51,099 nt of DNA from Burkholderiales bacterium. GTDB lineage: Bacteria; Pseudomonadota; Gammaproteobacteria; Burkholderiales; SHXO01. The notes under the pieces are model-generated. The model ran no database searches, was not told where the DNA came from, and saw only the letters and a list, made by a program, of their open reading frames with translations. The stretch is taken from contig DASPUW010000333.1 of NCBI GenBank assembly GCA_035622675.1, forward strand, positions 1 through 51,099. The letters run 5' to 3'. The position numbers were made by a program, and so were the translations under genes. Shown in pieces: positions 1-51,099 of this stretch (positions are counted from its first letter, which is position 1; every line of letters begins with the position of its first letter).

Positions 1-472
1 GCTGGTCGTACGCACCTTCGTGATAGTGCGTGATGCCGATGTAGCGCACCCGCCCCTGCTCCTTCCACTCCCTGAGTGTAGCCGTGTGCGTTTTCCAGTC
101 GACCAGGTTGTGAATCTGCATGAGGTCGATCGTGCTGCTCCCCAGGAAGTGGAGCGATTGCTCCATCTGTCGCACACCTGCCTCTTGGCCGCTAGTCCAC
201 ACCTTCGTGGCCAGAAACAGGGAAGGGCACAGCGCGAGCTCGGAGCCGAGAGCACCGACCACCTCTTCGGCCCGTCCGTACATCGGGGAGCTGTCCACTA
301 CGCTGCCGCCCGCATCCACGAAGCTTTGCAGCACCCCTTTGAGCGCTGCCCGATCGGGCGCGCGGGCTCCGACATCGAAAGCCTGGTACGTGCCCAACCC
401 GATGACGGGGATCTGTTCGCCGCTGGCCGGGATTGCACGCCGCAGCTGAGGTGAGACGGAATCTTTGATCAT
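1..472 (-). CDS. aldo/keto reductase (3' part cut by window edge)
   Basis: Open frame absent from the ORF track because it has no stop before the edge. ATG at 472..470. Translation MIKDSVSPQLRRAIPASGEQIPVIGLGTYQAFDV...VDSSPMYGRAEEVVG...LATKVW...IDLMQIHN...YIGITHY matches the N-terminal half of AKR enzymes. Confidence 0.8.
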   Translation of the reverse strand, partial: MIKDSVSPQLRRAIPASGEQIPVIGLGTYQAFDVGARAPDRAALKGVLQSFVDAGGSVVDSSPMYGRAEEVVGALGSELALCPSLFLATKVWTSGQEAGVRQMEQSLHFLGSSTIDLMQIHNLVDWKTHTATLREWKEQGRVRYIGITHYHEGAYDQ

Positions 473-519
473 GCCCCGCGGCACCGGCGGGCGTCCCCGG
501 CGTGGGGAACGGGGGCCTG

Positions 520-546
520 TTGACTTTTCTCAAAAAGGCGTATCAT
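520..546 (+). promoter_or_regulatory. candidate sigma70 promoter of cspA
   Basis: TTGACT (520..525), 15-nt spacer, TATCAT (541..546). The spacer is shorter than optimal, so this is tentative. Confidence 0.35.
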
Positions 547-688
547 CCGCGCCCATGTTTGAGTTCAAGCGTTCGTCTGTACCGGTTAAGCCGTACGCGG
601 TCTTGCAGCCCAAACATCCTAGCCCAAATGCATGAGGGCTTCGCAACGGGTCAAGGCCCGCATCTTCAATTTTAGATAGGAAACAGCA
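547..688 (+). promoter_or_regulatory. long 5' leader of cold-shock gene
   Basis: About 140 nt of lower-GC non-coding sequence lie between the candidate promoter and the cspA ATG. CspA-family mRNAs are known to carry long structured leaders. Structure not computed. Confidence 0.35.
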
Positions 689-892
689 ATGGCAACTGGT
701 ACGGTCAAATGGTTCAACGAAGCCAAGGGTTACGGTTTCATTACGCCGGACGAGAAAGGCGAAGATCTGTTCGCGCATTTCTCGGCGATCAACATGAGCG
801 GGTTCAAGACGCTCAAGGAAGGTCAGCGCGTGAGCTTCGAGGTAACCACCGGCCCCAAGGGCAAGCAGGCTTCTAACATCCAGCCTGCCTGA
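689..892 (+). CDS. cspA: cold-shock protein, CspA family
   Basis: 67 aa. [34 protein letters not shown] contains the RNP1 (KGYGFI) and RNP2 (LFAHF) motifs. Confidence 0.97.
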
Positions 893-912
893 ACCTCTTC
901 TAGTACTTCGGC

Positions 913-943
913 AAGGGCCCGCTTCGGCGGGCCTTTGCTTTTT
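913..943 (+). terminator. rho-independent terminator after cspA
   Basis: 10-bp stem AAGGGCCCGC / GCGGGCCTTT (one G-U pair) with TTCG loop, followed by GCTTTTT. Confidence 0.85.
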
Positions 944-1000
944 ATGCGAGACTTGATCGGAGCTTCCCCGCTCAACTCGCCTCCCGCACTCTTCCGCTCC

Positions 1001-2209
1001 ATGTCGATCTCGCTCGAGGATGTCCGAGCCGCCGCCGCGGAAATTGCCGGCGCGGTGGTCGAGACGCCTTGCATGCTATCGCGGACCCTGTCGGAGATCA
1101 CCGGCGCACAGGTTTTCGTCAAGTTCGAGAATCACCAGTTCACCGCCTCATTCAAGGAGCGCGGTGCGCTGGTGAAGCTCAAGTCACTCTCACGGGAGCA
1201 GCGCGTGCGAGGTGTGATCGCGGCGTCGGCCGGCAATCACGCGCAGGGCGTGGCCTACCATGCGAAGCGCCTGGGCATCCCAGCGGTGATCGTCATGCCG
1301 CGCTACACGCCCGCGGTGAAAGTCGAGCAGACGCGCGCATTCGGTGCCGAGGTCGTGCTCGAGGGGGCTCTGTTCGATGACGCCAAAGCGCATGCCGCGG
1401 CGCTGGCCGAGCAGCGTGCGCTCACCATGGTGCATCCTTACGACGACGAGAAGGTGATGGCGGGACAGGGCACCGTCGCCCTGGAGATGCTCGCCGCGCA
1501 CCCCGAGCTGGAGGTATTGATCGTCCCGATCGGCGGCGGTGGTTTGATTTCGGGCATGGCGGTGGCAGCCAAGGGGTTGAAGGCGACGATCGAAGTCATC
1601 GGCGTGCAGACCGAGCGCTTTCCGTCGATGTATTGCGCGCTGCACGGTACACCGCCGAAATTCGGCGCTACCACGATCGCCGACGGGATCGCCGTCAAAG
1701 AACCGGGCCGGCTGACTCTACCCGTGGTGCGGGACCAAGTGAGCGATGTGCTGCTGGTCGATGAGGGCGACATCGAGCAGGCCATCGTCCTGTTGCTGGA
1801 AATCGAGAAGACCGTGGTGGAGGGGGCGGGTGCTGTCGGCCTGGCATGCCTGCTGCGCTACCCGCAGCGTTTTGCCGGGCGTCGAGTCGGGCTGGTGCTG
1901 TGCGGGGGAAACATCGACCCGCTCATGCTGTCCGACATCATCGAGCGCGGGATGGTGCGCTCGGGGCGGCTGACGCGGCTGCAGGTCGAGCTGCGCGATC
2001 TGCCGGGGTCGCTGGCGCAGGTCACCGCCTGCCTGGCCGAGGCGAACGCCAACATCGAAGAGGTTCACCATCAGCGCGCATTCACGCATCTGCCGGTGCG
2101 CACGGCTGAGGTCGATTTCGTTCTCGAAACGCGCAGCCACGAGCATGTGCGGCAGATCATCGAGGCCCTGGCCCGCGCGGGCTTCGCAGCACGGTTGCAC
2201 AACGACTAG
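1001..2209 (+). CDS. threonine ammonia-lyase (threonine dehydratase) with C-terminal ACT-like domain
   Basis: PLP-enzyme motifs FKERGA and SAGNHAQGVAYHA, plus the glycine loop PIGGGGLISG. The ATG at 1001 is preferred over the track start at 935, which overlaps the cspA terminator. Confidence 0.9.
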   Translation: MSISLEDVRAAAAEIAGAVVETPCMLSRTLSEITGAQVFVKFENHQFTASFKERGALVKLKSLSREQRVRGVIAASAGNHAQGVAYHAKRLGIPAVIVMPRYTPAVKVEQTRAFGAEVVLEGALFDDAKAHAAALAEQRALTMVHPYDDEKVMAGQGTVALEMLAAHPELEVLIVPIGGGGLISGMAVAAKGLKATIEVIGVQTERFPSMYCALHGTPPKFGATTIADGIAVKEPGRLTLPVVRDQVSDVLLVDEGDIEQAIVLLLEIEKTVVEGAGAVGLACLLRYPQRFAGRRVGLVLCGGNIDPLMLSDIIERGMVRSGRLTRLQVELRDLPGSLAQVTACLAEANANIEEVHHQRAFTHLPVRTAEVDFVLETRSHEHVRQIIEALARAGFAARLHND

Positions 2210-2311
2210 AACAGCCGTGACGCGTGAACGGCCCGCACTCCGAAGAAGGAACGTCTGAGGTATCACGAGCGTCCAAGTAGCCAATCACGATCACGAACCA
2301 CGGACCTTACC

Positions 2312-2833
2312 ATGGCACGAGTACCGTACGTAGACGACGCGGGCAACCCCCAGCTCAAGCCGATCGCGGACCGGATCCGCGCTGAGCGCGGCGGGCGGCT
2401 GCTCAACCTGTACCGGGCGCTGCTGAACAACCCGCAGCTGGCGGACGCGTGGCGCCAGCTGTTTACGGTGATCCGTCAGCAATGCGAGCTGCCCTCCCGC
2501 GAGCGCGAGCTGGTGATCATGGCCATCGCCGTGATGAACGGCGCCGACTACGAGTACAGCCATCACGCGCCGATCGCGCTCGCCGCCGGGCTGACGCAGG
2601 CGCAGCTCGATGCACTGCCGCGCTGGCGCGATGCGACCGTGTTCGATGCCCGCGACTGCGCCGTCCTCGCGTACGCCGAAGCCATGACACGCGAAGTGCA
2701 TGTCGCGGAAGCGGTGTTCCAGGCGGTGGCGCACTGGTTCGGGCCGCGCCAGATGGTCGAGCTCACCGCAACCATTGGCGGTTACAACCTCGTGTCGCGT
2801 GTCCTGGAAGCGTTGCAGGTCGACCACGAGTAG
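2312..2833 (+). CDS. carboxymuconolactone decarboxylase (CMD/AhpD-like) family protein
   Basis: 173 aa with the typical CMD core RERELVIMAIAVMNGADYEYSHH and no CxxC motif. Confidence 0.8.
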   Translation: MARVPYVDDAGNPQLKPIADRIRAERGGRLLNLYRALLNNPQLADAWRQLFTVIRQQCELPSRERELVIMAIAVMNGADYEYSHHAPIALAAGLTQAQLDALPRWRDATVFDARDCAVLAYAEAMTREVHVAEAVFQAVAHWFGPRQMVELTATIGGYNLVSRVLEALQVDHE

Positions 2834-2840
2834 CAGGCGC

Positions 2841-4115
2841 ATGGATCGCCTGCTGTCCGTCTTGGCCGTGCTCGCGCTCGCCGTCGCGCCCGCGGCTGCC
2901 CGCGCCCAAGTCGGAGTGCTGCCGGAGATCGCCGGCGCCGCCAGTGTCGCGGTGCCCGGAGTCGGTGTGATCCAGGGCGGGTATCTGTTCCAACCGCCGG
3001 TACGCAGACCGCCGATGCCAGCGTTGCTCGTGCTGCACGACAACCCCGGCAGCGCCGAGGACGTGGAGAGCGTTGCTCGCAACCTGGCCGAACGCGGGTA
3101 CGTTGCCCTGGCGCTCAGCATGCGGGGATTCCCCGGTTCCGAGGGGGAGGACGATTGCGGCGCGCGACAGGCGGACGACGCGGTCGAGGCGCTCTACTGG
3201 TTGGCGCGCCAGCCGGGCGTAGACCGCAGCCGCCTGGGCATCCTCGGCTTCGGCCAGGGTGCTCAGGTCGCGCTCTTGGCCGCAGCGCGCAGCTCGCTGG
3301 CCAAGGCGGTGGTCGCCTATTTTCCCGTCACCGACGTTACGCGCTGGAGCGAAGGCACCATCTACCAGAGCGTGCGCGACTACGTCGCACGCGTCTGCCA
3401 GCAGCAAGCGCCGAGCAGCGTTTCGCCGTTCCTGCACGCTGCGACCATCAGCGCGCCGGTCCTCCTGATCCACGGCGACGAAGACGACAGGGTCCCGGCC
3501 GAGCAAAGCAGACTGATGCACGATGCTCTGCAAGGCCTGGGCCGCCAGTCGGAGCTGCGTCTCGTGCTCGGCGCACGGCACGGATTCACGCCTGACGAGC
3601 TGGAGGAGAGCTGGCCCTGGGTGATGAATTTCCTGGGCCGCAACCAGATGCTCTCGCTCGCGGCGCGGTCGCACGAGCAGCAGCGCCGGGTGAACGCCTT
3701 CACTGAGCAGGGCTGGGCGTCGCGCCTAGGCCAGCGGGGAATCGACACCATCCGCGATCTGGGCCAGATCAAGCGCGAAAAGGTCACGCTGGTGAAGAAC
3801 CCGCACGTCGACGGCCGCACCGACGAGATCCGCGAATTCTTCCTGCCGGGGCTATACGTGAAGGCGCTGTTCCCAGGGCGGCAGCACAAAGCCTACCTGC
3901 TGCAGGAGGTCGAGATCACGGACCCGCGCTGGCGCGCGAAATACGGGCTGAATCTTGGAGCCACGCGCGCGAGCATCGAGGACAAGCTCGGCCAGCCCGA
4001 CGGCGAGCAGGACGGCTTCCTCGAGTACTTCCATTCCATGGGCATTGGCACGGCGCGCATCTACCTGCGCGACGAGCGGATCGTGAAGCTCGAGTGGGAG
4101 TTTCGCGCCGATTGA
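2841..4115 (+). CDS. secreted alpha/beta hydrolase (dienelactone hydrolase / S9-like fold) with extra C-terminal domain
   Basis: ATG at 2841 followed by the signal peptide MDRLLSVLAVLALAVAPAAARA. Fold motifs are ALLVLHD, LLIHGDEDDRVP and ARHGF. The nucleophile elbow reads GFGQG. About 150 C-terminal residues match no family I recognise. Confidence 0.75.
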   Translation: MDRLLSVLAVLALAVAPAAARAQVGVLPEIAGAASVAVPGVGVIQGGYLFQPPVRRPPMPALLVLHDNPGSAEDVESVARNLAERGYVALALSMRGFPGSEGEDDCGARQADDAVEALYWLARQPGVDRSRLGILGFGQGAQVALLAAARSSLAKAVVAYFPVTDVTRWSEGTIYQSVRDYVARVCQQQAPSSVSPFLHAATISAPVLLIHGDEDDRVPAEQSRLMHDALQGLGRQSELRLVLGARHGFTPDELEESWPWVMNFLGRNQMLSLAARSHEQQRRVNAFTEQGWASRLGQRGIDTIRDLGQIKREKVTLVKNPHVDGRTDEIREFFLPGLYVKALFPGRQHKAYLLQEVEITDPRWRAKYGLNLGATRASIEDKLGQPDGEQDGFLEYFHSMGIGTARIYLRDERIVKLEWEFRAD

Positions 4116-4150
4116 ACCGCCGGCGTCATTATGGACACCTGGCGGGTGAT

Positions 4151-4207
4151 CCGGAATCCAGGTGCGCGCGGAGCGGCGGCCTCCTGCACCGCCTGTCTGG
4201 ATTCCGG
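4151..4207. terminator. long inverted repeat between convergent genes
   Basis: CCGGAATCCAG (4151..4161) pairs perfectly with CTGGATTCCGG (4197..4207), with further inner GGTGC/GCACC pairing. No T-run follows. Confidence 0.4.
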
Positions 4208-4244
4208 GTCGCCGCGTTTGCGACGCCCGGAATGACGGCCTAGG

Positions 4245-4673
4245 TCATCCTTCTCGGGGGGCGAGCAGGACCATCTGCGTCTGCGTCACCAGAGCCACTA
4301 GGCGACTCGACTCGCTCTCGATGCGCGTCTGCCAGACCATGGTGGTTCGGCCGCGATGCACCGGTGTCGACGTTCCCAGCACGCGCGAGCCCTCCGCGGC
4401 GGCGCTCAGGAAATTGGTCTTCGACTCGATGGTCGTTGTGCGCGCGCCTTCAGGCAAGTTCGCGATTGTGCCAATCGCGCCCAGCGTGTCCGCGAAGGCC
4501 ATGATGGCTCCCCCGTGCAGGGCCTGCCCGAGCGTGCAGAGGTCTGAGCGCACGGTGAGCTCTGCCACGACCTTCTCGCGGGTTACCTCGATCAGCCGGA
4601 TGCCGAGCAGGCCCGGAAGCCCGTCCTTGAACTTCTCCTGCATGGTTGCAGCCAGGTCCATCAGCGCCTCCAA
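4245..4673 (-). CDS. PaaI-family hotdog-fold thioesterase
   Basis: 142 aa. GQALHGGAIMAFADTLGA and the C-terminal VHRGRTTMVWQTRI are typical of PaaI/YbgC-like thioesterases. Confidence 0.88.
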   Translation of the reverse strand: MEALMDLAATMQEKFKDGLPGLLGIRLIEVTREKVVAELTVRSDLCTLGQALHGGAIMAFADTLGAIGTIANLPEGARTTTIESKTNFLSAAAEGSRVLGTSTPVHRGRTTMVWQTRIESESSRLVALVTQTQMVLLAPREG

Positions 4674-4679
4674 CCAGCC

Positions 4680-5432
4680 TCATGGATCGAGCCGGACATA
4701 GAGCCGTTTGTTGATCTTTCCTTTGTTCTCGGTGCGCAGCACCGAGAACCTGCCTACCTCGCCCGTGCTGCGCACATGCGTTCCGCCACAGGCCTGCGCG
4801 TCGAAACCTTCGATTTCCACCACCCGGACCTGGCCTTGCACCACCGGCGGCTTCGCCTCCAGCGTTCTGAGCAGGTCGTTGCGCTCGCGGAACTCGTCTT
4901 CGGTGAGATAGTACGACTTGAGCACAGACCCGCGCTCCAGGACGGCGTTCACCTTCCTCTCCAATTCGGCGCACAGCGCCGCGGAAAAAGCGTCCAGCTT
5001 GAAATCTATCCGGGAGTAGTCGACCGCGATTTGCACCCCGGTGATCCATCCGCCGTATTCCCGCAGCGTGATCGTGTTCAGCACGTGCAGCACGGTATGG
5101 TAGCGCGCATGCGCGAGGCGACGCGGCTGATCCAGCAGCAGCGTGGCCGGTGATCCGAGAATTTCGCCCGACGGCGCTGTCTTGAGCAAATGCCAGATCG
5201 TATCGGTCGCATCCACGTGAACCGAAACGATCTCGAGAGTCTCCCCGCCGCGGATCTTCACCCAGCCCTGGTCGGGCGGCTGGCCTCCGCCGCCCGGATA
5301 GAAGCAGGTCCGGTCGAACGCGACGCAATCGTCCCGCATGGCGATGACATTCGCCTCGGCCTCGAAACAATGGTCATCCTGCAGATACAGGCGCGCGGTG
5401 CTGTTTGCTGGCCCGCGCTCGTCCGCGCTCAC
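4680..5432 (-). CDS. alanyl-tRNA editing protein (AlaX-type, tRNA synthetase SAD domain)
   Basis: Zinc and editing motifs HTVLHVL and CGGTHV. GTG start at 5432 overlaps the upstream stop (GTGA). Confidence 0.88.
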   Translation of the reverse strand: MSADERGPANSTARLYLQDDHCFEAEANVIAMRDDCVAFDRTCFYPGGGGQPPDQGWVKIRGGETLEIVSVHVDATDTIWHLLKTAPSGEILGSPATLLLDQPRRLAHARYHTVLHVLNTITLREYGGWITGVQIAVDYSRIDFKLDAFSAALCAELERKVNAVLERGSVLKSYYLTEDEFRERNDLLRTLEAKPPVVQGQVRVVEIEGFDAQACGGTHVRSTGEVGRFSVLRTENKGKINKRLYVRLDP

Positions 5433-6532
5433 CGCTGACGGACGAACTTCTGCACGCGTTTGCCGGTGTCGACATCGCCCGTGTACAGGTTGCCCTGCGA
5501 GTCGATCGCGATCGCATGCACCCAGTGAAACTCACCGGCGTAGCGCCCTGGCCGGCCGAACGCGCTGACCTCCCTGCCGCTCGCCCGCTCCAGGACATGC
5601 ACCTCGTTATTGGTGCCGTCGGCGACGTAGAGGTAGTTCTGTCCGGTGTCCTCGGACAGCGCGATGTCCCAGACCGAGCCCGCGCCGCGGGTGGATGGCT
5701 CGAGAATGAACTCGGTGACGAAGCTGCCGTCCTTGTTGAACACCTGCACGCGGTCGTTGACCCGGTCGCAGACATACACCAGTCCATCTCTCGAGATGCG
5801 CACGCAGTGAACCGGAGTGCGGAACTGCTTCGCTTCCGGCGCGCCGGGCTCATACGCGCCGAGGTCTGCGTCGTCCGGCCGCGCACCAAAGGCTCCCCAA
5901 TGACGCTTGTAGCCCCCGGACTGCGCGTCCATCACCAGGACGCGCCGGTTCTTGTAGCCGTCGGCGATGTACACCTCGCCTGCCGCCTGATCGACGATGG
6001 CGAGAGCGGGGCGGCCGAGCTCGGTCGTGCTGTTGCTGTCGCCGGTCTGGCCCGAGCGCCCGATCTGCAGCAGGAACTTGCCGTCGCGGGTGAACTTGAG
6101 GACCTGATGATCCGACTTCCCGTTTCCTCCCAGCCACACGTTGTCCTGAGCATCGACGAAGATGCCGTGCTCGTTTTCGGGCCACTCGAAGCCCGCGCCG
6201 GGACCTCCCCAGGCTTGCAGCAGATTGCCCTGCTGGTCGAACTCGAGCACAGGCGGCGCGGGGAGGCAGCACTTCGACACCGGTGGCTTCAGGGCTGCGC
6301 CGCGCTCGTCGTCGGTGAGTGTGCGGGGGCGTTGATACACCCAGATGTGATCGTGCGAATCGACCGCGATGCCGCCGATCTGGCCGAGAATCCATTTGTG
6401 CGGCAGCGGCTTGGGCCAGTATGGATCGACCGCGAAGCGGGGTGCGTCCTGAGCGCGAGCCGGGCCGCATGCGCACAGCGACAGCAGCGCGACGGCGGCG
6501 AGCAGGATAGAGGCGAGATCGAGGCGACGCAT
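5429..6532 (-). CDS. exported six-bladed beta-propeller protein (NHL-repeat / PAL-like)
   Basis: N-terminal signal or lipobox-like sequence LLSLCACG. Repeated blade motifs include GIAVDSHDHIWV, GIFVDAQDNVWL, VYIADGYKNRRV, LVYVCDRVNDRVQVF, YLYVADGTNNEVHV and AIAIDSQGNLYTGD. Confidence 0.8.
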   Translation of the reverse strand: MRRLDLASILLAAVALLSLCACGPARAQDAPRFAVDPYWPKPLPHKWILGQIGGIAVDSHDHIWVYQRPRTLTDDERGAALKPPVSKCCLPAPPVLEFDQQGNLLQAWGGPGAGFEWPENEHGIFVDAQDNVWLGGNGKSDHQVLKFTRDGKFLLQIGRSGQTGDSNSTTELGRPALAIVDQAAGEVYIADGYKNRRVLVMDAQSGGYKRHWGAFGARPDDADLGAYEPGAPEAKQFRTPVHCVRISRDGLVYVCDRVNDRVQVFNKDGSFVTEFILEPSTRGAGSVWDIALSEDTGQNYLYVADGTNNEVHVLERASGREVSAFGRPGRYAGEFHWVHAIAIDSQGNLYTGDVDTGKRVQKFVRQR

Positions 6533-6537
6533 AGGCG

Positions 6538-7737
6538 TTATGCAGCCGACGGAAAGCAGGCCGGTCCGAGCGGCTCGAACCTCTTGTACGTCAGGACGAA
6601 CTCCTGGTGGCCGAGCGCTTCGGACTTGGTCTTCTTGCCCCCTGCCACCTCGACGACCAGATCGTAGATCTCTCGACCCACTTCATCCAGCGTGGCGCGA
6701 CCCTCGAGGATGCGTCCGGCGTCCACGTCCATGTCGTCGGACATGCGCTTGTAGGTCTTCGGATTGGCGCAGACCTTGATGATCGGAGAGATCGCCGACC
6801 CCACCACCGAACCGCGCCCGGTGGAGAACATCACCAGGTGCGCTCCGCATGCGATCATCTCTGCGACCTCGACGTTGTCGTTGATGTTGGGGAACCCGAA
6901 GCGCACCTCACCGTCAGGGATCATGTCCATCAAGTACAGGCCGCCAGCCAGTGGCACGTCGCCCGGCTTGATGATGCCGCTGATGCGCGACTGGCCGCTC
7001 TTAGCATAGGCGCCGAGCGATTTCTCCTCGATGGTGGTGAGCCCGCCGTCCGCGTTGCCGGGCGCGAAGCTCGCGTGGCCCAAAGTGGCGTAGTAGCGCG
7101 CCGCCTTCGCCACTGTCTTGACGATCTCCTGCCCGAGCTCGGGCGTCGAGGCGCGCTCGGCCATCCAGTTCTCCATGCCGATCAGCTCACCCGTTTCCTC
7201 GAAGATGCAGGCCGCTTTCTGCTGCACCAGATGATCGAAGGCGCGGCCCATAGCCGGGTTGGCGGTTAGCCCCGAGGTCGCATCGGAGCCGCCGCACTTC
7301 GTGCCGACGATCAGCTCGCTCAGTTCCATGCTTACCCGTGGTGTGGCTTGCAGCTCGACGAGCGTGCGCTCGATCCACGCCCGGCCCTCAGCGATGCTGC
7401 TGCGCGTGCCGCCTGCGTCCTGGATGACGACCAGCTGCCCCGGACGCCCCGAGCGGCGGATGGTATCGAGCAGCGCGCCTTTGTTGAATCCTTCGCACCC
7501 CAGCGAGACGAGCAGCGCGGCGCCCGTGTTGGGGTGCGTGCACAGCCGCTCCATCATCTTGTGCGAGTAGGCGTTGGGATAGCAGCCCGAGAAGCCGATC
7601 AGGTTCACGCCCCTTTCGCGGAACGGGTGCACGATTTCCCGCGCCACGTGATGCGCGCATTCGACCAGATAGGCGACCGCAATGTTGTTTCGGATGCCCT
7701 TGCGCTGATCGCTGCGCAAGTAGCCGGTGACCGTCAT
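6538..7737 (-). CDS. UxaA-family sugar-acid dehydratase, large (catalytic) subunit
   Basis: 399 aa. GYLRSDQRKGIRN, GCEGFN and VGTKCGGSDATSGLTANP are typical of altronate/galactarate dehydratase C-terminal domains. Confidence 0.88.
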   Translation of the reverse strand: MTVTGYLRSDQRKGIRNNIAVAYLVECAHHVAREIVHPFRERGVNLIGFSGCYPNAYSHKMMERLCTHPNTGAALLVSLGCEGFNKGALLDTIRRSGRPGQLVVIQDAGGTRSSIAEGRAWIERTLVELQATPRVSMELSELIVGTKCGGSDATSGLTANPAMGRAFDHLVQQKAACIFEETGELIGMENWMAERASTPELGQEIVKTVAKAARYYATLGHASFAPGNADGGLTTIEEKSLGAYAKSGQSRISGIIKPGDVPLAGGLYLMDMIPDGEVRFGFPNINDNVEVAEMIACGAHLVMFSTGRGSVVGSAISPIIKVCANPKTYKRMSDDMDVDAGRILEGRATLDEVGREIYDLVVEVAGGKKTKSEALGHQEFVLTYKRFEPLGPACFPSAA

Positions 7738-8066
7738 TTGGCTTCCTTCACGAACTGGTGTCCTTCCTCGAGCGTGTAGGTAGGCAGATAGGCGCTCGTC
7801 ATGTTGTGCGTGTGAACGTACTCGCCCGGCTGGATATCACGTGTGGCGACTCCGATCGGCGCACCGTACTTCACGATGCGGGTGCCGGCCTCGATCGCCC
7901 GCACCGCGAACTTGTGGCCCACCTCTACCCCTGCAGTCAGCACCACCTTGCGTCCACCGATCTCACGCGCGGTGCCGGCGGGGAGCTCGCTGGTGGCCAC
8001 CGCGATGTTGTCGCCTGCAGCCAGAAGCAGCACACCCGAGCCGTCGGTCTTCTGAAACAAAGCCAT
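7734..8066 (-). CDS. UxaA-family dehydratase, small SAF-domain subunit
   Basis: 110 aa with a SAF-like GDNIAVA...VEVGHKFAV...GAPIG...IQPGEYVHTHN. Overlaps the large-subunit gene by 4 nt. Confidence 0.85.
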   Translation of the reverse strand: MALFQKTDGSGVLLLAAGDNIAVATSELPAGTAREIGGRKVVLTAGVEVGHKFAVRAIEAGTRIVKYGAPIGVATRDIQPGEYVHTHNMTSAYLPTYTLEEGHQFVKEAK

Positions 8067-8142
8067 GCGCTATCCGCCTCGCAACAGGGCGATAGTGTAG
8101 CCGTTCCCCGTGCGCCGGGTTTGGTGGCTGTCCTGTGCGACC

Positions 8143-8174
8143 GCAAAAAAAGAAGCGGAGCCCGGAGGCTCCGC
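8143..8174 (-). terminator. rho-independent terminator (minus strand)
   Basis: Stem GCGGAGCC (8155..8162) / GGCTCCGC (8167..8174) with a 4-nt loop. Read on the minus strand it is followed by CTTCTTTTTTTGC. Confidence 0.75.
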
Positions 8175-8350
8175 TGTCAGGGGGAAACGAGAAAAGCTGT
8201 GCTGCGTCTGCAACGCTCCGCCGGCTTTGCTGTCACCGGCCCTTCCCGGAGCGGGAGGCGTCGCGCGCGGAGGAGTGCGCGCGCGCCGCTCTCCTTGTTT
8301 CGGTCTTCCTTCCCCTTGAGGTACCGTCTGTCTCGAAGGAGTTTTGTTGT
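8143..8350 (-). ncRNA. candidate small RNA or structured 3' UTR (speculative)
   Basis: Minus-strand TTGCCC (8386..8381), 18 nt, TATACT (8362..8357) looks promoter-like. About 200 nt of GC-rich palindromic sequence follows, ending at the terminator above. No convincing ORF. Confidence 0.2.
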
Positions 8351-8436
8351 GGGTTCAGTATAGGAGCGGCGTGCGTCACAGGGCAAGTTAAGCATGGTCA
8401 ACCGTGTGTCAACAATCCGCGATGTCAGATTCCGGC

Positions 8437-9648
8437 TCAGCTCAATGAGCTGCGCCTGATGCGCGCATCTTTCCGCTTGAGCACATCGGGCTGCAGGCGT
8501 GTGCCGAGCCCCGGGCCTTTGGGCGCGGTGATGTAACCGTCCTTGAGCGGCGGCAGCTCGGTTACCAGCTGCCCGTACCAGTCGTGGTAGAAGGCGCGCA
8601 CCACCTCCTGCACCAGCGTGTTCGGGCAGTTGAGGGAGAGGTGCACGGAGGCGGTCAGCAGGATCGGTCCCGTGCAGTCGTGCGGCGCGACGGGAAGCTG
8701 GTATGCCTCGGCCATGGTGGCGATCTTCTTTGCTTCGGTGAGGCCGCCGGTCCAGCCCACGTCGAACATGCACACGCTCACAGCCCGCTTCTCGAACAGA
8801 TCGCGGAAGGCCCAGCGCGTGCCGAGCGTTTCGCTCGCCGTGACCCACACGTCGGTCCGGTGCGCGTATTCAGCGAGCGCGTCGAGGTTGTCCATCTTGA
8901 TCGGGTCCTCGTACCAGTACGGCTGGAATGGCTCGATCGCCTTGGCGAGCTTGATCGCGGTCGGCAGGTTCCACAGCGAGTGAAATTCGACGTGGATGTC
9001 CATCTTGTCGCCCACAGCCGTGCGTATTTTTTCGAACGGCTGCAGCGCCTTCCTCAGATCCGCGCTGGAGATGTGGGTGCCGTTGGATGCTTCCGCGTAG
9101 GCGTCGAAGGGCCAGATCTTCATGCCCGTGTAGCCTTCGGACAGCAGCGACTGGGCGAGCTCATCCGCATACTGCATGAACCCGACCAGATCCTCGTACG
9201 GCTGGTATCGGCCGCTGTCGCCGGGCAGGCCGAAGTTTGCCGTTCCTTGCTCCGACCTGGCGCGCACGTACTGATAGCCGGCGCAGGTGTTGTAGGCGCG
9301 CACCCTGTCCCGGCTCGCGCCGCCCAGGAGCTGATAGATGGGCTGGCCTGTAATCTGACCCAGAATGTCCCACAGGGCGATGTCTACCGCGGACGCAGCG
9401 CGCATCTCGGCGCCGACCGTCTTGAAGCCAAGATAGTTGTACAGCATGTGCCGGCTGTGCTTGTCGATCTGCAGCGGATTGGCACCGAGCAGGTAAGGCG
9501 CGATGGTCTGGTGAATGTGAGCGATGACCGGCTCCACGGCGTAGAAGGTTTCGCCCAGTCCCACGACGCCTTCGTCGGTGTGCACGTGCACCCACAGCAC
9601 GTTGGGAAATTTCTCCAGGTTGATGGTCTCGATGGCGGTGATCTTCAT
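8437..9648 (-). CDS. enolase-superfamily enzyme (mandelate racemase/muconate lactonizing family; probable sugar-acid dehydratase)
   Basis: 403 aa. The N-terminal capping domain reads MKITAIETINL...VHVHTDEGVVGLGE. The barrel has YWYEDP and the acid residues typical of the family. Confidence 0.88.
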   Translation of the reverse strand: MKITAIETINLEKFPNVLWVHVHTDEGVVGLGETFYAVEPVIAHIHQTIAPYLLGANPLQIDKHSRHMLYNYLGFKTVGAEMRAASAVDIALWDILGQITGQPIYQLLGGASRDRVRAYNTCAGYQYVRARSEQGTANFGLPGDSGRYQPYEDLVGFMQYADELAQSLLSEGYTGMKIWPFDAYAEASNGTHISSADLRKALQPFEKIRTAVGDKMDIHVEFHSLWNLPTAIKLAKAIEPFQPYWYEDPIKMDNLDALAEYAHRTDVWVTASETLGTRWAFRDLFEKRAVSVCMFDVGWTGGLTEAKKIATMAEAYQLPVAPHDCTGPILLTASVHLSLNCPNTLVQEVVRAFYHDWYGQLVTELPPLKDGYITAPKGPGLGTRLQPDVLKRKDARIRRSSLS

Positions 9649-9730
9649 TCGTGCTCGCGTTGTTTTAGTTGACGTGAGGCGACGGTAAGTACGGCCCGGC
9701 TCGGGCCGGTAGGAATCTTGCTTATTATAA

Positions 9731-9749
9731 GCTAGGCAACTAAACTAGC
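9731..9749. promoter_or_regulatory. candidate MarR operator (inverted repeat)
   Basis: GCTAG-N9-CTAGC lies immediately upstream of the marR-family ATG at 9754, in an AT-richer divergent intergenic region. Confidence 0.3.
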
Positions 9750-9753
9750 CCGC

Positions 9754-10230
9754 ATGTTCCGCGAGGACTTGTCGCGCAACTTCGCTTTCATCCTGCACGA
9801 TGTGGCGCGGCTGCTGCGCACCACTTTCGACCGGCGCGTGAAGTCGCTCGGCTTCACGCGGTCGCAATGGTGGGTGCTCAATCATCTGTTTCGCAGCAAC
9901 GGCGTCACGCAGTCCGACCTCGCCGAGATTCTGGAAATCGAGAAGGCGACCCTTGGGCGCCTGCTCGATCGCCTCGAAGCCAAGGGCCTGGTACGCCGCG
10001 AGGACGATGCCAACGACCGGCGCGCAAAGCGCGTGTTCCTGACCGAAGAAGTGGAACCTGCGATCAAGGCGATGCGTGCCGCGGCGGCGGAGCTGCGCCG
10101 CGATGCACTCGCCGGGCTGTCGCCGGACGAGCGGGACCGTTTCGTGGACGCGCTGCTGGCCGTAAAAGCCAATCTCAACGGCGGTGACAACGGAGCGGCG
10201 CGCAACGGCGCACGCGCACGGAGGAGCTAG
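9754..10230 (+). CDS. MarR-family transcriptional regulator
   Basis: 158 aa. Winged-helix core LGFTRSQWWVLNHL...GVTQSDLAEILEIEKATLGRLLDRLEAKGLVRREDDANDRRAKRVFLT. Confidence 0.92.
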   Translation: MFREDLSRNFAFILHDVARLLRTTFDRRVKSLGFTRSQWWVLNHLFRSNGVTQSDLAEILEIEKATLGRLLDRLEAKGLVRREDDANDRRAKRVFLTEEVEPAIKAMRAAAAELRRDALAGLSPDERDRFVDALLAVKANLNGGDNGAARNGARARRS

Positions 10231-10232
10231 CT

Positions 10233-11351
10233 ATGGCCGCCGCCAGAACTGCGCTGATTGCCGTCGGACGCGCCACCCGGTGGATATTGATCCTGCTGCT
10301 GCCATTGGTCGTGATCTTGACCGCCCTGGGCATGTACGCGCGTGGCGGGCGCGAGGTCGATACCGAGAACGCTTACGTGAAGGCGGATATCCTGCCGGTG
10401 AGCGCGGAAGTGTCCGGGCGTGTGATCGAGGTCGTGGCGCGCGACAACGAACCGGTTCCCGCCGGCCAGCTTCTGTTCCGGCTCGACCCCGTGCCGTTCG
10501 AGATCACGCTGGACCGGGCGCGGGCGCGGATGGACGTCGTGCGCACCGAGCTGCAGTCTCTCCACGCCGAGTATCGCGAGACGCTGCTGGAGAGAGCGGA
10601 GGCGCACGACCGCATCGATTTCCTGGCGCGGCAGCTCGAGCGGCAGGAGCTGCTCAAGGAAAAGGGCATGAGCCGGGCCGACGTCTACGACGAGGCGCGG
10701 CTCAACCTGCAGGTCGCGCGCGCTCATCTGGCCGCTGTGGAGGAGCGTATCAATCGCGTCGTCGCGAGCCTGGCGGGCGATCCGCGCCTGCCCACGGAGC
10801 GGCATCCGCGCTTCGCCGAAGCGAAGGCGGCGTACGAGGCGGCCGCTGTAGACTTGGGGCACGTCCAGGTGAAGGCACCCGCAGCCGGCGTAGTGAGCAA
10901 CCTCAAGCTGCAGCGGGGCGAACACGTGGAGAAGGGCACGCCGGTCTTCAGCCTGATCCAGAGCGGGCCGGCCTGGGTCGAGGCTAACTTCAAAGAGACG
11001 CAGCTTACCCATATGCGCGTGGGGCAGAAGGCGCAGGTTGTGGTGGATGCGTATCCCGATGTCGAGTGGCCAGCCGTTGTGGCCGCGATTGCACCGGCCA
11101 CCGGCGCGGAGTTCGCAGTGCTGCCGCCTCAAAACGCCACCGGGAACTGGGTGAAGGTGGTGCAACGCGTGCCCGTGCGCATCCGGGTCGATCAACCACC
11201 CGGTCAACCGGTGCTGCGCGCAGGCATGACCGTCACGGTGGTGGTCGACACCGGCCACAGCCGCGGTCTGCCGCGCGTCGTGCAGGGCCTGATCGAGAAA
11301 GGCTTCCTGCCGCGCTTTCTCGAGCCCGCCGACGCGGTCGCACGCAACTGA
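10233..11351 (+). CDS. emrA: HlyD/EmrA-family membrane fusion protein of MFS efflux pump
   Basis: N-terminal TM segment, TENAYVKADILPVSAEVSGRV, a coiled-coil segment, and a C-terminal NATGNWVKVVQRVPVRI motif typical of EmrA. Confidence 0.9.
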   Translation: MAAARTALIAVGRATRWILILLLPLVVILTALGMYARGGREVDTENAYVKADILPVSAEVSGRVIEVVARDNEPVPAGQLLFRLDPVPFEITLDRARARMDVVRTELQSLHAEYRETLLERAEAHDRIDFLARQLERQELLKEKGMSRADVYDEARLNLQVARAHLAAVEERINRVVASLAGDPRLPTERHPRFAEAKAAYEAAAVDLGHVQVKAPAAGVVSNLKLQRGEHVEKGTPVFSLIQSGPAWVEANFKETQLTHMRVGQKAQVVVDAYPDVEWPAVVAAIAPATGAEFAVLPPQNATGNWVKVVQRVPVRIRVDQPPGQPVLRAGMTVTVVVDTGHSRGLPRVVQGLIEKGFLPRFLEPADAVARN

Positions 11352-11385
11352 TGTAGCGGCCGTAGCCAAAACAAAGGCGCCGAGC

Positions 11386-12930
11386 ATGAGCGTCACAGTG
11401 CACGGCCGGAAGCGCCACCCGGCGCTCGTCACCGGCTCGGCCATGCTCGCGTCGCTGCTGTACTCCATCGACTGGACCATCGCGGCGGTTGCGCTGCCGC
11501 ACATGCAAGGCACGTTCTCGGCCACGCAGGACCAGGTCGCGTGGGTCATCACCTCGTACATCGTGGCCTCGGCCATCATGATCCCCACTGCCGGGTGGCT
11601 GAGTGCCCGATTCGGGCGCAAGCGCCTGTTCGTGTGCGCGGTGGCCGGGTTCACCGCGGCTTCCGCCGTGTGCGGTGCGGCCAGTTCGCTGACCATGGAG
11701 GTAGTGGCGCGCATTGTTCAGGGCATGAGCGGCGCTTTTATCATTCCCCTGGCCCACGCCATCATTCTCGACACCTACCCGCCCGAGCAGCAGGGAAAGG
11801 CGATGGCCATGTGGGGCGCAGGCTGGGTGTTCGGCTCGGTGATCGGCCCGACACTCGGCGGCTATCTCACCGAGTACTTCTCGTGGCGCGACATCTTCTA
11901 CATCAACGTCCCCTTCGGCCTGCTGGCTCTGACGGGCGGGCTGCTGTTCTTGCCCGATACGGAGCGTGACCCGACGCGCCGCCTGGACTGGTTCGGATTC
12001 CTGACGCTGGCGGTGGGTATCGGCTCGCTGCAGATGATGATGGACCGCGGCCAGCGGCTCGACTGGTTCGAGTCCGAGGAGATCGTCGTGCTGGCGTGCC
12101 TTGCGATCCTCGGCATGTATCTGTTCGTCGTGCATACCTTGACCGCGCCCGCACCGTTCCTCGATCCGCATCTGATCGGGCGGCGCAGCTACATCGTGAG
12201 CCTGCTGCTGATCTCGGTGTATGGCTTTGTCACGCTGCCGCCGATGATCCTGATGCCGGCTTTTCTCGAGCACCTGCGCGGCTTCTCGATCGATGCTGTC
12301 GGAATGCTACAGTCGCCGCGCGGCGCTGGGTTGCTGCTGGCGCTCATCATCGGCGGGCAGGTCACGGGCAAGATCGACCCTCGGCTACTGATCGCCTTCG
12401 GCCTGCTGTGCCTGGCTCTTTCCAACTGGGAGATGTCGGGGTGGACCGCCGAGGTCGCCGAGTGGCCGATCGTGTGGACCGGCTTCTTGCAGGGTGTAGG
12501 CGCGGGTATCGTGCTCGTGCCGATACAGATGATCGCGTTCCGGGTGCTGGAGCCGCATCAGCGCACCGACGCAGCGGCGGTCTTCAACCTGGTGCGCAGC
12601 GTATTCAGCAGCATCGGCGTGTCCCTCGCCCTGACGCTGTTCGTCGTCATCACCACCACCGATCGCGCGCGCCTCGTCGAATACGTCTCACCTTACAGCG
12701 TCGGCCTGCGCTACCAGAGCGGCTACACTACGGGGACCGGTCACGGGCTTGCGATGCTCGAGCGCGAGATCGAGCAGCAAGCCGCGATGACGGGGTACAA
12801 CACGGTGTTCTTCTCGATCGCCCTGGCCGCGCTCGCTGCTTTGCCTTTGGTGCTGCTGGTCGGGCGTCCACCCAAGGCAGGCAGCTCGGCGCCTCTCGAT
12901 CATCAGGAGAAGCTGGTCATCGGAGAATAG
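11386..12930 (+). CDS. emrB: MFS transporter, DHA2 (EmrB/QacA) subfamily
   Basis: 514 aa, consistent with a 14-TM protein. Motifs LDWTIAAVALPHM, GWLSARFGRKRLF and GPTLGGYLTEYFSWRDIFYINVP. Confidence 0.9.
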   Translation: MSVTVHGRKRHPALVTGSAMLASLLYSIDWTIAAVALPHMQGTFSATQDQVAWVITSYIVASAIMIPTAGWLSARFGRKRLFVCAVAGFTAASAVCGAASSLTMEVVARIVQGMSGAFIIPLAHAIILDTYPPEQQGKAMAMWGAGWVFGSVIGPTLGGYLTEYFSWRDIFYINVPFGLLALTGGLLFLPDTERDPTRRLDWFGFLTLAVGIGSLQMMMDRGQRLDWFESEEIVVLACLAILGMYLFVVHTLTAPAPFLDPHLIGRRSYIVSLLLISVYGFVTLPPMILMPAFLEHLRGFSIDAVGMLQSPRGAGLLLALIIGGQVTGKIDPRLLIAFGLLCLALSNWEMSGWTAEVAEWPIVWTGFLQGVGAGIVLVPIQMIAFRVLEPHQRTDAAAVFNLVRSVFSSIGVSLALTLFVVITTTDRARLVEYVSPYSVGLRYQSGYTTGTGHGLAMLEREIEQQAAMTGYNTVFFSIALAALAALPLVLLVGRPPKAGSSAPLDHQEKLVIGE

Positions 12931-12969
12931 CGCCTGTAGCATCGAGCCTCGCATCCACCTGGAATTTCG

Positions 12970-13839
12970 ATGACCGCCGTAGATCGCCCCATCTATCCAC
13001 GCCGCAGTCTGCTGTTCGTCCCCGCGCTGCGCCCCGACCGCTATGCCAAGGCGTTGCAGGCGGGCGCCGACATCGTGTGCGTGGACATGGAAGACGCGGT
13101 CGCCCTCGATCGCAAGGACGAAGGCCGCCGCTTGGCTCTGCCGCTGTTCGCGCAGGACGCGAACGTTCAAGCGGAGCGAATGGTGCGTATCAACCCGCTC
13201 TCGACCCTGCACGGCCTGAAGGACCTGCAGGCGATCCTGGAATCTCCCGCGCCGCCGCCGTCGATCATGATTCCGAAGGTGAGATCGGCCGAAGAGATTC
13301 AGCTGATCGACACTCTGCTCTCCACAACGCCGACCCGGCGCATCCGCTTCTGCGTCATCATCGAGACCAATCAGGCGCTCGAGCGGGCACACGAGATCGC
13401 ACGCGCCAGCGACAGGATCGATTCGATGATCCTGGGCGCGGTCGACATGAGCGCGGATCTGCGCTGCGAGAAATCGTGGGAGCCGCTGCTCTATACCCGT
13501 TCACGCCTGGTGCACGCCGCGGCGAGCGCGGGCATCGACCTGCTCGACGTCCCTTTCCTCAACCTCGACGACCCTGAGGGATTGCGCCGGGAAGCGTCGG
13601 CCTGCGCGCGTCTGGGATTCACGGGCAAGGCGTCGATCCACCCCAATCAGCTCCCGATCATCCACGATGCATTCACGCCCACGCCAGAGCAGATCGCAAA
13701 GGCGCGAAGAGTCGTCGCCGCCTTCGAGCAGAACAAGACCGGACTCGTCGTGCTGGACGGCGAGCTGATCGAGCTGCCCGTCGTGAGGTCGATGTACCGC
13801 GTGATTGCCATCGCGGAGCGCGTCGGCGCGAAGCCCTGA
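12970..13839 (+). CDS. HpcH/HpaI aldolase / citrate lyase beta subunit (CitE)-like lyase
   Basis: 289 aa. RSLLFVPA...ADIVCVDMEDAV...RINP...PKV are typical CitE-like motifs. Confidence 0.85.
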   Translation: MTAVDRPIYPRRSLLFVPALRPDRYAKALQAGADIVCVDMEDAVALDRKDEGRRLALPLFAQDANVQAERMVRINPLSTLHGLKDLQAILESPAPPPSIMIPKVRSAEEIQLIDTLLSTTPTRRIRFCVIIETNQALERAHEIARASDRIDSMILGAVDMSADLRCEKSWEPLLYTRSRLVHAAASAGIDLLDVPFLNLDDPEGLRREASACARLGFTGKASIHPNQLPIIHDAFTPTPEQIAKARRVVAAFEQNKTGLVVLDGELIELPVVRSMYRVIAIAERVGAKP

Positions 13840-13943
13840 CGATCGAGCACCGGGTCGTGTGCGGCGCGGGCGTTCCTCGGACGCGAGCGCTTCCTCGAGC
13901 ACAGGGCCAAACCCGGTAGAATCAGTTGTCGGCCGGAGACAGC

Positions 13944-14996
13944 GTGAACGCACCTGAAACCAAGATACCGCGCTTGACCAGCCTTTCACACGGCGGCGGC
14001 TGCGGCTGCAAGATCGCGCCCGCGATGCTGGAGCAAATCATTGGCAGGAGCGCGTCGAGCATCCTGCCCAAAGCGCTTCTGGTCGGCATCGAGACCAGCG
14101 ACGACGCAGCCGTGTACCAGATCAGCGAATCGCAGGCGATCGTCGCCACCACGGATTTCTTCACGCCGATCGTCGACGACCCCTTCGATTTCGGAGCCAT
14201 CGCGGCGACCAACGCCATCTCCGACGTGTATGCGATGGGCGGCATGCCGGTATTTGCGCTCGCCGTGGTTGGGATGCCGATCAACACCTTGCCTGCCGCG
14301 ACCATCCGGCGCATCCTGGAGGGCGGCGAGTCGGTGTGCAGGCGCGCGGGCATTCCGGTGGCGGGCGGCCACAGCATCGATTCGGTGGAGCCCATATACG
14401 GGCTGGTGGCGATTGGCCTGGTGCATCCGAAGGACGTGAAGCGCAACTGCGGCGCGCGCGCGGGCGACAGGCTGGTGCTCGGCAAGGCGCTCGGTATGGG
14501 TGTCTACGGTGCGGCGTTGAAGAAGCAGGCGCTGAGCCACGATTGCTACCGGGCGATGATCGCATGCGCAACCCGGCTCAACACCCCCGGGCCTGTGCTT
14601 GCGCGCCTCGACGGGGTGCACGCGCTCACCGACGTGACCGGCTTCGGGCTGCTCGGGCATCTGCTCGAGGTGAGCAAAGGATCGAATGTGGCGGCAGTCA
14701 TCGACTGGGAGCGTGTCCCGCTGCTGTCACAAGCGCGTGAACTGGTGCGTCAGGGCCACAAGACCGGCGCCTCCGCGCGCAACTGGGATGGATACGGAGC
14801 GCTGGTGAACCTCGGCCGGCGCGGTGATGAGGAGCAGGTTCTGCTGACGGACCCGCAGACCAGCGGGGGACTGCTGGTGGCGTGTGCGCCGCAGGCCGTC
14901 GACCGGGTGCTCGGCGTGTTCCGCGCCGACGGCTTTGAGCAGGCGGCGGTTGTCGGCGAGTTCGTCGCCGGTGCGCCCGGCGTGCGAGTCGAGTAG
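13944..14996 (+). CDS. selD: selenide, water dikinase (selenophosphate synthetase), Cys-type
   Basis: Active-site loop LTSLSHGGGCGCKIAP, and PurM-like domains. GTG at 13944 is preceded by GGAGA (13935..13939). The track start, TTG at 13926, is an alternative. Confidence 0.92.
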   Translation: MNAPETKIPRLTSLSHGGGCGCKIAPAMLEQIIGRSASSILPKALLVGIETSDDAAVYQISESQAIVATTDFFTPIVDDPFDFGAIAATNAISDVYAMGGMPVFALAVVGMPINTLPAATIRRILEGGESVCRRAGIPVAGGHSIDSVEPIYGLVAIGLVHPKDVKRNCGARAGDRLVLGKALGMGVYGAALKKQALSHDCYRAMIACATRLNTPGPVLARLDGVHALTDVTGFGLLGHLLEVSKGSNVAAVIDWERVPLLSQARELVRQGHKTGASARNWDGYGALVNLGRRGDEEQVLLTDPQTSGGLLVACAPQAVDRVLGVFRADGFEQAAVVGEFVAGAPGVRVE

Positions 14997-15012
14997 GAAT
15001 GCAGGAGGCGGT

Positions 15013-15795
15013 ATGAACGCGGTGGAGCACGAGGTGTGGAACGAGCTGCGCCGCTCGGCGATAGAGCAGAGCGAGCAAGAGCCGGTGTTGTCCGGTCATC
15101 TCTACGACCTGGTCATCCGTCACAGCGGCTATCCCGAAGCGCTCGCGTATTTGATCGCGGCCAGCCTGGGGAACCACGTTTTCAACGTCGTGGCGATGGC
15201 GGAGCTCACCAGCGAGACGATCCGACGCAACTCATCCATCGTCACAGCCAGCCTGTACGATCTCACCGCCGTGCGCTCGCGCGACCCCGCTTGCGAGAGC
15301 ACCTTGATTCCCTTTCTCTACTACAAGGGGTTCAAGGGCCTGCAGGGGTATCGGGTGGCGCATGCACTGTGGACCGCGGGGCGCAGCGGTGTCTCGCGTT
15401 TTCTCCAGAGCCGCATCGCAGACGTCTTCGCGATGGACATCCATCCTGCGGCGCGCATCGGGCAGGGGGTCTTTATCGATCATGGCACCGGCATCGTCAT
15501 CGGCGAGACCACGGTCGTCGAGGACGATGTCTCCATCCTGCAATCGGTGACGCTGGGGGGGACCGGGAAGGAGAGCGGCGACCGCCACCCGAAGATCCGC
15601 CGCGGCGTGATGATCGGAGCGGGCGCCGAGATCCTGGGCAACATCGAGGTCGGCGAGGGCTCGAAGGTCGCGGCGGGCAGTGTCGTGCTTGCGTCGGTTC
15701 CGCCGCACACGACGGTCGCTGGCGTGCCCGCGAAACCTGTCGGCAAGCCGCTCGGGGAGGTGCCGGCGTTCGACATGAGGCAGGAGCTGGAATAG
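15013..15795 (+). CDS. cysE: serine O-acetyltransferase
   Basis: SATase N-terminal domain plus hexapeptide repeats (DIHPAARIGQGVFIDHGTGIVIGETTVV...GVMIGAGAEILGNIEVGEGSKVAAGSVV). AGGAGG lies at 15004..15009, upstream of the ATG at 15013. Confidence 0.92.
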   Translation: MNAVEHEVWNELRRSAIEQSEQEPVLSGHLYDLVIRHSGYPEALAYLIAASLGNHVFNVVAMAELTSETIRRNSSIVTASLYDLTAVRSRDPACESTLIPFLYYKGFKGLQGYRVAHALWTAGRSGVSRFLQSRIADVFAMDIHPAARIGQGVFIDHGTGIVIGETTVVEDDVSILQSVTLGGTGKESGDRHPKIRRGVMIGAGAEILGNIEVGEGSKVAAGSVVLASVPPHTTVAGVPAKPVGKPLGEVPAFDMRQELE

Positions 15796-15870
15796 CCCGG
15801 TCTCGCGTCACGCTGCGCTCCACCTGACGACGCTCCGACGCAACGAGTCACGAATCACGGCTGGCCCGTT

Positions 15871-16614
15871 TTGATTGCGCTCGAGAACGTCTCGAAAGCC
15901 TTCGCCGCCAAGGCCGTGCTGGCGCCAACCTCGCTTGCGCCGTCCCAGGGCCGTACCACCGTCCTGCTCGGCCCCAGCGGTTGCGGCAAGTCCACGCTCC
16001 TGCGTCTGATGGTCGGATTGATCGCACCCGACTCGGGCCGCGCGCTGTTCGACGGGACCGAAATCTCTCCCGCCAACGTGGACACGGTGCGCCACCGAAT
16101 CGGCTACGTGATTCAGGAAGGCGGCCTGTTCCCGCACCTCGATGGAATCGGCAACGTCACGCTCCTAGCCGGCTATCTGGGGCGCGACCAGGGCTGGATC
16201 GAAGGCCGTGTGAGTGCGCTGTGCGCGCTCGTGCGAATTCCGCGGGAGCTGTTGCAGCGCTACCCGCACGAGCTGTCCGGCGGTGAGCGTCAGCGTGTCG
16301 CCCTCATGCGGGCGCTCATGCTCGAGCCGGAGGTCTTGCTCATGGATGAGCCGCTGGCCGCGCTCGATGCCATCACGCGGCGCGAGCTGCAGGGGGAGCT
16401 CAAGGAGCTCTTTGCGGCGCTCGCCAAGACCGTGGTCCTGGTGACGCACGACCTGCACGAAGCGGCGTGGTTCGGCGACGAGATCGTGCTGATGCGCGCT
16501 GGCCGCATCGTGCAGCGGGGCAGCCTCGAAGATCTCCTGCAACGGCCTGCGGAGCCTTTCGTCACGCAATTTGTCCGCGCGCAGCGGGCGGACCCGCGGC
16601 TGGTCGCCAAATGA
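15871..16614 (+). CDS. ABC transporter ATP-binding protein (osmoprotectant/quaternary-amine type)
   Basis: Walker A GPSGCGKST, signature LSGGERQRV, Walker B LLMDEP. TTG start. Confidence 0.9.
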   Translation: MIALENVSKAFAAKAVLAPTSLAPSQGRTTVLLGPSGCGKSTLLRLMVGLIAPDSGRALFDGTEISPANVDTVRHRIGYVIQEGGLFPHLDGIGNVTLLAGYLGRDQGWIEGRVSALCALVRIPRELLQRYPHELSGGERQRVALMRALMLEPEVLLMDEPLAALDAITRRELQGELKELFAALAKTVVLVTHDLHEAAWFGDEIVLMRAGRIVQRGSLEDLLQRPAEPFVTQFVRAQRADPRLVAK

Positions 16615-18107
16615 AACCCCTGCTGCTCGGGCTGTGCCTGGCGTGCGCTGCGAGCGCGGGGTTCGCACAGCAGACCCTGGTGGTGGGCTCCAAACGCTTT
16701 ACCGAGTCTTACATCCTCGGCGAAATCGCTGCGCAGACCGTGCGCGCGACCGGCACCAACGCTGAGCATCGGCAGGGCCTCGGCAACACCGGCATTGTTT
16801 TCGCGGCGCTCAAGAGCGGAAGCATCGACCTCTATCCTGACTACACCGGGACGGTGGCGCGCGAGCTGCTCAAGTCCGAGGCTTCGGATCTGGAATCGCT
16901 CAACCGCGGGTTGGGTCCGATGGGGCTGGGTGTAGCGGTGCCGTTCGGCTTCGATGACACCTACGCGCTGGCGATGCGGGAGGACGAGGCCCAGCGCCTG
17001 GGTGTGCAGACCATCACCGAGCTGGCCGCGCAGCCGCAGCTTCGCTTCGGCTTGTCGCACGAGTTTCTCAACCGCAACGACGGCTGGCCGGGACTCGCCC
17101 GCACCTACGCTCTGCCGCAGGCGCCCCGCGGATTGGACCATGGGCTTGCCTACGAGGCGCTGGCGGGCGGCCAGATCGATGTCATGGATATCTACTCCAC
17201 TGACGCGAAGATCGCAAAGTACAAGCTGCGTGTGTTGCGCGACGACCGCCATTTCTTCCCCGATTACGGCGCGGTGCTGGTCTATCGCCTCGATGTTCCG
17301 CAGCGTTTTCCGCGCGCCTGGGCGGCGCTGCAGAGGCTGCAAGGACGGATCAACGCCGACGCGATGGTGGCGATGAACGCGCAGGCCGAGCTGGGTGGGC
17401 AGGGGTTCGCCGATGTCGCGGCCGGTTTTCTCGCGCGCAGCGATGCGGCGAGCGCCACAGGCAGAGGCGGGTTCTGGTCGCTCATGCTGGGCCGCGACTT
17501 CTGGCGCCTGACCGGGCAGCAGTTGCTGCTGGTGTTCGCGTCTCTGGCGGCCGCAATCGCAGCGGGGATTCCCCTCGGCGTGTGGGCGGCGCGCTCGCGC
17601 GCCGCAGCGCAGCCGATCCTGTCGGGCGTCGGGCTGATTCAGACCGTCCCGTCGCTCGCCCTGCTCGCTTTTCTGATCCCGCTGCTGGGCACGATCGGAA
17701 CGTGGCCGGCGCTGGTAGCGCTATTCCTGTATTCGCTGCTGCCGATCGTGCGCAACACGCACAGCGGGTTGACCGGCATCGCACCTGAGCTGCGCGATTC
17801 GGCTCGTGCGCTGGGGCTGCCGGCGCCGGCGCGGCTGCGCCTGATCGAGCTCCCGCTTGCGGCGCGCTCGATATTGGCCGGGATCAAGACTTCGGCCGTG
17901 ATCAACGTCGGCACGGCGACCATCGCTGCCTTCATCGGCGCGGGCGGCTACGGCGAGCGCATTGCCACGGGGCTGGCCCTCAATGACAACGCCATGCTGT
18001 TGGCCGGGGCCGTGCCGGCGGCGCTGATGGCGCTGCTGGTGCACGCGTTGTTCGAGCTTTTGGACCGGCGGTTGATTCCGGCTGGGTTGCGTCAGGCGAG
18101 CGGCTGA
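16611..18107 (+). CDS. fused substrate-binding protein + permease of OpuC/YehZ-type ABC importer
   Basis: ATG at 16611 overlaps the ATPase stop (ATGA). A signal peptide is followed by the SBP motif VVGSKRFTESYILGEI...DLYPDYTGT. The C-terminal half has permease TM segments and an EAA-like loop (ELRDSARALGL). Confidence 0.85.
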   Translation: MKPLLLGLCLACAASAGFAQQTLVVGSKRFTESYILGEIAAQTVRATGTNAEHRQGLGNTGIVFAALKSGSIDLYPDYTGTVARELLKSEASDLESLNRGLGPMGLGVAVPFGFDDTYALAMREDEAQRLGVQTITELAAQPQLRFGLSHEFLNRNDGWPGLARTYALPQAPRGLDHGLAYEALAGGQIDVMDIYSTDAKIAKYKLRVLRDDRHFFPDYGAVLVYRLDVPQRFPRAWAALQRLQGRINADAMVAMNAQAELGGQGFADVAAGFLARSDAASATGRGGFWSLMLGRDFWRLTGQQLLLVFASLAAAIAAGIPLGVWAARSRAAAQPILSGVGLIQTVPSLALLAFLIPLLGTIGTWPALVALFLYSLLPIVRNTHSGLTGIAPELRDSARALGLPAPARLRLIELPLAARSILAGIKTSAVINVGTATIAAFIGAGGYGERIATGLALNDNAMLLAGAVPAALMALLVHALFELLDRRLIPAGLRQASG

Positions 18108-19471
18108 AGATCGCCCAGGAGGGTCGGGATCAATTCACTGACGGTGGGGTGAATGCGGACGCCGCGCTGCACCGCCGTATAGGGCAGGCCGGCATAGACG
18201 ACGTCCAGCAGCGAGTGGACTACTTCGTCTCCGCCGGTCCCGAGAATCGCGGCGCCCAGGATGCGCTGGTCGCGTGCGTCGACCACGACCTTCATGAATC
18301 CTGCTGGTTCGCCTTTCTCGACGGCACGCGCAACCCGTGTCATCGGCCGCTTCGCGGCCAGCGCCGGGATGCCCGCGCGCTTCACCTCCGCCTCGGTCAT
18401 GCCCACGCGCCCGAGGGGGGGATCGATGAACAGGGCATAGGCCGTGACGCGATCGGTCCATTTGCGCCTGCCTCCGTTCAACAGGTTGTCGGCGACGATC
18501 TCGTAGTCGTTGTAGCTGGTATGGGTGAACGCGCCCTTGCCGTTGCAGTCTCCGAGCGCCCACACGTTCGGATTTGTCGTGCGCAACGCCTCGTCCACCA
18601 CGACGTACCCGCGCCTATCGATCTGGATCCCCGCAGCGTCCAGCCCCAGGTCGTCGGTGTTTGGAACGCGCCCCACCGCCAGCAGCACATGCGAACCGAC
18701 TTCCGCGGATGCGCCCGACGCGCATTTTAAGTTGACGGCTATGCCGGAGCGGTCCCTGGCCAGCGACAGGCATTCGGCATCGAGGCGAAGCCCGATGCCT
18801 TCCTGCTGCAGGATCTCGTGCACGGCGCGCGAGACGTCCTCGTCTTCGCGGCCGATGAGGCGGGGGCCCATCTCGATGATCGTCACACGGCTGCCGAAGC
18901 GCCGGTACATCTGGCCGAACTCGAGGCCGACGTAGCTTCCGCCGATGACGAGCAGGTGTTCGGGGAGGAAGTCGACGTCCATCATGGACACGTTGGTGAG
19001 ATGGGGCACGAGGTCGAGGCCTGGCATGTCGGGCACCAGCGGGCGGCCTCCCACGTTGATGAAGATCCTGTCGGCACCGAGGACGCCGTCGTTTACGCGC
19101 ACCGTCTTCGGTCCCGTGAAGCGGGCATGACCACCGTACACCGTCGCGTTGGCGAGACCCCGCATCCAGTTCTCGACGCCTCGATTGGAACGCCCGGATA
19201 CGTCGTCTTTGCGCGCCTTGACGCGCCGCATATCCAGCTGCACCGGGCCGCCGATCTCGACGCCGTACTCGGCTGAGCGGCGCGCGGAATGAGCGGCGTA
19301 GGCGCTCGCCACCAGCGTCTTGGTTGGGATGCAGCCGTTGTTCACGCAGGTGCCGCCGAACTTGCCTTGCTCGATGACAGCGACTTTCATCCCGCCGGCG
19401 GCGAGGCGTGCCGCCAGCGGGGGTCCGGCCTGCCCGGTCCCGATGATGATCGCATCGTAGGACGCGTCCAT
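18092..19471 (-). CDS. FAD-dependent pyridine nucleotide-disulfide oxidoreductase (class I, MerA/RclA/Lpd-like)
   Basis: Start MDASYDAIIIGTGQAGP at 19471. Redox-active GGTCVNNGCIPTK and an NAD-binding GGSYVGLEF. No C-terminal Cys pair. Confidence 0.85.
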   Translation of the reverse strand: MDASYDAIIIGTGQAGPPLAARLAAGGMKVAVIEQGKFGGTCVNNGCIPTKTLVASAYAAHSARRSAEYGVEIGGPVQLDMRRVKARKDDVSGRSNRGVENWMRGLANATVYGGHARFTGPKTVRVNDGVLGADRIFINVGGRPLVPDMPGLDLVPHLTNVSMMDVDFLPEHLLVIGGSYVGLEFGQMYRRFGSRVTIIEMGPRLIGREDEDVSRAVHEILQQEGIGLRLDAECLSLARDRSGIAVNLKCASGASAEVGSHVLLAVGRVPNTDDLGLDAAGIQIDRRGYVVVDEALRTTNPNVWALGDCNGKGAFTHTSYNDYEIVADNLLNGGRRKWTDRVTAYALFIDPPLGRVGMTEAEVKRAGIPALAAKRPMTRVARAVEKGEPAGFMKVVVDARDQRILGAAILGTGGDEVVHSLLDVVYAGLPYTAVQRGVRIHPTVSELIPTLLGDLQPLA

Positions 19472-19476
19472 GGCTT

Positions 19477-19953
19477 CTACTCGGGGAAACCCGCCTCGTG
19501 GAAGACCAGCAGCGTGGATTCGCCCTCGGCGTGCAGCTGGAGAGAGTGCTTGTACAGAATCGCCCTTTCTGTCTTGCGCAATGCCTCGAGATAGGCCCGT
19601 TCCTTCTCCATCAGCTCGGGCGGGCCGGCCTTGCGGGTGGTCGCGAATCCAGGCCCCGGCCAGGTGAGCTGCCCGTTCGGGGTCAGCGAGTACGCGCCGG
19701 TGAAGCGGTTCACCGACCCGTAGCCTGTGGCTTTCCCGTCCGCTCCAAACGCAAGCGTCATGGTGGCCTGCATGTCCATGAGCGGCTGGCTGCCGTCCGT
19801 GCTGATCGATCTCAGCTCCCATTGCCGGTTGTAGAGCAGCTTGGCGATGTTCTCGCTCGTGATGACCGTTGGCGCCTCCTTGGGCGCCGTCGCAGTGCAG
19901 CCCAGCAGCGTCACCGCAGGCAGCAGTGACACCATCCAGCAGATGAATTTCAT
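19477..19953 (-). CDS. META-domain (HslJ-like) lipoprotein
   Basis: Start MKFICWMVSLLPAVTLLGC has a lipobox. The body WELRSI...LAFGADGKATGYGSVNRFTGAY...TRKAGP is typical of META domains. Confidence 0.78.
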   Translation of the reverse strand: MKFICWMVSLLPAVTLLGCTATAPKEAPTVITSENIAKLLYNRQWELRSISTDGSQPLMDMQATMTLAFGADGKATGYGSVNRFTGAYSLTPNGQLTWPGPGFATTRKAGPPELMEKERAYLEALRKTERAILYKHSLQLHAEGESTLLVFHEAGFPE

Positions 19954-19963
19954 GCGCGGTTCC

Positions 19964-21001
19964 TCACGAATGTGATGGTTCTTGGCCGCTGCCGGCTCGC
20001 GAGCCGGCAAGCCCGAACGATTCCGCCAGGAGCTGGTACGAGCGCAAGCGGCTCGTGTAGTCGCCAGTGATGGTGATGATCATCAGCTCGTCCGCCTCGA
20101 ACTGCTCTTTGAGCTGGAGGAGGCCGGCCTTCACCGTCTCCGGCGTGCCGATCACGGCCCGCGCGCGCTCTTTCGCGATCACAGCGCGCTCGGCATCGCT
20201 GTAAGGCTGCGCCAGCGCTTCCTCCGTCGTGGCGATGAGCCCTTCCTGCCCGCGCGCCATCTGCAGCCGGCGCAGGTCGATACTCGCCGCCAGGCGCTCA
20301 GCCTCCTCGCTGGTCTGGGCGCAGATGGCGAACACCGCTGCCATGCAGTAGGGCTCCGAGCCGCGGTACGACGGGCGAAAATCGCGCCGATAAGCGCGCG
20401 CGACGGCAGCGCCGCCGTGAGCGCTGATGAAGTGGGCGAACGAGAAAGGCAGTCCCAAATGCCCGGCGAGCGCACCGCTGTAGTCCGACGAGCCCAGCAG
20501 CCAAACCTGCGGCGAGGTCGGCCCCGATGGCATGGCCTTTACCGCGTGAAACGGATAGTCGGGCGGCAGGGCATCGTCCAGGTAACCCAGGGTCTCCTGC
20601 ACATGAACGGCGAAGCGATCCTCGGCATCCAGAGCCTCGGCGTTCAGCGCTCGGGCGGTGAGCAAGTTGCCGCCCGGTGCCCGACCGATGCCCAGATCGA
20701 TGCGTCCCGGGAACAGCGCCTCGTACATGCGAAACACTTCCGCGACCTTGAGCGCGCTGTAGTACGGGAGCAGCACGCCACCTGTTCCCACGCGGATACG
20801 TACTGTGGTGGCCGCGATCTGACCGAGCAGGATCTCCGGACAGGGGTCGCCCAGGCCTTTCATCGCGTGATGCTCCGCCAGCCAATAGCGGTGATAACCG
20901 AGACCGTCGGCGGCCCGCGCCAGCTCCAGCGTGGCATGGATCGCCTCGGCTGGCGAATGACCGCTGATGATCGGGGATTGATCGAGGATGGACAGGCGCA
21001 T
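19964..21001 (-). CDS. LLM-class (luciferase-like) flavin-dependent oxidoreductase
   Basis: MRLSILDQSP...YHRYWLAEHH...LGSS are typical of the LLM family. Confidence 0.85.
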   Translation of the reverse strand: MRLSILDQSPIISGHSPAEAIHATLELARAADGLGYHRYWLAEHHAMKGLGDPCPEILLGQIAATTVRIRVGTGGVLLPYYSALKVAEVFRMYEALFPGRIDLGIGRAPGGNLLTARALNAEALDAEDRFAVHVQETLGYLDDALPPDYPFHAVKAMPSGPTSPQVWLLGSSDYSGALAGHLGLPFSFAHFISAHGGAAVARAYRRDFRPSYRGSEPYCMAAVFAICAQTSEEAERLAASIDLRRLQMARGQEGLIATTEEALAQPYSDAERAVIAKERARAVIGTPETVKAGLLQLKEQFEADELMIITITGDYTSRLRSYQLLAESFGLAGSRAGSGQEPSHS

Positions 21002-21140
21002 GGTTGACCGCAACGCAGTTTACGCTGTGAGCGTCCCAACCGCGACGACGGGAACGCGCTGCCTGCTGCCGCCCAAGGGATTAAACTAGCTGATCGGCTA
21101 GGGAGGTCTCGGAATGCGATTGCCCTCCGCCTAACTCGGA

Positions 21141-23558
21141 ATGAGCCAGAACGTGACCTCGAAATACGTCTTCGCTGCTCGCTCCGCGGCGGCTTCGGCC
21201 GGCGCTGCCGCCGCGCTGGCTCTGTCTTGCGTCGCTGGTGCCCAGGACCTCGCGGGCCAGGACAGCGCGGCGCAAGGCAACGCCGCTCCGGTCAATCTCG
21301 AATTCACGCCAGCCGAGAAGGCCTGGTTGGCGGCTCATCCCGTCATCCGCGTGGGCGCCGAGACCAACTATGCTCCGTACGAGTTCCAGGACAGCCGCGG
21401 CCACTTCGCCGGCATGGTCGCCGACTACATGGAAGTCCTCAAGCGCCGGCTCGGCGTGCGCTTCCAGGTTCAGCAGATGCCCGACTTCGCCGCGGTGGAG
21501 AACAAGCTCAGAAAACGCGAGGTGGACGTCGTTCTGGCGCTGGCTCCTACCGCCGAGCGCGAGGAGTTTCTGCGCTTCACCAAACCCTACCTGCATTACG
21601 TCAACGTCATCGTCACACGGGACGACTTCCGTTTCGTCACGGGCGTGCGAGATCTGGCGCTGGAGCGCGTTGGCGTCGTCACCGGGCATTCGGCGGAGCA
21701 GCTGATCTCGCGCGCGTTCCCGAACAACAAGGTCATCGCTTATCCCGATCTGCTGCAGGGGCTGATCGCGGTGTCCACCGGCAAGGCCGACGGCCTGGTG
21801 GACGACATTTTTCCGATCGTCTTCAACATCCGCTATCACCAGATCAGCAACCTCAAGATCGCGACGCCGCTCGAGAAGGTGCTGCAGCCGAAAGGGTTCT
21901 CGATCGGGGTGCGCAACGACTGGCCTCAGCTCGTCGGTATCCTCGACAAGGTGCTCAACAACATCACCCACGAGGAGGAGCGCGAGATCTCGCAGAAGTG
22001 GCTGTCGGTGCGCTATGAGAGCAAGGTCGACTACCGGGCGATCTGGACTTCGCTCGCGGTGTTCTCGGCCATTCTTCTCGCGGCGGTGCTGTGGATCACC
22101 GTGCTCAACAAGCAGCGCAAGGCGCTGGTCGCGGCGCGCGCGGAAGCGGAGGCGGCAAACCGGGCCAAGGACCAGTTCCTCGCCAGCATGAGCCACGAGC
22201 TTCGCACGCCGCTGCACGCCATCCTCGGCTATGCCGATCTCATGCGCGAGAGCGCCATGACCGGCCAGGCTCGCGAGGATGCTCTGGCCACGATCGCAGG
22301 CAGCGGGCGGCACCTGCTCTCGGTGATCAACGACCTGTTGGACCTGTCGCGCATCCGCTCCGGCCACCTCGAGCTCACGCCCACGCCTGTTCAGTTGCCC
22401 GCGTTGCTCGAGGAGATCGCGGCCATGGTTCGGGTCGACGCCGAAAGGAAGGGCCTCACCTTTGTGCTCGACCTGGCGGCCGACTTGCCCGCTGTCGTGC
22501 AGGCGGACGGCAAGCGCATGCGTCAGATTCTGCTCAACCTGCTGGGCAATGCGATCAAGTTCACCGACGCCGGCGAAGTGACGTTGAGCGTGAGGGCAAG
22601 CGCGGCCGGTGAGGGCCAGATCCGGCTCGACATGAGCGTCGAGGACACCGGCATGGGGATCGCACCGGAGGACCGCACCCGCATCTTCGCGCCGTTCGAG
22701 CAGACGGAGCAGGGGCGGCGGCGCGAGGCGGGCGTTGGCCTGGGTCTCGCTATCAGCCAGGAGCTCGCGCACCGCATGGGCGGCAGCATCGACGTGGAGA
22801 GCCGGCTGGGTTCGGGCAGCCGCTTCCGGTTCACCGTGGTGCTGCCGCTGGTGCACGAACCCGAAGCGGTGGCTCCTGTGCGCACGCACATCGCCGGCTA
22901 CGAAGGCGGACGGCGGTCCATTCTGGTTGCCGACGATCAGGAAGAGAACCGCCAGCTGCTGCGGCGCATGCTGGAGGCGCTGGGCTTCGAGGTCGCGCTC
23001 GCGGGAGACGGCCGCGAGGCAGTCGCAGCGGCGCGCGAGCGCCGGCCGGATCTGGTCTTCATGGACCTGCGCATGCCCGGCATGAACGGCTTCGAGGCCG
23101 CGCGCGCTATCCGCCGCAGCCCGGGCCTCGACCGCGTGCCCGTCGTAGCGGCCTCCGCCAGCAGCGCCGATCTCGAGCACGCCGAAGCCGACGTCGACAC
23201 TTTCGCCGCCTGCCTGCGCAAGCCGTTCCAGACCAGCGATCTGATCGACGTCATCGAGCAGAGCCTTGGCCTGCGGTGGCGCTACGTCGAGGCCCAGACC
23301 GCCGTCCCCGGCAGCGAAGCGCCATCGCCCGAACAGCTCGTCGCTCCGCCAAGGAGCGTGCTCGAGACGCTGCTCGAGCTGGCGCGCCTGGGCAAGCTGG
23401 TCCGGATCGAGCAGCTGGCGCTCGAGCTCGAGCAGGAGGAGTCCCTGCGTCCTTTCGCTCGCCGGGTTCACGCCCTGGCGCGCCATCTCGACGAAGAGCA
23501 GCTGGTGGCGCTGTTGGAGCGCTGTCTGGGAGCGCAGCGCGATGCCGTCACCGAGTGA
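21141..23558 (+). CDS. hybrid sensor histidine kinase with periplasmic family-3 solute-binding domain
   Basis: Signal sequence, then an SBP_bac_3-like domain (IRVGAETNYAPYEF...), a TM segment, the HisKA H-box FLASMSHELRTPL, HATPase motifs (LLGNAIKFT, DTGMGI, GLGLAI), and a receiver (ILVADDQEENR...DLVFMDLRMPGMNG). Confidence 0.9.
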   Translation: MSQNVTSKYVFAARSAAASAGAAAALALSCVAGAQDLAGQDSAAQGNAAPVNLEFTPAEKAWLAAHPVIRVGAETNYAPYEFQDSRGHFAGMVADYMEVLKRRLGVRFQVQQMPDFAAVENKLRKREVDVVLALAPTAEREEFLRFTKPYLHYVNVIVTRDDFRFVTGVRDLALERVGVVTGHSAEQLISRAFPNNKVIAYPDLLQGLIAVSTGKADGLVDDIFPIVFNIRYHQISNLKIATPLEKVLQPKGFSIGVRNDWPQLVGILDKVLNNITHEEEREISQKWLSVRYESKVDYRAIWTSLAVFSAILLAAVLWITVLNKQRKALVAARAEAEAANRAKDQFLASMSHELRTPLHAILGYADLMRESAMTGQAREDALATIAGSGRHLLSVINDLLDLSRIRSGHLELTPTPVQLPALLEEIAAMVRVDAERKGLTFVLDLAADLPAVVQADGKRMRQILLNLLGNAIKFTDAGEVTLSVRASAAGEGQIRLDMSVEDTGMGIAPEDRTRIFAPFEQTEQGRRREAGVGLGLAISQELAHRMGGSIDVESRLGSGSRFRFTVVLPLVHEPEAVAPVRTHIAGYEGGRRSILVADDQEENRQLLRRMLEALGFEVALAGDGREAVAAARERRPDLVFMDLRMPGMNGFEAARAIRRSPGLDRVPVVAASASSADLEHAEADVDTFAACLRKPFQTSDLIDVIEQSLGLRWRYVEAQTAVPGSEAPSPEQLVAPPRSVLETLLELARLGKLVRIEQLALELEQEESLRPFARRVHALARHLDEEQLVALLERCLGAQRDAVTE

Positions 23559-24666
23559 GGTGCGCGACGCCACCCTGCTCATCGTCGACGACAAACCGCA
23601 GAATCTGCGTTTGATCTCTGACTTTCTGGCCGAGCACGGTTTCGATCTCATGCTGACCCGCAGCGGTGCCCAGGCCCTGGACAAGGCGCGGCTCGCGACG
23701 CCCGACCTGGTGCTGCTCGATGTGCGGATGCCGGACATGGACGGTTTCGAGGTGTGCCGCCGCCTCAAAGCCGATGCGCGCACCGCGAACGTGCCGGTGA
23801 TCTTCATGACCGCGGTGGACGATACCGCCCACAAGGTCGAAGGGTTCCTGCTTGGCGCGGTCGATTACATCACCAAGCCGATTCAGCGCGAGGAGTTGCT
23901 GGCCCGCATCCAGCATCACCTTCAGTTGCATCGCCTGCAGGCGGAGCTCGTCTCCAAGAGCCGGGACCTGGCGTCGAAGAACGCCGAGCTGGAGGCCTAC
24001 GGGCACACCATCGCCCACAGCCTCAAAACGCCGCTCGCTGCCGCGAACCGTTTTCTCGACATCCTGTACAAGTTCAAAGCGGACAACTTGTCCGACGAGC
24101 AGAAGCACTTGCTGCATCAGGCCATCTCCGCGCTCGCGCTGACCGGTGAGGTGGTCGATGCGCTGCTGCTCCTGTCCACAGTGTCGCAACAGAGCGTCGA
24201 TGCGCAGCCTCTCGATATGGGCCGGCTGGTGGGGCACGCCCTGAGTCAGCTCACTGACCTGCAGACACGCACCCAGGCCAGCGTGCGGGTGCCCAGGGCC
24301 TGGCCGCGCGCCGTGGGCTACGCACCCTGGGTAGGCGAGGTGTGGCTCAACCTCTTGAGCAACGCGCTCAAATACGGCGGCTCGCCGCCGCACCTCGAGC
24401 TGGACGCCTCGGCGGACGGGTCGTACGCGCGCTTCTGGGTGAACGACAATGGGGAGCGGCTCTCCGAAGATGAGCGCACGCTCGTCTTCCTTCCCTTCAC
24501 CCGCCTGCAGCAGGATCGCGCCGCAGGGCACGGTCTGGGCCTCACGACCGTGCAGCGCATCGTCTCCAAGCTCGGAGGTGAGGTCTGGGCCGGCGCAGCA
24601 CCCGGCGGCCGAGGCAACCAGTTCGGCTTCACTTTGCCCGCGGCTGCGGGCGCGGCGCGCCCGTGA
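23542..24666 (+). CDS. receiver-domain-containing histidine kinase (REC-HisKA-HATPase)
   Basis: ATG at 23542 overlaps the upstream gene by 17 nt. The receiver reads LLIVDDKPQNL...DLVLLDVRMPDMDGF. The H-box-like segment is IAHSLKTPL, and the ATPase has NLLSNALKYG and GHGLGLTTV. Confidence 0.85.
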   Translation: MPSPSEVRDATLLIVDDKPQNLRLISDFLAEHGFDLMLTRSGAQALDKARLATPDLVLLDVRMPDMDGFEVCRRLKADARTANVPVIFMTAVDDTAHKVEGFLLGAVDYITKPIQREELLARIQHHLQLHRLQAELVSKSRDLASKNAELEAYGHTIAHSLKTPLAAANRFLDILYKFKADNLSDEQKHLLHQAISALALTGEVVDALLLLSTVSQQSVDAQPLDMGRLVGHALSQLTDLQTRTQASVRVPRAWPRAVGYAPWVGEVWLNLLSNALKYGGSPPHLELDASADGSYARFWVNDNGERLSEDERTLVFLPFTRLQQDRAAGHGLGLTTVQRIVSKLGGEVWAGAAPGGRGNQFGFTLPAAAGAARP

Positions 24667-24710
24667 GCCGAAGCGCTGTATCCCGGCCCTGACCGCATCC
24701 AGATGGCAGC

Positions 24711-25340
24711 ATGAAGATCCTGCACGCAGACGACCACTCGATGTTCCGGGAAGGGCTGCGCTTCTTTCTGAAGCTGCTCGACCCTCAGGTGGTGGTGCTG
24801 GAGGCGAGCAACATCCAGGCGGCGCTGGACAAGCTCGCGCTGGAGGCGCCGGTCGATCTGATCGTGCTCGACCTGCAGATGCCCGGCATGAGCGAGCTGG
24901 ACGGTTTTTTTGCCATCCACCGGCGCTATCCGAAGCTGCCCATCGTGATCGTGTCCGGCCTGAACGATCCGCGTACCATCCGCGCGCTCATCGACGGCGG
25001 CGCGCGCGGGTACATTCCGAAGCTCGCCACGAGCGAGCAACTGATGGACGCGTTGCGACGCGTGATGCGCGGCGAGGTCTATCTCCCCGACGCCCTGTTC
25101 ATCCCCGATGCCCAGTCCGCAGGGGCGAAGGGCGACGAAGCGGCGGCGTTCACACCGAGGCAGCTCGAAATTCTCCCGTTGCTGGCCGAAGGAATGCCGA
25201 ACAAGCGCATCGCGGACGCGCTCGACGTGACCGAAGGCACGGTCAAGCAGCATCTCAAGGATCTGTTTCGGCGCCTCAACGCGCGCAACCGCACGCAGGC
25301 GGTGAAGGAGGCGCGGCGTCTGGGGCTGCTGCCGAAGTAA
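24711..25340 (+). CDS. NarL/FixJ (LuxR-type) response regulator
   Basis: REC domain (ILHADDHSMFREGL...LIVLDLQMPGM) plus a LuxR HTH (LTPRQLEILPLLAEGMPNKRIADALDVTEGTVKQHLKDLFRRL). Confidence 0.92.
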   Translation: MKILHADDHSMFREGLRFFLKLLDPQVVVLEASNIQAALDKLALEAPVDLIVLDLQMPGMSELDGFFAIHRRYPKLPIVIVSGLNDPRTIRALIDGGARGYIPKLATSEQLMDALRRVMRGEVYLPDALFIPDAQSAGAKGDEAAAFTPRQLEILPLLAEGMPNKRIADALDVTEGTVKQHLKDLFRRLNARNRTQAVKEARRLGLLPK

Positions 25341-25474
25341 GCGCGGCGCTCATCGCAGCCCGATCTGCCGCAGGGACAGCCGGTTGGCTCGTATGCCAGG
25401 GGATGTCCGTTAGAATGACGCGTGGGTGCGGCTCGCGTCGTTTTCCCGCTCGCTGCTTCTAGAGGACAACGGGG

Positions 25475-25804
25475 GTGTATGTCGTGCTGAAGAAATGGGA
25501 GTTCCGGTTTCTCACTGCAGTCGCGGCGCTGACGCTGCTGCTGGTCGTCGTCAATGCCGTGCTGTTCCTCGGCAACCGCAGCACCCAGACCGAGGTGAAC
25601 AGCCGCCAGCAGTACGTCCAGCAGAGCATCCAGCTCGAAGGCCTGTACCGCGAGATCGTGAGAGCGCTGGCCGACCTGTCCATCAAGAACGATGACAAAC
25701 AGATAAGGGACATGCTGGCCAGCCAGGGCATCAGTGTCAGCGTTCCAGGGCAGGGTGCCGCACCGGGAGGCGGTGCAGCCAGCCAGAGGGGGCCAGGCAA
25801 ATGA
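25475..25804 (+). CDS. small single-pass membrane protein, unknown function
   Basis: 109 aa from a GTG start (an alternative GTG lies at 25484). One TM segment (FLTAVAALTLLLVVVNAVLFL) is followed by a Gln-rich helical segment. Codon usage fits the neighbouring genes. Confidence 0.55.
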   Translation: MYVVLKKWEFRFLTAVAALTLLLVVVNAVLFLGNRSTQTEVNSRQQYVQQSIQLEGLYREIVRALADLSIKNDDKQIRDMLASQGISVSVPGQGAAPGGGAASQRGPGK

Positions 25805-26106
25805 GCGATGCGCCGGCCAGAGTATTTGTCCCCGTGGCGCTGCTCGCGGTAACGCTTTTGCTGTGGGTCGGGTTCCAGACTACGCAACTGGTACGAGAAC
25901 GCGAAGGGCTGCAGACCCTGCGCCAGGGCCAGGAGGTGCAGGTCCAGTCATCGCAGAAGCTGCGCGCCTCGCTCGATGCGATCGCGTCGGGGACGGCCAA
26001 GCTCGCCGGGCAGGGTAATCCGAACGCGAGACTCATCGTCGACGAGCTCAAGAAGCGCGGTGTGACGATCAACCCGAACCAGCAGCCTGCCGCGCCCGGG
26101 AAATGA
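25801..26106 (+). CDS. small single-pass membrane protein, paralogue of the preceding gene
   Basis: 101 aa. ATG overlaps the upstream stop (ATGA). One TM segment (VFVPVALLAVTLLLWVGF) is followed by a Gln-rich helix. The C-terminal part resembles that of the preceding protein. Confidence 0.6.
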   Translation: MSDAPARVFVPVALLAVTLLLWVGFQTTQLVREREGLQTLRQGQEVQVQSSQKLRASLDAIASGTAKLAGQGNPNARLIVDELKKRGVTINPNQQPAAPGK

Positions 26107-26140
26107 TTCGAGCTGCCGCTCGCGCAGCGGGATGCAAAAA

Positions 26141-26178
26141 ACGAAGAAGGCAGGTTTCCCTGCCTCCTTTGTGTTTCT
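26141..26178. terminator. bidirectional rho-independent terminator
   Basis: Stem AGGCAGG (26148..26154) / CCTGCCT (26159..26165) with a TTTC loop. It is flanked by an A-run upstream (GCAAAAAAC) and a T-rich tract downstream (CCTTTGTGTTTCTG). Confidence 0.7.
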
Positions 26179-26184
26179 GCTCGA

Positions 26185-26211
26185 GAGCCGATGCTCTGAT
26201 CCGATCGGCTC
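26185..26211. terminator. second hairpin between convergent genes
   Basis: Perfect 8-bp stem GAGCCGAT / ATCGGCTC with an 11-nt loop. No T-run. Confidence 0.35.
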
Positions 26212-26225
26212 CCAGGCATTAAGCC

Positions 26226-26729
26226 TTACTGCTTGTCGGCTGCACGGCCCGGCTCATTGGCCTTCTTGGGCTTGCCCTTCACCGTGTCGTCCGCTGCGCG
26301 GCCATACTTCGCCGGCTTGTTGGCCTTGACTGAACCGTCGTCGATTGCGCGGCCAGCGGTCTTGGCCTTGTTGGGGGCCTTGACCGTACCGTCATCGATC
26401 GCACGGCCCGCGGTCTTCGGCTTGTTGGGCGCGGTCACGGCATCGCCCTCGATGGCGCGGCCAGCGGCCTTGGGCTTGTTGGGCGCGGTCACGGCATCAC
26501 CTTCGATGGCGCGGCCGGCGGCCTTGGGCTTGTTCGGCGCGGTCACGGCATCACCTTCGATGGCGCGGCCAGCGGCCTTCGGCTTGTTGGGCGCAGTAAC
26601 CGCACCGCCTTCGTCGATCGCACGTCCGGCCTTGGGCTTGTTCGGCGCCGTAACGGCGTCGTCGGCAACGGCCGGGAGCGCGAAACCAACCACACCGGCC
26701 ACTACTAGCGCTGAAATCAATGCACGCAT
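26226..26729 (-). CDS. secreted tandem-repeat protein (Lys/Pro/Ala-rich 18-residue repeats), unknown function
   Basis: The ATG at 26729 is preceded by AGGAGA. The signal peptide is MRALISALVVAGVVGFALPAVA. About eight repeats of AVTAPNKPKAAGRAIEGD follow, and the last ones are degenerate. Confidence 0.75.
   Translation of the reverse strand: MRALISALVVAGVVGFALPAVADDAVTAPNKPKAGRAIDEGGAVTAPNKPKAAGRAIEGDAVTAPNKPKAAGRAIEGDAVTAPNKPKAAGRAIEGDAVTAPNKPKTAGRAIDDGTVKAPNKAKTAGRAIDDGSVKANKPAKYGRAADDTVKGKPKKANEPGRAADKQ
26232..26657. repeat. 54-bp in-frame tandem repeat array
   Basis: The anchor GAT(G/C/T)GC recurs at 26343, 26397, 26451, 26505 and 26559, spaced exactly 54 bp. The next anchor (26616) is 57 bp on. 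Units 26451..26504 and 26505..26558 differ at 2 of 54 positions. Confidence 0.9.
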
Positions 26730-26921
26730 GAAATTTCTCCTGGGTTGAGGTTCCACCGCCGCCTGCCGGGGTATCCACTAGCGGTCATCGCTTAAGAGTT
26801 CCCCTCTCACGATGCCGGGAAGAGGCGGGCTTCCGGGGCGAATCATCTCAAGACCGGGCGGTAAGCGAAATTCCACGTCGGGAGAGCGGCTTATCACTTT
26901 GGTTATAGCTAGCCCCGGGCC

Positions 26922-27116
26922 TCACGGATTGTCGTAGTAGACATAGCCTTTCTGCGGGACTTTGGACTCCTGATCCCGCTCGAGGTCTCCCAGCGCATCC
27001 GGCTGGTCCCACCAGATGGCCCGGGCCTGCTTCTGCTTTTCCGCCAGCGCCGGGTTCTTGTCCAGGAACTCGCGAATGAACCTGGTCAGATCGGATTCGT
27101 ACCCTGTCTTCCTCAT
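26922..27116 (-). CDS. DUF3460-like small protein
   Basis: 64 aa. YESDLTRFIREFL...ARAIWWDQ...KGYVYYDNP resembles the small conserved betaproteobacterial DUF3460 family. This is from memory and was not searched. Confidence 0.7.
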   Translation of the reverse strand: MRKTGYESDLTRFIREFLDKNPALAEKQKQARAIWWDQPDALGDLERDQESKVPQKGYVYYDNP

Positions 27117-27209
27117 GGAATATCCTAGGCTTGCTGCCCGGCTCGGGGATTGAAAGCGGCTGTGCGGGACACAATTTTCCGGCCATTATCGCAGTATTTG
27201 GTCCAGACC

Positions 27210-29270
27210 ATGCCTGCTTCCCCGCCCTTTCCAGAGTCCATCGAGGCCCCCCTCGCGCTGCGCGCACCCCGCTCGGTCACCGTGCATGGGCGCACGCTCT
27301 CCGACGACTACGGCTGGCTGCGTGAAAAAGAGGATCCGCGCGTGCGCGCGTATCTCGAAGCGGAGAACGTGTACACACGCGCGGTCATGCAATCGACCGA
27401 GGCGTTTCAGGAGTCGCTCTACCAGGAAATGCTGGCACGCATCAAGGAAACGGACATGGGCGTGCCCTACCGCTACGGCGACTACGACTACTACAGCCGC
27501 ACCGAGGCGGGCAAGGACTATCCGATCTACTGCCGGCGGCGACGCGTCGATGCCGCGCCGGAAGAAATCATCCTGGACATGAATGCGTTGGCGGAAGGCT
27601 ACGAGTTCTTCTCGCTCGGAGCGCTTGCCGTGAGCCCTGACGGGAATCTGCTGGCGTATTCGACCGACGTCACCGGTTTTCGCGAGTTCACGCTGCAGGT
27701 CAAGGATCTGCGCACTGGAGAGCTGCTCCCCGAGCGCATCGACAAGACCCGCTCCGTAGCGTGGGCCAGCGACAGCACGAGCTTGTTCTACGTCAAGGAA
27801 GATGCCGCCAAGCGCGCCTGGCGCCTCTATCGCCACGAACTGGGCCGTGATGACGATGCACTGGTGTTCGAAGAGAACGATGCGCGCTTCAGCATCGGCG
27901 TGCAGCGCTCGCGGAGCCGCAGCTGGATCTTCCTGGGCTCGCACAGCGCGACGACATCGGAGGTGTATTGCATCCCTGCGGATCGACCGGCCGCGGCGCC
28001 GCGCGTGATCGTTGCGCGCGTCCCCGAACACGAATATCACGTCGATCACCGCGGGGACTTGTTCTATATCGTCACCAACGATCGCGGCCGCAACTTCCGC
28101 CTGGTCACGGCGCCCGTCGCCGACCCCCGCCAGGACAATTGGACCGAAGTGATACCGCATCGCGACGATGTGATGCTGGAGGACGTGGACCTGTTTTCGC
28201 GGCACATGGTCATCCACGAGCGCGCGGGGGGATTCCCGCGCCTGCGCGTTCTGCGCTTCGATGACGCGCAGGTACATGACGTTCAATTTCCGGAGCCCGC
28301 CTGCTCGGTGTTCGGGACGGGCAATGCCGAGTTCGACACGGACGTCTTTCGCCTATCCTACGAGTCCCTCGTCACGCCCGACTCGGTGTTCGACTACGAC
28401 ATGAGCACGCGCAACCGCAAGCTGCTCAAGCAGGAGGAGGTATTGGGTGGCTACGATCCGGCGCGCTACCAGTCCGAGTTGATTTATGCCACCGCTCAGG
28501 ATGGTACGCAGCTGCCGATCTCGATGGTCTATCGCCGCGACCTGCGCCGCCCCGGCCCTCAGCCGCTGCTGCTGAGCGGCTACGGCGCCTACGGTTTCGC
28601 GTCGGATGTGCACTTCAGCTCGACACGCCTGTCGCTGCTCGATCGCGGCCTGATCGTGGCGATCGGTCACGTGCGCGGCGGCGGCGAGATGGGCAAGCGC
28701 TGGCACGATCAGGGCCGCATGCTGAACAAGCGCAACACCTTCACCGATTTCGTCGCGGTAGCGGAGCGGCTGATCGCAGCGGGCTACTCCTCGCGCGAGC
28801 AGCTCGTCATCCAGGGCGGCAGCGCGGGTGGGTTGTTGATGGGCGCCGTGACGAACCTGCGGCCGGACCTGTTCAAGGCCGTGGTGGCAGAGGTGCCGTT
28901 CGTCGATGTGATCAACACCATGCTCGATGCAAGCCTGCCGCTCACCACCGGCGAGTACGAAGAATGGGGCAACCCGCAGCAGCGGGAGTACTTCGAGTAC
29001 ATGTTGTCCTACTCGCCCTACGACAACATCGAGGCGAAAGCCTATCCGCCGATGCTGGTCGAGACATCCCTGAACGACAGCCAGGTGATGTACTGGGAGC
29101 CGGCCAAGTACGTGGCCAAGCTGCGCGCGACCAAGACCGACGCCAACCCGCTGCTGCTCAAGATCAACATGGGTGCCGGACATGGTGGCGCATCAGGGCG
29201 CTACGATTTCCTGCGCGAGATCGCGTTCACCTATTCATTCATCCTGTGGCAGGTCGGGCTGGCGCCCTGA
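27210..29270 (+). CDS. ptrB: oligopeptidase B (S9A prolyl oligopeptidase family)
   Basis: The beta-propeller N-terminal part includes DDYGWLREKEDP. The catalytic domain has GGSAGGLLMG (Ser), then NDSQV and GHGG. The ATG at 27210 is preferred over the track start. Confidence 0.92.
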   Translation: MPASPPFPESIEAPLALRAPRSVTVHGRTLSDDYGWLREKEDPRVRAYLEAENVYTRAVMQSTEAFQESLYQEMLARIKETDMGVPYRYGDYDYYSRTEAGKDYPIYCRRRRVDAAPEEIILDMNALAEGYEFFSLGALAVSPDGNLLAYSTDVTGFREFTLQVKDLRTGELLPERIDKTRSVAWASDSTSLFYVKEDAAKRAWRLYRHELGRDDDALVFEENDARFSIGVQRSRSRSWIFLGSHSATTSEVYCIPADRPAAAPRVIVARVPEHEYHVDHRGDLFYIVTNDRGRNFRLVTAPVADPRQDNWTEVIPHRDDVMLEDVDLFSRHMVIHERAGGFPRLRVLRFDDAQVHDVQFPEPACSVFGTGNAEFDTDVFRLSYESLVTPDSVFDYDMSTRNRKLLKQEEVLGGYDPARYQSELIYATAQDGTQLPISMVYRRDLRRPGPQPLLLSGYGAYGFASDVHFSSTRLSLLDRGLIVAIGHVRGGGEMGKRWHDQGRMLNKRNTFTDFVAVAERLIAAGYSSREQLVIQGGSAGGLLMGAVTNLRPDLFKAVVAEVPFVDVINTMLDASLPLTTGEYEEWGNPQQREYFEYMLSYSPYDNIEAKAYPPMLVETSLNDSQVMYWEPAKYVAKLRATKTDANPLLLKINMGAGHGGASGRYDFLREIAFTYSFILWQVGLAP

Positions 29271-29309
29271 GATTCGCGGGCGCCGTCCCTAGCCTCTCGC
29301 TGCCCTTGG

Positions 29310-30383
29310 CTACTCTCGCGGCTTTGCCAAGGCCTCTCCGACGTAGAGCACGACCGCCTCAAACAGCAGATCCCGCGGATAGTGAGTCTTGGCGGCGTTG
29401 CCGCCCCAGTACGGCCATTTCTCCTGCAGCGGCAATACCACCGCCCAGTGATCGCCGTGGGCATAGCCGAGCAGGACGCTGCCGGGTATGAGTTGATCGT
29501 AGAAGATGGTCTGACCGTCGTTCAGCGCCTCGGCGCGGTTGAGGTCGCCCTTGGTAATGAACATGAGCCTGGCGGTCTCGTCCGGGACGGTGAACGAGCT
29601 CACCGAGAAGTAGCGCACGTTTGCAGGCAGGCGGTGGCGCGAGAGCCATTGTGTGCGCACCTTGACACGCAGGCTGTCCAGCACGCCGTGATCGCCGGCA
29701 CCGCACGACTTCAAGTCGATGGCGGCGACCATGGCGTACAGGCCGGCATACGCTTCCCCGAGCGGAGAGCCGTTGACGGCGCCCGCGAAGCTCACCACCG
29801 CGTCCACCCGCGCCGCAAGCTCGGGGTTGCGGACCAGGAACTCGAGGATGTCCGGCGTGCCCTTCGAATATCCCATCAGCACGAGTTTTTCGCCCGGGCC
29901 GACTTGCTCCTCGCGCACAGCGTCGGCGATCTGTGCTGCATTGTGTGCGCTGCTCGAGCGGCCATCTACGGTGACGAGCCGGATCCGGTAGCCCAGATCC
30001 GAGAGCTTCGCGATGTCCGCGGGGAACGGGGTGGCGATATCCCGAAAACATTCTCCGAACGCGCCGCCGACGAACAGGATGTGCATCGAGGGATCGAAAG
30101 CGGGCAGTGGAGCTGGCGCGCTCCGCGGTGGCGCCTCATCGCTCAGGCGCACGAGCACCTCATCGCAGCTTGCTGCGCTGGCCGAGGGATCGGCCGCGAG
30201 AACGCCGCAGTAGATCTCGCGAAAGCGCACTCGGCCGTCGGTGGCGGGCGGCTGACCCAGGACGCTCAACTGCAGGGCCGGAACGTCGGTGCGGTACTTG
30301 GTGAGCGGCGGTGTGCAGGCGGAGATCGACAGCACGAGCACTGCGCCCGCGATCGCTCCCCATCGCATGGTCAGCAGGTTCAC
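29310..30383 (-). CDS. lipoprotein alpha/beta hydrolase (lipase-like serine hydrolase)
   Basis: Lipobox LSISAC, nucleophile elbow GYSKG, and later NDGQ and GDHW as candidate Asp and His. Confidence 0.78.
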   Translation of the reverse strand: MNLLTMRWGAIAGAVLVLSISACTPPLTKYRTDVPALQLSVLGQPPATDGRVRFREIYCGVLAADPSASAASCDEVLVRLSDEAPPRSAPAPLPAFDPSMHILFVGGAFGECFRDIATPFPADIAKLSDLGYRIRLVTVDGRSSSAHNAAQIADAVREEQVGPGEKLVLMGYSKGTPDILEFLVRNPELAARVDAVVSFAGAVNGSPLGEAYAGLYAMVAAIDLKSCGAGDHGVLDSLRVKVRTQWLSRHRLPANVRYFSVSSFTVPDETARLMFITKGDLNRAEALNDGQTIFYDQLIPGSVLLGYAHGDHWAVVLPLQEKWPYWGGNAAKTHYPRDLLFEAVVLYVGEALAKPRE

Positions 30384-31450
30384 CGGCTTTCGGGCTCTTG
30401 GGCGAGCTGTTCGGAAAGGTACAGCGCGATCGCCTCGACCAGCGCGTCGCGCGGGAACCAGTTGTGGCCGGTGACGAATGTCGCGAGCATCGGCCTCTTC
30501 TCCTCGATCGGCACGGCCACGCCCCAGTGATCGGCGTTGGTGTAGCCGAGAAGTGTGGCGCCGGGAATGACCTGATCGTAGAACAACAGCTGGCCGTCGT
30601 TGCGCGGATCGATCTCGGTCAGGGCCGCGGCGAAGGGGCGCAATGGTCCCGCGACGCTGTCCGTGCGGGTGAACGACACCAGCGAGAAATACCTGGTGCT
30701 CTGCGGGAGGCGATGCTCGGCCAGCCAGTTGAGGCGCAGCGGCCGCCGCAGGCTGTCCACCGCGCCGCCATCTCCCGCGTCGCAGCCGGCTACCGAGACC
30801 CGCCTGAGCGAGCGATCGTACGGAGCGGATGCCGCGTCGGCCAATGCGGAGCCGTTGATGGCTCCGGCAACGCTCACCACCGCTCTGACGCGCTTCGTGA
30901 GCTCGGGATACGCGACCAGAAACTCGAGAATGTCCACCGCCCCTTTCGAATACCCAACCAGGACCAAGCGCTGATCAGCGGCAGCCGCCTTGGACACGAA
31001 CTGTGCGATGTCTTCCGCATTGCTGGTGCTGCTCGAGCGGCCGCTGACGACGAGAATCTCCGCTTCGTAGCCGAGGCTCTGCAGGCGCGGCACAGCGGTC
31101 TCGAAGGGCAGCGCGACAACGCTCGCGCAATCGTTGAACAAGCCCGGCACGAATACGAAGCGAAGGCGTGTATCGCGGGGCGGCAGCGCAACCGGCCGCG
31201 CGGCGCCAGGCGCTTCGTCGCTCAGGCGGTGCAGGAGCTCTTCGCAGGTGCGCTGCTTGGGGTTCGGATTGTCCTGCAGCGTTGCACAGAACAACTCGCG
31301 AAACCGGACACGCCCATCCCGTACCTCGGGCGCATCCAGTACGCCCATGGTCTGCGCCGGGAGATCGAGATCGTACTTGCGCATCGGGCTGGCGGTGCAG
31401 CCCAGCAGGACGACGGATGCAAGAAACACCAGGCTGCGATTGCCAAACAT
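30380..31450 (-). CDS. lipoprotein alpha/beta hydrolase, tandem paralogue
   Basis: Lipobox LLGC, then GYSKG, NDGQ and ADHW. It is colinear with the downstream paralogue along its full length, and the two genes overlap by 4 nt. Confidence 0.78.
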   Translation of the reverse strand: MFGNRSLVFLASVVLLGCTASPMRKYDLDLPAQTMGVLDAPEVRDGRVRFRELFCATLQDNPNPKQRTCEELLHRLSDEAPGAARPVALPPRDTRLRFVFVPGLFNDCASVVALPFETAVPRLQSLGYEAEILVVSGRSSSTSNAEDIAQFVSKAAAADQRLVLVGYSKGAVDILEFLVAYPELTKRVRAVVSVAGAINGSALADAASAPYDRSLRRVSVAGCDAGDGGAVDSLRRPLRLNWLAEHRLPQSTRYFSLVSFTRTDSVAGPLRPFAAALTEIDPRNDGQLLFYDQVIPGATLLGYTNADHWGVAVPIEEKRPMLATFVTGHNWFPRDALVEAIALYLSEQLAQEPESR

Positions 31451-31504
31451 CGGACCGATGCTACCCCGTCCGGCCCTTTCCCGCTTCGCAACCGGCGACG
31501 ATCG

Positions 31505-32998
31505 CTAATTCAATTTCTGCAGGTCGCTCGGCTTCCAGCTCTTGTCGAAGAACGCCTTGGTCGGGCCGTACAGGCGCAGGATGACGAAGAAGCCCTTGTC
31601 GGGAACGGTAGCCAGCCAGTTCTTGCCCTCGCCGGGCGAGTCGGGACCAAAATAGATGTCGATCGAGCCATCCTTGTTCTTGACCGGCTTGTCCATGGCG
31701 TTGATCGACGGGAAGGACTGGCCGTTGTCCAGCCCTGACGCGGTGATGGAATCGTAGACACTCACCGACCAGAACAGCGCGGCGGGAATCCCCTTCGGCA
31801 AACGCAGCTTGTACGACTGTGATCCGGAGAGGAAATTGCCTTCCGCGTCGACGAACGTCGCCGGGTACTTGGCTCCGACGCCGACCATCGTCGCCGCCAT
31901 GCCGGGACTCGCGGAGTAGGCGTTGGTGAAAAAGCCGGTACGCGGATCGATGAAGTTGAAGGTGTCCGCAGTGAATGTCGCGTTGCCCGGAAACACGTTC
32001 AACCAGCGGCGGTCCTTGTACCACAGGCTGTTCGCTACGATGGTCTGCGGCTCGTACGTGATGGCGTGCCCGATGCGGGTGGCGGTGCGCGCGGCCCGGT
32101 CGAGAACATCCCGGGTGTGTGCGTCGGGCTGGAATTTCTTGCCCTTGATGATGCCGAGCGAGGCTGCCATGCCGCGCATCTCCATGTCGGCTGGATCGAC
32201 ATACTCGTGCGCCAGGAAACGCGCGAGCATGTCGAACGCGCTGCCGTCTGCCGGGTAGAGCATGTTGACCGGCACGTTGGACGCGTTCGGGAACTGCATG
32301 GGCTTGGCGCTCTTCCGGTTGCCGAGCGGATAGATGCGGGTCTTCTCCAACAGGTCGACCGGTCCCTCCAGCTGCTTCGGATCCTTGAAGAAGCCGCGCC
32401 AGAACACGAATACGCCGTAAGTGCGGGAGCGCAGGGTGTAGAACTCTCTCGGCACGTCACCGTGGTAATCGGGCGGCAGGATCAGATACTTGCCTCCCTT
32501 GCCGCGATCCGGTCCGGGCAGGCCCACGTCGCCGCACCAGATGCGCCCGGCGATCTTGCGCTCCGAGCAGATCGGGCGCTGAAAGAAGTCGTCCAGGATG
32601 CCCTGCAGACCTGGTGGAACCTCGATGACCATCGGGCCGTCCGCCTTGAGGTCTAGATAGCCCATTGCGTAGATCACGTCCGAATTGGGCGTGGTGATGA
32701 GCGTCTTGGCGTTCAATCGGTCCTTCCAGATCGGCAGGACGTTGTAGCCTTTGCCGAAGACTTTCTCGGAGCCCTCCTTCATCGCGTAGATGTTGAGTGC
32801 GGGCAGTGCCCAGATGTAGGTCTGCACAGCGCGCTGGAACAGGAGCTCATCCTTGAGCGCGGCGATCCCGTCCTTGGAGGGATACCCGTTAGGGAAGGGG
32901 AGCTCCGCCAGCTCGTCGTAGCGCGATGTCTGCGCGTGCGCTGGAAGAATCAACCCTGCGCAAAGGGCAAAAATGGCGAGGCGTCTGCAAGACGGCAT
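31505..32998 (-). CDS. secreted DUF1254/DUF1214 domain protein
   Basis: Signal peptide, then DUF1254-like AVQTYIWALPALN...TPNSDVIYAMGYLDLKADGPMVIEVP, then DUF1214-like ALFWSVSVYD. Confidence 0.82.
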   Translation of the reverse strand: MPSCRRLAIFALCAGLILPAHAQTSRYDELAELPFPNGYPSKDGIAALKDELLFQRAVQTYIWALPALNIYAMKEGSEKVFGKGYNVLPIWKDRLNAKTLITTPNSDVIYAMGYLDLKADGPMVIEVPPGLQGILDDFFQRPICSERKIAGRIWCGDVGLPGPDRGKGGKYLILPPDYHGDVPREFYTLRSRTYGVFVFWRGFFKDPKQLEGPVDLLEKTRIYPLGNRKSAKPMQFPNASNVPVNMLYPADGSAFDMLARFLAHEYVDPADMEMRGMAASLGIIKGKKFQPDAHTRDVLDRAARTATRIGHAITYEPQTIVANSLWYKDRRWLNVFPGNATFTADTFNFIDPRTGFFTNAYSASPGMAATMVGVGAKYPATFVDAEGNFLSGSQSYKLRLPKGIPAALFWSVSVYDSITASGLDNGQSFPSINAMDKPVKNKDGSIDIYFGPDSPGEGKNWLATVPDKGFFVILRLYGPTKAFFDKSWKPSDLQKLN

Positions 32999-33233
32999 GA
33001 CGATTCTCCACGTTGACGAACAGCGTTGTGCTGCTCAGAAGCACTACCGGATATGGCAGGAAGCTGCCGGGCGGCCCACACTCCGCCGGCAGCGCGGAAA
33101 TTCACGGCTGATCACGGAAAGTCTAAAGGGAAAAATCTGCCGGCTCAACCGCAGATCGGCATGTCGCTCCCGGTCGCAAGTCTTGCATTCGACGCCGTTG
33201 TTGCCTGCGACCCGATATCCTCGTGGCCGGATC

Positions 33234-33380
33234 ATGGATGCAAACCTCACCACGCTGTTACTCGTCGCGCTGATCGCGGTTGCTGCGCCGCTCGTGGCCG
33301 AGTTTCCCATCGGCTTGCGGCTGCCCACCGTCGTCGTGGACGTCGCTTTGGGCGTGGACAAGCGCCGCGCCATTCGCTAG
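33234..33380 (+). pseudogene. N-terminal remnant of a CPA2 cation:proton antiporter gene
   Basis: MDANLTTLLLVALIAVAAPLVAEFPIGLRLPTVVVDVALGV matches the first TM hairpin of CPA2 antiporters. It then diverges (DKRRAIR) and stops after 48 codons. Confidence 0.55.
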
Positions 33381-33414
33381 ATTGATACGGGTTTCGCGAG
33401 AGCGACAGAATCGT

Positions 33415-33451
33415 TGCTGCAGCGCGGAGATCGACGTATCGCGCTGCGGCA
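33415..33451. promoter_or_regulatory. inverted repeat upstream of the PQQ dehydrogenase gene
   Basis: TGCTGCAGCGCG / CGCGCTGCGGCA pairs at 11 of 12 positions with a 13-nt loop. Function unknown; it could be a terminator of the remnant or a regulator site. Confidence 0.3.
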
Positions 33452-33547
33452 GGCGCTTCGTCGAACGCGCGCGCCTGACGGCGGTTGGCTCATCGGCGCC
33501 GGCCACAATATTGTTCGGATGACAACGATACCGGGAGGTAGAGGACT

Positions 33548-35236
33548 ATGAAGAGCATCGATCGAGCGCTCCTGACCGGAGCCGCCCTCGCCGCGATGGC
33601 GATGTCGGGCACGGCGCTGGCGCAGGCCGAATGGCAGCACTACGGCAACGACCAGTCGAACACACGTTTCAGCTCGCTGGACCAGATCAATACCGGCAAC
33701 GTCAAGAACCTGAAGGTCGTCTGGGCCCACTCGCTGGGCACCTCCGACAGTCAGGAATCCTCGCCGCTCATCGTCGACGGCACCATGTACGTGACCAGTT
33801 CCACCGGGCCACGCTACGTTTTCGCCCTCGACGCGAAGACTGGGGAAAAGAAGTGGACCTACCAGCCTGAATTACCGGCGGACTATATGGCGACGGTGTG
33901 CTGCGGCCTGGACAATCGCGGTGTCGCCGTGGCCAACGGCAAGGTGTTCTTCGGGCGCCTCGACGCCAAGCTCGAAGCACTGGACGCGAAGACCGGCAAG
34001 CACCTTTGGACGGCCACCGTTGCAGACTACAAGGCGGGCTACGCCATTACCACCGTGCCGCTGATCGTCAAGGACCTCGTCATCACTGGCATGTCCGGCG
34101 GCGAGTACGGCGTGCGCGGATTCGTGGTCGCCTACAAGCAGTCCACCGGTGAACAGGTGTGGAAGACCTATACCATCCCCGGTCCTGGCGAGCCGGGCAA
34201 CGACAGCTGGAAGGGCGACTCGTGGAAGACTGGCGGCGCCTCCACATGGGGCGTTGGCGCATATGATGCGAAGCGCAATCTGGTGTTCTGGTCCACCAGC
34301 AACGCCGGCCCCTGGGGCGGGCAGACCCGTGGGACTGACTCCGCCGACTATGGCCAGTTCACCAACCTGTGGAGCGCCTCACAGCTGGCCTTCGATGCCG
34401 ACACCGGCAAGATCGCGTGGGGCTATCAGTACACCCCGCACGATGTCTGGGACTACGACGGCATAAACGAGGCCGTGCTGACCGACCTGAACATTGGCGG
34501 CAAGCAGGTTCCCGCGCTGATGCATGCGGACCGCAACGGATTCTTCTACGTGCTCAATCGCGACACCGGCAAGGTGGTGGCTGCGGATCCGTTCGTGACC
34601 GTCAACTGGGCGACCCACGTCGATCTCGAGACCGGCAAGCCGGTCGAAGCGCCTAACAACGAGAAGCGTCCGCAACTCGGCAAATGGGCCCGCAACGTCT
34701 GCCCGAACTTGATCGGCGGCAAGAACTGGTCGCCCATGTCCTACAGCAAGCAGACTGGTCTCGTGTACTTGCCGGCGTTCAATATGTGCATGGACATCGC
34801 GAACCGCGAGGAGGAATACACGCCGGGCAAGTTCTATCTCGCATCCGAGTTCGATCTCGGCAAGGCCGGGGCGACCGGTTCGAACCTGGGCGAGTTCATC
34901 GCCTGGGACCCGGTCGCAAGAAAGAAGGCCTGGTCGATTGAGGAAGAGAACATGTGGGCGAGCGGCGCCATGTCGACGGCAGGCGGGCTGGTGTTCTACG
35001 GCAACATCAACGGCGTGTTCAAGGCAGTGGACGCAAAGACCGGCAAGGTGCTGTGGCAGTTCCGCGTCGGCACCGGGATTACGCAGAGCGCTGTGACCTA
35101 CTCCATCGATGGCAAGCAGTACGTCGCCGTGGTTGCCGGTCGCCTGAAGGGCCCGCCCTCCTTCTTCGGCAAGATCGGCCAGAAGATGATGGAGGCAAGC
35201 CCGGAAGGTGGCATCCTCATGGTGTTCTCGCTCTAA
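33548..35236 (+). CDS. PQQ-dependent alcohol dehydrogenase (methanol/ethanol family), lanthanide-type motif
   Basis: Signal peptide, WQHYGNDQSNTRFS, the vicinal Cys pair TVCCGLDNRG, W-motif propeller blades, and YTPHDVWDYDGINE, which has Asp two residues after the catalytic Asp. Confidence 0.92.
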   Translation: MKSIDRALLTGAALAAMAMSGTALAQAEWQHYGNDQSNTRFSSLDQINTGNVKNLKVVWAHSLGTSDSQESSPLIVDGTMYVTSSTGPRYVFALDAKTGEKKWTYQPELPADYMATVCCGLDNRGVAVANGKVFFGRLDAKLEALDAKTGKHLWTATVADYKAGYAITTVPLIVKDLVITGMSGGEYGVRGFVVAYKQSTGEQVWKTYTIPGPGEPGNDSWKGDSWKTGGASTWGVGAYDAKRNLVFWSTSNAGPWGGQTRGTDSADYGQFTNLWSASQLAFDADTGKIAWGYQYTPHDVWDYDGINEAVLTDLNIGGKQVPALMHADRNGFFYVLNRDTGKVVAADPFVTVNWATHVDLETGKPVEAPNNEKRPQLGKWARNVCPNLIGGKNWSPMSYSKQTGLVYLPAFNMCMDIANREEEYTPGKFYLASEFDLGKAGATGSNLGEFIAWDPVARKKAWSIEEENMWASGAMSTAGGLVFYGNINGVFKAVDAKTGKVLWQFRVGTGITQSAVTYSIDGKQYVAVVAGRLKGPPSFFGKIGQKMMEASPEGGILMVFSL

Positions 35237-35262
35237 CCCGAAGATCGATGTGACGCATTGCT

Positions 35263-35288
35263 GCCGCGGGGTTTTATCCCCCCGCGGC
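35263..35288 (+). promoter_or_regulatory. intra-operon GC hairpin between dehydrogenase and cytochrome genes
   Basis: GCCGCGGGG / CCCCGCGGC is a 9-bp stem with an 8-nt loop and no T-run. It could be a processing or stability element, or a partial terminator. Confidence 0.45.
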
Positions 35289-35359
35289 CGTGCGGTCGAA
35301 ATGAAACCGGTGGACTTGGCACTGCCGTCGCGTCCACCGCGTTTCGCAACCCACGGAAG

Positions 35360-35755
35360 ATGGGAGAACATTTCGTGATTTCCAGGATGGTAGTCTTGAT
35401 TGCCGCCGCATCGGCGGCCGCGACCATCCTCTGCGTTTGCGCCCCCGCCATGGCGGGGGACGCAACCCGTCCGGTGAACCCGTACTCCGGCAACGCCCAG
35501 ATAGCGCAGGAAGGTGGCAGCCTGTTCAACCAATATTGCTCGCATTGCCATGGACCGTGGGCCGAGCAAGGCGAGCGTCCGCGCGACCTGCGGCGGCTGC
35601 GTATCCGTTATGGGGACGACGCCATCTCGATGTTCTACGCCACCGTCAGCACCGGGCGTCCGGACAAAGGCATGCCGGTCTGGAAGGGCGTGCTGAGCGA
35701 CGAGACCCTGTGGAAGATCTTCACCTTCCTCGAAACTGTGCAGACCGAGGACTAG
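35360..35755 (+). CDS. small class I c-type cytochrome (probable electron acceptor of the PQQ dehydrogenase)
   Basis: Signal peptide ending APAMA, haem site CSHCH, and candidate distal Met in KGMPVW. The start is uncertain: ATG 35360, GTG 35375 (preceded by GGGAGA) or ATG 35387. Confidence 0.85.
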   Translation: MGEHFVISRMVVLIAAASAAATILCVCAPAMAGDATRPVNPYSGNAQIAQEGGSLFNQYCSHCHGPWAEQGERPRDLRRLRIRYGDDAISMFYATVSTGRPDKGMPVWKGVLSDETLWKIFTFLETVQTED

Positions 35756-35760
35756 CGGCA

Positions 35761-36795
35761 ATGCTGGCTCGCTGCATGTGGGCGTTGCTGGCAGCGTTCG
35801 CCGCGTGCATGCTCATCGTTCAGGATGTTGCCGCTCACGGCGTCACTCTCGATCTGTATCATCCGCTGTCGGCCGAGTCGGCGTTCCATCGTGCGTTCCT
35901 CGTACCCTGGGCTCGGAAGGTCGCGCAGGAATCGGGCAATCGCATCAATATCCATCTGCATGCGGAATCGGCAGATCCGGTCGCGACCAAGGGACTCTAC
36001 GAACAGGCCGAGGACGGCGACGCCGACCTGGTCTGGGCACCGATCCTGACCTCCGTCGAACACTTCCCCAGGCTCGGTATCGTCGATGCACCTTTCATGG
36101 TGCACACTGCACAGGGAGGGAGCCGCGCGGTATCGGAGTATGTGCGCGTCAACGATCTCCTCGATCGCGAGCTTGCCGGAGTGCGCGTGCTGGCAGTGCA
36201 CGTCGCGGACGGCACGCAGCTCCACTGCAGCGGGTCTGCCGCCACGGCGTCGACCGAAGTAGCCGGAAAGCGCATCGCGGTGGCATCTCCGGTCGACGCT
36301 GCGTTGCTCGCGGCGCTGGGCGCTACGCCCATCCAGGTTCCGGCGGCGCGCGTGACGAGCTCGCTTCGCGATGGGGCCGCGGAAGGCGCCCTGCTCGCCT
36401 GGTCCGAGGCCGGTGGCATCGCGGGCAACCACGTCGAGGTGGGTCCCGACGGCGCCGGTATCACCAGCGCCCTGTTCGTTTTGGCCATGGGCCCGGCCAG
36501 CTATCGCTCGCTGCGCGACGATCTCAAGGCCGTGATCGGGGCGAACAGCGGCAAAGAGACCGCTGCCTGGATCGGGCGCGTGCTCGACGAAGCGGCCGCG
36601 GAGTCGCGCAAGGCGGCGCTCGCACGCGGTGAAACCGTCCGCGCTATGACGCCTGCCGAACGTGAGGAGTGGACGCAGGGGGCGAGCAAAATCAGCGAGG
36701 CGCGCGCGGCTGTACTAACGCGGGCCGGGATCGGCGTTCGTCCGCTGATCGAGAGTGCGCGCGAGCAGCTGCAGACCTTCGACGCGTCGAAGTGA
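35761..36795 (+). CDS. TRAP-type (DctP-family) periplasmic solute-binding protein, orphan
   Basis: Signal peptide. HPLSAESAFHRAFLVPWARKV, DGDADLVWAPILTSVEHFPRLGIVDAPFMV and ALGATPIQVPAARVTSSLRDGAAEGALLAW follow the DctP-family pattern. No DctQ or DctM genes are present in the window. Confidence 0.78.
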   Translation: MLARCMWALLAAFAACMLIVQDVAAHGVTLDLYHPLSAESAFHRAFLVPWARKVAQESGNRINIHLHAESADPVATKGLYEQAEDGDADLVWAPILTSVEHFPRLGIVDAPFMVHTAQGGSRAVSEYVRVNDLLDRELAGVRVLAVHVADGTQLHCSGSAATASTEVAGKRIAVASPVDAALLAALGATPIQVPAARVTSSLRDGAAEGALLAWSEAGGIAGNHVEVGPDGAGITSALFVLAMGPASYRSLRDDLKAVIGANSGKETAAWIGRVLDEAAAESRKAALARGETVRAMTPAEREEWTQGASKISEARAAVLTRAGIGVRPLIESAREQLQTFDASK

Positions 36796-36817
36796 AACGA
36801 CCGAGCACCTACGCGTG

Positions 36818-38221
36818 CTAACGCCTCGGCGGGTTCGCTCGCCACAGAGCGGGGCTGAGGGCGGGTGCGAGGGCTTCCAGATACAGCGATGGTGCCATAT
36901 CGTAGGCGTAAGCATTCAGGCGTCCGAGCAGGTCGCTGACGCGGTCCGGATAGCTGGCGGCCTTGTTATCGGCTTCCTCCGGATCGTTTGCAATGTCGAA
37001 CAATTCGACCTTGGCAGGCAGCGCCGCGTGTACGATCAGCTTCCACTCCCCGACGCGGATCGCGCCGCGAAAATCCTCGACGTCGAGCAGCATATCCTTG
37101 CGCGTCGAGAGCTTGCGCTCCGTGATCACCGGCCACACGTCCACGCCGTCCAGCGGATGAGACGCGTCGGGCGCCGCACCGGCCAGGCGCAGCAGCGTCG
37201 CGTGCAGGTCGGTGATGTGCAGGGTATCCGTGACTATCGTCTTCGGAGCGATCCTTCCGCGCCACGATACGATCGACGGTATCCGCATCCCACCCTCATA
37301 CAGGCTGCCATGGCCCTCCCGCAAGCTGCCATTGTCCGCCGCCGTATTGCGCACGTCCCGGTCGCCGGTGGGATAGCGCGTCGGCACCGCCCCGCCGTTG
37401 TCGCTGTGGAAGACAATGAGTGTATGGTGGAGCAGCTTGCGGCGCTCGAGTGCGGTCACGATCTCGCCGATCGCCGAGTCGAGTGCTGTTACAGCCGCTG
37501 CGTAGTTGCGGCGACTGTCACTCGAGATATCGGAATAGCTCGCGCGCAGCGCAGGGGGGACATCCTGGTACCGTGCTGGTGCGTTGAATGAGACCATCAG
37601 GAACAACGGACTGGGAGGCTCATGCCGCTCGATGATGCGCACTGCTTCGGTGGCGAACAGCTGGGTGACGTATCCGGTATCGTTCACTGCCTTGTCGCCG
37701 CGACGCCAGTCAGTCTTGGTGGCCTTGTGAATCGAGGATTCCGACGTGCCGGCGAGCGAGCCGTAGAACATGTCGAAGCCGCGCCGCGTGGGCCAGTACT
37801 CCGGTTTCGCGTGACCCAGCAGCCAGTCACCGACGAATGCCGTGCGATAGCCTTCGTCCTTGAGCGCTTGCGCGAGCGTCCGTTCCTCGGCTGGCAGCCC
37901 GTAGGCGTTGGCGCGGGTGATCGACAGGGTCTGCAGCCCATAACGCATCGGATAGCGTCCGGTCAGCAGCGCAGCGCGTGTCTGGCTCGAGTATGGCTGC
38001 ACATAGAGCGCGTTCAGGATGGCCCCGCCCGCTGCCAGCGCATCCAGCGTTGGCGTGCGCAGTGTGCCGCCGCGAAAGCCCAAGTCGTGCGCGCCGAGAT
38101 CGGCTGCCAACAGGTAGACGATGTTGGGTCGGTCGGTTGCGAACGCTCCCGACGCCAGCAGCACAAGGCCGAGCGCAGCGACGCGCAGAGTCGACAAGGC
38201 CGAATTGACCTCAGGTGCCAT
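36818..38221 (-). CDS. sulfatase-family (alkaline phosphatase superfamily) exported protein, atypical active site
   Basis: Signal peptide, RPNIVYLLAADLGAHDLG, PYSSQTRAALLTGRYP and VFHSDNGG. The canonical C/S-x-P-x-R motif reads S-S-Q-T-R, and DDxG reads ADLG. Confidence 0.85.
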   Translation of the reverse strand: MAPEVNSALSTLRVAALGLVLLASGAFATDRPNIVYLLAADLGAHDLGFRGGTLRTPTLDALAAGGAILNALYVQPYSSQTRAALLTGRYPMRYGLQTLSITRANAYGLPAEERTLAQALKDEGYRTAFVGDWLLGHAKPEYWPTRRGFDMFYGSLAGTSESSIHKATKTDWRRGDKAVNDTGYVTQLFATEAVRIIERHEPPSPLFLMVSFNAPARYQDVPPALRASYSDISSDSRRNYAAAVTALDSAIGEIVTALERRKLLHHTLIVFHSDNGGAVPTRYPTGDRDVRNTAADNGSLREGHGSLYEGGMRIPSIVSWRGRIAPKTIVTDTLHITDLHATLLRLAGAAPDASHPLDGVDVWPVITERKLSTRKDMLLDVEDFRGAIRVGEWKLIVHAALPAKVELFDIANDPEEADNKAASYPDRVSDLLGRLNAYAYDMAPSLYLEALAPALSPALWRANPPRR

Positions 38222-38325
38222 TTCTCAATTTCTCCTCGGGCAGCACACGAGGCCCCGATCATACGGTGTGGCGCAGCTTCCCACCACGGGCATTCGGCCG
38301 GGCGAGGCCGCATCTGGACTTAACC

Positions 38326-39825
38326 ATGATGGCGCCTCGCGACGCGCTGCTCGAGTGGCTCGCCTCCGCCGCTGCGCGCATCAATCGGCAGCGATGGCTG
38401 CGGGACGGATCGTGGGCGGCAGCAGGACTGGGCGTGCTCTGGGCTGGCCACCTGGCGATCGTGCGGTTCGTACGGCCACCGACCGTGGCAACTGCTCTGC
38501 TGCCTCTGATGCTGCTGTTTGCGATCGCGACGCTCATTGTGCTGGTCGCGCGGCGGGTGAGGCGGCCGGGCCTCGCAGAAGCGGCCGACGCTGCCGACGC
38601 ACGTGCCAAGTTGCACGACGGACTCATCAGCGCGCACTGCTTTACTCAGGACGATGAGGACGCTTTCAAGGCTCTGCACGTGCGGCGTTCCGCGGCAGCC
38701 GCAGCTGGCATCGACCCGCGCCAGCTCTTCCCGCTCGTGGTGCCGCGCGGAGCTGTGGCCATACTCGCCGCGGCACTGCTCGCCGCAGCTTCAGTAACGA
38801 TGCTGCCGCACGCCGCAGACTCACCGGTAGAGCCGCTTCAGGCAGCCGTGCCTGGTTCGTCGGACGCGGTACGTGACGCAAGTCATCGGCGTGCCGACGG
38901 AACGGAGGAAAACACCCTGGCCGGAAGCCGTATCGGCCCCGGCCTCTGGAAGCAGATCGATGCGCTGGCTGCCTCGTTCGCCGGGTCGACCGCGGGGCAG
39001 TCGCTGATGGAAGCGATCGCGGCACGCGATGCGCGGGCGGCGGCGGAAGCACTTCGACCCCTCAAACAGGATGCGTCGGCGGAAGCCGGCGGACAGCACA
39101 TGCCGCAAACGGTAGACGAGCAGATGAACAATGTGCTCGCACAAGGCATCCTCGAGCGGCTGTCGGAACTACTCAAAGCGGAGGACTCGGCAGCGGCGCA
39201 AGCGCTCGCAATGGCCAACGAGCGTCCCACTGCGCAACTCGAAAATGAGCTGCGCGCCGAGCAGGAGGACACGCAACGTGCGGCACCACGTCAGCAGAGC
39301 GAAGGCGAAGACGCAGTGAACACACTCCTGCGCGCACTGTCACGGTCCAGCACCGCCGGCCGGGACCGCGTGCGCGGCGAGGCCGACAGCATGGACGGCG
39401 CGGGCCGTGCAAGTGTGGGTGGCGGCGCGATGGGACGGCGCGTTGGCATGAGCAGCGCGGGCGCGGGCGAAGGCGACCAGCCCGGCGCCAACGTCACCCC
39501 ACAGACCGACAGCGATTCCATCTTCGGAAGAAAAACCGAGCGACTGGCAGTCCAGTTGCGCAACGTCAAAGTGCCCGAGGCCACTCTCGACGCGGCCGAG
39601 GAAGAAGATCGGAGCGGAACGGAGGAAGCCAGCTATGCAGCGACGCGCGCGCAAGCCGCGCACACAGCCGCTCAGGGCGTGATCTTGGGTTCGTCGTCCG
39701 TAGCCGAGTCCGTGCTCGACGGTCAGCAATCGCCTCTCGAGTACCGTGAAGCTGTCAAACGCTACACGATGACTCGCCATCGTCGCGAGGCGGAGCAACG
39801 CGCAGTAACGGGTAGCGGGCAATAG
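38326..39825 (+). CDS. membrane protein of Bat/VWA-type cluster (Ala/Glu-rich, C-terminal PLEYREAVKRY motif)
   Basis: ATG at 38326. Two or three N-terminal TM segments are followed by a long low-complexity acidic region and a C-terminal SPLEYREAVKRYTM. I recall a similar P-x-EYR-x-x-V-x-x-Y tail in proteins of MoxR/VWA operons, but this is unverified. Confidence 0.65.
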   Translation: MMAPRDALLEWLASAAARINRQRWLRDGSWAAAGLGVLWAGHLAIVRFVRPPTVATALLPLMLLFAIATLIVLVARRVRRPGLAEAADAADARAKLHDGLISAHCFTQDDEDAFKALHVRRSAAAAAGIDPRQLFPLVVPRGAVAILAAALLAAASVTMLPHAADSPVEPLQAAVPGSSDAVRDASHRRADGTEENTLAGSRIGPGLWKQIDALAASFAGSTAGQSLMEAIAARDARAAAEALRPLKQDASAEAGGQHMPQTVDEQMNNVLAQGILERLSELLKAEDSAAAQALAMANERPTAQLENELRAEQEDTQRAAPRQQSEGEDAVNTLLRALSRSSTAGRDRVRGEADSMDGAGRASVGGGAMGRRVGMSSAGAGEGDQPGANVTPQTDSDSIFGRKTERLAVQLRNVKVPEATLDAAEEEDRSGTEEASYAATRAQAAHTAAQGVILGSSSVAESVLDGQQSPLEYREAVKRYTMTRHRREAEQRAVTGSGQ

Positions 39826-39838
39826 GGGCCGGCCGGCG

Positions 39839-41605
39839 GTGATCTCCTTGCTGCAAGCATCGCCGACATTCGGGCTGCTGCTGGTCGGCCTGGTTGTCGC
39901 CGCCATCGTCGCAATCCATCTTTTGAAGCCGCGACGGGTCAGGCGTGTTGTTGCTTCGACCCTGATCTGGCAGAGGGCCACGCGCCGCATCGGCAAGCGC
40001 GCTGACAGATGGCGCTGGTGGCTCGCGTTGGCATTGTCGCTCGCCATCGGGATCGGGCTCACGCTGGCGCTGGTGCGTCCCGAGCTGCGCGGGTTCGGTG
40101 CAGGCGCAAGGCGAGTCGTTGTGGTGCTCGACAATGGACCGACCATGGCGGTGCGCACGCGCGATGGACAGACACGCTGGGCGCACGCGGTCGCAGAAGC
40201 GCGCAGCGTGATTGCGCGAGCGGCCGGCCCCGTGATGGTCATGGACAGCATGGGCTTGACCGGCTCGAGCGGCTTCCTCGGGCGCGATGAAGCCTTGGCT
40301 ACGCTCGGCCGTATGACAGTGGTGCCGGTGGCGGAAGGAGTCCCGCCGATGCTCCCGCCGCCACCAGGAACCGAAGTGCATTTCATCGGCGACGGCGTCG
40401 CGCCTGTAGATCCACCGCCTGAGGCGATCGTGCATCCCGTGTTCGAGCCCGCCGACAACGTCGCGGTGCTCCGGCTGGTGACGCGCGCGCTGCCTGCGGA
40501 TCCGCTCCGAGTGGACGCGCTGGTTCAGGTGTTCAACGCGTCGCCCGTCGAAAAGACCGTGCAGTTGACGCTGCGTGGGGGAGAACGATTCGCCGTATCG
40601 CAGACGCTGCGCATGACTGCCGGCGAGCGAATCGATGCGACGTTCGATGTGTCCGGCTTCGAGGGCGGCGTGCTGGCCGCCGCCGCTCACGCTCGGGGCG
40701 ACGCCTTCGCCGCGGACGACATCGCCTACACCGTCGTGCAGCCGCACGGCCGCAGGCGCGTGCAGTTGGTCACGCGTGGCAATGCGCCGCTTGCGGATGC
40801 GCTCGCGGCGCTACCGGCCATCCGGCTCGAAGTCATAGCGCCGGAACGCTACCGACACGGTTCCCGCGCCGATGCATACGTGTTCGATGGGTTCGCGCCG
40901 GACCGGGCGCCGGATGCGGGCTCACTGTTGTTTCATCCCGCGCACGTCGACTGGCTGCCGCCGGGGCGGCCCGCCAACGGACCGGTGGTCGTGGATGATT
41001 GGGATCGCGCGAGCCCGATCGCGGGCGCCGTGCCATGGAATGCACTCAGCATTGGGCGTAGCGAGTTGTGGAACGTATCAGGTGCCGAAGCTGCCGTCCT
41101 TGTTCGCGCAAGCGCTGAAGGCTTAGTGGTATCGGGTCGCGCGAGTGCGCCGTGGATCGCGGTCGGGTTCCTCAGCGACCAAAGCGACCTGCCGTTGCAG
41201 CCCGGCTTCGCCGTGTTGCTCGGCAACGCGCTCGCGCAACTCACCGTAGCCACACCGGCGCGCACCGAGCCTCTGGGCGTCGTGCGCGTGGCACTGCCCA
41301 ACGGTGAGGTGCGGGATGGCCGGGGGCATCTTGTCGAGAGCCGCACCGCTGGCGGCGTGACGATCTTCGACGCGCAACGACCCGACATCTACACCGTGCG
41401 GTCGGGTAACGCGCACGTCTTGATAGCCGCTGGCCTGATGGACTCACGCCTGGCTGACATCAACGCCAGCCGCTTCGCCCACACACCGGTACCGGCCACT
41501 GCACTGCCCGGCGTGCCGCTCGAACGCTGGGCCCTCGCTGTCCTGGCCTGCATGGCGCTGCTCGTGTTCGACTGGGCCGCCTACGTGCGCCGGGTCACGC
41601 GCTAG
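39839..41605 (+). CDS. BatA-like membrane protein (aerotolerance-regulator N-terminal double-TM domain)
   Basis: GTG start. MISLLQASPTFGLLLVGLVVAAIVAIHLLKPRR...STLIW has the BatA_N pattern. A C-terminal TM segment is present (WALAVLACMALLVFDW). Confidence 0.72.
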   Translation: MISLLQASPTFGLLLVGLVVAAIVAIHLLKPRRVRRVVASTLIWQRATRRIGKRADRWRWWLALALSLAIGIGLTLALVRPELRGFGAGARRVVVVLDNGPTMAVRTRDGQTRWAHAVAEARSVIARAAGPVMVMDSMGLTGSSGFLGRDEALATLGRMTVVPVAEGVPPMLPPPPGTEVHFIGDGVAPVDPPPEAIVHPVFEPADNVAVLRLVTRALPADPLRVDALVQVFNASPVEKTVQLTLRGGERFAVSQTLRMTAGERIDATFDVSGFEGGVLAAAAHARGDAFAADDIAYTVVQPHGRRRVQLVTRGNAPLADALAALPAIRLEVIAPERYRHGSRADAYVFDGFAPDRAPDAGSLLFHPAHVDWLPPGRPANGPVVVDDWDRASPIAGAVPWNALSIGRSELWNVSGAEAAVLVRASAEGLVVSGRASAPWIAVGFLSDQSDLPLQPGFAVLLGNALAQLTVATPARTEPLGVVRVALPNGEVRDGRGHLVESRTAGGVTIFDAQRPDIYTVRSGNAHVLIAAGLMDSRLADINASRFAHTPVPATALPGVPLERWALAVLACMALLVFDWAAYVRRVTR

Positions 41606-41614
41606 AGACGCAAC

Positions 41615-44344
41615 ATGGCAATGCTGTATCCACAGGCTCTTTGGCTGCTGCTCGCGTTGCCCTTGGTCTGGCTCCTTGGATTCGCGGCGCGGCGCGATCA
41701 TGCGCCCCCGCGTCTGCTTGGCAGCGTGGTGTTGCGCAGCACTACGCTGACCTTGCTGATCCTGGCGATCGCTCAGCCGCGCCTCTTCGTGCGCGATGAG
41801 TCGGTGTCCGTGGTCTACGCGCTCGACATCTCGCGCAGCGTCGCGCCCGCCTCGGTAAGCGGTGCGCTGGAATGGATCCGAACAGCGAATGCGCGTTTCC
41901 AGCCGTCGGAAGCGCACTATCTCGTATTCGCGGACCGAGCGCGATATGTGGCATCGGTCGACGATGTGCCCGCGGTCGACGTATCGTTCACCGAGCGCTC
42001 CGATCGGACCCAGACTGTCGCGCAAGGTGCAACCGACATCGAGCAGGCCCTGCGCGCTGCGGTGCCCGCCTTCGGGCCAGGCGGTGAACGGCGGCTGGTG
42101 CTGTTCACCGACGGGGTGCAGACGCGCGGCGATTTCCTGCGTGAGCTGCCCAGGCTCGATGCCGCGAAGGTGCGCGTGTTCGCGGTGCCGATGCAAGTAG
42201 CCGCAGAGCACGACGCATGGGTGGATGCAATCAGGGTGCCCGAAGGTGTGCGCCGCGACGAACCCATCACCGTTCAAGTGACGGTGCAGGCGCAGGCCGC
42301 GATGCCGGCACGGGTGCAACTAGCGACCGGCGGACGGAGCCTCGGCGCGCGATCAGTGAATCTGCGGTTCGGGATCAACGATATTGGTTTCGATGTCGCG
42401 CTGCCGGAAGCGGGTGCAACGACGCTTGTCGCGACGGTCCGCGCCGAAGGTGACACCTACGCCGGGAACGACACGCTGGCAGAAACAGTTTGGGTGGGCC
42501 CTCATCCGCGCGTGCTATACGTCGATGGCGTTCCCGAAAGCGCGCGCTACCTCGCGGAGGCCTTGCGTGCGCACCATCTGGACGTGACGGTCGCAAGCAC
42601 GGAAGCTCTGGCCACGGGTGAAGTGTCCGTGGACGCGTCCGACGTCGTTTTCCTCAGCGATGTGTTCGTGCAGGGCATCGATGCGCGAACAGTCGCGAAG
42701 CTCGAAGCCTTCGTACGCGATCGGGGTGGCGGATTGATCTTCGCGGCCGGTGAAAGCACGTATGGCGAGAAAGGTCTGGCTGGCAGCAGCGTGGAAAACA
42801 TGTTGCCGGTGCGCTTCGAGGGTAAGCGCAAGCGGCGCGATCTCGACCTGGTCCTGCTGATCGACCGTTCGCACAGCATGCGTGGCGGCAAGCTGGAGCG
42901 GGCGAAAACCGCCTCGTTGTCCACGCTCGATATGCTGGAGCCGCGCCACCGCCTCGCCGTGGTGGCCTTCGATGCGCGGCCATACGAGGTGGTGCCGCTT
43001 GTACCCGTCGGCAACAAGCGCCGAGCCGAGGATCTGATCTCGAGCATGACGGCGCGTGGACAGACCAGCATCTACCCGGCTCTGGTGGAGGCGCAGCGGC
43101 TGCTTGCTGCCTCGTCTGCCACTACCAAGCATGTCATCCTGCTATCCGATGGTGTGACCGTGCAGCCGCCCGCATCGGGTGGGGCGCCCACGGCGGCGCA
43201 GATCCAGGCAGCGATCCGGAAAGGCCGAGAGGAGGAGATGCGCCAGCAAGGCATCCCGGTTCCGCCGCCCGAAGCGACGGAGGTGTTGCCCGAACCCGGG
43301 GCCATCGAGACAGTCGTCGAGGAGCTAGCCCAAGCGAAAGTGACGGTGTCTACGGTGGCCATCGGCGACAAGCCGAACGTCGGGCTGATGCGCGACATCG
43401 CCGCAATCGGCAAGGGACGCAGCTACGTGGCGCACGACGATGCGGAGATCCCGAGCCTGTTCGTCAGCGAAACGCGGAGGTTGCTCGGCGAGTCGCTCGT
43501 GGAGGAAGCCTTCCGCCCGGTCGTTGCGCATCGCACTGCAGTCCTAGCCGGAGTCGATTTCGACCGCGGGCCGCCACTGCAGGGGATGAGTGTTGCGCGC
43601 GCAAAGACGTTCGCCGACGTGCTGCTGCGCGGCCCCAAGGAGCAGCCACTGCTCGTCACCACGCACTACGGTCTGGGTAAGACCGTCGCTTTTCTTTCCG
43701 ATGTGAAGAACCGTTGGTCGAGCGCATGGATCGGATGGGAAGGCTACGGGCGCTTCTGGGCACAAGTTGTACGCGATTGCGTGTCGCGCGCGGACGAGCG
43801 GAATGTAGTGCTGCGCGTGACGCGGTCAAAGGGGGAAGCGCTCATCGAGCTGCGCGCGCTGGCATCCGATCGCAGCTATCGGAGCGGATTGTCTCCGTCG
43901 GTGCACATCACGGCGCCTAGCGGTACTCAGTCGACGCTCGTCATGCAGCAGGTCGCGCCGGGCGTCTACTCGGCGCGAGCCCCAATCGAAGCCGGGCAGA
44001 CGCAGCCCTATCGCTTCGAGCTCACCGAAGGCGGTGGTGTGACGCGGGCCGACCTCCGCGAAGCCGGCATCCGCTCCCTCTCCTACTCCTGGTCCGACGA
44101 GTTGCGCGGGTTACCGGTGGACGCGGCGGCGCTGCGCCTGCTGAGCGATCGAACTGGCGGCGCATATGCAGCCCGGGCCGAGGAGATCTTCGCGCTGAAG
44201 GGCGATGGTGGACGTGTTCCGCGCCCGTTGTGGCCGATTCTGCTGGCGATCGCCCTCGGCGCGTTCCTGCTGGACATCTTGTTGCGGCGTCTGCGCTGGG
44301 CTCAGCGAAGTCGGCGAACGTCTGCTTTCTCGCCGCTTGGGTGA
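41615..44344 (+). CDS. large membrane-anchored protein with two VWA domains and GATase1-like domains
   Basis: The N-terminus is BatA_N-like (LYPQALWLLLALPLVWLL). MIDAS motifs are VYALDISRS and VLLIDRSHSMRGGKL...GQTSIY...LLSDG. The protein ends in a C-terminal TM segment. Confidence 0.85.
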   Translation: MAMLYPQALWLLLALPLVWLLGFAARRDHAPPRLLGSVVLRSTTLTLLILAIAQPRLFVRDESVSVVYALDISRSVAPASVSGALEWIRTANARFQPSEAHYLVFADRARYVASVDDVPAVDVSFTERSDRTQTVAQGATDIEQALRAAVPAFGPGGERRLVLFTDGVQTRGDFLRELPRLDAAKVRVFAVPMQVAAEHDAWVDAIRVPEGVRRDEPITVQVTVQAQAAMPARVQLATGGRSLGARSVNLRFGINDIGFDVALPEAGATTLVATVRAEGDTYAGNDTLAETVWVGPHPRVLYVDGVPESARYLAEALRAHHLDVTVASTEALATGEVSVDASDVVFLSDVFVQGIDARTVAKLEAFVRDRGGGLIFAAGESTYGEKGLAGSSVENMLPVRFEGKRKRRDLDLVLLIDRSHSMRGGKLERAKTASLSTLDMLEPRHRLAVVAFDARPYEVVPLVPVGNKRRAEDLISSMTARGQTSIYPALVEAQRLLAASSATTKHVILLSDGVTVQPPASGGAPTAAQIQAAIRKGREEEMRQQGIPVPPPEATEVLPEPGAIETVVEELAQAKVTVSTVAIGDKPNVGLMRDIAAIGKGRSYVAHDDAEIPSLFVSETRRLLGESLVEEAFRPVVAHRTAVLAGVDFDRGPPLQGMSVARAKTFADVLLRGPKEQPLLVTTHYGLGKTVAFLSDVKNRWSSAWIGWEGYGRFWAQVVRDCVSRADERNVVLRVTRSKGEALIELRALASDRSYRSGLSPSVHITAPSGTQSTLVMQQVAPGVYSARAPIEAGQTQPYRFELTEGGGVTRADLREAGIRSLSYSWSDELRGLPVDAAALRLLSDRTGGAYAARAEEIFALKGDGGRVPRPLWPILLAIALGAFLLDILLRRLRWAQRSRRTSAFSPLG

Positions 44345-44373
44345 CGAGCCGACGGCGATGCGCATATCCGGCG

Positions 44374-44633
44374 ATGGTGGTGCGCCTCGCCAGCACCGGC
44401 GAGCGTGGGGAAGTGCTGCGTCAGAAGCTGGAGGCGATCGGCTATGGCTTCCTCGTTCCGTTCTTCTTCGTCGTCAGCGGGATCAAGTTCGACCTCGGTT
44501 CGCTGCTCGAGAGTACGCGCTGGTGGGCGCAGGCATGGTGTCGGTGCTCCTGTTCCCGTTGTTCGCGCTGCGCGAGCGCACCGGCGCTGTTCGCCGGGGA
44601 GCGGGTCGCGGCGACGGCGAAGACTCTCTGTAG
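44374..44633 (+). pseudogene. C-terminal remnants of a CPA2 cation:proton antiporter gene (frameshifted, internally deleted)
   Basis: Frame 1 (44374..44517) reads MVVRLASTGERGEVLRQKLEAIGYGFLVPFFFVVSGIKFDLGSLLES. A different frame (44517..44633) reads ALVGAGMVSVLLFPLFALRERTG... and then stops. Both are typical CPA2 late TM segments, but roughly 100 residues expected between them are missing. Confidence 0.65.
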
Positions 44634-44637
44634 CCCG

Positions 44638-45204
44638 CTAGGTGGGCGCGGGTCCGCGCTGCGCGCGCTTCTTCAGGCGCAGCCCGAGCCAGATCAGTAG
44701 AGCGCCGAAGACGATGGCGTAAGCCGCGATCACCCAGATTACGGCGAGCGCCCCCGCGCCGGGGTGCACGAACATGACGACTCCGAACAGCACGGACAGA
44801 ATGCCCGACAGCGCGAGCAGCCATTCGTTCTGGATCTCCTTGCGCAGGCGGATGGCGGCGACGATCTGAAAGACTCCCATCACGACCGCCCAGGCCGCGA
44901 TGAACAGGAGCAGCACGAGTGCGGTGATTCCAGGCCAGATGAAGGCGACGATTCCGGCGGCAATACCGAGCAGCCCGACGATCAGCATCGCGCCGAAAGG
45001 TTTGCCCTGATCGCGCACGCGCCAGGCCGAGATCAGCGCCAGCACGCCGTCTGCGAGCGCGTACGCGCCCCACACGATCACCAGGGCGGCGAGCGTGAGC
45101 CCGGGCCAGACAAAAGCCAGCACGCCGAACAAGACGCCGGCGACGCCACGCAGCACGACCCAACCCCAGTTCCTGCTCAGGTGCTCCAGCATCGTAGCTT
45201 GCAT
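44638..45204 (-). CDS. HdeD-family (DUF308) acid-resistance membrane protein
   Basis: 188 aa with six TM segments. WGWVVLRGVAGVLFGVLAFVWPG and the repeated GIVAFIWPG-type motifs are typical of HdeD. Confidence 0.85.
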   Translation of the reverse strand: MQATMLEHLSRNWGWVVLRGVAGVLFGVLAFVWPGLTLAALVIVWGAYALADGVLALISAWRVRDQGKPFGAMLIVGLLGIAAGIVAFIWPGITALVLLLFIAAWAVVMGVFQIVAAIRLRKEIQNEWLLALSGILSVLFGVVMFVHPGAGALAVIWVIAAYAIVFGALLIWLGLRLKKRAQRGPAPT

Positions 45205-45316
45205 GGGTCCTCCATTGATGTATCAAGAAAACAGAATAGACGTGAGGAGTGCTTCACACGTACCGGTGTCACTTAAGAATACTATTCGCGTGTGACTGCG
45301 GCAGCAAGGAGCCCCT

Positions 45317-46123
45317 CTATGCGCTGCGCATGCGCAGGTGCTCTTCCGGCACGGGATATCCGGCTGCGCCGAACGCGCTCGCGATCGCCCGGTTGGTGTC
45401 GAAGTAAACCTGCCAGTAGTAGTCCGTGTGCGTGTAGGGACGCACGGCCAGAACGGGACCGCGCGCATTGAAATCGACGATCTCGACGTCGGGCGCCGGC
45501 TCGGTCCGAACGTTCGGGATTTTCGCCAGCGCCTCCTTCAGCCGCTTGATCGCATCGCCGACGTCCACGGCATGGGCAAGCTGCGCGGTTCGCTCGACGC
45601 GCCGATAGGCGCCGGTCGAGTAGTTCTGGATGGTGTCGGAGAAGATCTTATTGTTTCCCACGAACGTACTCACGTTGTCGGGCGTCAGAATCGTTGTCGC
45701 GAACAGGCCGATTTCCTTTACCGTGCCTTCGGTGCCTCCCGCCTTCACGTAATCTCCCACCTTGAAGGGGCGCAGCACGACGAGGAATGCCCCGGCGGCG
45801 AAATTGGCGAGCAGGCCGGCCCAGGCTGCGCCGATTGCGACCCCCATGCCTGCGATCAACGCCGCGAACGACGTCGTCTCCACGCCGAAGTAGCCGAGGA
45901 TGGCTACGACGAGAACGATATTGAGCGCGACGTTGACGATGTTGCCGATGTAGCGCTGCAAAGTCGGATCGATCTCCTGCCGCGTTAGCGTGATGCCGAT
46001 CAAGCGCAGCGCTATGCCGATCAGGTAGCGGCCGACGAGCCACGCGACGATCGCACTGAGAACTTTCAGGCCAAAGGTGGTGAGCGCAGTGCTCGCGACT
46101 TCGCCCATGTGCTGCCAGTCCAT
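45317..46123 (-). CDS. small-conductance mechanosensitive channel (MscS family)
   Basis: The start MDWQHMG at 46123 is preceded by GGGAGG. The pore-helix region is TTSFAALIAGMGVAIGAAWAGLLANFAAGAFLVVLRPFKVGDYV, followed by a beta domain. Confidence 0.9.
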   Translation of the reverse strand: MDWQHMGEVASTALTTFGLKVLSAIVAWLVGRYLIGIALRLIGITLTRQEIDPTLQRYIGNIVNVALNIVLVVAILGYFGVETTSFAALIAGMGVAIGAAWAGLLANFAAGAFLVVLRPFKVGDYVKAGGTEGTVKEIGLFATTILTPDNVSTFVGNNKIFSDTIQNYSTGAYRRVERTAQLAHAVDVGDAIKRLKEALAKIPNVRTEPAPDVEIVDFNARGPVLAVRPYTHTDYYWQVYFDTNRAIASAFGAAGYPVPEEHLRMRSA

Positions 46124-46188
46124 GATTGCCTCCCTTTGCAACGTTGACTGAAGAAGAACCTGCGGCGGCCGGCCCGGCCGATCCGCCA

Positions 46189-47643
46189 CTACTCGAGTCT
46201 GACCACGGGCGGCGGCGTCCACGCGCCGCCGAGGATCGGTGCCTGCGGCCAGTACGCGCGCAGGTACAGCGAGAAGTCGCTCTCCGGTGCCGGCAGCCAG
46301 TTGGACCGCTTGTCCTCTGCGGGCGCTTCGGCCTGCACGTAAAGCGTGAGCGAGCCGTCCTCGTTGTACTTGAGGTCCTTGTTCTTGGTGCCCAGCGAAT
46401 AGCGCTTGAGCGCATTGGGCGAGAAGAAGTGATGCTCGTTGTACAGGGTGAGCGACCAGAAACCCTTCACCGGCGGAAGCTGGCCGCGCGCGAAAGTAAC
46501 GGTGTAGCGCTCGTATCCGGTCAGGCGCTCTCCGCTCGAGTCGAGATCCTGGTAGAAGTACTTGGTCTCGGCGTTCTTGTTGACGAAGATATTGGATTTG
46601 GCCACCGCGGCGCGCGTGAAGTAGTCCACGCCAAACGCGGCACCGTTATTGATCGTGCTCCAGTTGTCGGGCAACGGCACACCGTAGTTGTTGAACTGAA
46701 AGAGCGGTGCAACGAGCTCCTCGTCGGCGTCGATCGCGACCTGCTTGAGGGCCTCCTTCAGCTTCGGATTCTTCGCGGCGGCGGCGAGCACGGTGCGCAG
46801 ATTGGCGTACAGCGCTTCTTCGCCGGGCAGTGGCGGCACTTCGTCCAGCACCTGCGGCAGCACGTCGAAGAACTTCTCCGGCACTACCCATCTGGTTTCC
46901 TCTTCGCTCTGGCTAGCGGCCGGGAACTTGGGCAGCTGCGCCCAGTCCCGGGTCTGCATTCGGCCGGTTTGCTTGCTCAGCGGATAGATTGCGATCTGGT
47001 TGATCACGGCCTGCACTGCCTGTTTGTCTGTCGGGTCGTCGCTCACGAACACGCGCGGAATCATGTAGGCGAGATTGGTCGGTGAGCGGAACACTTTGAC
47101 GATGCCTTTGGGCTTCGCACCCTTCCAGGCGGGGCCGACCACCAGATACAAACCGGGTTTGCTGCCGTACATCGCGCCGAGACCGGCGAAGCCGTCGGTG
47201 CGCTGATCGCCGAGCTGATAGACCCAGAAGCGGCCTTTGAAATCGGGCACCTGAATCACCATCGGTTCCCGGTCCAGCGCGAGCATGCCGAAGCCATACA
47301 CGACATCCTGGTTGGGGCAGGCCACCAGGCGCTCCTGAGGCTCGATGTAGTCGCGCAGCATCGCGAGCTGGTTGAGCGGTGCGACCGGAACGATCCCGCC
47401 CATGAGGCCGGGCTCCGGCACGTCCTTGAAAGTCGCGCTGCGATTGTGCAGGTTCACCATCGGCCAGCCCCACAGATAGGCGATGCGGCCAATCGAGCGC
47501 ACGTACTCCTCGGTTATCCGCCCGCTTGAGGGCACCGCGAGCGGAGCATTGGACGGTGCGCTGGGCGGCGCCGCGACACACACTGCGACAGCGCTCAACA
47601 GCGCAGCCGCAGCCGCGTATCGGATCCGGGTGACGGGTAGCAT
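46189..47643 (-). CDS. secreted DUF1254/DUF1214 domain protein (second copy, distant paralogue)
   Basis: Signal peptide, then IAYLWGWPMVNL...CPNQDVVYGFGMLALDREPMVIQVPDFKGRFWVYQLGD and GFWSLTLYN. Confidence 0.85.
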   Translation of the reverse strand: MLPVTRIRYAAAAALLSAVAVCVAAPPSAPSNAPLAVPSSGRITEEYVRSIGRIAYLWGWPMVNLHNRSATFKDVPEPGLMGGIVPVAPLNQLAMLRDYIEPQERLVACPNQDVVYGFGMLALDREPMVIQVPDFKGRFWVYQLGDQRTDGFAGLGAMYGSKPGLYLVVGPAWKGAKPKGIVKVFRSPTNLAYMIPRVFVSDDPTDKQAVQAVINQIAIYPLSKQTGRMQTRDWAQLPKFPAASQSEEETRWVVPEKFFDVLPQVLDEVPPLPGEEALYANLRTVLAAAAKNPKLKEALKQVAIDADEELVAPLFQFNNYGVPLPDNWSTINNGAAFGVDYFTRAAVAKSNIFVNKNAETKYFYQDLDSSGERLTGYERYTVTFARGQLPPVKGFWSLTLYNEHHFFSPNALKRYSLGTKNKDLKYNEDGSLTLYVQAEAPAEDKRSNWLPAPESDFSLYLRAYWPQAPILGGAWTPPPVVRLE

Positions 47644-47665
47644 GAGACTCCTTTTGGGCTCTTCG

Positions 47666-48826
47666 CTAAGCCGCGGTCAGCCGCAGCAGCGCGATCTCGG
47701 AAGGGACTGCAAAGCGGTGCGCGGGACCCCAGTAACCCGTGCCCGAGCTGACGAAGATCCACATGCGCTCGTGCCGGTTCAAGCCGCGATAGTACTTGTA
47801 GGCGATCGGCATCAGCACGCTCCAGGGAAAGAATTGTCCTCCGTGCGTGTGGCCGGAGAGCTGGAGATGAAATCCAAGCTGCTCCGCTTCGAGCCAGCGA
47901 TCTGGGCGATGCGCCAGCAGGACCTTGAGCTGGCAGTCCTCGGTCGACTGTGCGGCACGCCTCTGATCGGGCCGGTGGCTCGCGACGAAGTTCCCGCCCC
48001 CCGAGTCCGTGACGCCGGCCAGCAGGATCTTGGCGTCCTGCACGCCGATGACCCGGTTCTCGTTCAGCAGGGGAACGAGCCCCAGCGCTCGCGCCTTCTC
48101 GAGCCACCGCTCCACGCCCCAGTAATACTCGTGGTTGCCGGTGACATAGTAGCTTCCCAGACGCGCCTTCAAACCTGCCAGCGGCGCAAGATGCGGCTCG
48201 AGAATTGCCGGCGCACCGTCGGCCAAGTCGCCGGTGACGGCGATGAGGTCTGGGTGCAGCGCATTGGTCTGCCGCACGACTTCTTCCACGTAGCCGTGTT
48301 GTATGGTCGGGCCGACGTGCAGGTCGCTGATCTGCGCAATGGCAAACCCGTTCAGCGACTTTGGCAGACCGGGGATAGGAACCTCGAACTCGCTCACACG
48401 CGGTCCACGCATCGCCTGCACGAACCCCACACCGGCGATGCCGCCAGAAGCAGCGAGGACACCGGCCGGCATCCAGCGCGCAAGGAAGCTTCGCCGCTCG
48501 GGATCGAGCCGGGCGCGTCCACGTAGGCGCCGTGCGCCGGCAGCGGCGAGGCGCACCACATCGAGCGGCGCGGACAGGAGGATGAACGTGGCCCACAGCC
48601 CCAGGCAGATCGAGCCCACCCAGGACAGAGCCACGAACCAGACCGAGCCCAGCACGACCGGCTCCGAGCGGTAGAGGAACTGCCAGCCGATGACGAGCGC
48701 GAAGAACAGGATCGCCCGCGCCCACGCGACGACTTTGCTCGCAGGCCACATCTGGCCGGCCTTGTAGCCGGTGTAGACGAAGAGCAGGGCGATCACGCCC
48801 CAGAAGACGAGCGACTGCGACCGCAT
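47666..48826 (-). CDS. membrane-anchored metallophosphoesterase (calcineurin-like)
   Basis: Three or four N-terminal TM segments, then the motifs ISDLHVG, VTGDLAD, GNHEY and GHTHGG. Confidence 0.88.
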   Translation of the reverse strand: MRSQSLVFWGVIALLFVYTGYKAGQMWPASKVVAWARAILFFALVIGWQFLYRSEPVVLGSVWFVALSWVGSICLGLWATFILLSAPLDVVRLAAAGARRLRGRARLDPERRSFLARWMPAGVLAASGGIAGVGFVQAMRGPRVSEFEVPIPGLPKSLNGFAIAQISDLHVGPTIQHGYVEEVVRQTNALHPDLIAVTGDLADGAPAILEPHLAPLAGLKARLGSYYVTGNHEYYWGVERWLEKARALGLVPLLNENRVIGVQDAKILLAGVTDSGGGNFVASHRPDQRRAAQSTEDCQLKVLLAHRPDRWLEAEQLGFHLQLSGHTHGGQFFPWSVLMPIAYKYYRGLNRHERMWIFVSSGTGYWGPAHRFAVPSEIALLRLTAA

Positions 48827-49977
48827 CAGGACTCGCCGGGGCCACGCGCCACGAGATAGGTGTCGCGCAGCGTGCGCTCGATGAAGGCGCGTGCCGCGGA
48901 ACGGTCGAACGCCTCTCCGTCGGCGAGCTCCTGCGCGTAATCGAAGAACGCAGTGAACAGGTGTCCCTGATCCACGGGGGCGCGCAACGTGAATCGCGCC
49001 TGGCGCTGCGATAACTCGCGCCAGGCTGCACGCACTTCCGACCAGAACGGCTCGGTGCGCTCCAGGTAGGTGCTCCCGGGGCTGAAGTCGTAGTCTTTGA
49101 CGCGCTCGTAGCGCGCAACGCCGTATTCGCGGCTGAGGTAAGGGAGGTTCGCGCGCGGTTTGCCGCTGTCGTCCAGCGCGAGCTTCAGGTTGTTTTCCTC
49201 CTGCACCCAGCCGGTGGGTGTGATGGTGTGGCGATTGGTCCCCACCAGCACCTGGTAATCCTTGCGCACGCTGAACTCGCGCCTCGGCAGCGGGCGCCAG
49301 GTTTCCTCGCTCAGCCAGGTCGATACGCCATCGTTATGCTGCCAGCGTCCACGCGCTGCGTAACGCGGGGAATCGTCCACCTGAAACACGCTCTGCACCC
49401 AGGCGCCTCGGCGCTGTTCATCGCTCAGCGCGCGCCTCTCCCAGGTGTCCACGCCCACGTAGGCAAGCAGGCTGTCGGGCTGGAAGCGCCACTCCTGCCG
49501 CCAATGGCGCATGACCATCGGCTCGCTGACCGTGCCATCCGGTTGCTGCATGCGCATCACCAGCACGTGCTGCAGGGCGATGAAGTCGCCGCGATCCTCG
49601 GTGACGAACACGTACTCCGTGCCCCAGCTCTGATAAGGCGCGTCCGGCTTTAGCGTCGGGTCGAAACGCACGACCTCCAGGAAGTCGAAGGTGACCCGGT
49701 ACGGGCCAGCCATCGCGAGTATCGCGCGACGATCGCGCTCGAACGCGCTCAGCCCCGGCTGGCGCAGACTGCTCCAGGCTGCGCTGGGAGCGGTATCCAG
49801 CACCACGGGAGCGCCGCGCGTGCTGGCGCCGCGAGGCTTGAGGGCATGCTCGCCGAGCGGCCAGGCGAAGGTGAACTGGCTGGGCGACGCGGCCCCCGGT
49901 TGGGGCTCCGCCCCGAGTACGAAGAAGGGCACCAGCAGCGCGAGTGAGGTGAGCAAGACGCGCGACATGAACGTCAT
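48826..49977 (-). CDS. secreted conserved hypothetical protein
   Basis: The start MTFMSRVLLTSLALLVPFFVLGA at 49977 is a signal peptide. The stop overlaps the phosphoesterase start by 1 nt (TGATG). The protein is Trp/Arg-rich (MRHWRQEWRF, GRWQH), and I cannot confidently assign a family. Confidence 0.72.
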   Translation of the reverse strand: MTFMSRVLLTSLALLVPFFVLGAEPQPGAASPSQFTFAWPLGEHALKPRGASTRGAPVVLDTAPSAAWSSLRQPGLSAFERDRRAILAMAGPYRVTFDFLEVVRFDPTLKPDAPYQSWGTEYVFVTEDRGDFIALQHVLVMRMQQPDGTVSEPMVMRHWRQEWRFQPDSLLAYVGVDTWERRALSDEQRRGAWVQSVFQVDDSPRYAARGRWQHNDGVSTWLSEETWRPLPRREFSVRKDYQVLVGTNRHTITPTGWVQEENNLKLALDDSGKPRANLPYLSREYGVARYERVKDYDFSPGSTYLERTEPFWSEVRAAWRELSQRQARFTLRAPVDQGHLFTAFFDYAQELADGEAFDRSAARAFIERTLRDTYLVARGPGES

Positions 49978-50157
49978 TCCGGTCCGGTGGGGGACCCGGA
50001 TTGTAGCTCGATCGCGCGTCAGCGGAGGGTGTCGCCCGACAGCGCCTGTGCCAGGACTGGGCTGCCCCGCTTCGGGGCCACAGGCTCTAAAGACCGGGCC
50101 GGCCAGGCCGATCCTTGTGCAACCATCGGGCCGCACCCCCGGTCGGCCCTGACCGAT

Positions 50158-51099
50158 ATGGCCTTGCGCATCCACTTCCCCTGGCAATTACTGCTCGCCG
50201 TGCTCGGTTTTGCGGCACTGGGAGCCGGTGTCGGATACCTGCTTGCGCACGACTTTCACGGGCAGCTGTATCGCCAGCTCGCGCTCCACGCGGCCGGTGC
50301 CGGGTTCGTCGGGGCCTGCGCGTGGCTCTTGAGCGAGCGGGTATCGCACGCCGTCAATCTCAACACGTCGCCCTTCTTCAGGCTGGCGCTGTCTGCCGCT
50401 GCCGCGACCGGCGTCGCTGCCCTCATGGTTGGCCCGTACATCGAATTTGCAACCGCGTCGACGGCACCGTGGGCAGAGCCCGCGGCCGCGCTGTTCTATG
50501 TTGCCGCGGGAGTCATGCCGATGGTGGCAGTAGTTTCGCTGCTCGCCTTTGGCGAGGCGCTGCTGGCTGCGCGCCGCGGCGACGCCGATCTGAAAAGCGC
50601 CTTGCGCCCGATCCTGTCCGCTGCGGTGGTGGGAGCGCTCGTTGGCGGCGTGGCCGCCTACGGCGCGATCGAGCTGCGCGGCCAGATACGCGAGGGCATG
50701 CTCGCCCTCCTGCCGGAGCGGGCGCGTGACTCTGGCTGGCTCGAGCGCCAAGAGCTGCTGTTCACGCAAGTCTTGAGCGGCGGCCAGTGCGCCGTGCTCG
50801 TAGTCCCGTTCGAGACCGTCGAAGCGGCGGGTGCTCGCCCTCTCGCCTCTCTGGATCGTCCGGCGCGCTCGCTGATATCGCGCCAGGTGGCTGCGGGTAT
50901 CGCTGCGCGGACTGGACAGTGCGTCGCGGATCCGACCCTCGTCTCGCGAGCGCTTGGACCGCGCCAGCGCAACTACGAGTGGAGCCGGATCCTGCGCCTG
51001 GCCAACGCCGCAGGCGCACGCTGGATCGTGCGCGGCATGGTCAAGCTCGACAGTGCACGGCAGGCATACGATCTGACAGTACAGATGTTTGGCCGCGAG
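50158..51099 (+). CDS. membrane protein with TolB-N-like domain (3' end cut by window edge)
   Basis: Open frame of 314 codons that is not in the ORF track because it has no stop before the edge. I translated it codon by codon without meeting a stop. It has four hydrophobic segments, then VLVVPFETVEAAG...ILRLANAAGARWIVRGMVKL..AYDLTVQMF, which resembles the TolB-N/FlgO-like fold pattern. Confidence 0.6.
   Translation, partial: MALRIHFPWQLLLAVLGFAALGAGVGYLLAHDFHGQLYRQLALHAAGAGFVGACAWLLSERVSHAVNLNTSPFFRLALSAAAATGVAALMVGPYIEFATASTAPWAEPAAALFYVAAGVMPMVAVVSLLAFGEALLAARRGDADLKSALRPILSAAVVGALVGGVAAYGAIELRGQIREGMLALLPERARDSGWLERQELLFTQVLSGGQCAVLVVPFETVEAAGARPLASLDRPARSLISRQVAAGIAARTGQCVADPTLVSRALGPRQRNYEWSRILRLANAAGARWIVRGMVKLDSARQAYDLTVQMFGRE

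Follow-up and report, generated by a model that had tools for sequence, protein, structure and literature searches.

How did a cluster of seven genes, about 11 kb long, come to lie within the remains of an antiporter gene, in a stretch of DNA that carries no mobility genes? The first-pass annotation of the window (the whole 51,099-nucleotide stretch of Burkholderiales DNA analysed here) had read three short ORFs on one strand as pieces of a single CPA2 cation:proton antiporter gene bracketing this block, and had proposed that the block was acquired by insertion or replacement into that gene, by an unclear mechanism. The three ORF pieces read as it described, the block indeed consists of seven genes over about 11 kb, and each of the checks that it proposed turned out in its favour, the one on composition only weakly. 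Our analysis indicates, with a probability of about 80%, that the region is an insertion-deletion scar, in which a related cluster was captured by illegitimate recombination with deletion of part of the target. The features on which the argument rests are, in window positions:

31505..32998, minus strand: DUF1254/DUF1214 protein, 497 aa, left flank (Pfam PF06863 and PF06742).
33234..33353 (about; also given to 33356), plus strand: antiporter remnant 1, residues 1-41, 31/41 identical to the composite ortholog.
33354..44368, plus strand: inserted block, about 11.0 kb, seven genes, in place of codons 42-249 of the antiporter gene, a segment of 620 bp.
33355..33411, plus strand: two predicted promoter-like sites, TGGACA-17-TAGATT and TTGATA-18-CAGAAT, right at the start of the insert (2 sites, with 0.2 expected).
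33548..35236, plus strand: PQQ-dependent alcohol/methanol dehydrogenase, XoxF-like (TIGR03075, 640 bits).
35375..35755, plus strand: c-type cytochrome, PedF/c550-like (PF13442; TIGR04494 below cut-off; gene call from L001).
35761..36795, plus strand: DctP-family (TRAP-type) solute-binding protein (PF03480, E = 1.7e-16; NF037995).
36818..38221, minus strand: sulfatase, 467 aa (PF00884, E = 2.7e-46; PF16347).
38326..39825, plus strand: 499-aa protein, no family match.
39839..41605, plus strand: 588-aa protein with a weakly BatA-like N-terminus (PF07584, E = 2.4e-4, below cut-off).
41615..44344, plus strand: 909-aa VWA and GATase1-like protein, the last block gene (PF00092, PF13519, PF07090).
44369..44516, plus strand: antiporter remnant 2 (ORF 44374..44517), residues 250-297, 43/48 identical.
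44517..44633, plus strand, shifted frame: antiporter remnant 3, residues 365-404 and the stop codon, 30/38 identical.
44638..45204, minus strand: DUF308/HdeD-like membrane protein, right flank (PF03729; synteny in relatives).

The three antiporter pieces belong to one gene. Mapped on a 404-aa composite ortholog, they fall on a single CPA2 (Na_H_Exchanger) antiporter of about 404-408 aa, and the N- and C-terminal pieces match the same proteins (P0151 and the 408-aa product of L027) at N- and C-terminal coordinates, respectively. The composite ortholog covers model positions 13-373 of 375 in Pfam PF00999 Na_H_Exchanger (E = 3.9e-45). Remnant 2 alone aligns with positions 244-281 (E = 9e-6, 25.2 bits, just below the 26.2-bit cut-off) and also matches TIGR00932 (CPA2) with E = 2e-4, and the joined fragments score 26.9 bits against the same PF00999 cut-off. 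Remnant 1 by itself gave no match in a Pfam search; its DNA aligns with the 5′ end of intact orthologs at 78-83% nucleotide identity (E about 1e-22 to 1e-33), and its ORF (33234..33380, 48 aa) crosses into the insert (DKRRAIR) and reaches a stop at 33380. The middle of the gene has been replaced, as first proposed, over residues 42-249 rather than the roughly 45-215 of the original estimate. The frame change between remnants 2 and 3 was also recovered, and is now accompanied by a second internal deletion of about 200 bp, adjoining a GCGCTG repeat, which removes residues 298-364 and separates the two remnants. A functional PF00999 gene has an uninterrupted ORF over its transmembrane domain; with codons 42-249 and 298-364 missing and a frameshift, the window antiporter is a pseudogene, of which 129 of about 404 codons are left in three pieces and two frames. 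Elsewhere, in contrast, these CPA2 antiporters (Kef-type, membrane-domain-only; PF00999) are intact proteins of 403-413 aa, for which JGI uses the name Kef-type K+ transport membrane component, and the window remnants are 76-90% identical to them.

The empty site, with a full-length gene, is present in related soil bacteria. Related contigs (77-85% nucleotide identity) keep the order prolyl oligopeptidase, DUF1254/DUF1214, antiporter, DUF308/HdeD, second DUF1254/DUF1214, Metallophos and DUF6607, and the HdeD-like gene is convergent with the antiporter in all relatives. The gene at 31505..32998 has orthologs at 81-85% nucleotide identity in L004, L006, L007, L027 and L028 and is a conserved neighbour of the antiporter. 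Between this gene and hdeD, where the first-pass annotation had suggested looking for an intact antiporter, L027 carries an uninterrupted 408-aa ORF and L007 a full-length, colinear copy with frameshifts, both without the block. Four frameshifts in the L007 gene were considered as decay, a reading we rejected because the frameshift rate is similar in all L007 genes; they are probably long-read errors. The block is likewise missing from L028-L030, whose antiporter has a 7-nt N-terminal deletion (384-aa call), and from L004/L005 and L006, which hold decayed antiporters at the site. Altogether, it is missing from the antiporter site in at least six related lineages. Independent antiporter lesions were seen in L002, L003, L004/5, L006, L028 and P0007. 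A first protein search, which returned short products only, had given the impression that all relatives carry the antiporter as a pseudogene; this was dropped after a search with the full-length composite retrieved many intact 403-413-aa orthologs. The neighbourhood holds further variable slots, at 29271-31514 and at the MscS gene.

Comparison with L027 sets the breakpoints to the base, its positions 10134 and 10755 corresponding to window positions 33352 and 44369. On the left, nucleotide homology to L006, L007, L027 and L028 ends at 33352/33353, and homology to the block copies of L017-L020 begins at 33350-33354, exactly at the antiporter junction and within the 300-bp intergenic region of those copies; the junction lies 1 bp before a conserved promoter-like site. 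On the right, homology to the block copies of L011-L013 stops at about 44301-44325, leaving about 25-65 bp (roughly 44301/44345-44368) with no counterpart in the antiporter or in the L011-L013 block 3′ ends. In a three-way alignment of target, window and donor-like sequence, the junction bases in common are GGG-C / CGTGG on the left and CGG-GATGG on the right, amounting to 1-7 nt. Both junctions thus have the form of an illegitimate-recombination indel, with no homology of RecA length, no site-specific core and microhomology at most.

The inserted sequence is a complete cluster. The promoter-like region at 33355..33411 recurs in conserved form ahead of the PQQ dehydrogenase gene in L017-L020. 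The window dehydrogenase has its best PDB match in 4MAE XoxF (E = 2.9e-130), and its WDYDG aligns with the WDYDG of 4MAE. An extra Asp two residues past the catalytic Asp (DYD) is diagnostic of XoxF-type lanthanide-dependent PQQ dehydrogenases; the cargo enzyme combines this motif with a methanol/ethanol-family PQQ propeller and is therefore predicted to be of the XoxF type, its metal use being a prediction. As in xoxF-xoxG-xoxJ clusters, genes for a c-type cytochrome and a periplasmic binding protein come next after that of the DYD PQQ dehydrogenase. The third gene here is of the DctP family, whereas XoxJ belongs to another binding-protein family; furthermore, the block cluster is joined with a sulfatase and a BatA/VWA module, and its substrate and metal dependence are predicted from sequence. 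An ORF at 35778-36632 was tried as the DctP gene and discarded, having no Pfam match and lying in the wrong frame; the correct gene is 35761-36795. The block contains no TRAP membrane subunits.

Copies of the block are found in other contexts. Those of L017-L020 (87-90% nucleotide identity) are located after an RraA-like gene, that of L021 after guaB-guaA and that of L025 between an MFS gene and a HAD gene, and L011, L012 and L013 show three further right flanks. In four contexts the right end of the block is the VWA stop codon, and homology between close copies ends within about 30 bp of it. Missing at this site in relatives and placed in other contexts elsewhere, the block is accessory, in agreement with its initial description as accessory cargo. 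The window copy is sister to the RraA-context clade and not nested in it. The donor-like flank (L017, left of position 9803) shows no similarity to the antiporter or to the antiporter flanks.

No mobility signature was found, which bears out the first-pass report of no integrase, transposase, tRNA or convincing repeats. Pfam and NCBIfam scans detected no recombinase (integrase or transposase) among the seven block products and both flanks, the 51-kb window contains no tRNA, an Rfam scan gave no match, and there are no repeats pairing the two junctions and no inverted repeats at the block ends. Transposons and IS elements are recognised by terminal inverted repeats and a target-site duplication; here, the target has a 620-bp deletion and no duplication. 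The recombinase and the tRNA/tmRNA target with flanking direct repeats that define integrative elements are also absent, and a search for close relatives of the VWA protein on plasmids, which would point to a plasmid origin, found none. The 9-mer GGGTCGTGG, present at the left end of L017-L020 and in the right flank of L012, was considered as an att-like core and rejected, being missing in the window and in L013 and sporadic inside the block. The proposed comparison of composition between 33.4-44.3 kb and its flanks did find the block weakly atypical, but the signal is not specific to it: GC is flat (0.62-0.69), and the block has a tetranucleotide r of 0.88 against 0.92-0.95 for controls, with 44-51 kb, outside the block, equally low. 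We therefore set composition aside as proof of foreign origin.

Together, these observations are best explained by a single capture. The ancestral locus would have carried the DUF1254/DUF1214 gene (minus strand), the CPA2 antiporter (plus) and hdeD (minus). A linear DNA piece, extending from just upstream of the promoter-like region of the cluster to just beyond its last stop codon, would have entered the antiporter gene, each of its ends being joined by non-homologous (illegitimate) recombination. It would have brought in the XoxF-like PQQ dehydrogenase, the cytochrome c, the DctP-like binding protein, the sulfatase and the three-gene BatA/VWA module, at the cost of 620 bp of target, codons 42-249. 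Insertion or replacement into the antiporter, as originally suggested, thus stands, with the mechanism presumably narrowed to non-homologous joining with a 620-bp target deletion, either by end-joining or by microhomology-mediated capture at a break. The likely source is a locus like the RraA-adjacent copy of L017-L020, in the same genome or a close relative. Transfer from the RraA context to the antiporter is suggested by parsimony only, since the window copy is sister to, and not nested in, the RraA-context clade; the donor may have been the same genome or another cell. The dead antiporter would later have decayed through the slippage-type deletion of about 200 bp and a frameshift in its 3′ remnant.

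Several features sit less easily with a single capture. The 1-7 nt of microhomology are ambiguous as to the joining mechanism, and the right junction could mask a further event or an element since lost, because about 25-65 bp there match neither the antiporter nor known block 3′ ends. The recurrence of the VWA-stop end in four contexts is more regular than random breakage predicts, which a variable slot downstream or selection for the whole operon could explain. One might instead regard the block as a discrete mobile unit, trans-mobilised or deprived since of its recombinase gene, for which the antiporter was one landing site. The fact that the cluster begins and ends with the same genes in at least four unrelated contexts, the end of close-copy homology so near the VWA stop in four of them and the orphan bases at the right junction would all fit such a unit. 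Against it, there are no terminal repeats, no target duplication, no tRNA and no recombinase; the left boundary of the block corresponds to an arbitrary point between the RraA and PQQ genes of L017-L020, no end motif is common to the window and the sequences upstream of the block in L021 and L025, and the candidate 9-mer occurs only sporadically. The loss of 620 bp of target is also unlike site-specific or transpositional insertion, and we consider a mobile unit unlikely.

The same deletion, together with the unmatched right-junction bases, the further independent deletion in the remnant (a sign that deletions are active here) and the other variable slots nearby (29271-31514 and the MscS gene), could be taken to suggest two steps, in which an IS composite or integrative island delivered the block and a later deletion took both the mobility genes and the middle of the antiporter. 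Against this, antiporter codon 41 joins directly, with no foreign bases, to sequence that is contiguous in L017-L020; the intergenic spaces are short and contain no IS fragment or integrase pseudogene in any frame. As more events are needed than for a single capture, this history appears distinctly improbable. Finally, the window is probably a contig of metagenomic origin, its relatives being known from assemblies only, so the junctions might be misassembled, or the block might be ancestral and lost in relatives. The 48-aa ORF over the left junction recurs, however, exactly on six contigs from several sources and with one substitution on two more, and the right junction is present in an independent ENA contig, L001 (99.6% nucleotide identity); the junctions are therefore not assembly artefacts. 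Relatives also hold the 620 bp of antiporter missing in the window, bases that deletion of the block cannot recreate, and both the artefact and the reverse polarity are effectively refuted.

An insertion-deletion scar made by capture is a known, ordinary kind of event, of a sort that comparative genomics leads one to expect. Illegitimate recombination is a common explanation for variable segments that lack mobile-element signatures; such segments, along with genomic islets, have been surveyed in E. coli, S. aureus and S. pyogenes with a stress on small segments (PMC2884548). Like the window, those segments vary in presence among relatives, lack mobile-element signatures, have few junction bases at most and come with deletion of resident DNA; the window insert differs in its large size (11 kb with seven genes) and in comprising a whole cluster from promoter to stop, and its mechanism is a likely rather than a demonstrated one. 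Classical genomic islands and integrative elements resemble it as accessory clusters variably present in different contexts, whereas an integrase, a tRNA, att repeats and a clear compositional anomaly are all missing from the block, and its target was destroyed by a 620-bp deletion. Homology-facilitated illegitimate recombination has reportedly been described in natural transformation, by de Vries & Wackernagel in 2002, Meier & Wackernagel in 2003 and Prudhomme et al. in 2002. There too, foreign DNA is integrated through a microhomology junction and recipient DNA is lost. That process requires one homologous anchor arm, whereas both window junctions are non-homologous, with no anchor homology found between the antiporter and the donor context.

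In annotation, a single pseudogene label should cover the three small ORFs. The locus also shows the XoxF-like dehydrogenase/sulfatase/VWA cluster to be accessory and relocating, and the antiporter to be dispensable in the clade of the window. It is a long shot that the cluster is a self-contained transferable module, running from promoter to VWA stop and relocating among unrelated sites in soil Betaproteobacteria with no recombinase of its own and no repeats. If real, such a module would define a novel class of mobile DNA that carries cargo only, with the antiporter scar as one landing caught in the act. As an insertion-deletion scar, the locus would offer a natural, well-resolved example of an accessory metabolic cluster entering a chromosome without mobile-element machinery, with breakpoints, lost target DNA, empty site and donor-like copies all visible in one case.

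On direct re-reading of the sequence, the antiporter pieces run as the first-pass annotation had described them:

33234-33380, plus strand: remnant 1, an ORF that starts MDANLTTLLLVALIAVAAPLVAEFPIGLRLPTVVVDVALGV, diverges at DKRRAIR and then stops
44374-44517, same strand: remnant 2, which reads MVVRLASTGERGEVLRQKLEAIGYGFLVPFFFVVSGIKFDLGSLLES
44517-44633, same strand, changed frame: remnant 3, which reads ALVGAGMVSVLLFPLFALRERTGAVRRGAGRGDGEDSL and then stops

Remnant 2 alone matches Pfam Na_H_Exchanger (PF00999; model positions 244-281 of 375, E = 9e-6) as well as TIGR00932 (CPA2), as the proposed check against the PF00999 profile required; remnant 1 is too short to match a family by itself. 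The joined remnants retrieved partial or broken relatives, and from the contigs of these a 404-aa composite ortholog was assembled that spans PF00999 positions 13 to 373 of 375 (E = 3.9e-45). Used as a query in turn, the composite retrieved many intact orthologs (403-413 aa, 80-92% identity), named Kef-type K+ transport membrane components by JGI. The remnants are colinear on the composite at residues 1-41 (31/41 identical), 250-297 (43/48) and 365-404 (30/38), in agreement with their proposed origin from a single gene. That gene has indeed lost its middle, although not residues 45-215 as first estimated: the block stands in place of residues 42-249, and a second deletion, which also changes the reading frame, removed residues 298-364. 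At this second lesion, ~200 bp are absent at window ~44517, beside a GCGCTG repeat seen at both ends in relatives, an arrangement typical of slippage-type deletion.

The gene order of the window is kept, at 77-85% nucleotide identity, in five related contigs:

L007: MAG contig, "uncultured beta proteobacterium", 291 kb (CAVVDJ010000003.1)
L027: ENA contig, 136 kb
L028-L030: JGI contigs

The common order is prolyl oligopeptidase, DUF1254/DUF1214 (minus strand), antiporter (plus), DUF308/HdeD (minus), a second DUF1254/DUF1214 (minus), Metallophos (minus) and DUF6607 (minus), and the block is absent from the antiporter site in all five. L027 has the predicted ancestral state, an uninterrupted 408-aa antiporter; in L007 the antiporter is full-length, with four frameshifts. 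Since nearly every gene of L007 carries frameshifts at a similar density (a frameshift roughly every 0.4-0.7 kb, among them a T added to a run of Ts), those in its antiporter are best read as sequencing errors, probably long-read homopolymer errors, and ORF intactness on this contig is unreliable. The case raised against an insertion, that no lineage has an intact antiporter at the syntenic site, does not hold, as L027 and L007 keep the gene. In L028-L030, a 7-nt deletion lies near codon 10; the gene as called there (384 aa) starts from an internal GTG.

Compared with L027, homology extends up to window 33352 (L027 10134) and is found again from window 44369 (L027 10755), so that ~11.0 kb take the place of 620 bp of antiporter. 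Because relatives hold 620 bp that the window lacks, the polarity can be taken from these alignments as certain: the block was inserted here, rather than lost from the relatives. The empty site and the resolved breakpoints support and sharpen the original interpretation of an insertion into, or replacement of part of, the antiporter gene. At the left junction, the target (...GCTTTGGG(C/T)ATCGTCGT(G/A)GGCCC), the window (...GCTTTGGGC|GTGGACAAGCGCC) and donor-like copies of the block (...CACCGGGTC|GTGGACAAGCGCAG) have only a few bases in common. The overlap is similarly small at the right junction, where window …CATATCCGGCGATGGTGGTGCGCC meets target …GCAGCGGGGATGGTGGTGCGCC, and 25-65 bases there match neither the antiporter nor the block 3′ ends of three further copies (L011-L013). 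An exact copy of the 48-aa ORF spanning the left junction is present on six contigs, which come from several sources, and two more have it with one substitution. The block, the remnant and hdeD also occur in L001, an ENA assembly that is independent of the window and 99.6% identical to it, and the junctions are accordingly not artefacts of assembly.

The insert comprises seven genes, the number first given:

Gene 1: methanol/ethanol-family PQQ dehydrogenase (best PDB match XoxF 4MAE; WDYDG motif)
Gene 2: PedF-like c-type cytochrome
Gene 3: DctP-family binding protein
Gene 4: sulfatase, opposite strand
Gene 5: 499-aa protein, no family
Gene 6: 588-aa protein, weak BatA N-terminus
Gene 7: 909-aa VWA + GATase1-like protein

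The dehydrogenase, at the start of window 33548-36795, is XoxF-like, and its WDYDG motif includes the extra Asp that is associated with lanthanide use. The succession in this interval of PQQ dehydrogenase, cytochrome c and binding protein is similar to the layout of xoxFGJ, although the DctP-family binding protein of the block belongs to a different family. No TRAP membrane subunits lie near its gene.

Copies of the block occur in other contexts. In L017-L020, the donor-like copies (PQQ dehydrogenase 93-97% amino acid and 87-90% nucleotide identity to the window), it lies downstream of GGDEF-EAL, cNMP-binding, amidohydrolase and RraA-like genes. Homology with these contigs starts exactly at the window left junction (33350-33354), which in them falls within the 300-bp RraA-PQQ intergenic region, and a promoter-like site conserved in them, TGGACA-17-TAGATT, forms the first bases of the insert. 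The L021 copy (87% amino acid identity; L021 6679-16202) directly follows guaB-guaA and has at least the seven genes of the block, in order, and that of L025 (GCA_016125475.1, a Betaproteobacteria MAG, 82%; L025 10001-21044) is flanked by an MFS transporter and a HAD hydrolase; L022-L024 have only the dehydrogenase and cytochrome in common with the block. A distance tree built on the sulfatase region places the window copy as sister to (L011,(L017,L020)), with L021 and L025 outside. Because the seven-gene order (window 33548-44344) is kept in unrelated contexts, in MAGs down to 82% dehydrogenase identity, its conservation suggests that the units of the block work together.

The simplest account is that a linear fragment was captured in one event. 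A piece running from promoter to last stop codon, from a locus like the RraA context, would have entered a break in the antiporter gene, and both its ends would have been joined by illegitimate recombination, with the target resected. Such capture is a well-documented major source of variable segments without mobile-element signatures (PMC2884548). The absence of a mobility signature, noted at first reading, was borne out: there is no recombinase among the block products or flanks, the two block ends share no repeat, direct or inverted, and searches found no tRNA/tmRNA, Rfam family or close plasmid relative. GC content is flat. In tetranucleotide usage the block deviates slightly (r = 0.88 versus 0.92-0.95 for equal-sized leftward segments), but 44-51 kb, outside the block, deviates as much, and the deviation is therefore not decisive.

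Homology-facilitated illegitimate recombination would also insert foreign DNA, but is less likely as the route because there is no anchor homology on either side of the block. The right end deserves separate consideration: homology with the L011, L012 and L013 copies (87-92% nucleotide identity), which have three different right flanks, stops in every case at the VWA stop codon, and this codon is the right end of the block in four contexts. A cryptic end-specific mechanism behind this recurrence is very improbable; the recurrence would be accounted for if the slot downstream is variable or if selection favours whole operons. L012 (2200-2500) and L013 (640-940) have in common ~300 bp of lower-GC non-coding sequence downstream of the stop, past which the genes differ, one contig encoding a P-loop protein and the other having another ORF; this stretch looks like a hypervariable slot adjoining the block in those lineages.

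The neighbourhood varies at other places as well. A second variable slot (window 29271-31514), between the prolyl oligopeptidase and left DUF1254/DUF1214 genes, holds two ORFs of ~356 aa with no Pfam match in the window, an MFS transporter and a sulfatase fragment in L027, a 97-aa ORF in L028, and only ~400 bp in L007. A third presence/absence polymorphism is the MscS-type mechanosensitive channel gene adjoining hdeD (window 45317-46222), which the window, L001 and L028-L030 carry; L007 and L004 lack it at this position, and L027 has a 151-aa ORF there instead. A tandem array at window 26341-26661 (5.9 copies of a 54-bp, 18-codon unit, 82% matches) sits inside ORFs without a Pfam match, and its alignments with relatives fall into several registers. 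The two DUF1254/DUF1214 paralogs (31505-32998 and 46189-47643, both minus strand) bracket the antiporter and hdeD genes, both here and in every relative seen; at ~24% amino acid identity they are too diverged to serve as recombination substrates.

Many other relatives have an intact antiporter, and besides the window, different and independent inactivating lesions occur in L002, L003, L004/L005, L006, L028-L030 and the related protein P0007. They range from single frameshifts (one each in L002 and L003, at different sites) and the 7-nt deletion to deletions of 200 or more codons; L004/L005 have a 5′ deletion and internal deletions, without the block, L006 lacks residues ~91-285, and P0007 has an internal deletion. 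The antiporter is dispensable in this clade, where it seems to have been lost repeatedly and in parallel, and because the lesions recur independently, the insertion may have cost little. Genome changes of this kind are known, and the insertion scar is one example; for annotation the remnants are to be treated as one pseudogene and the insert as one accessory cluster.
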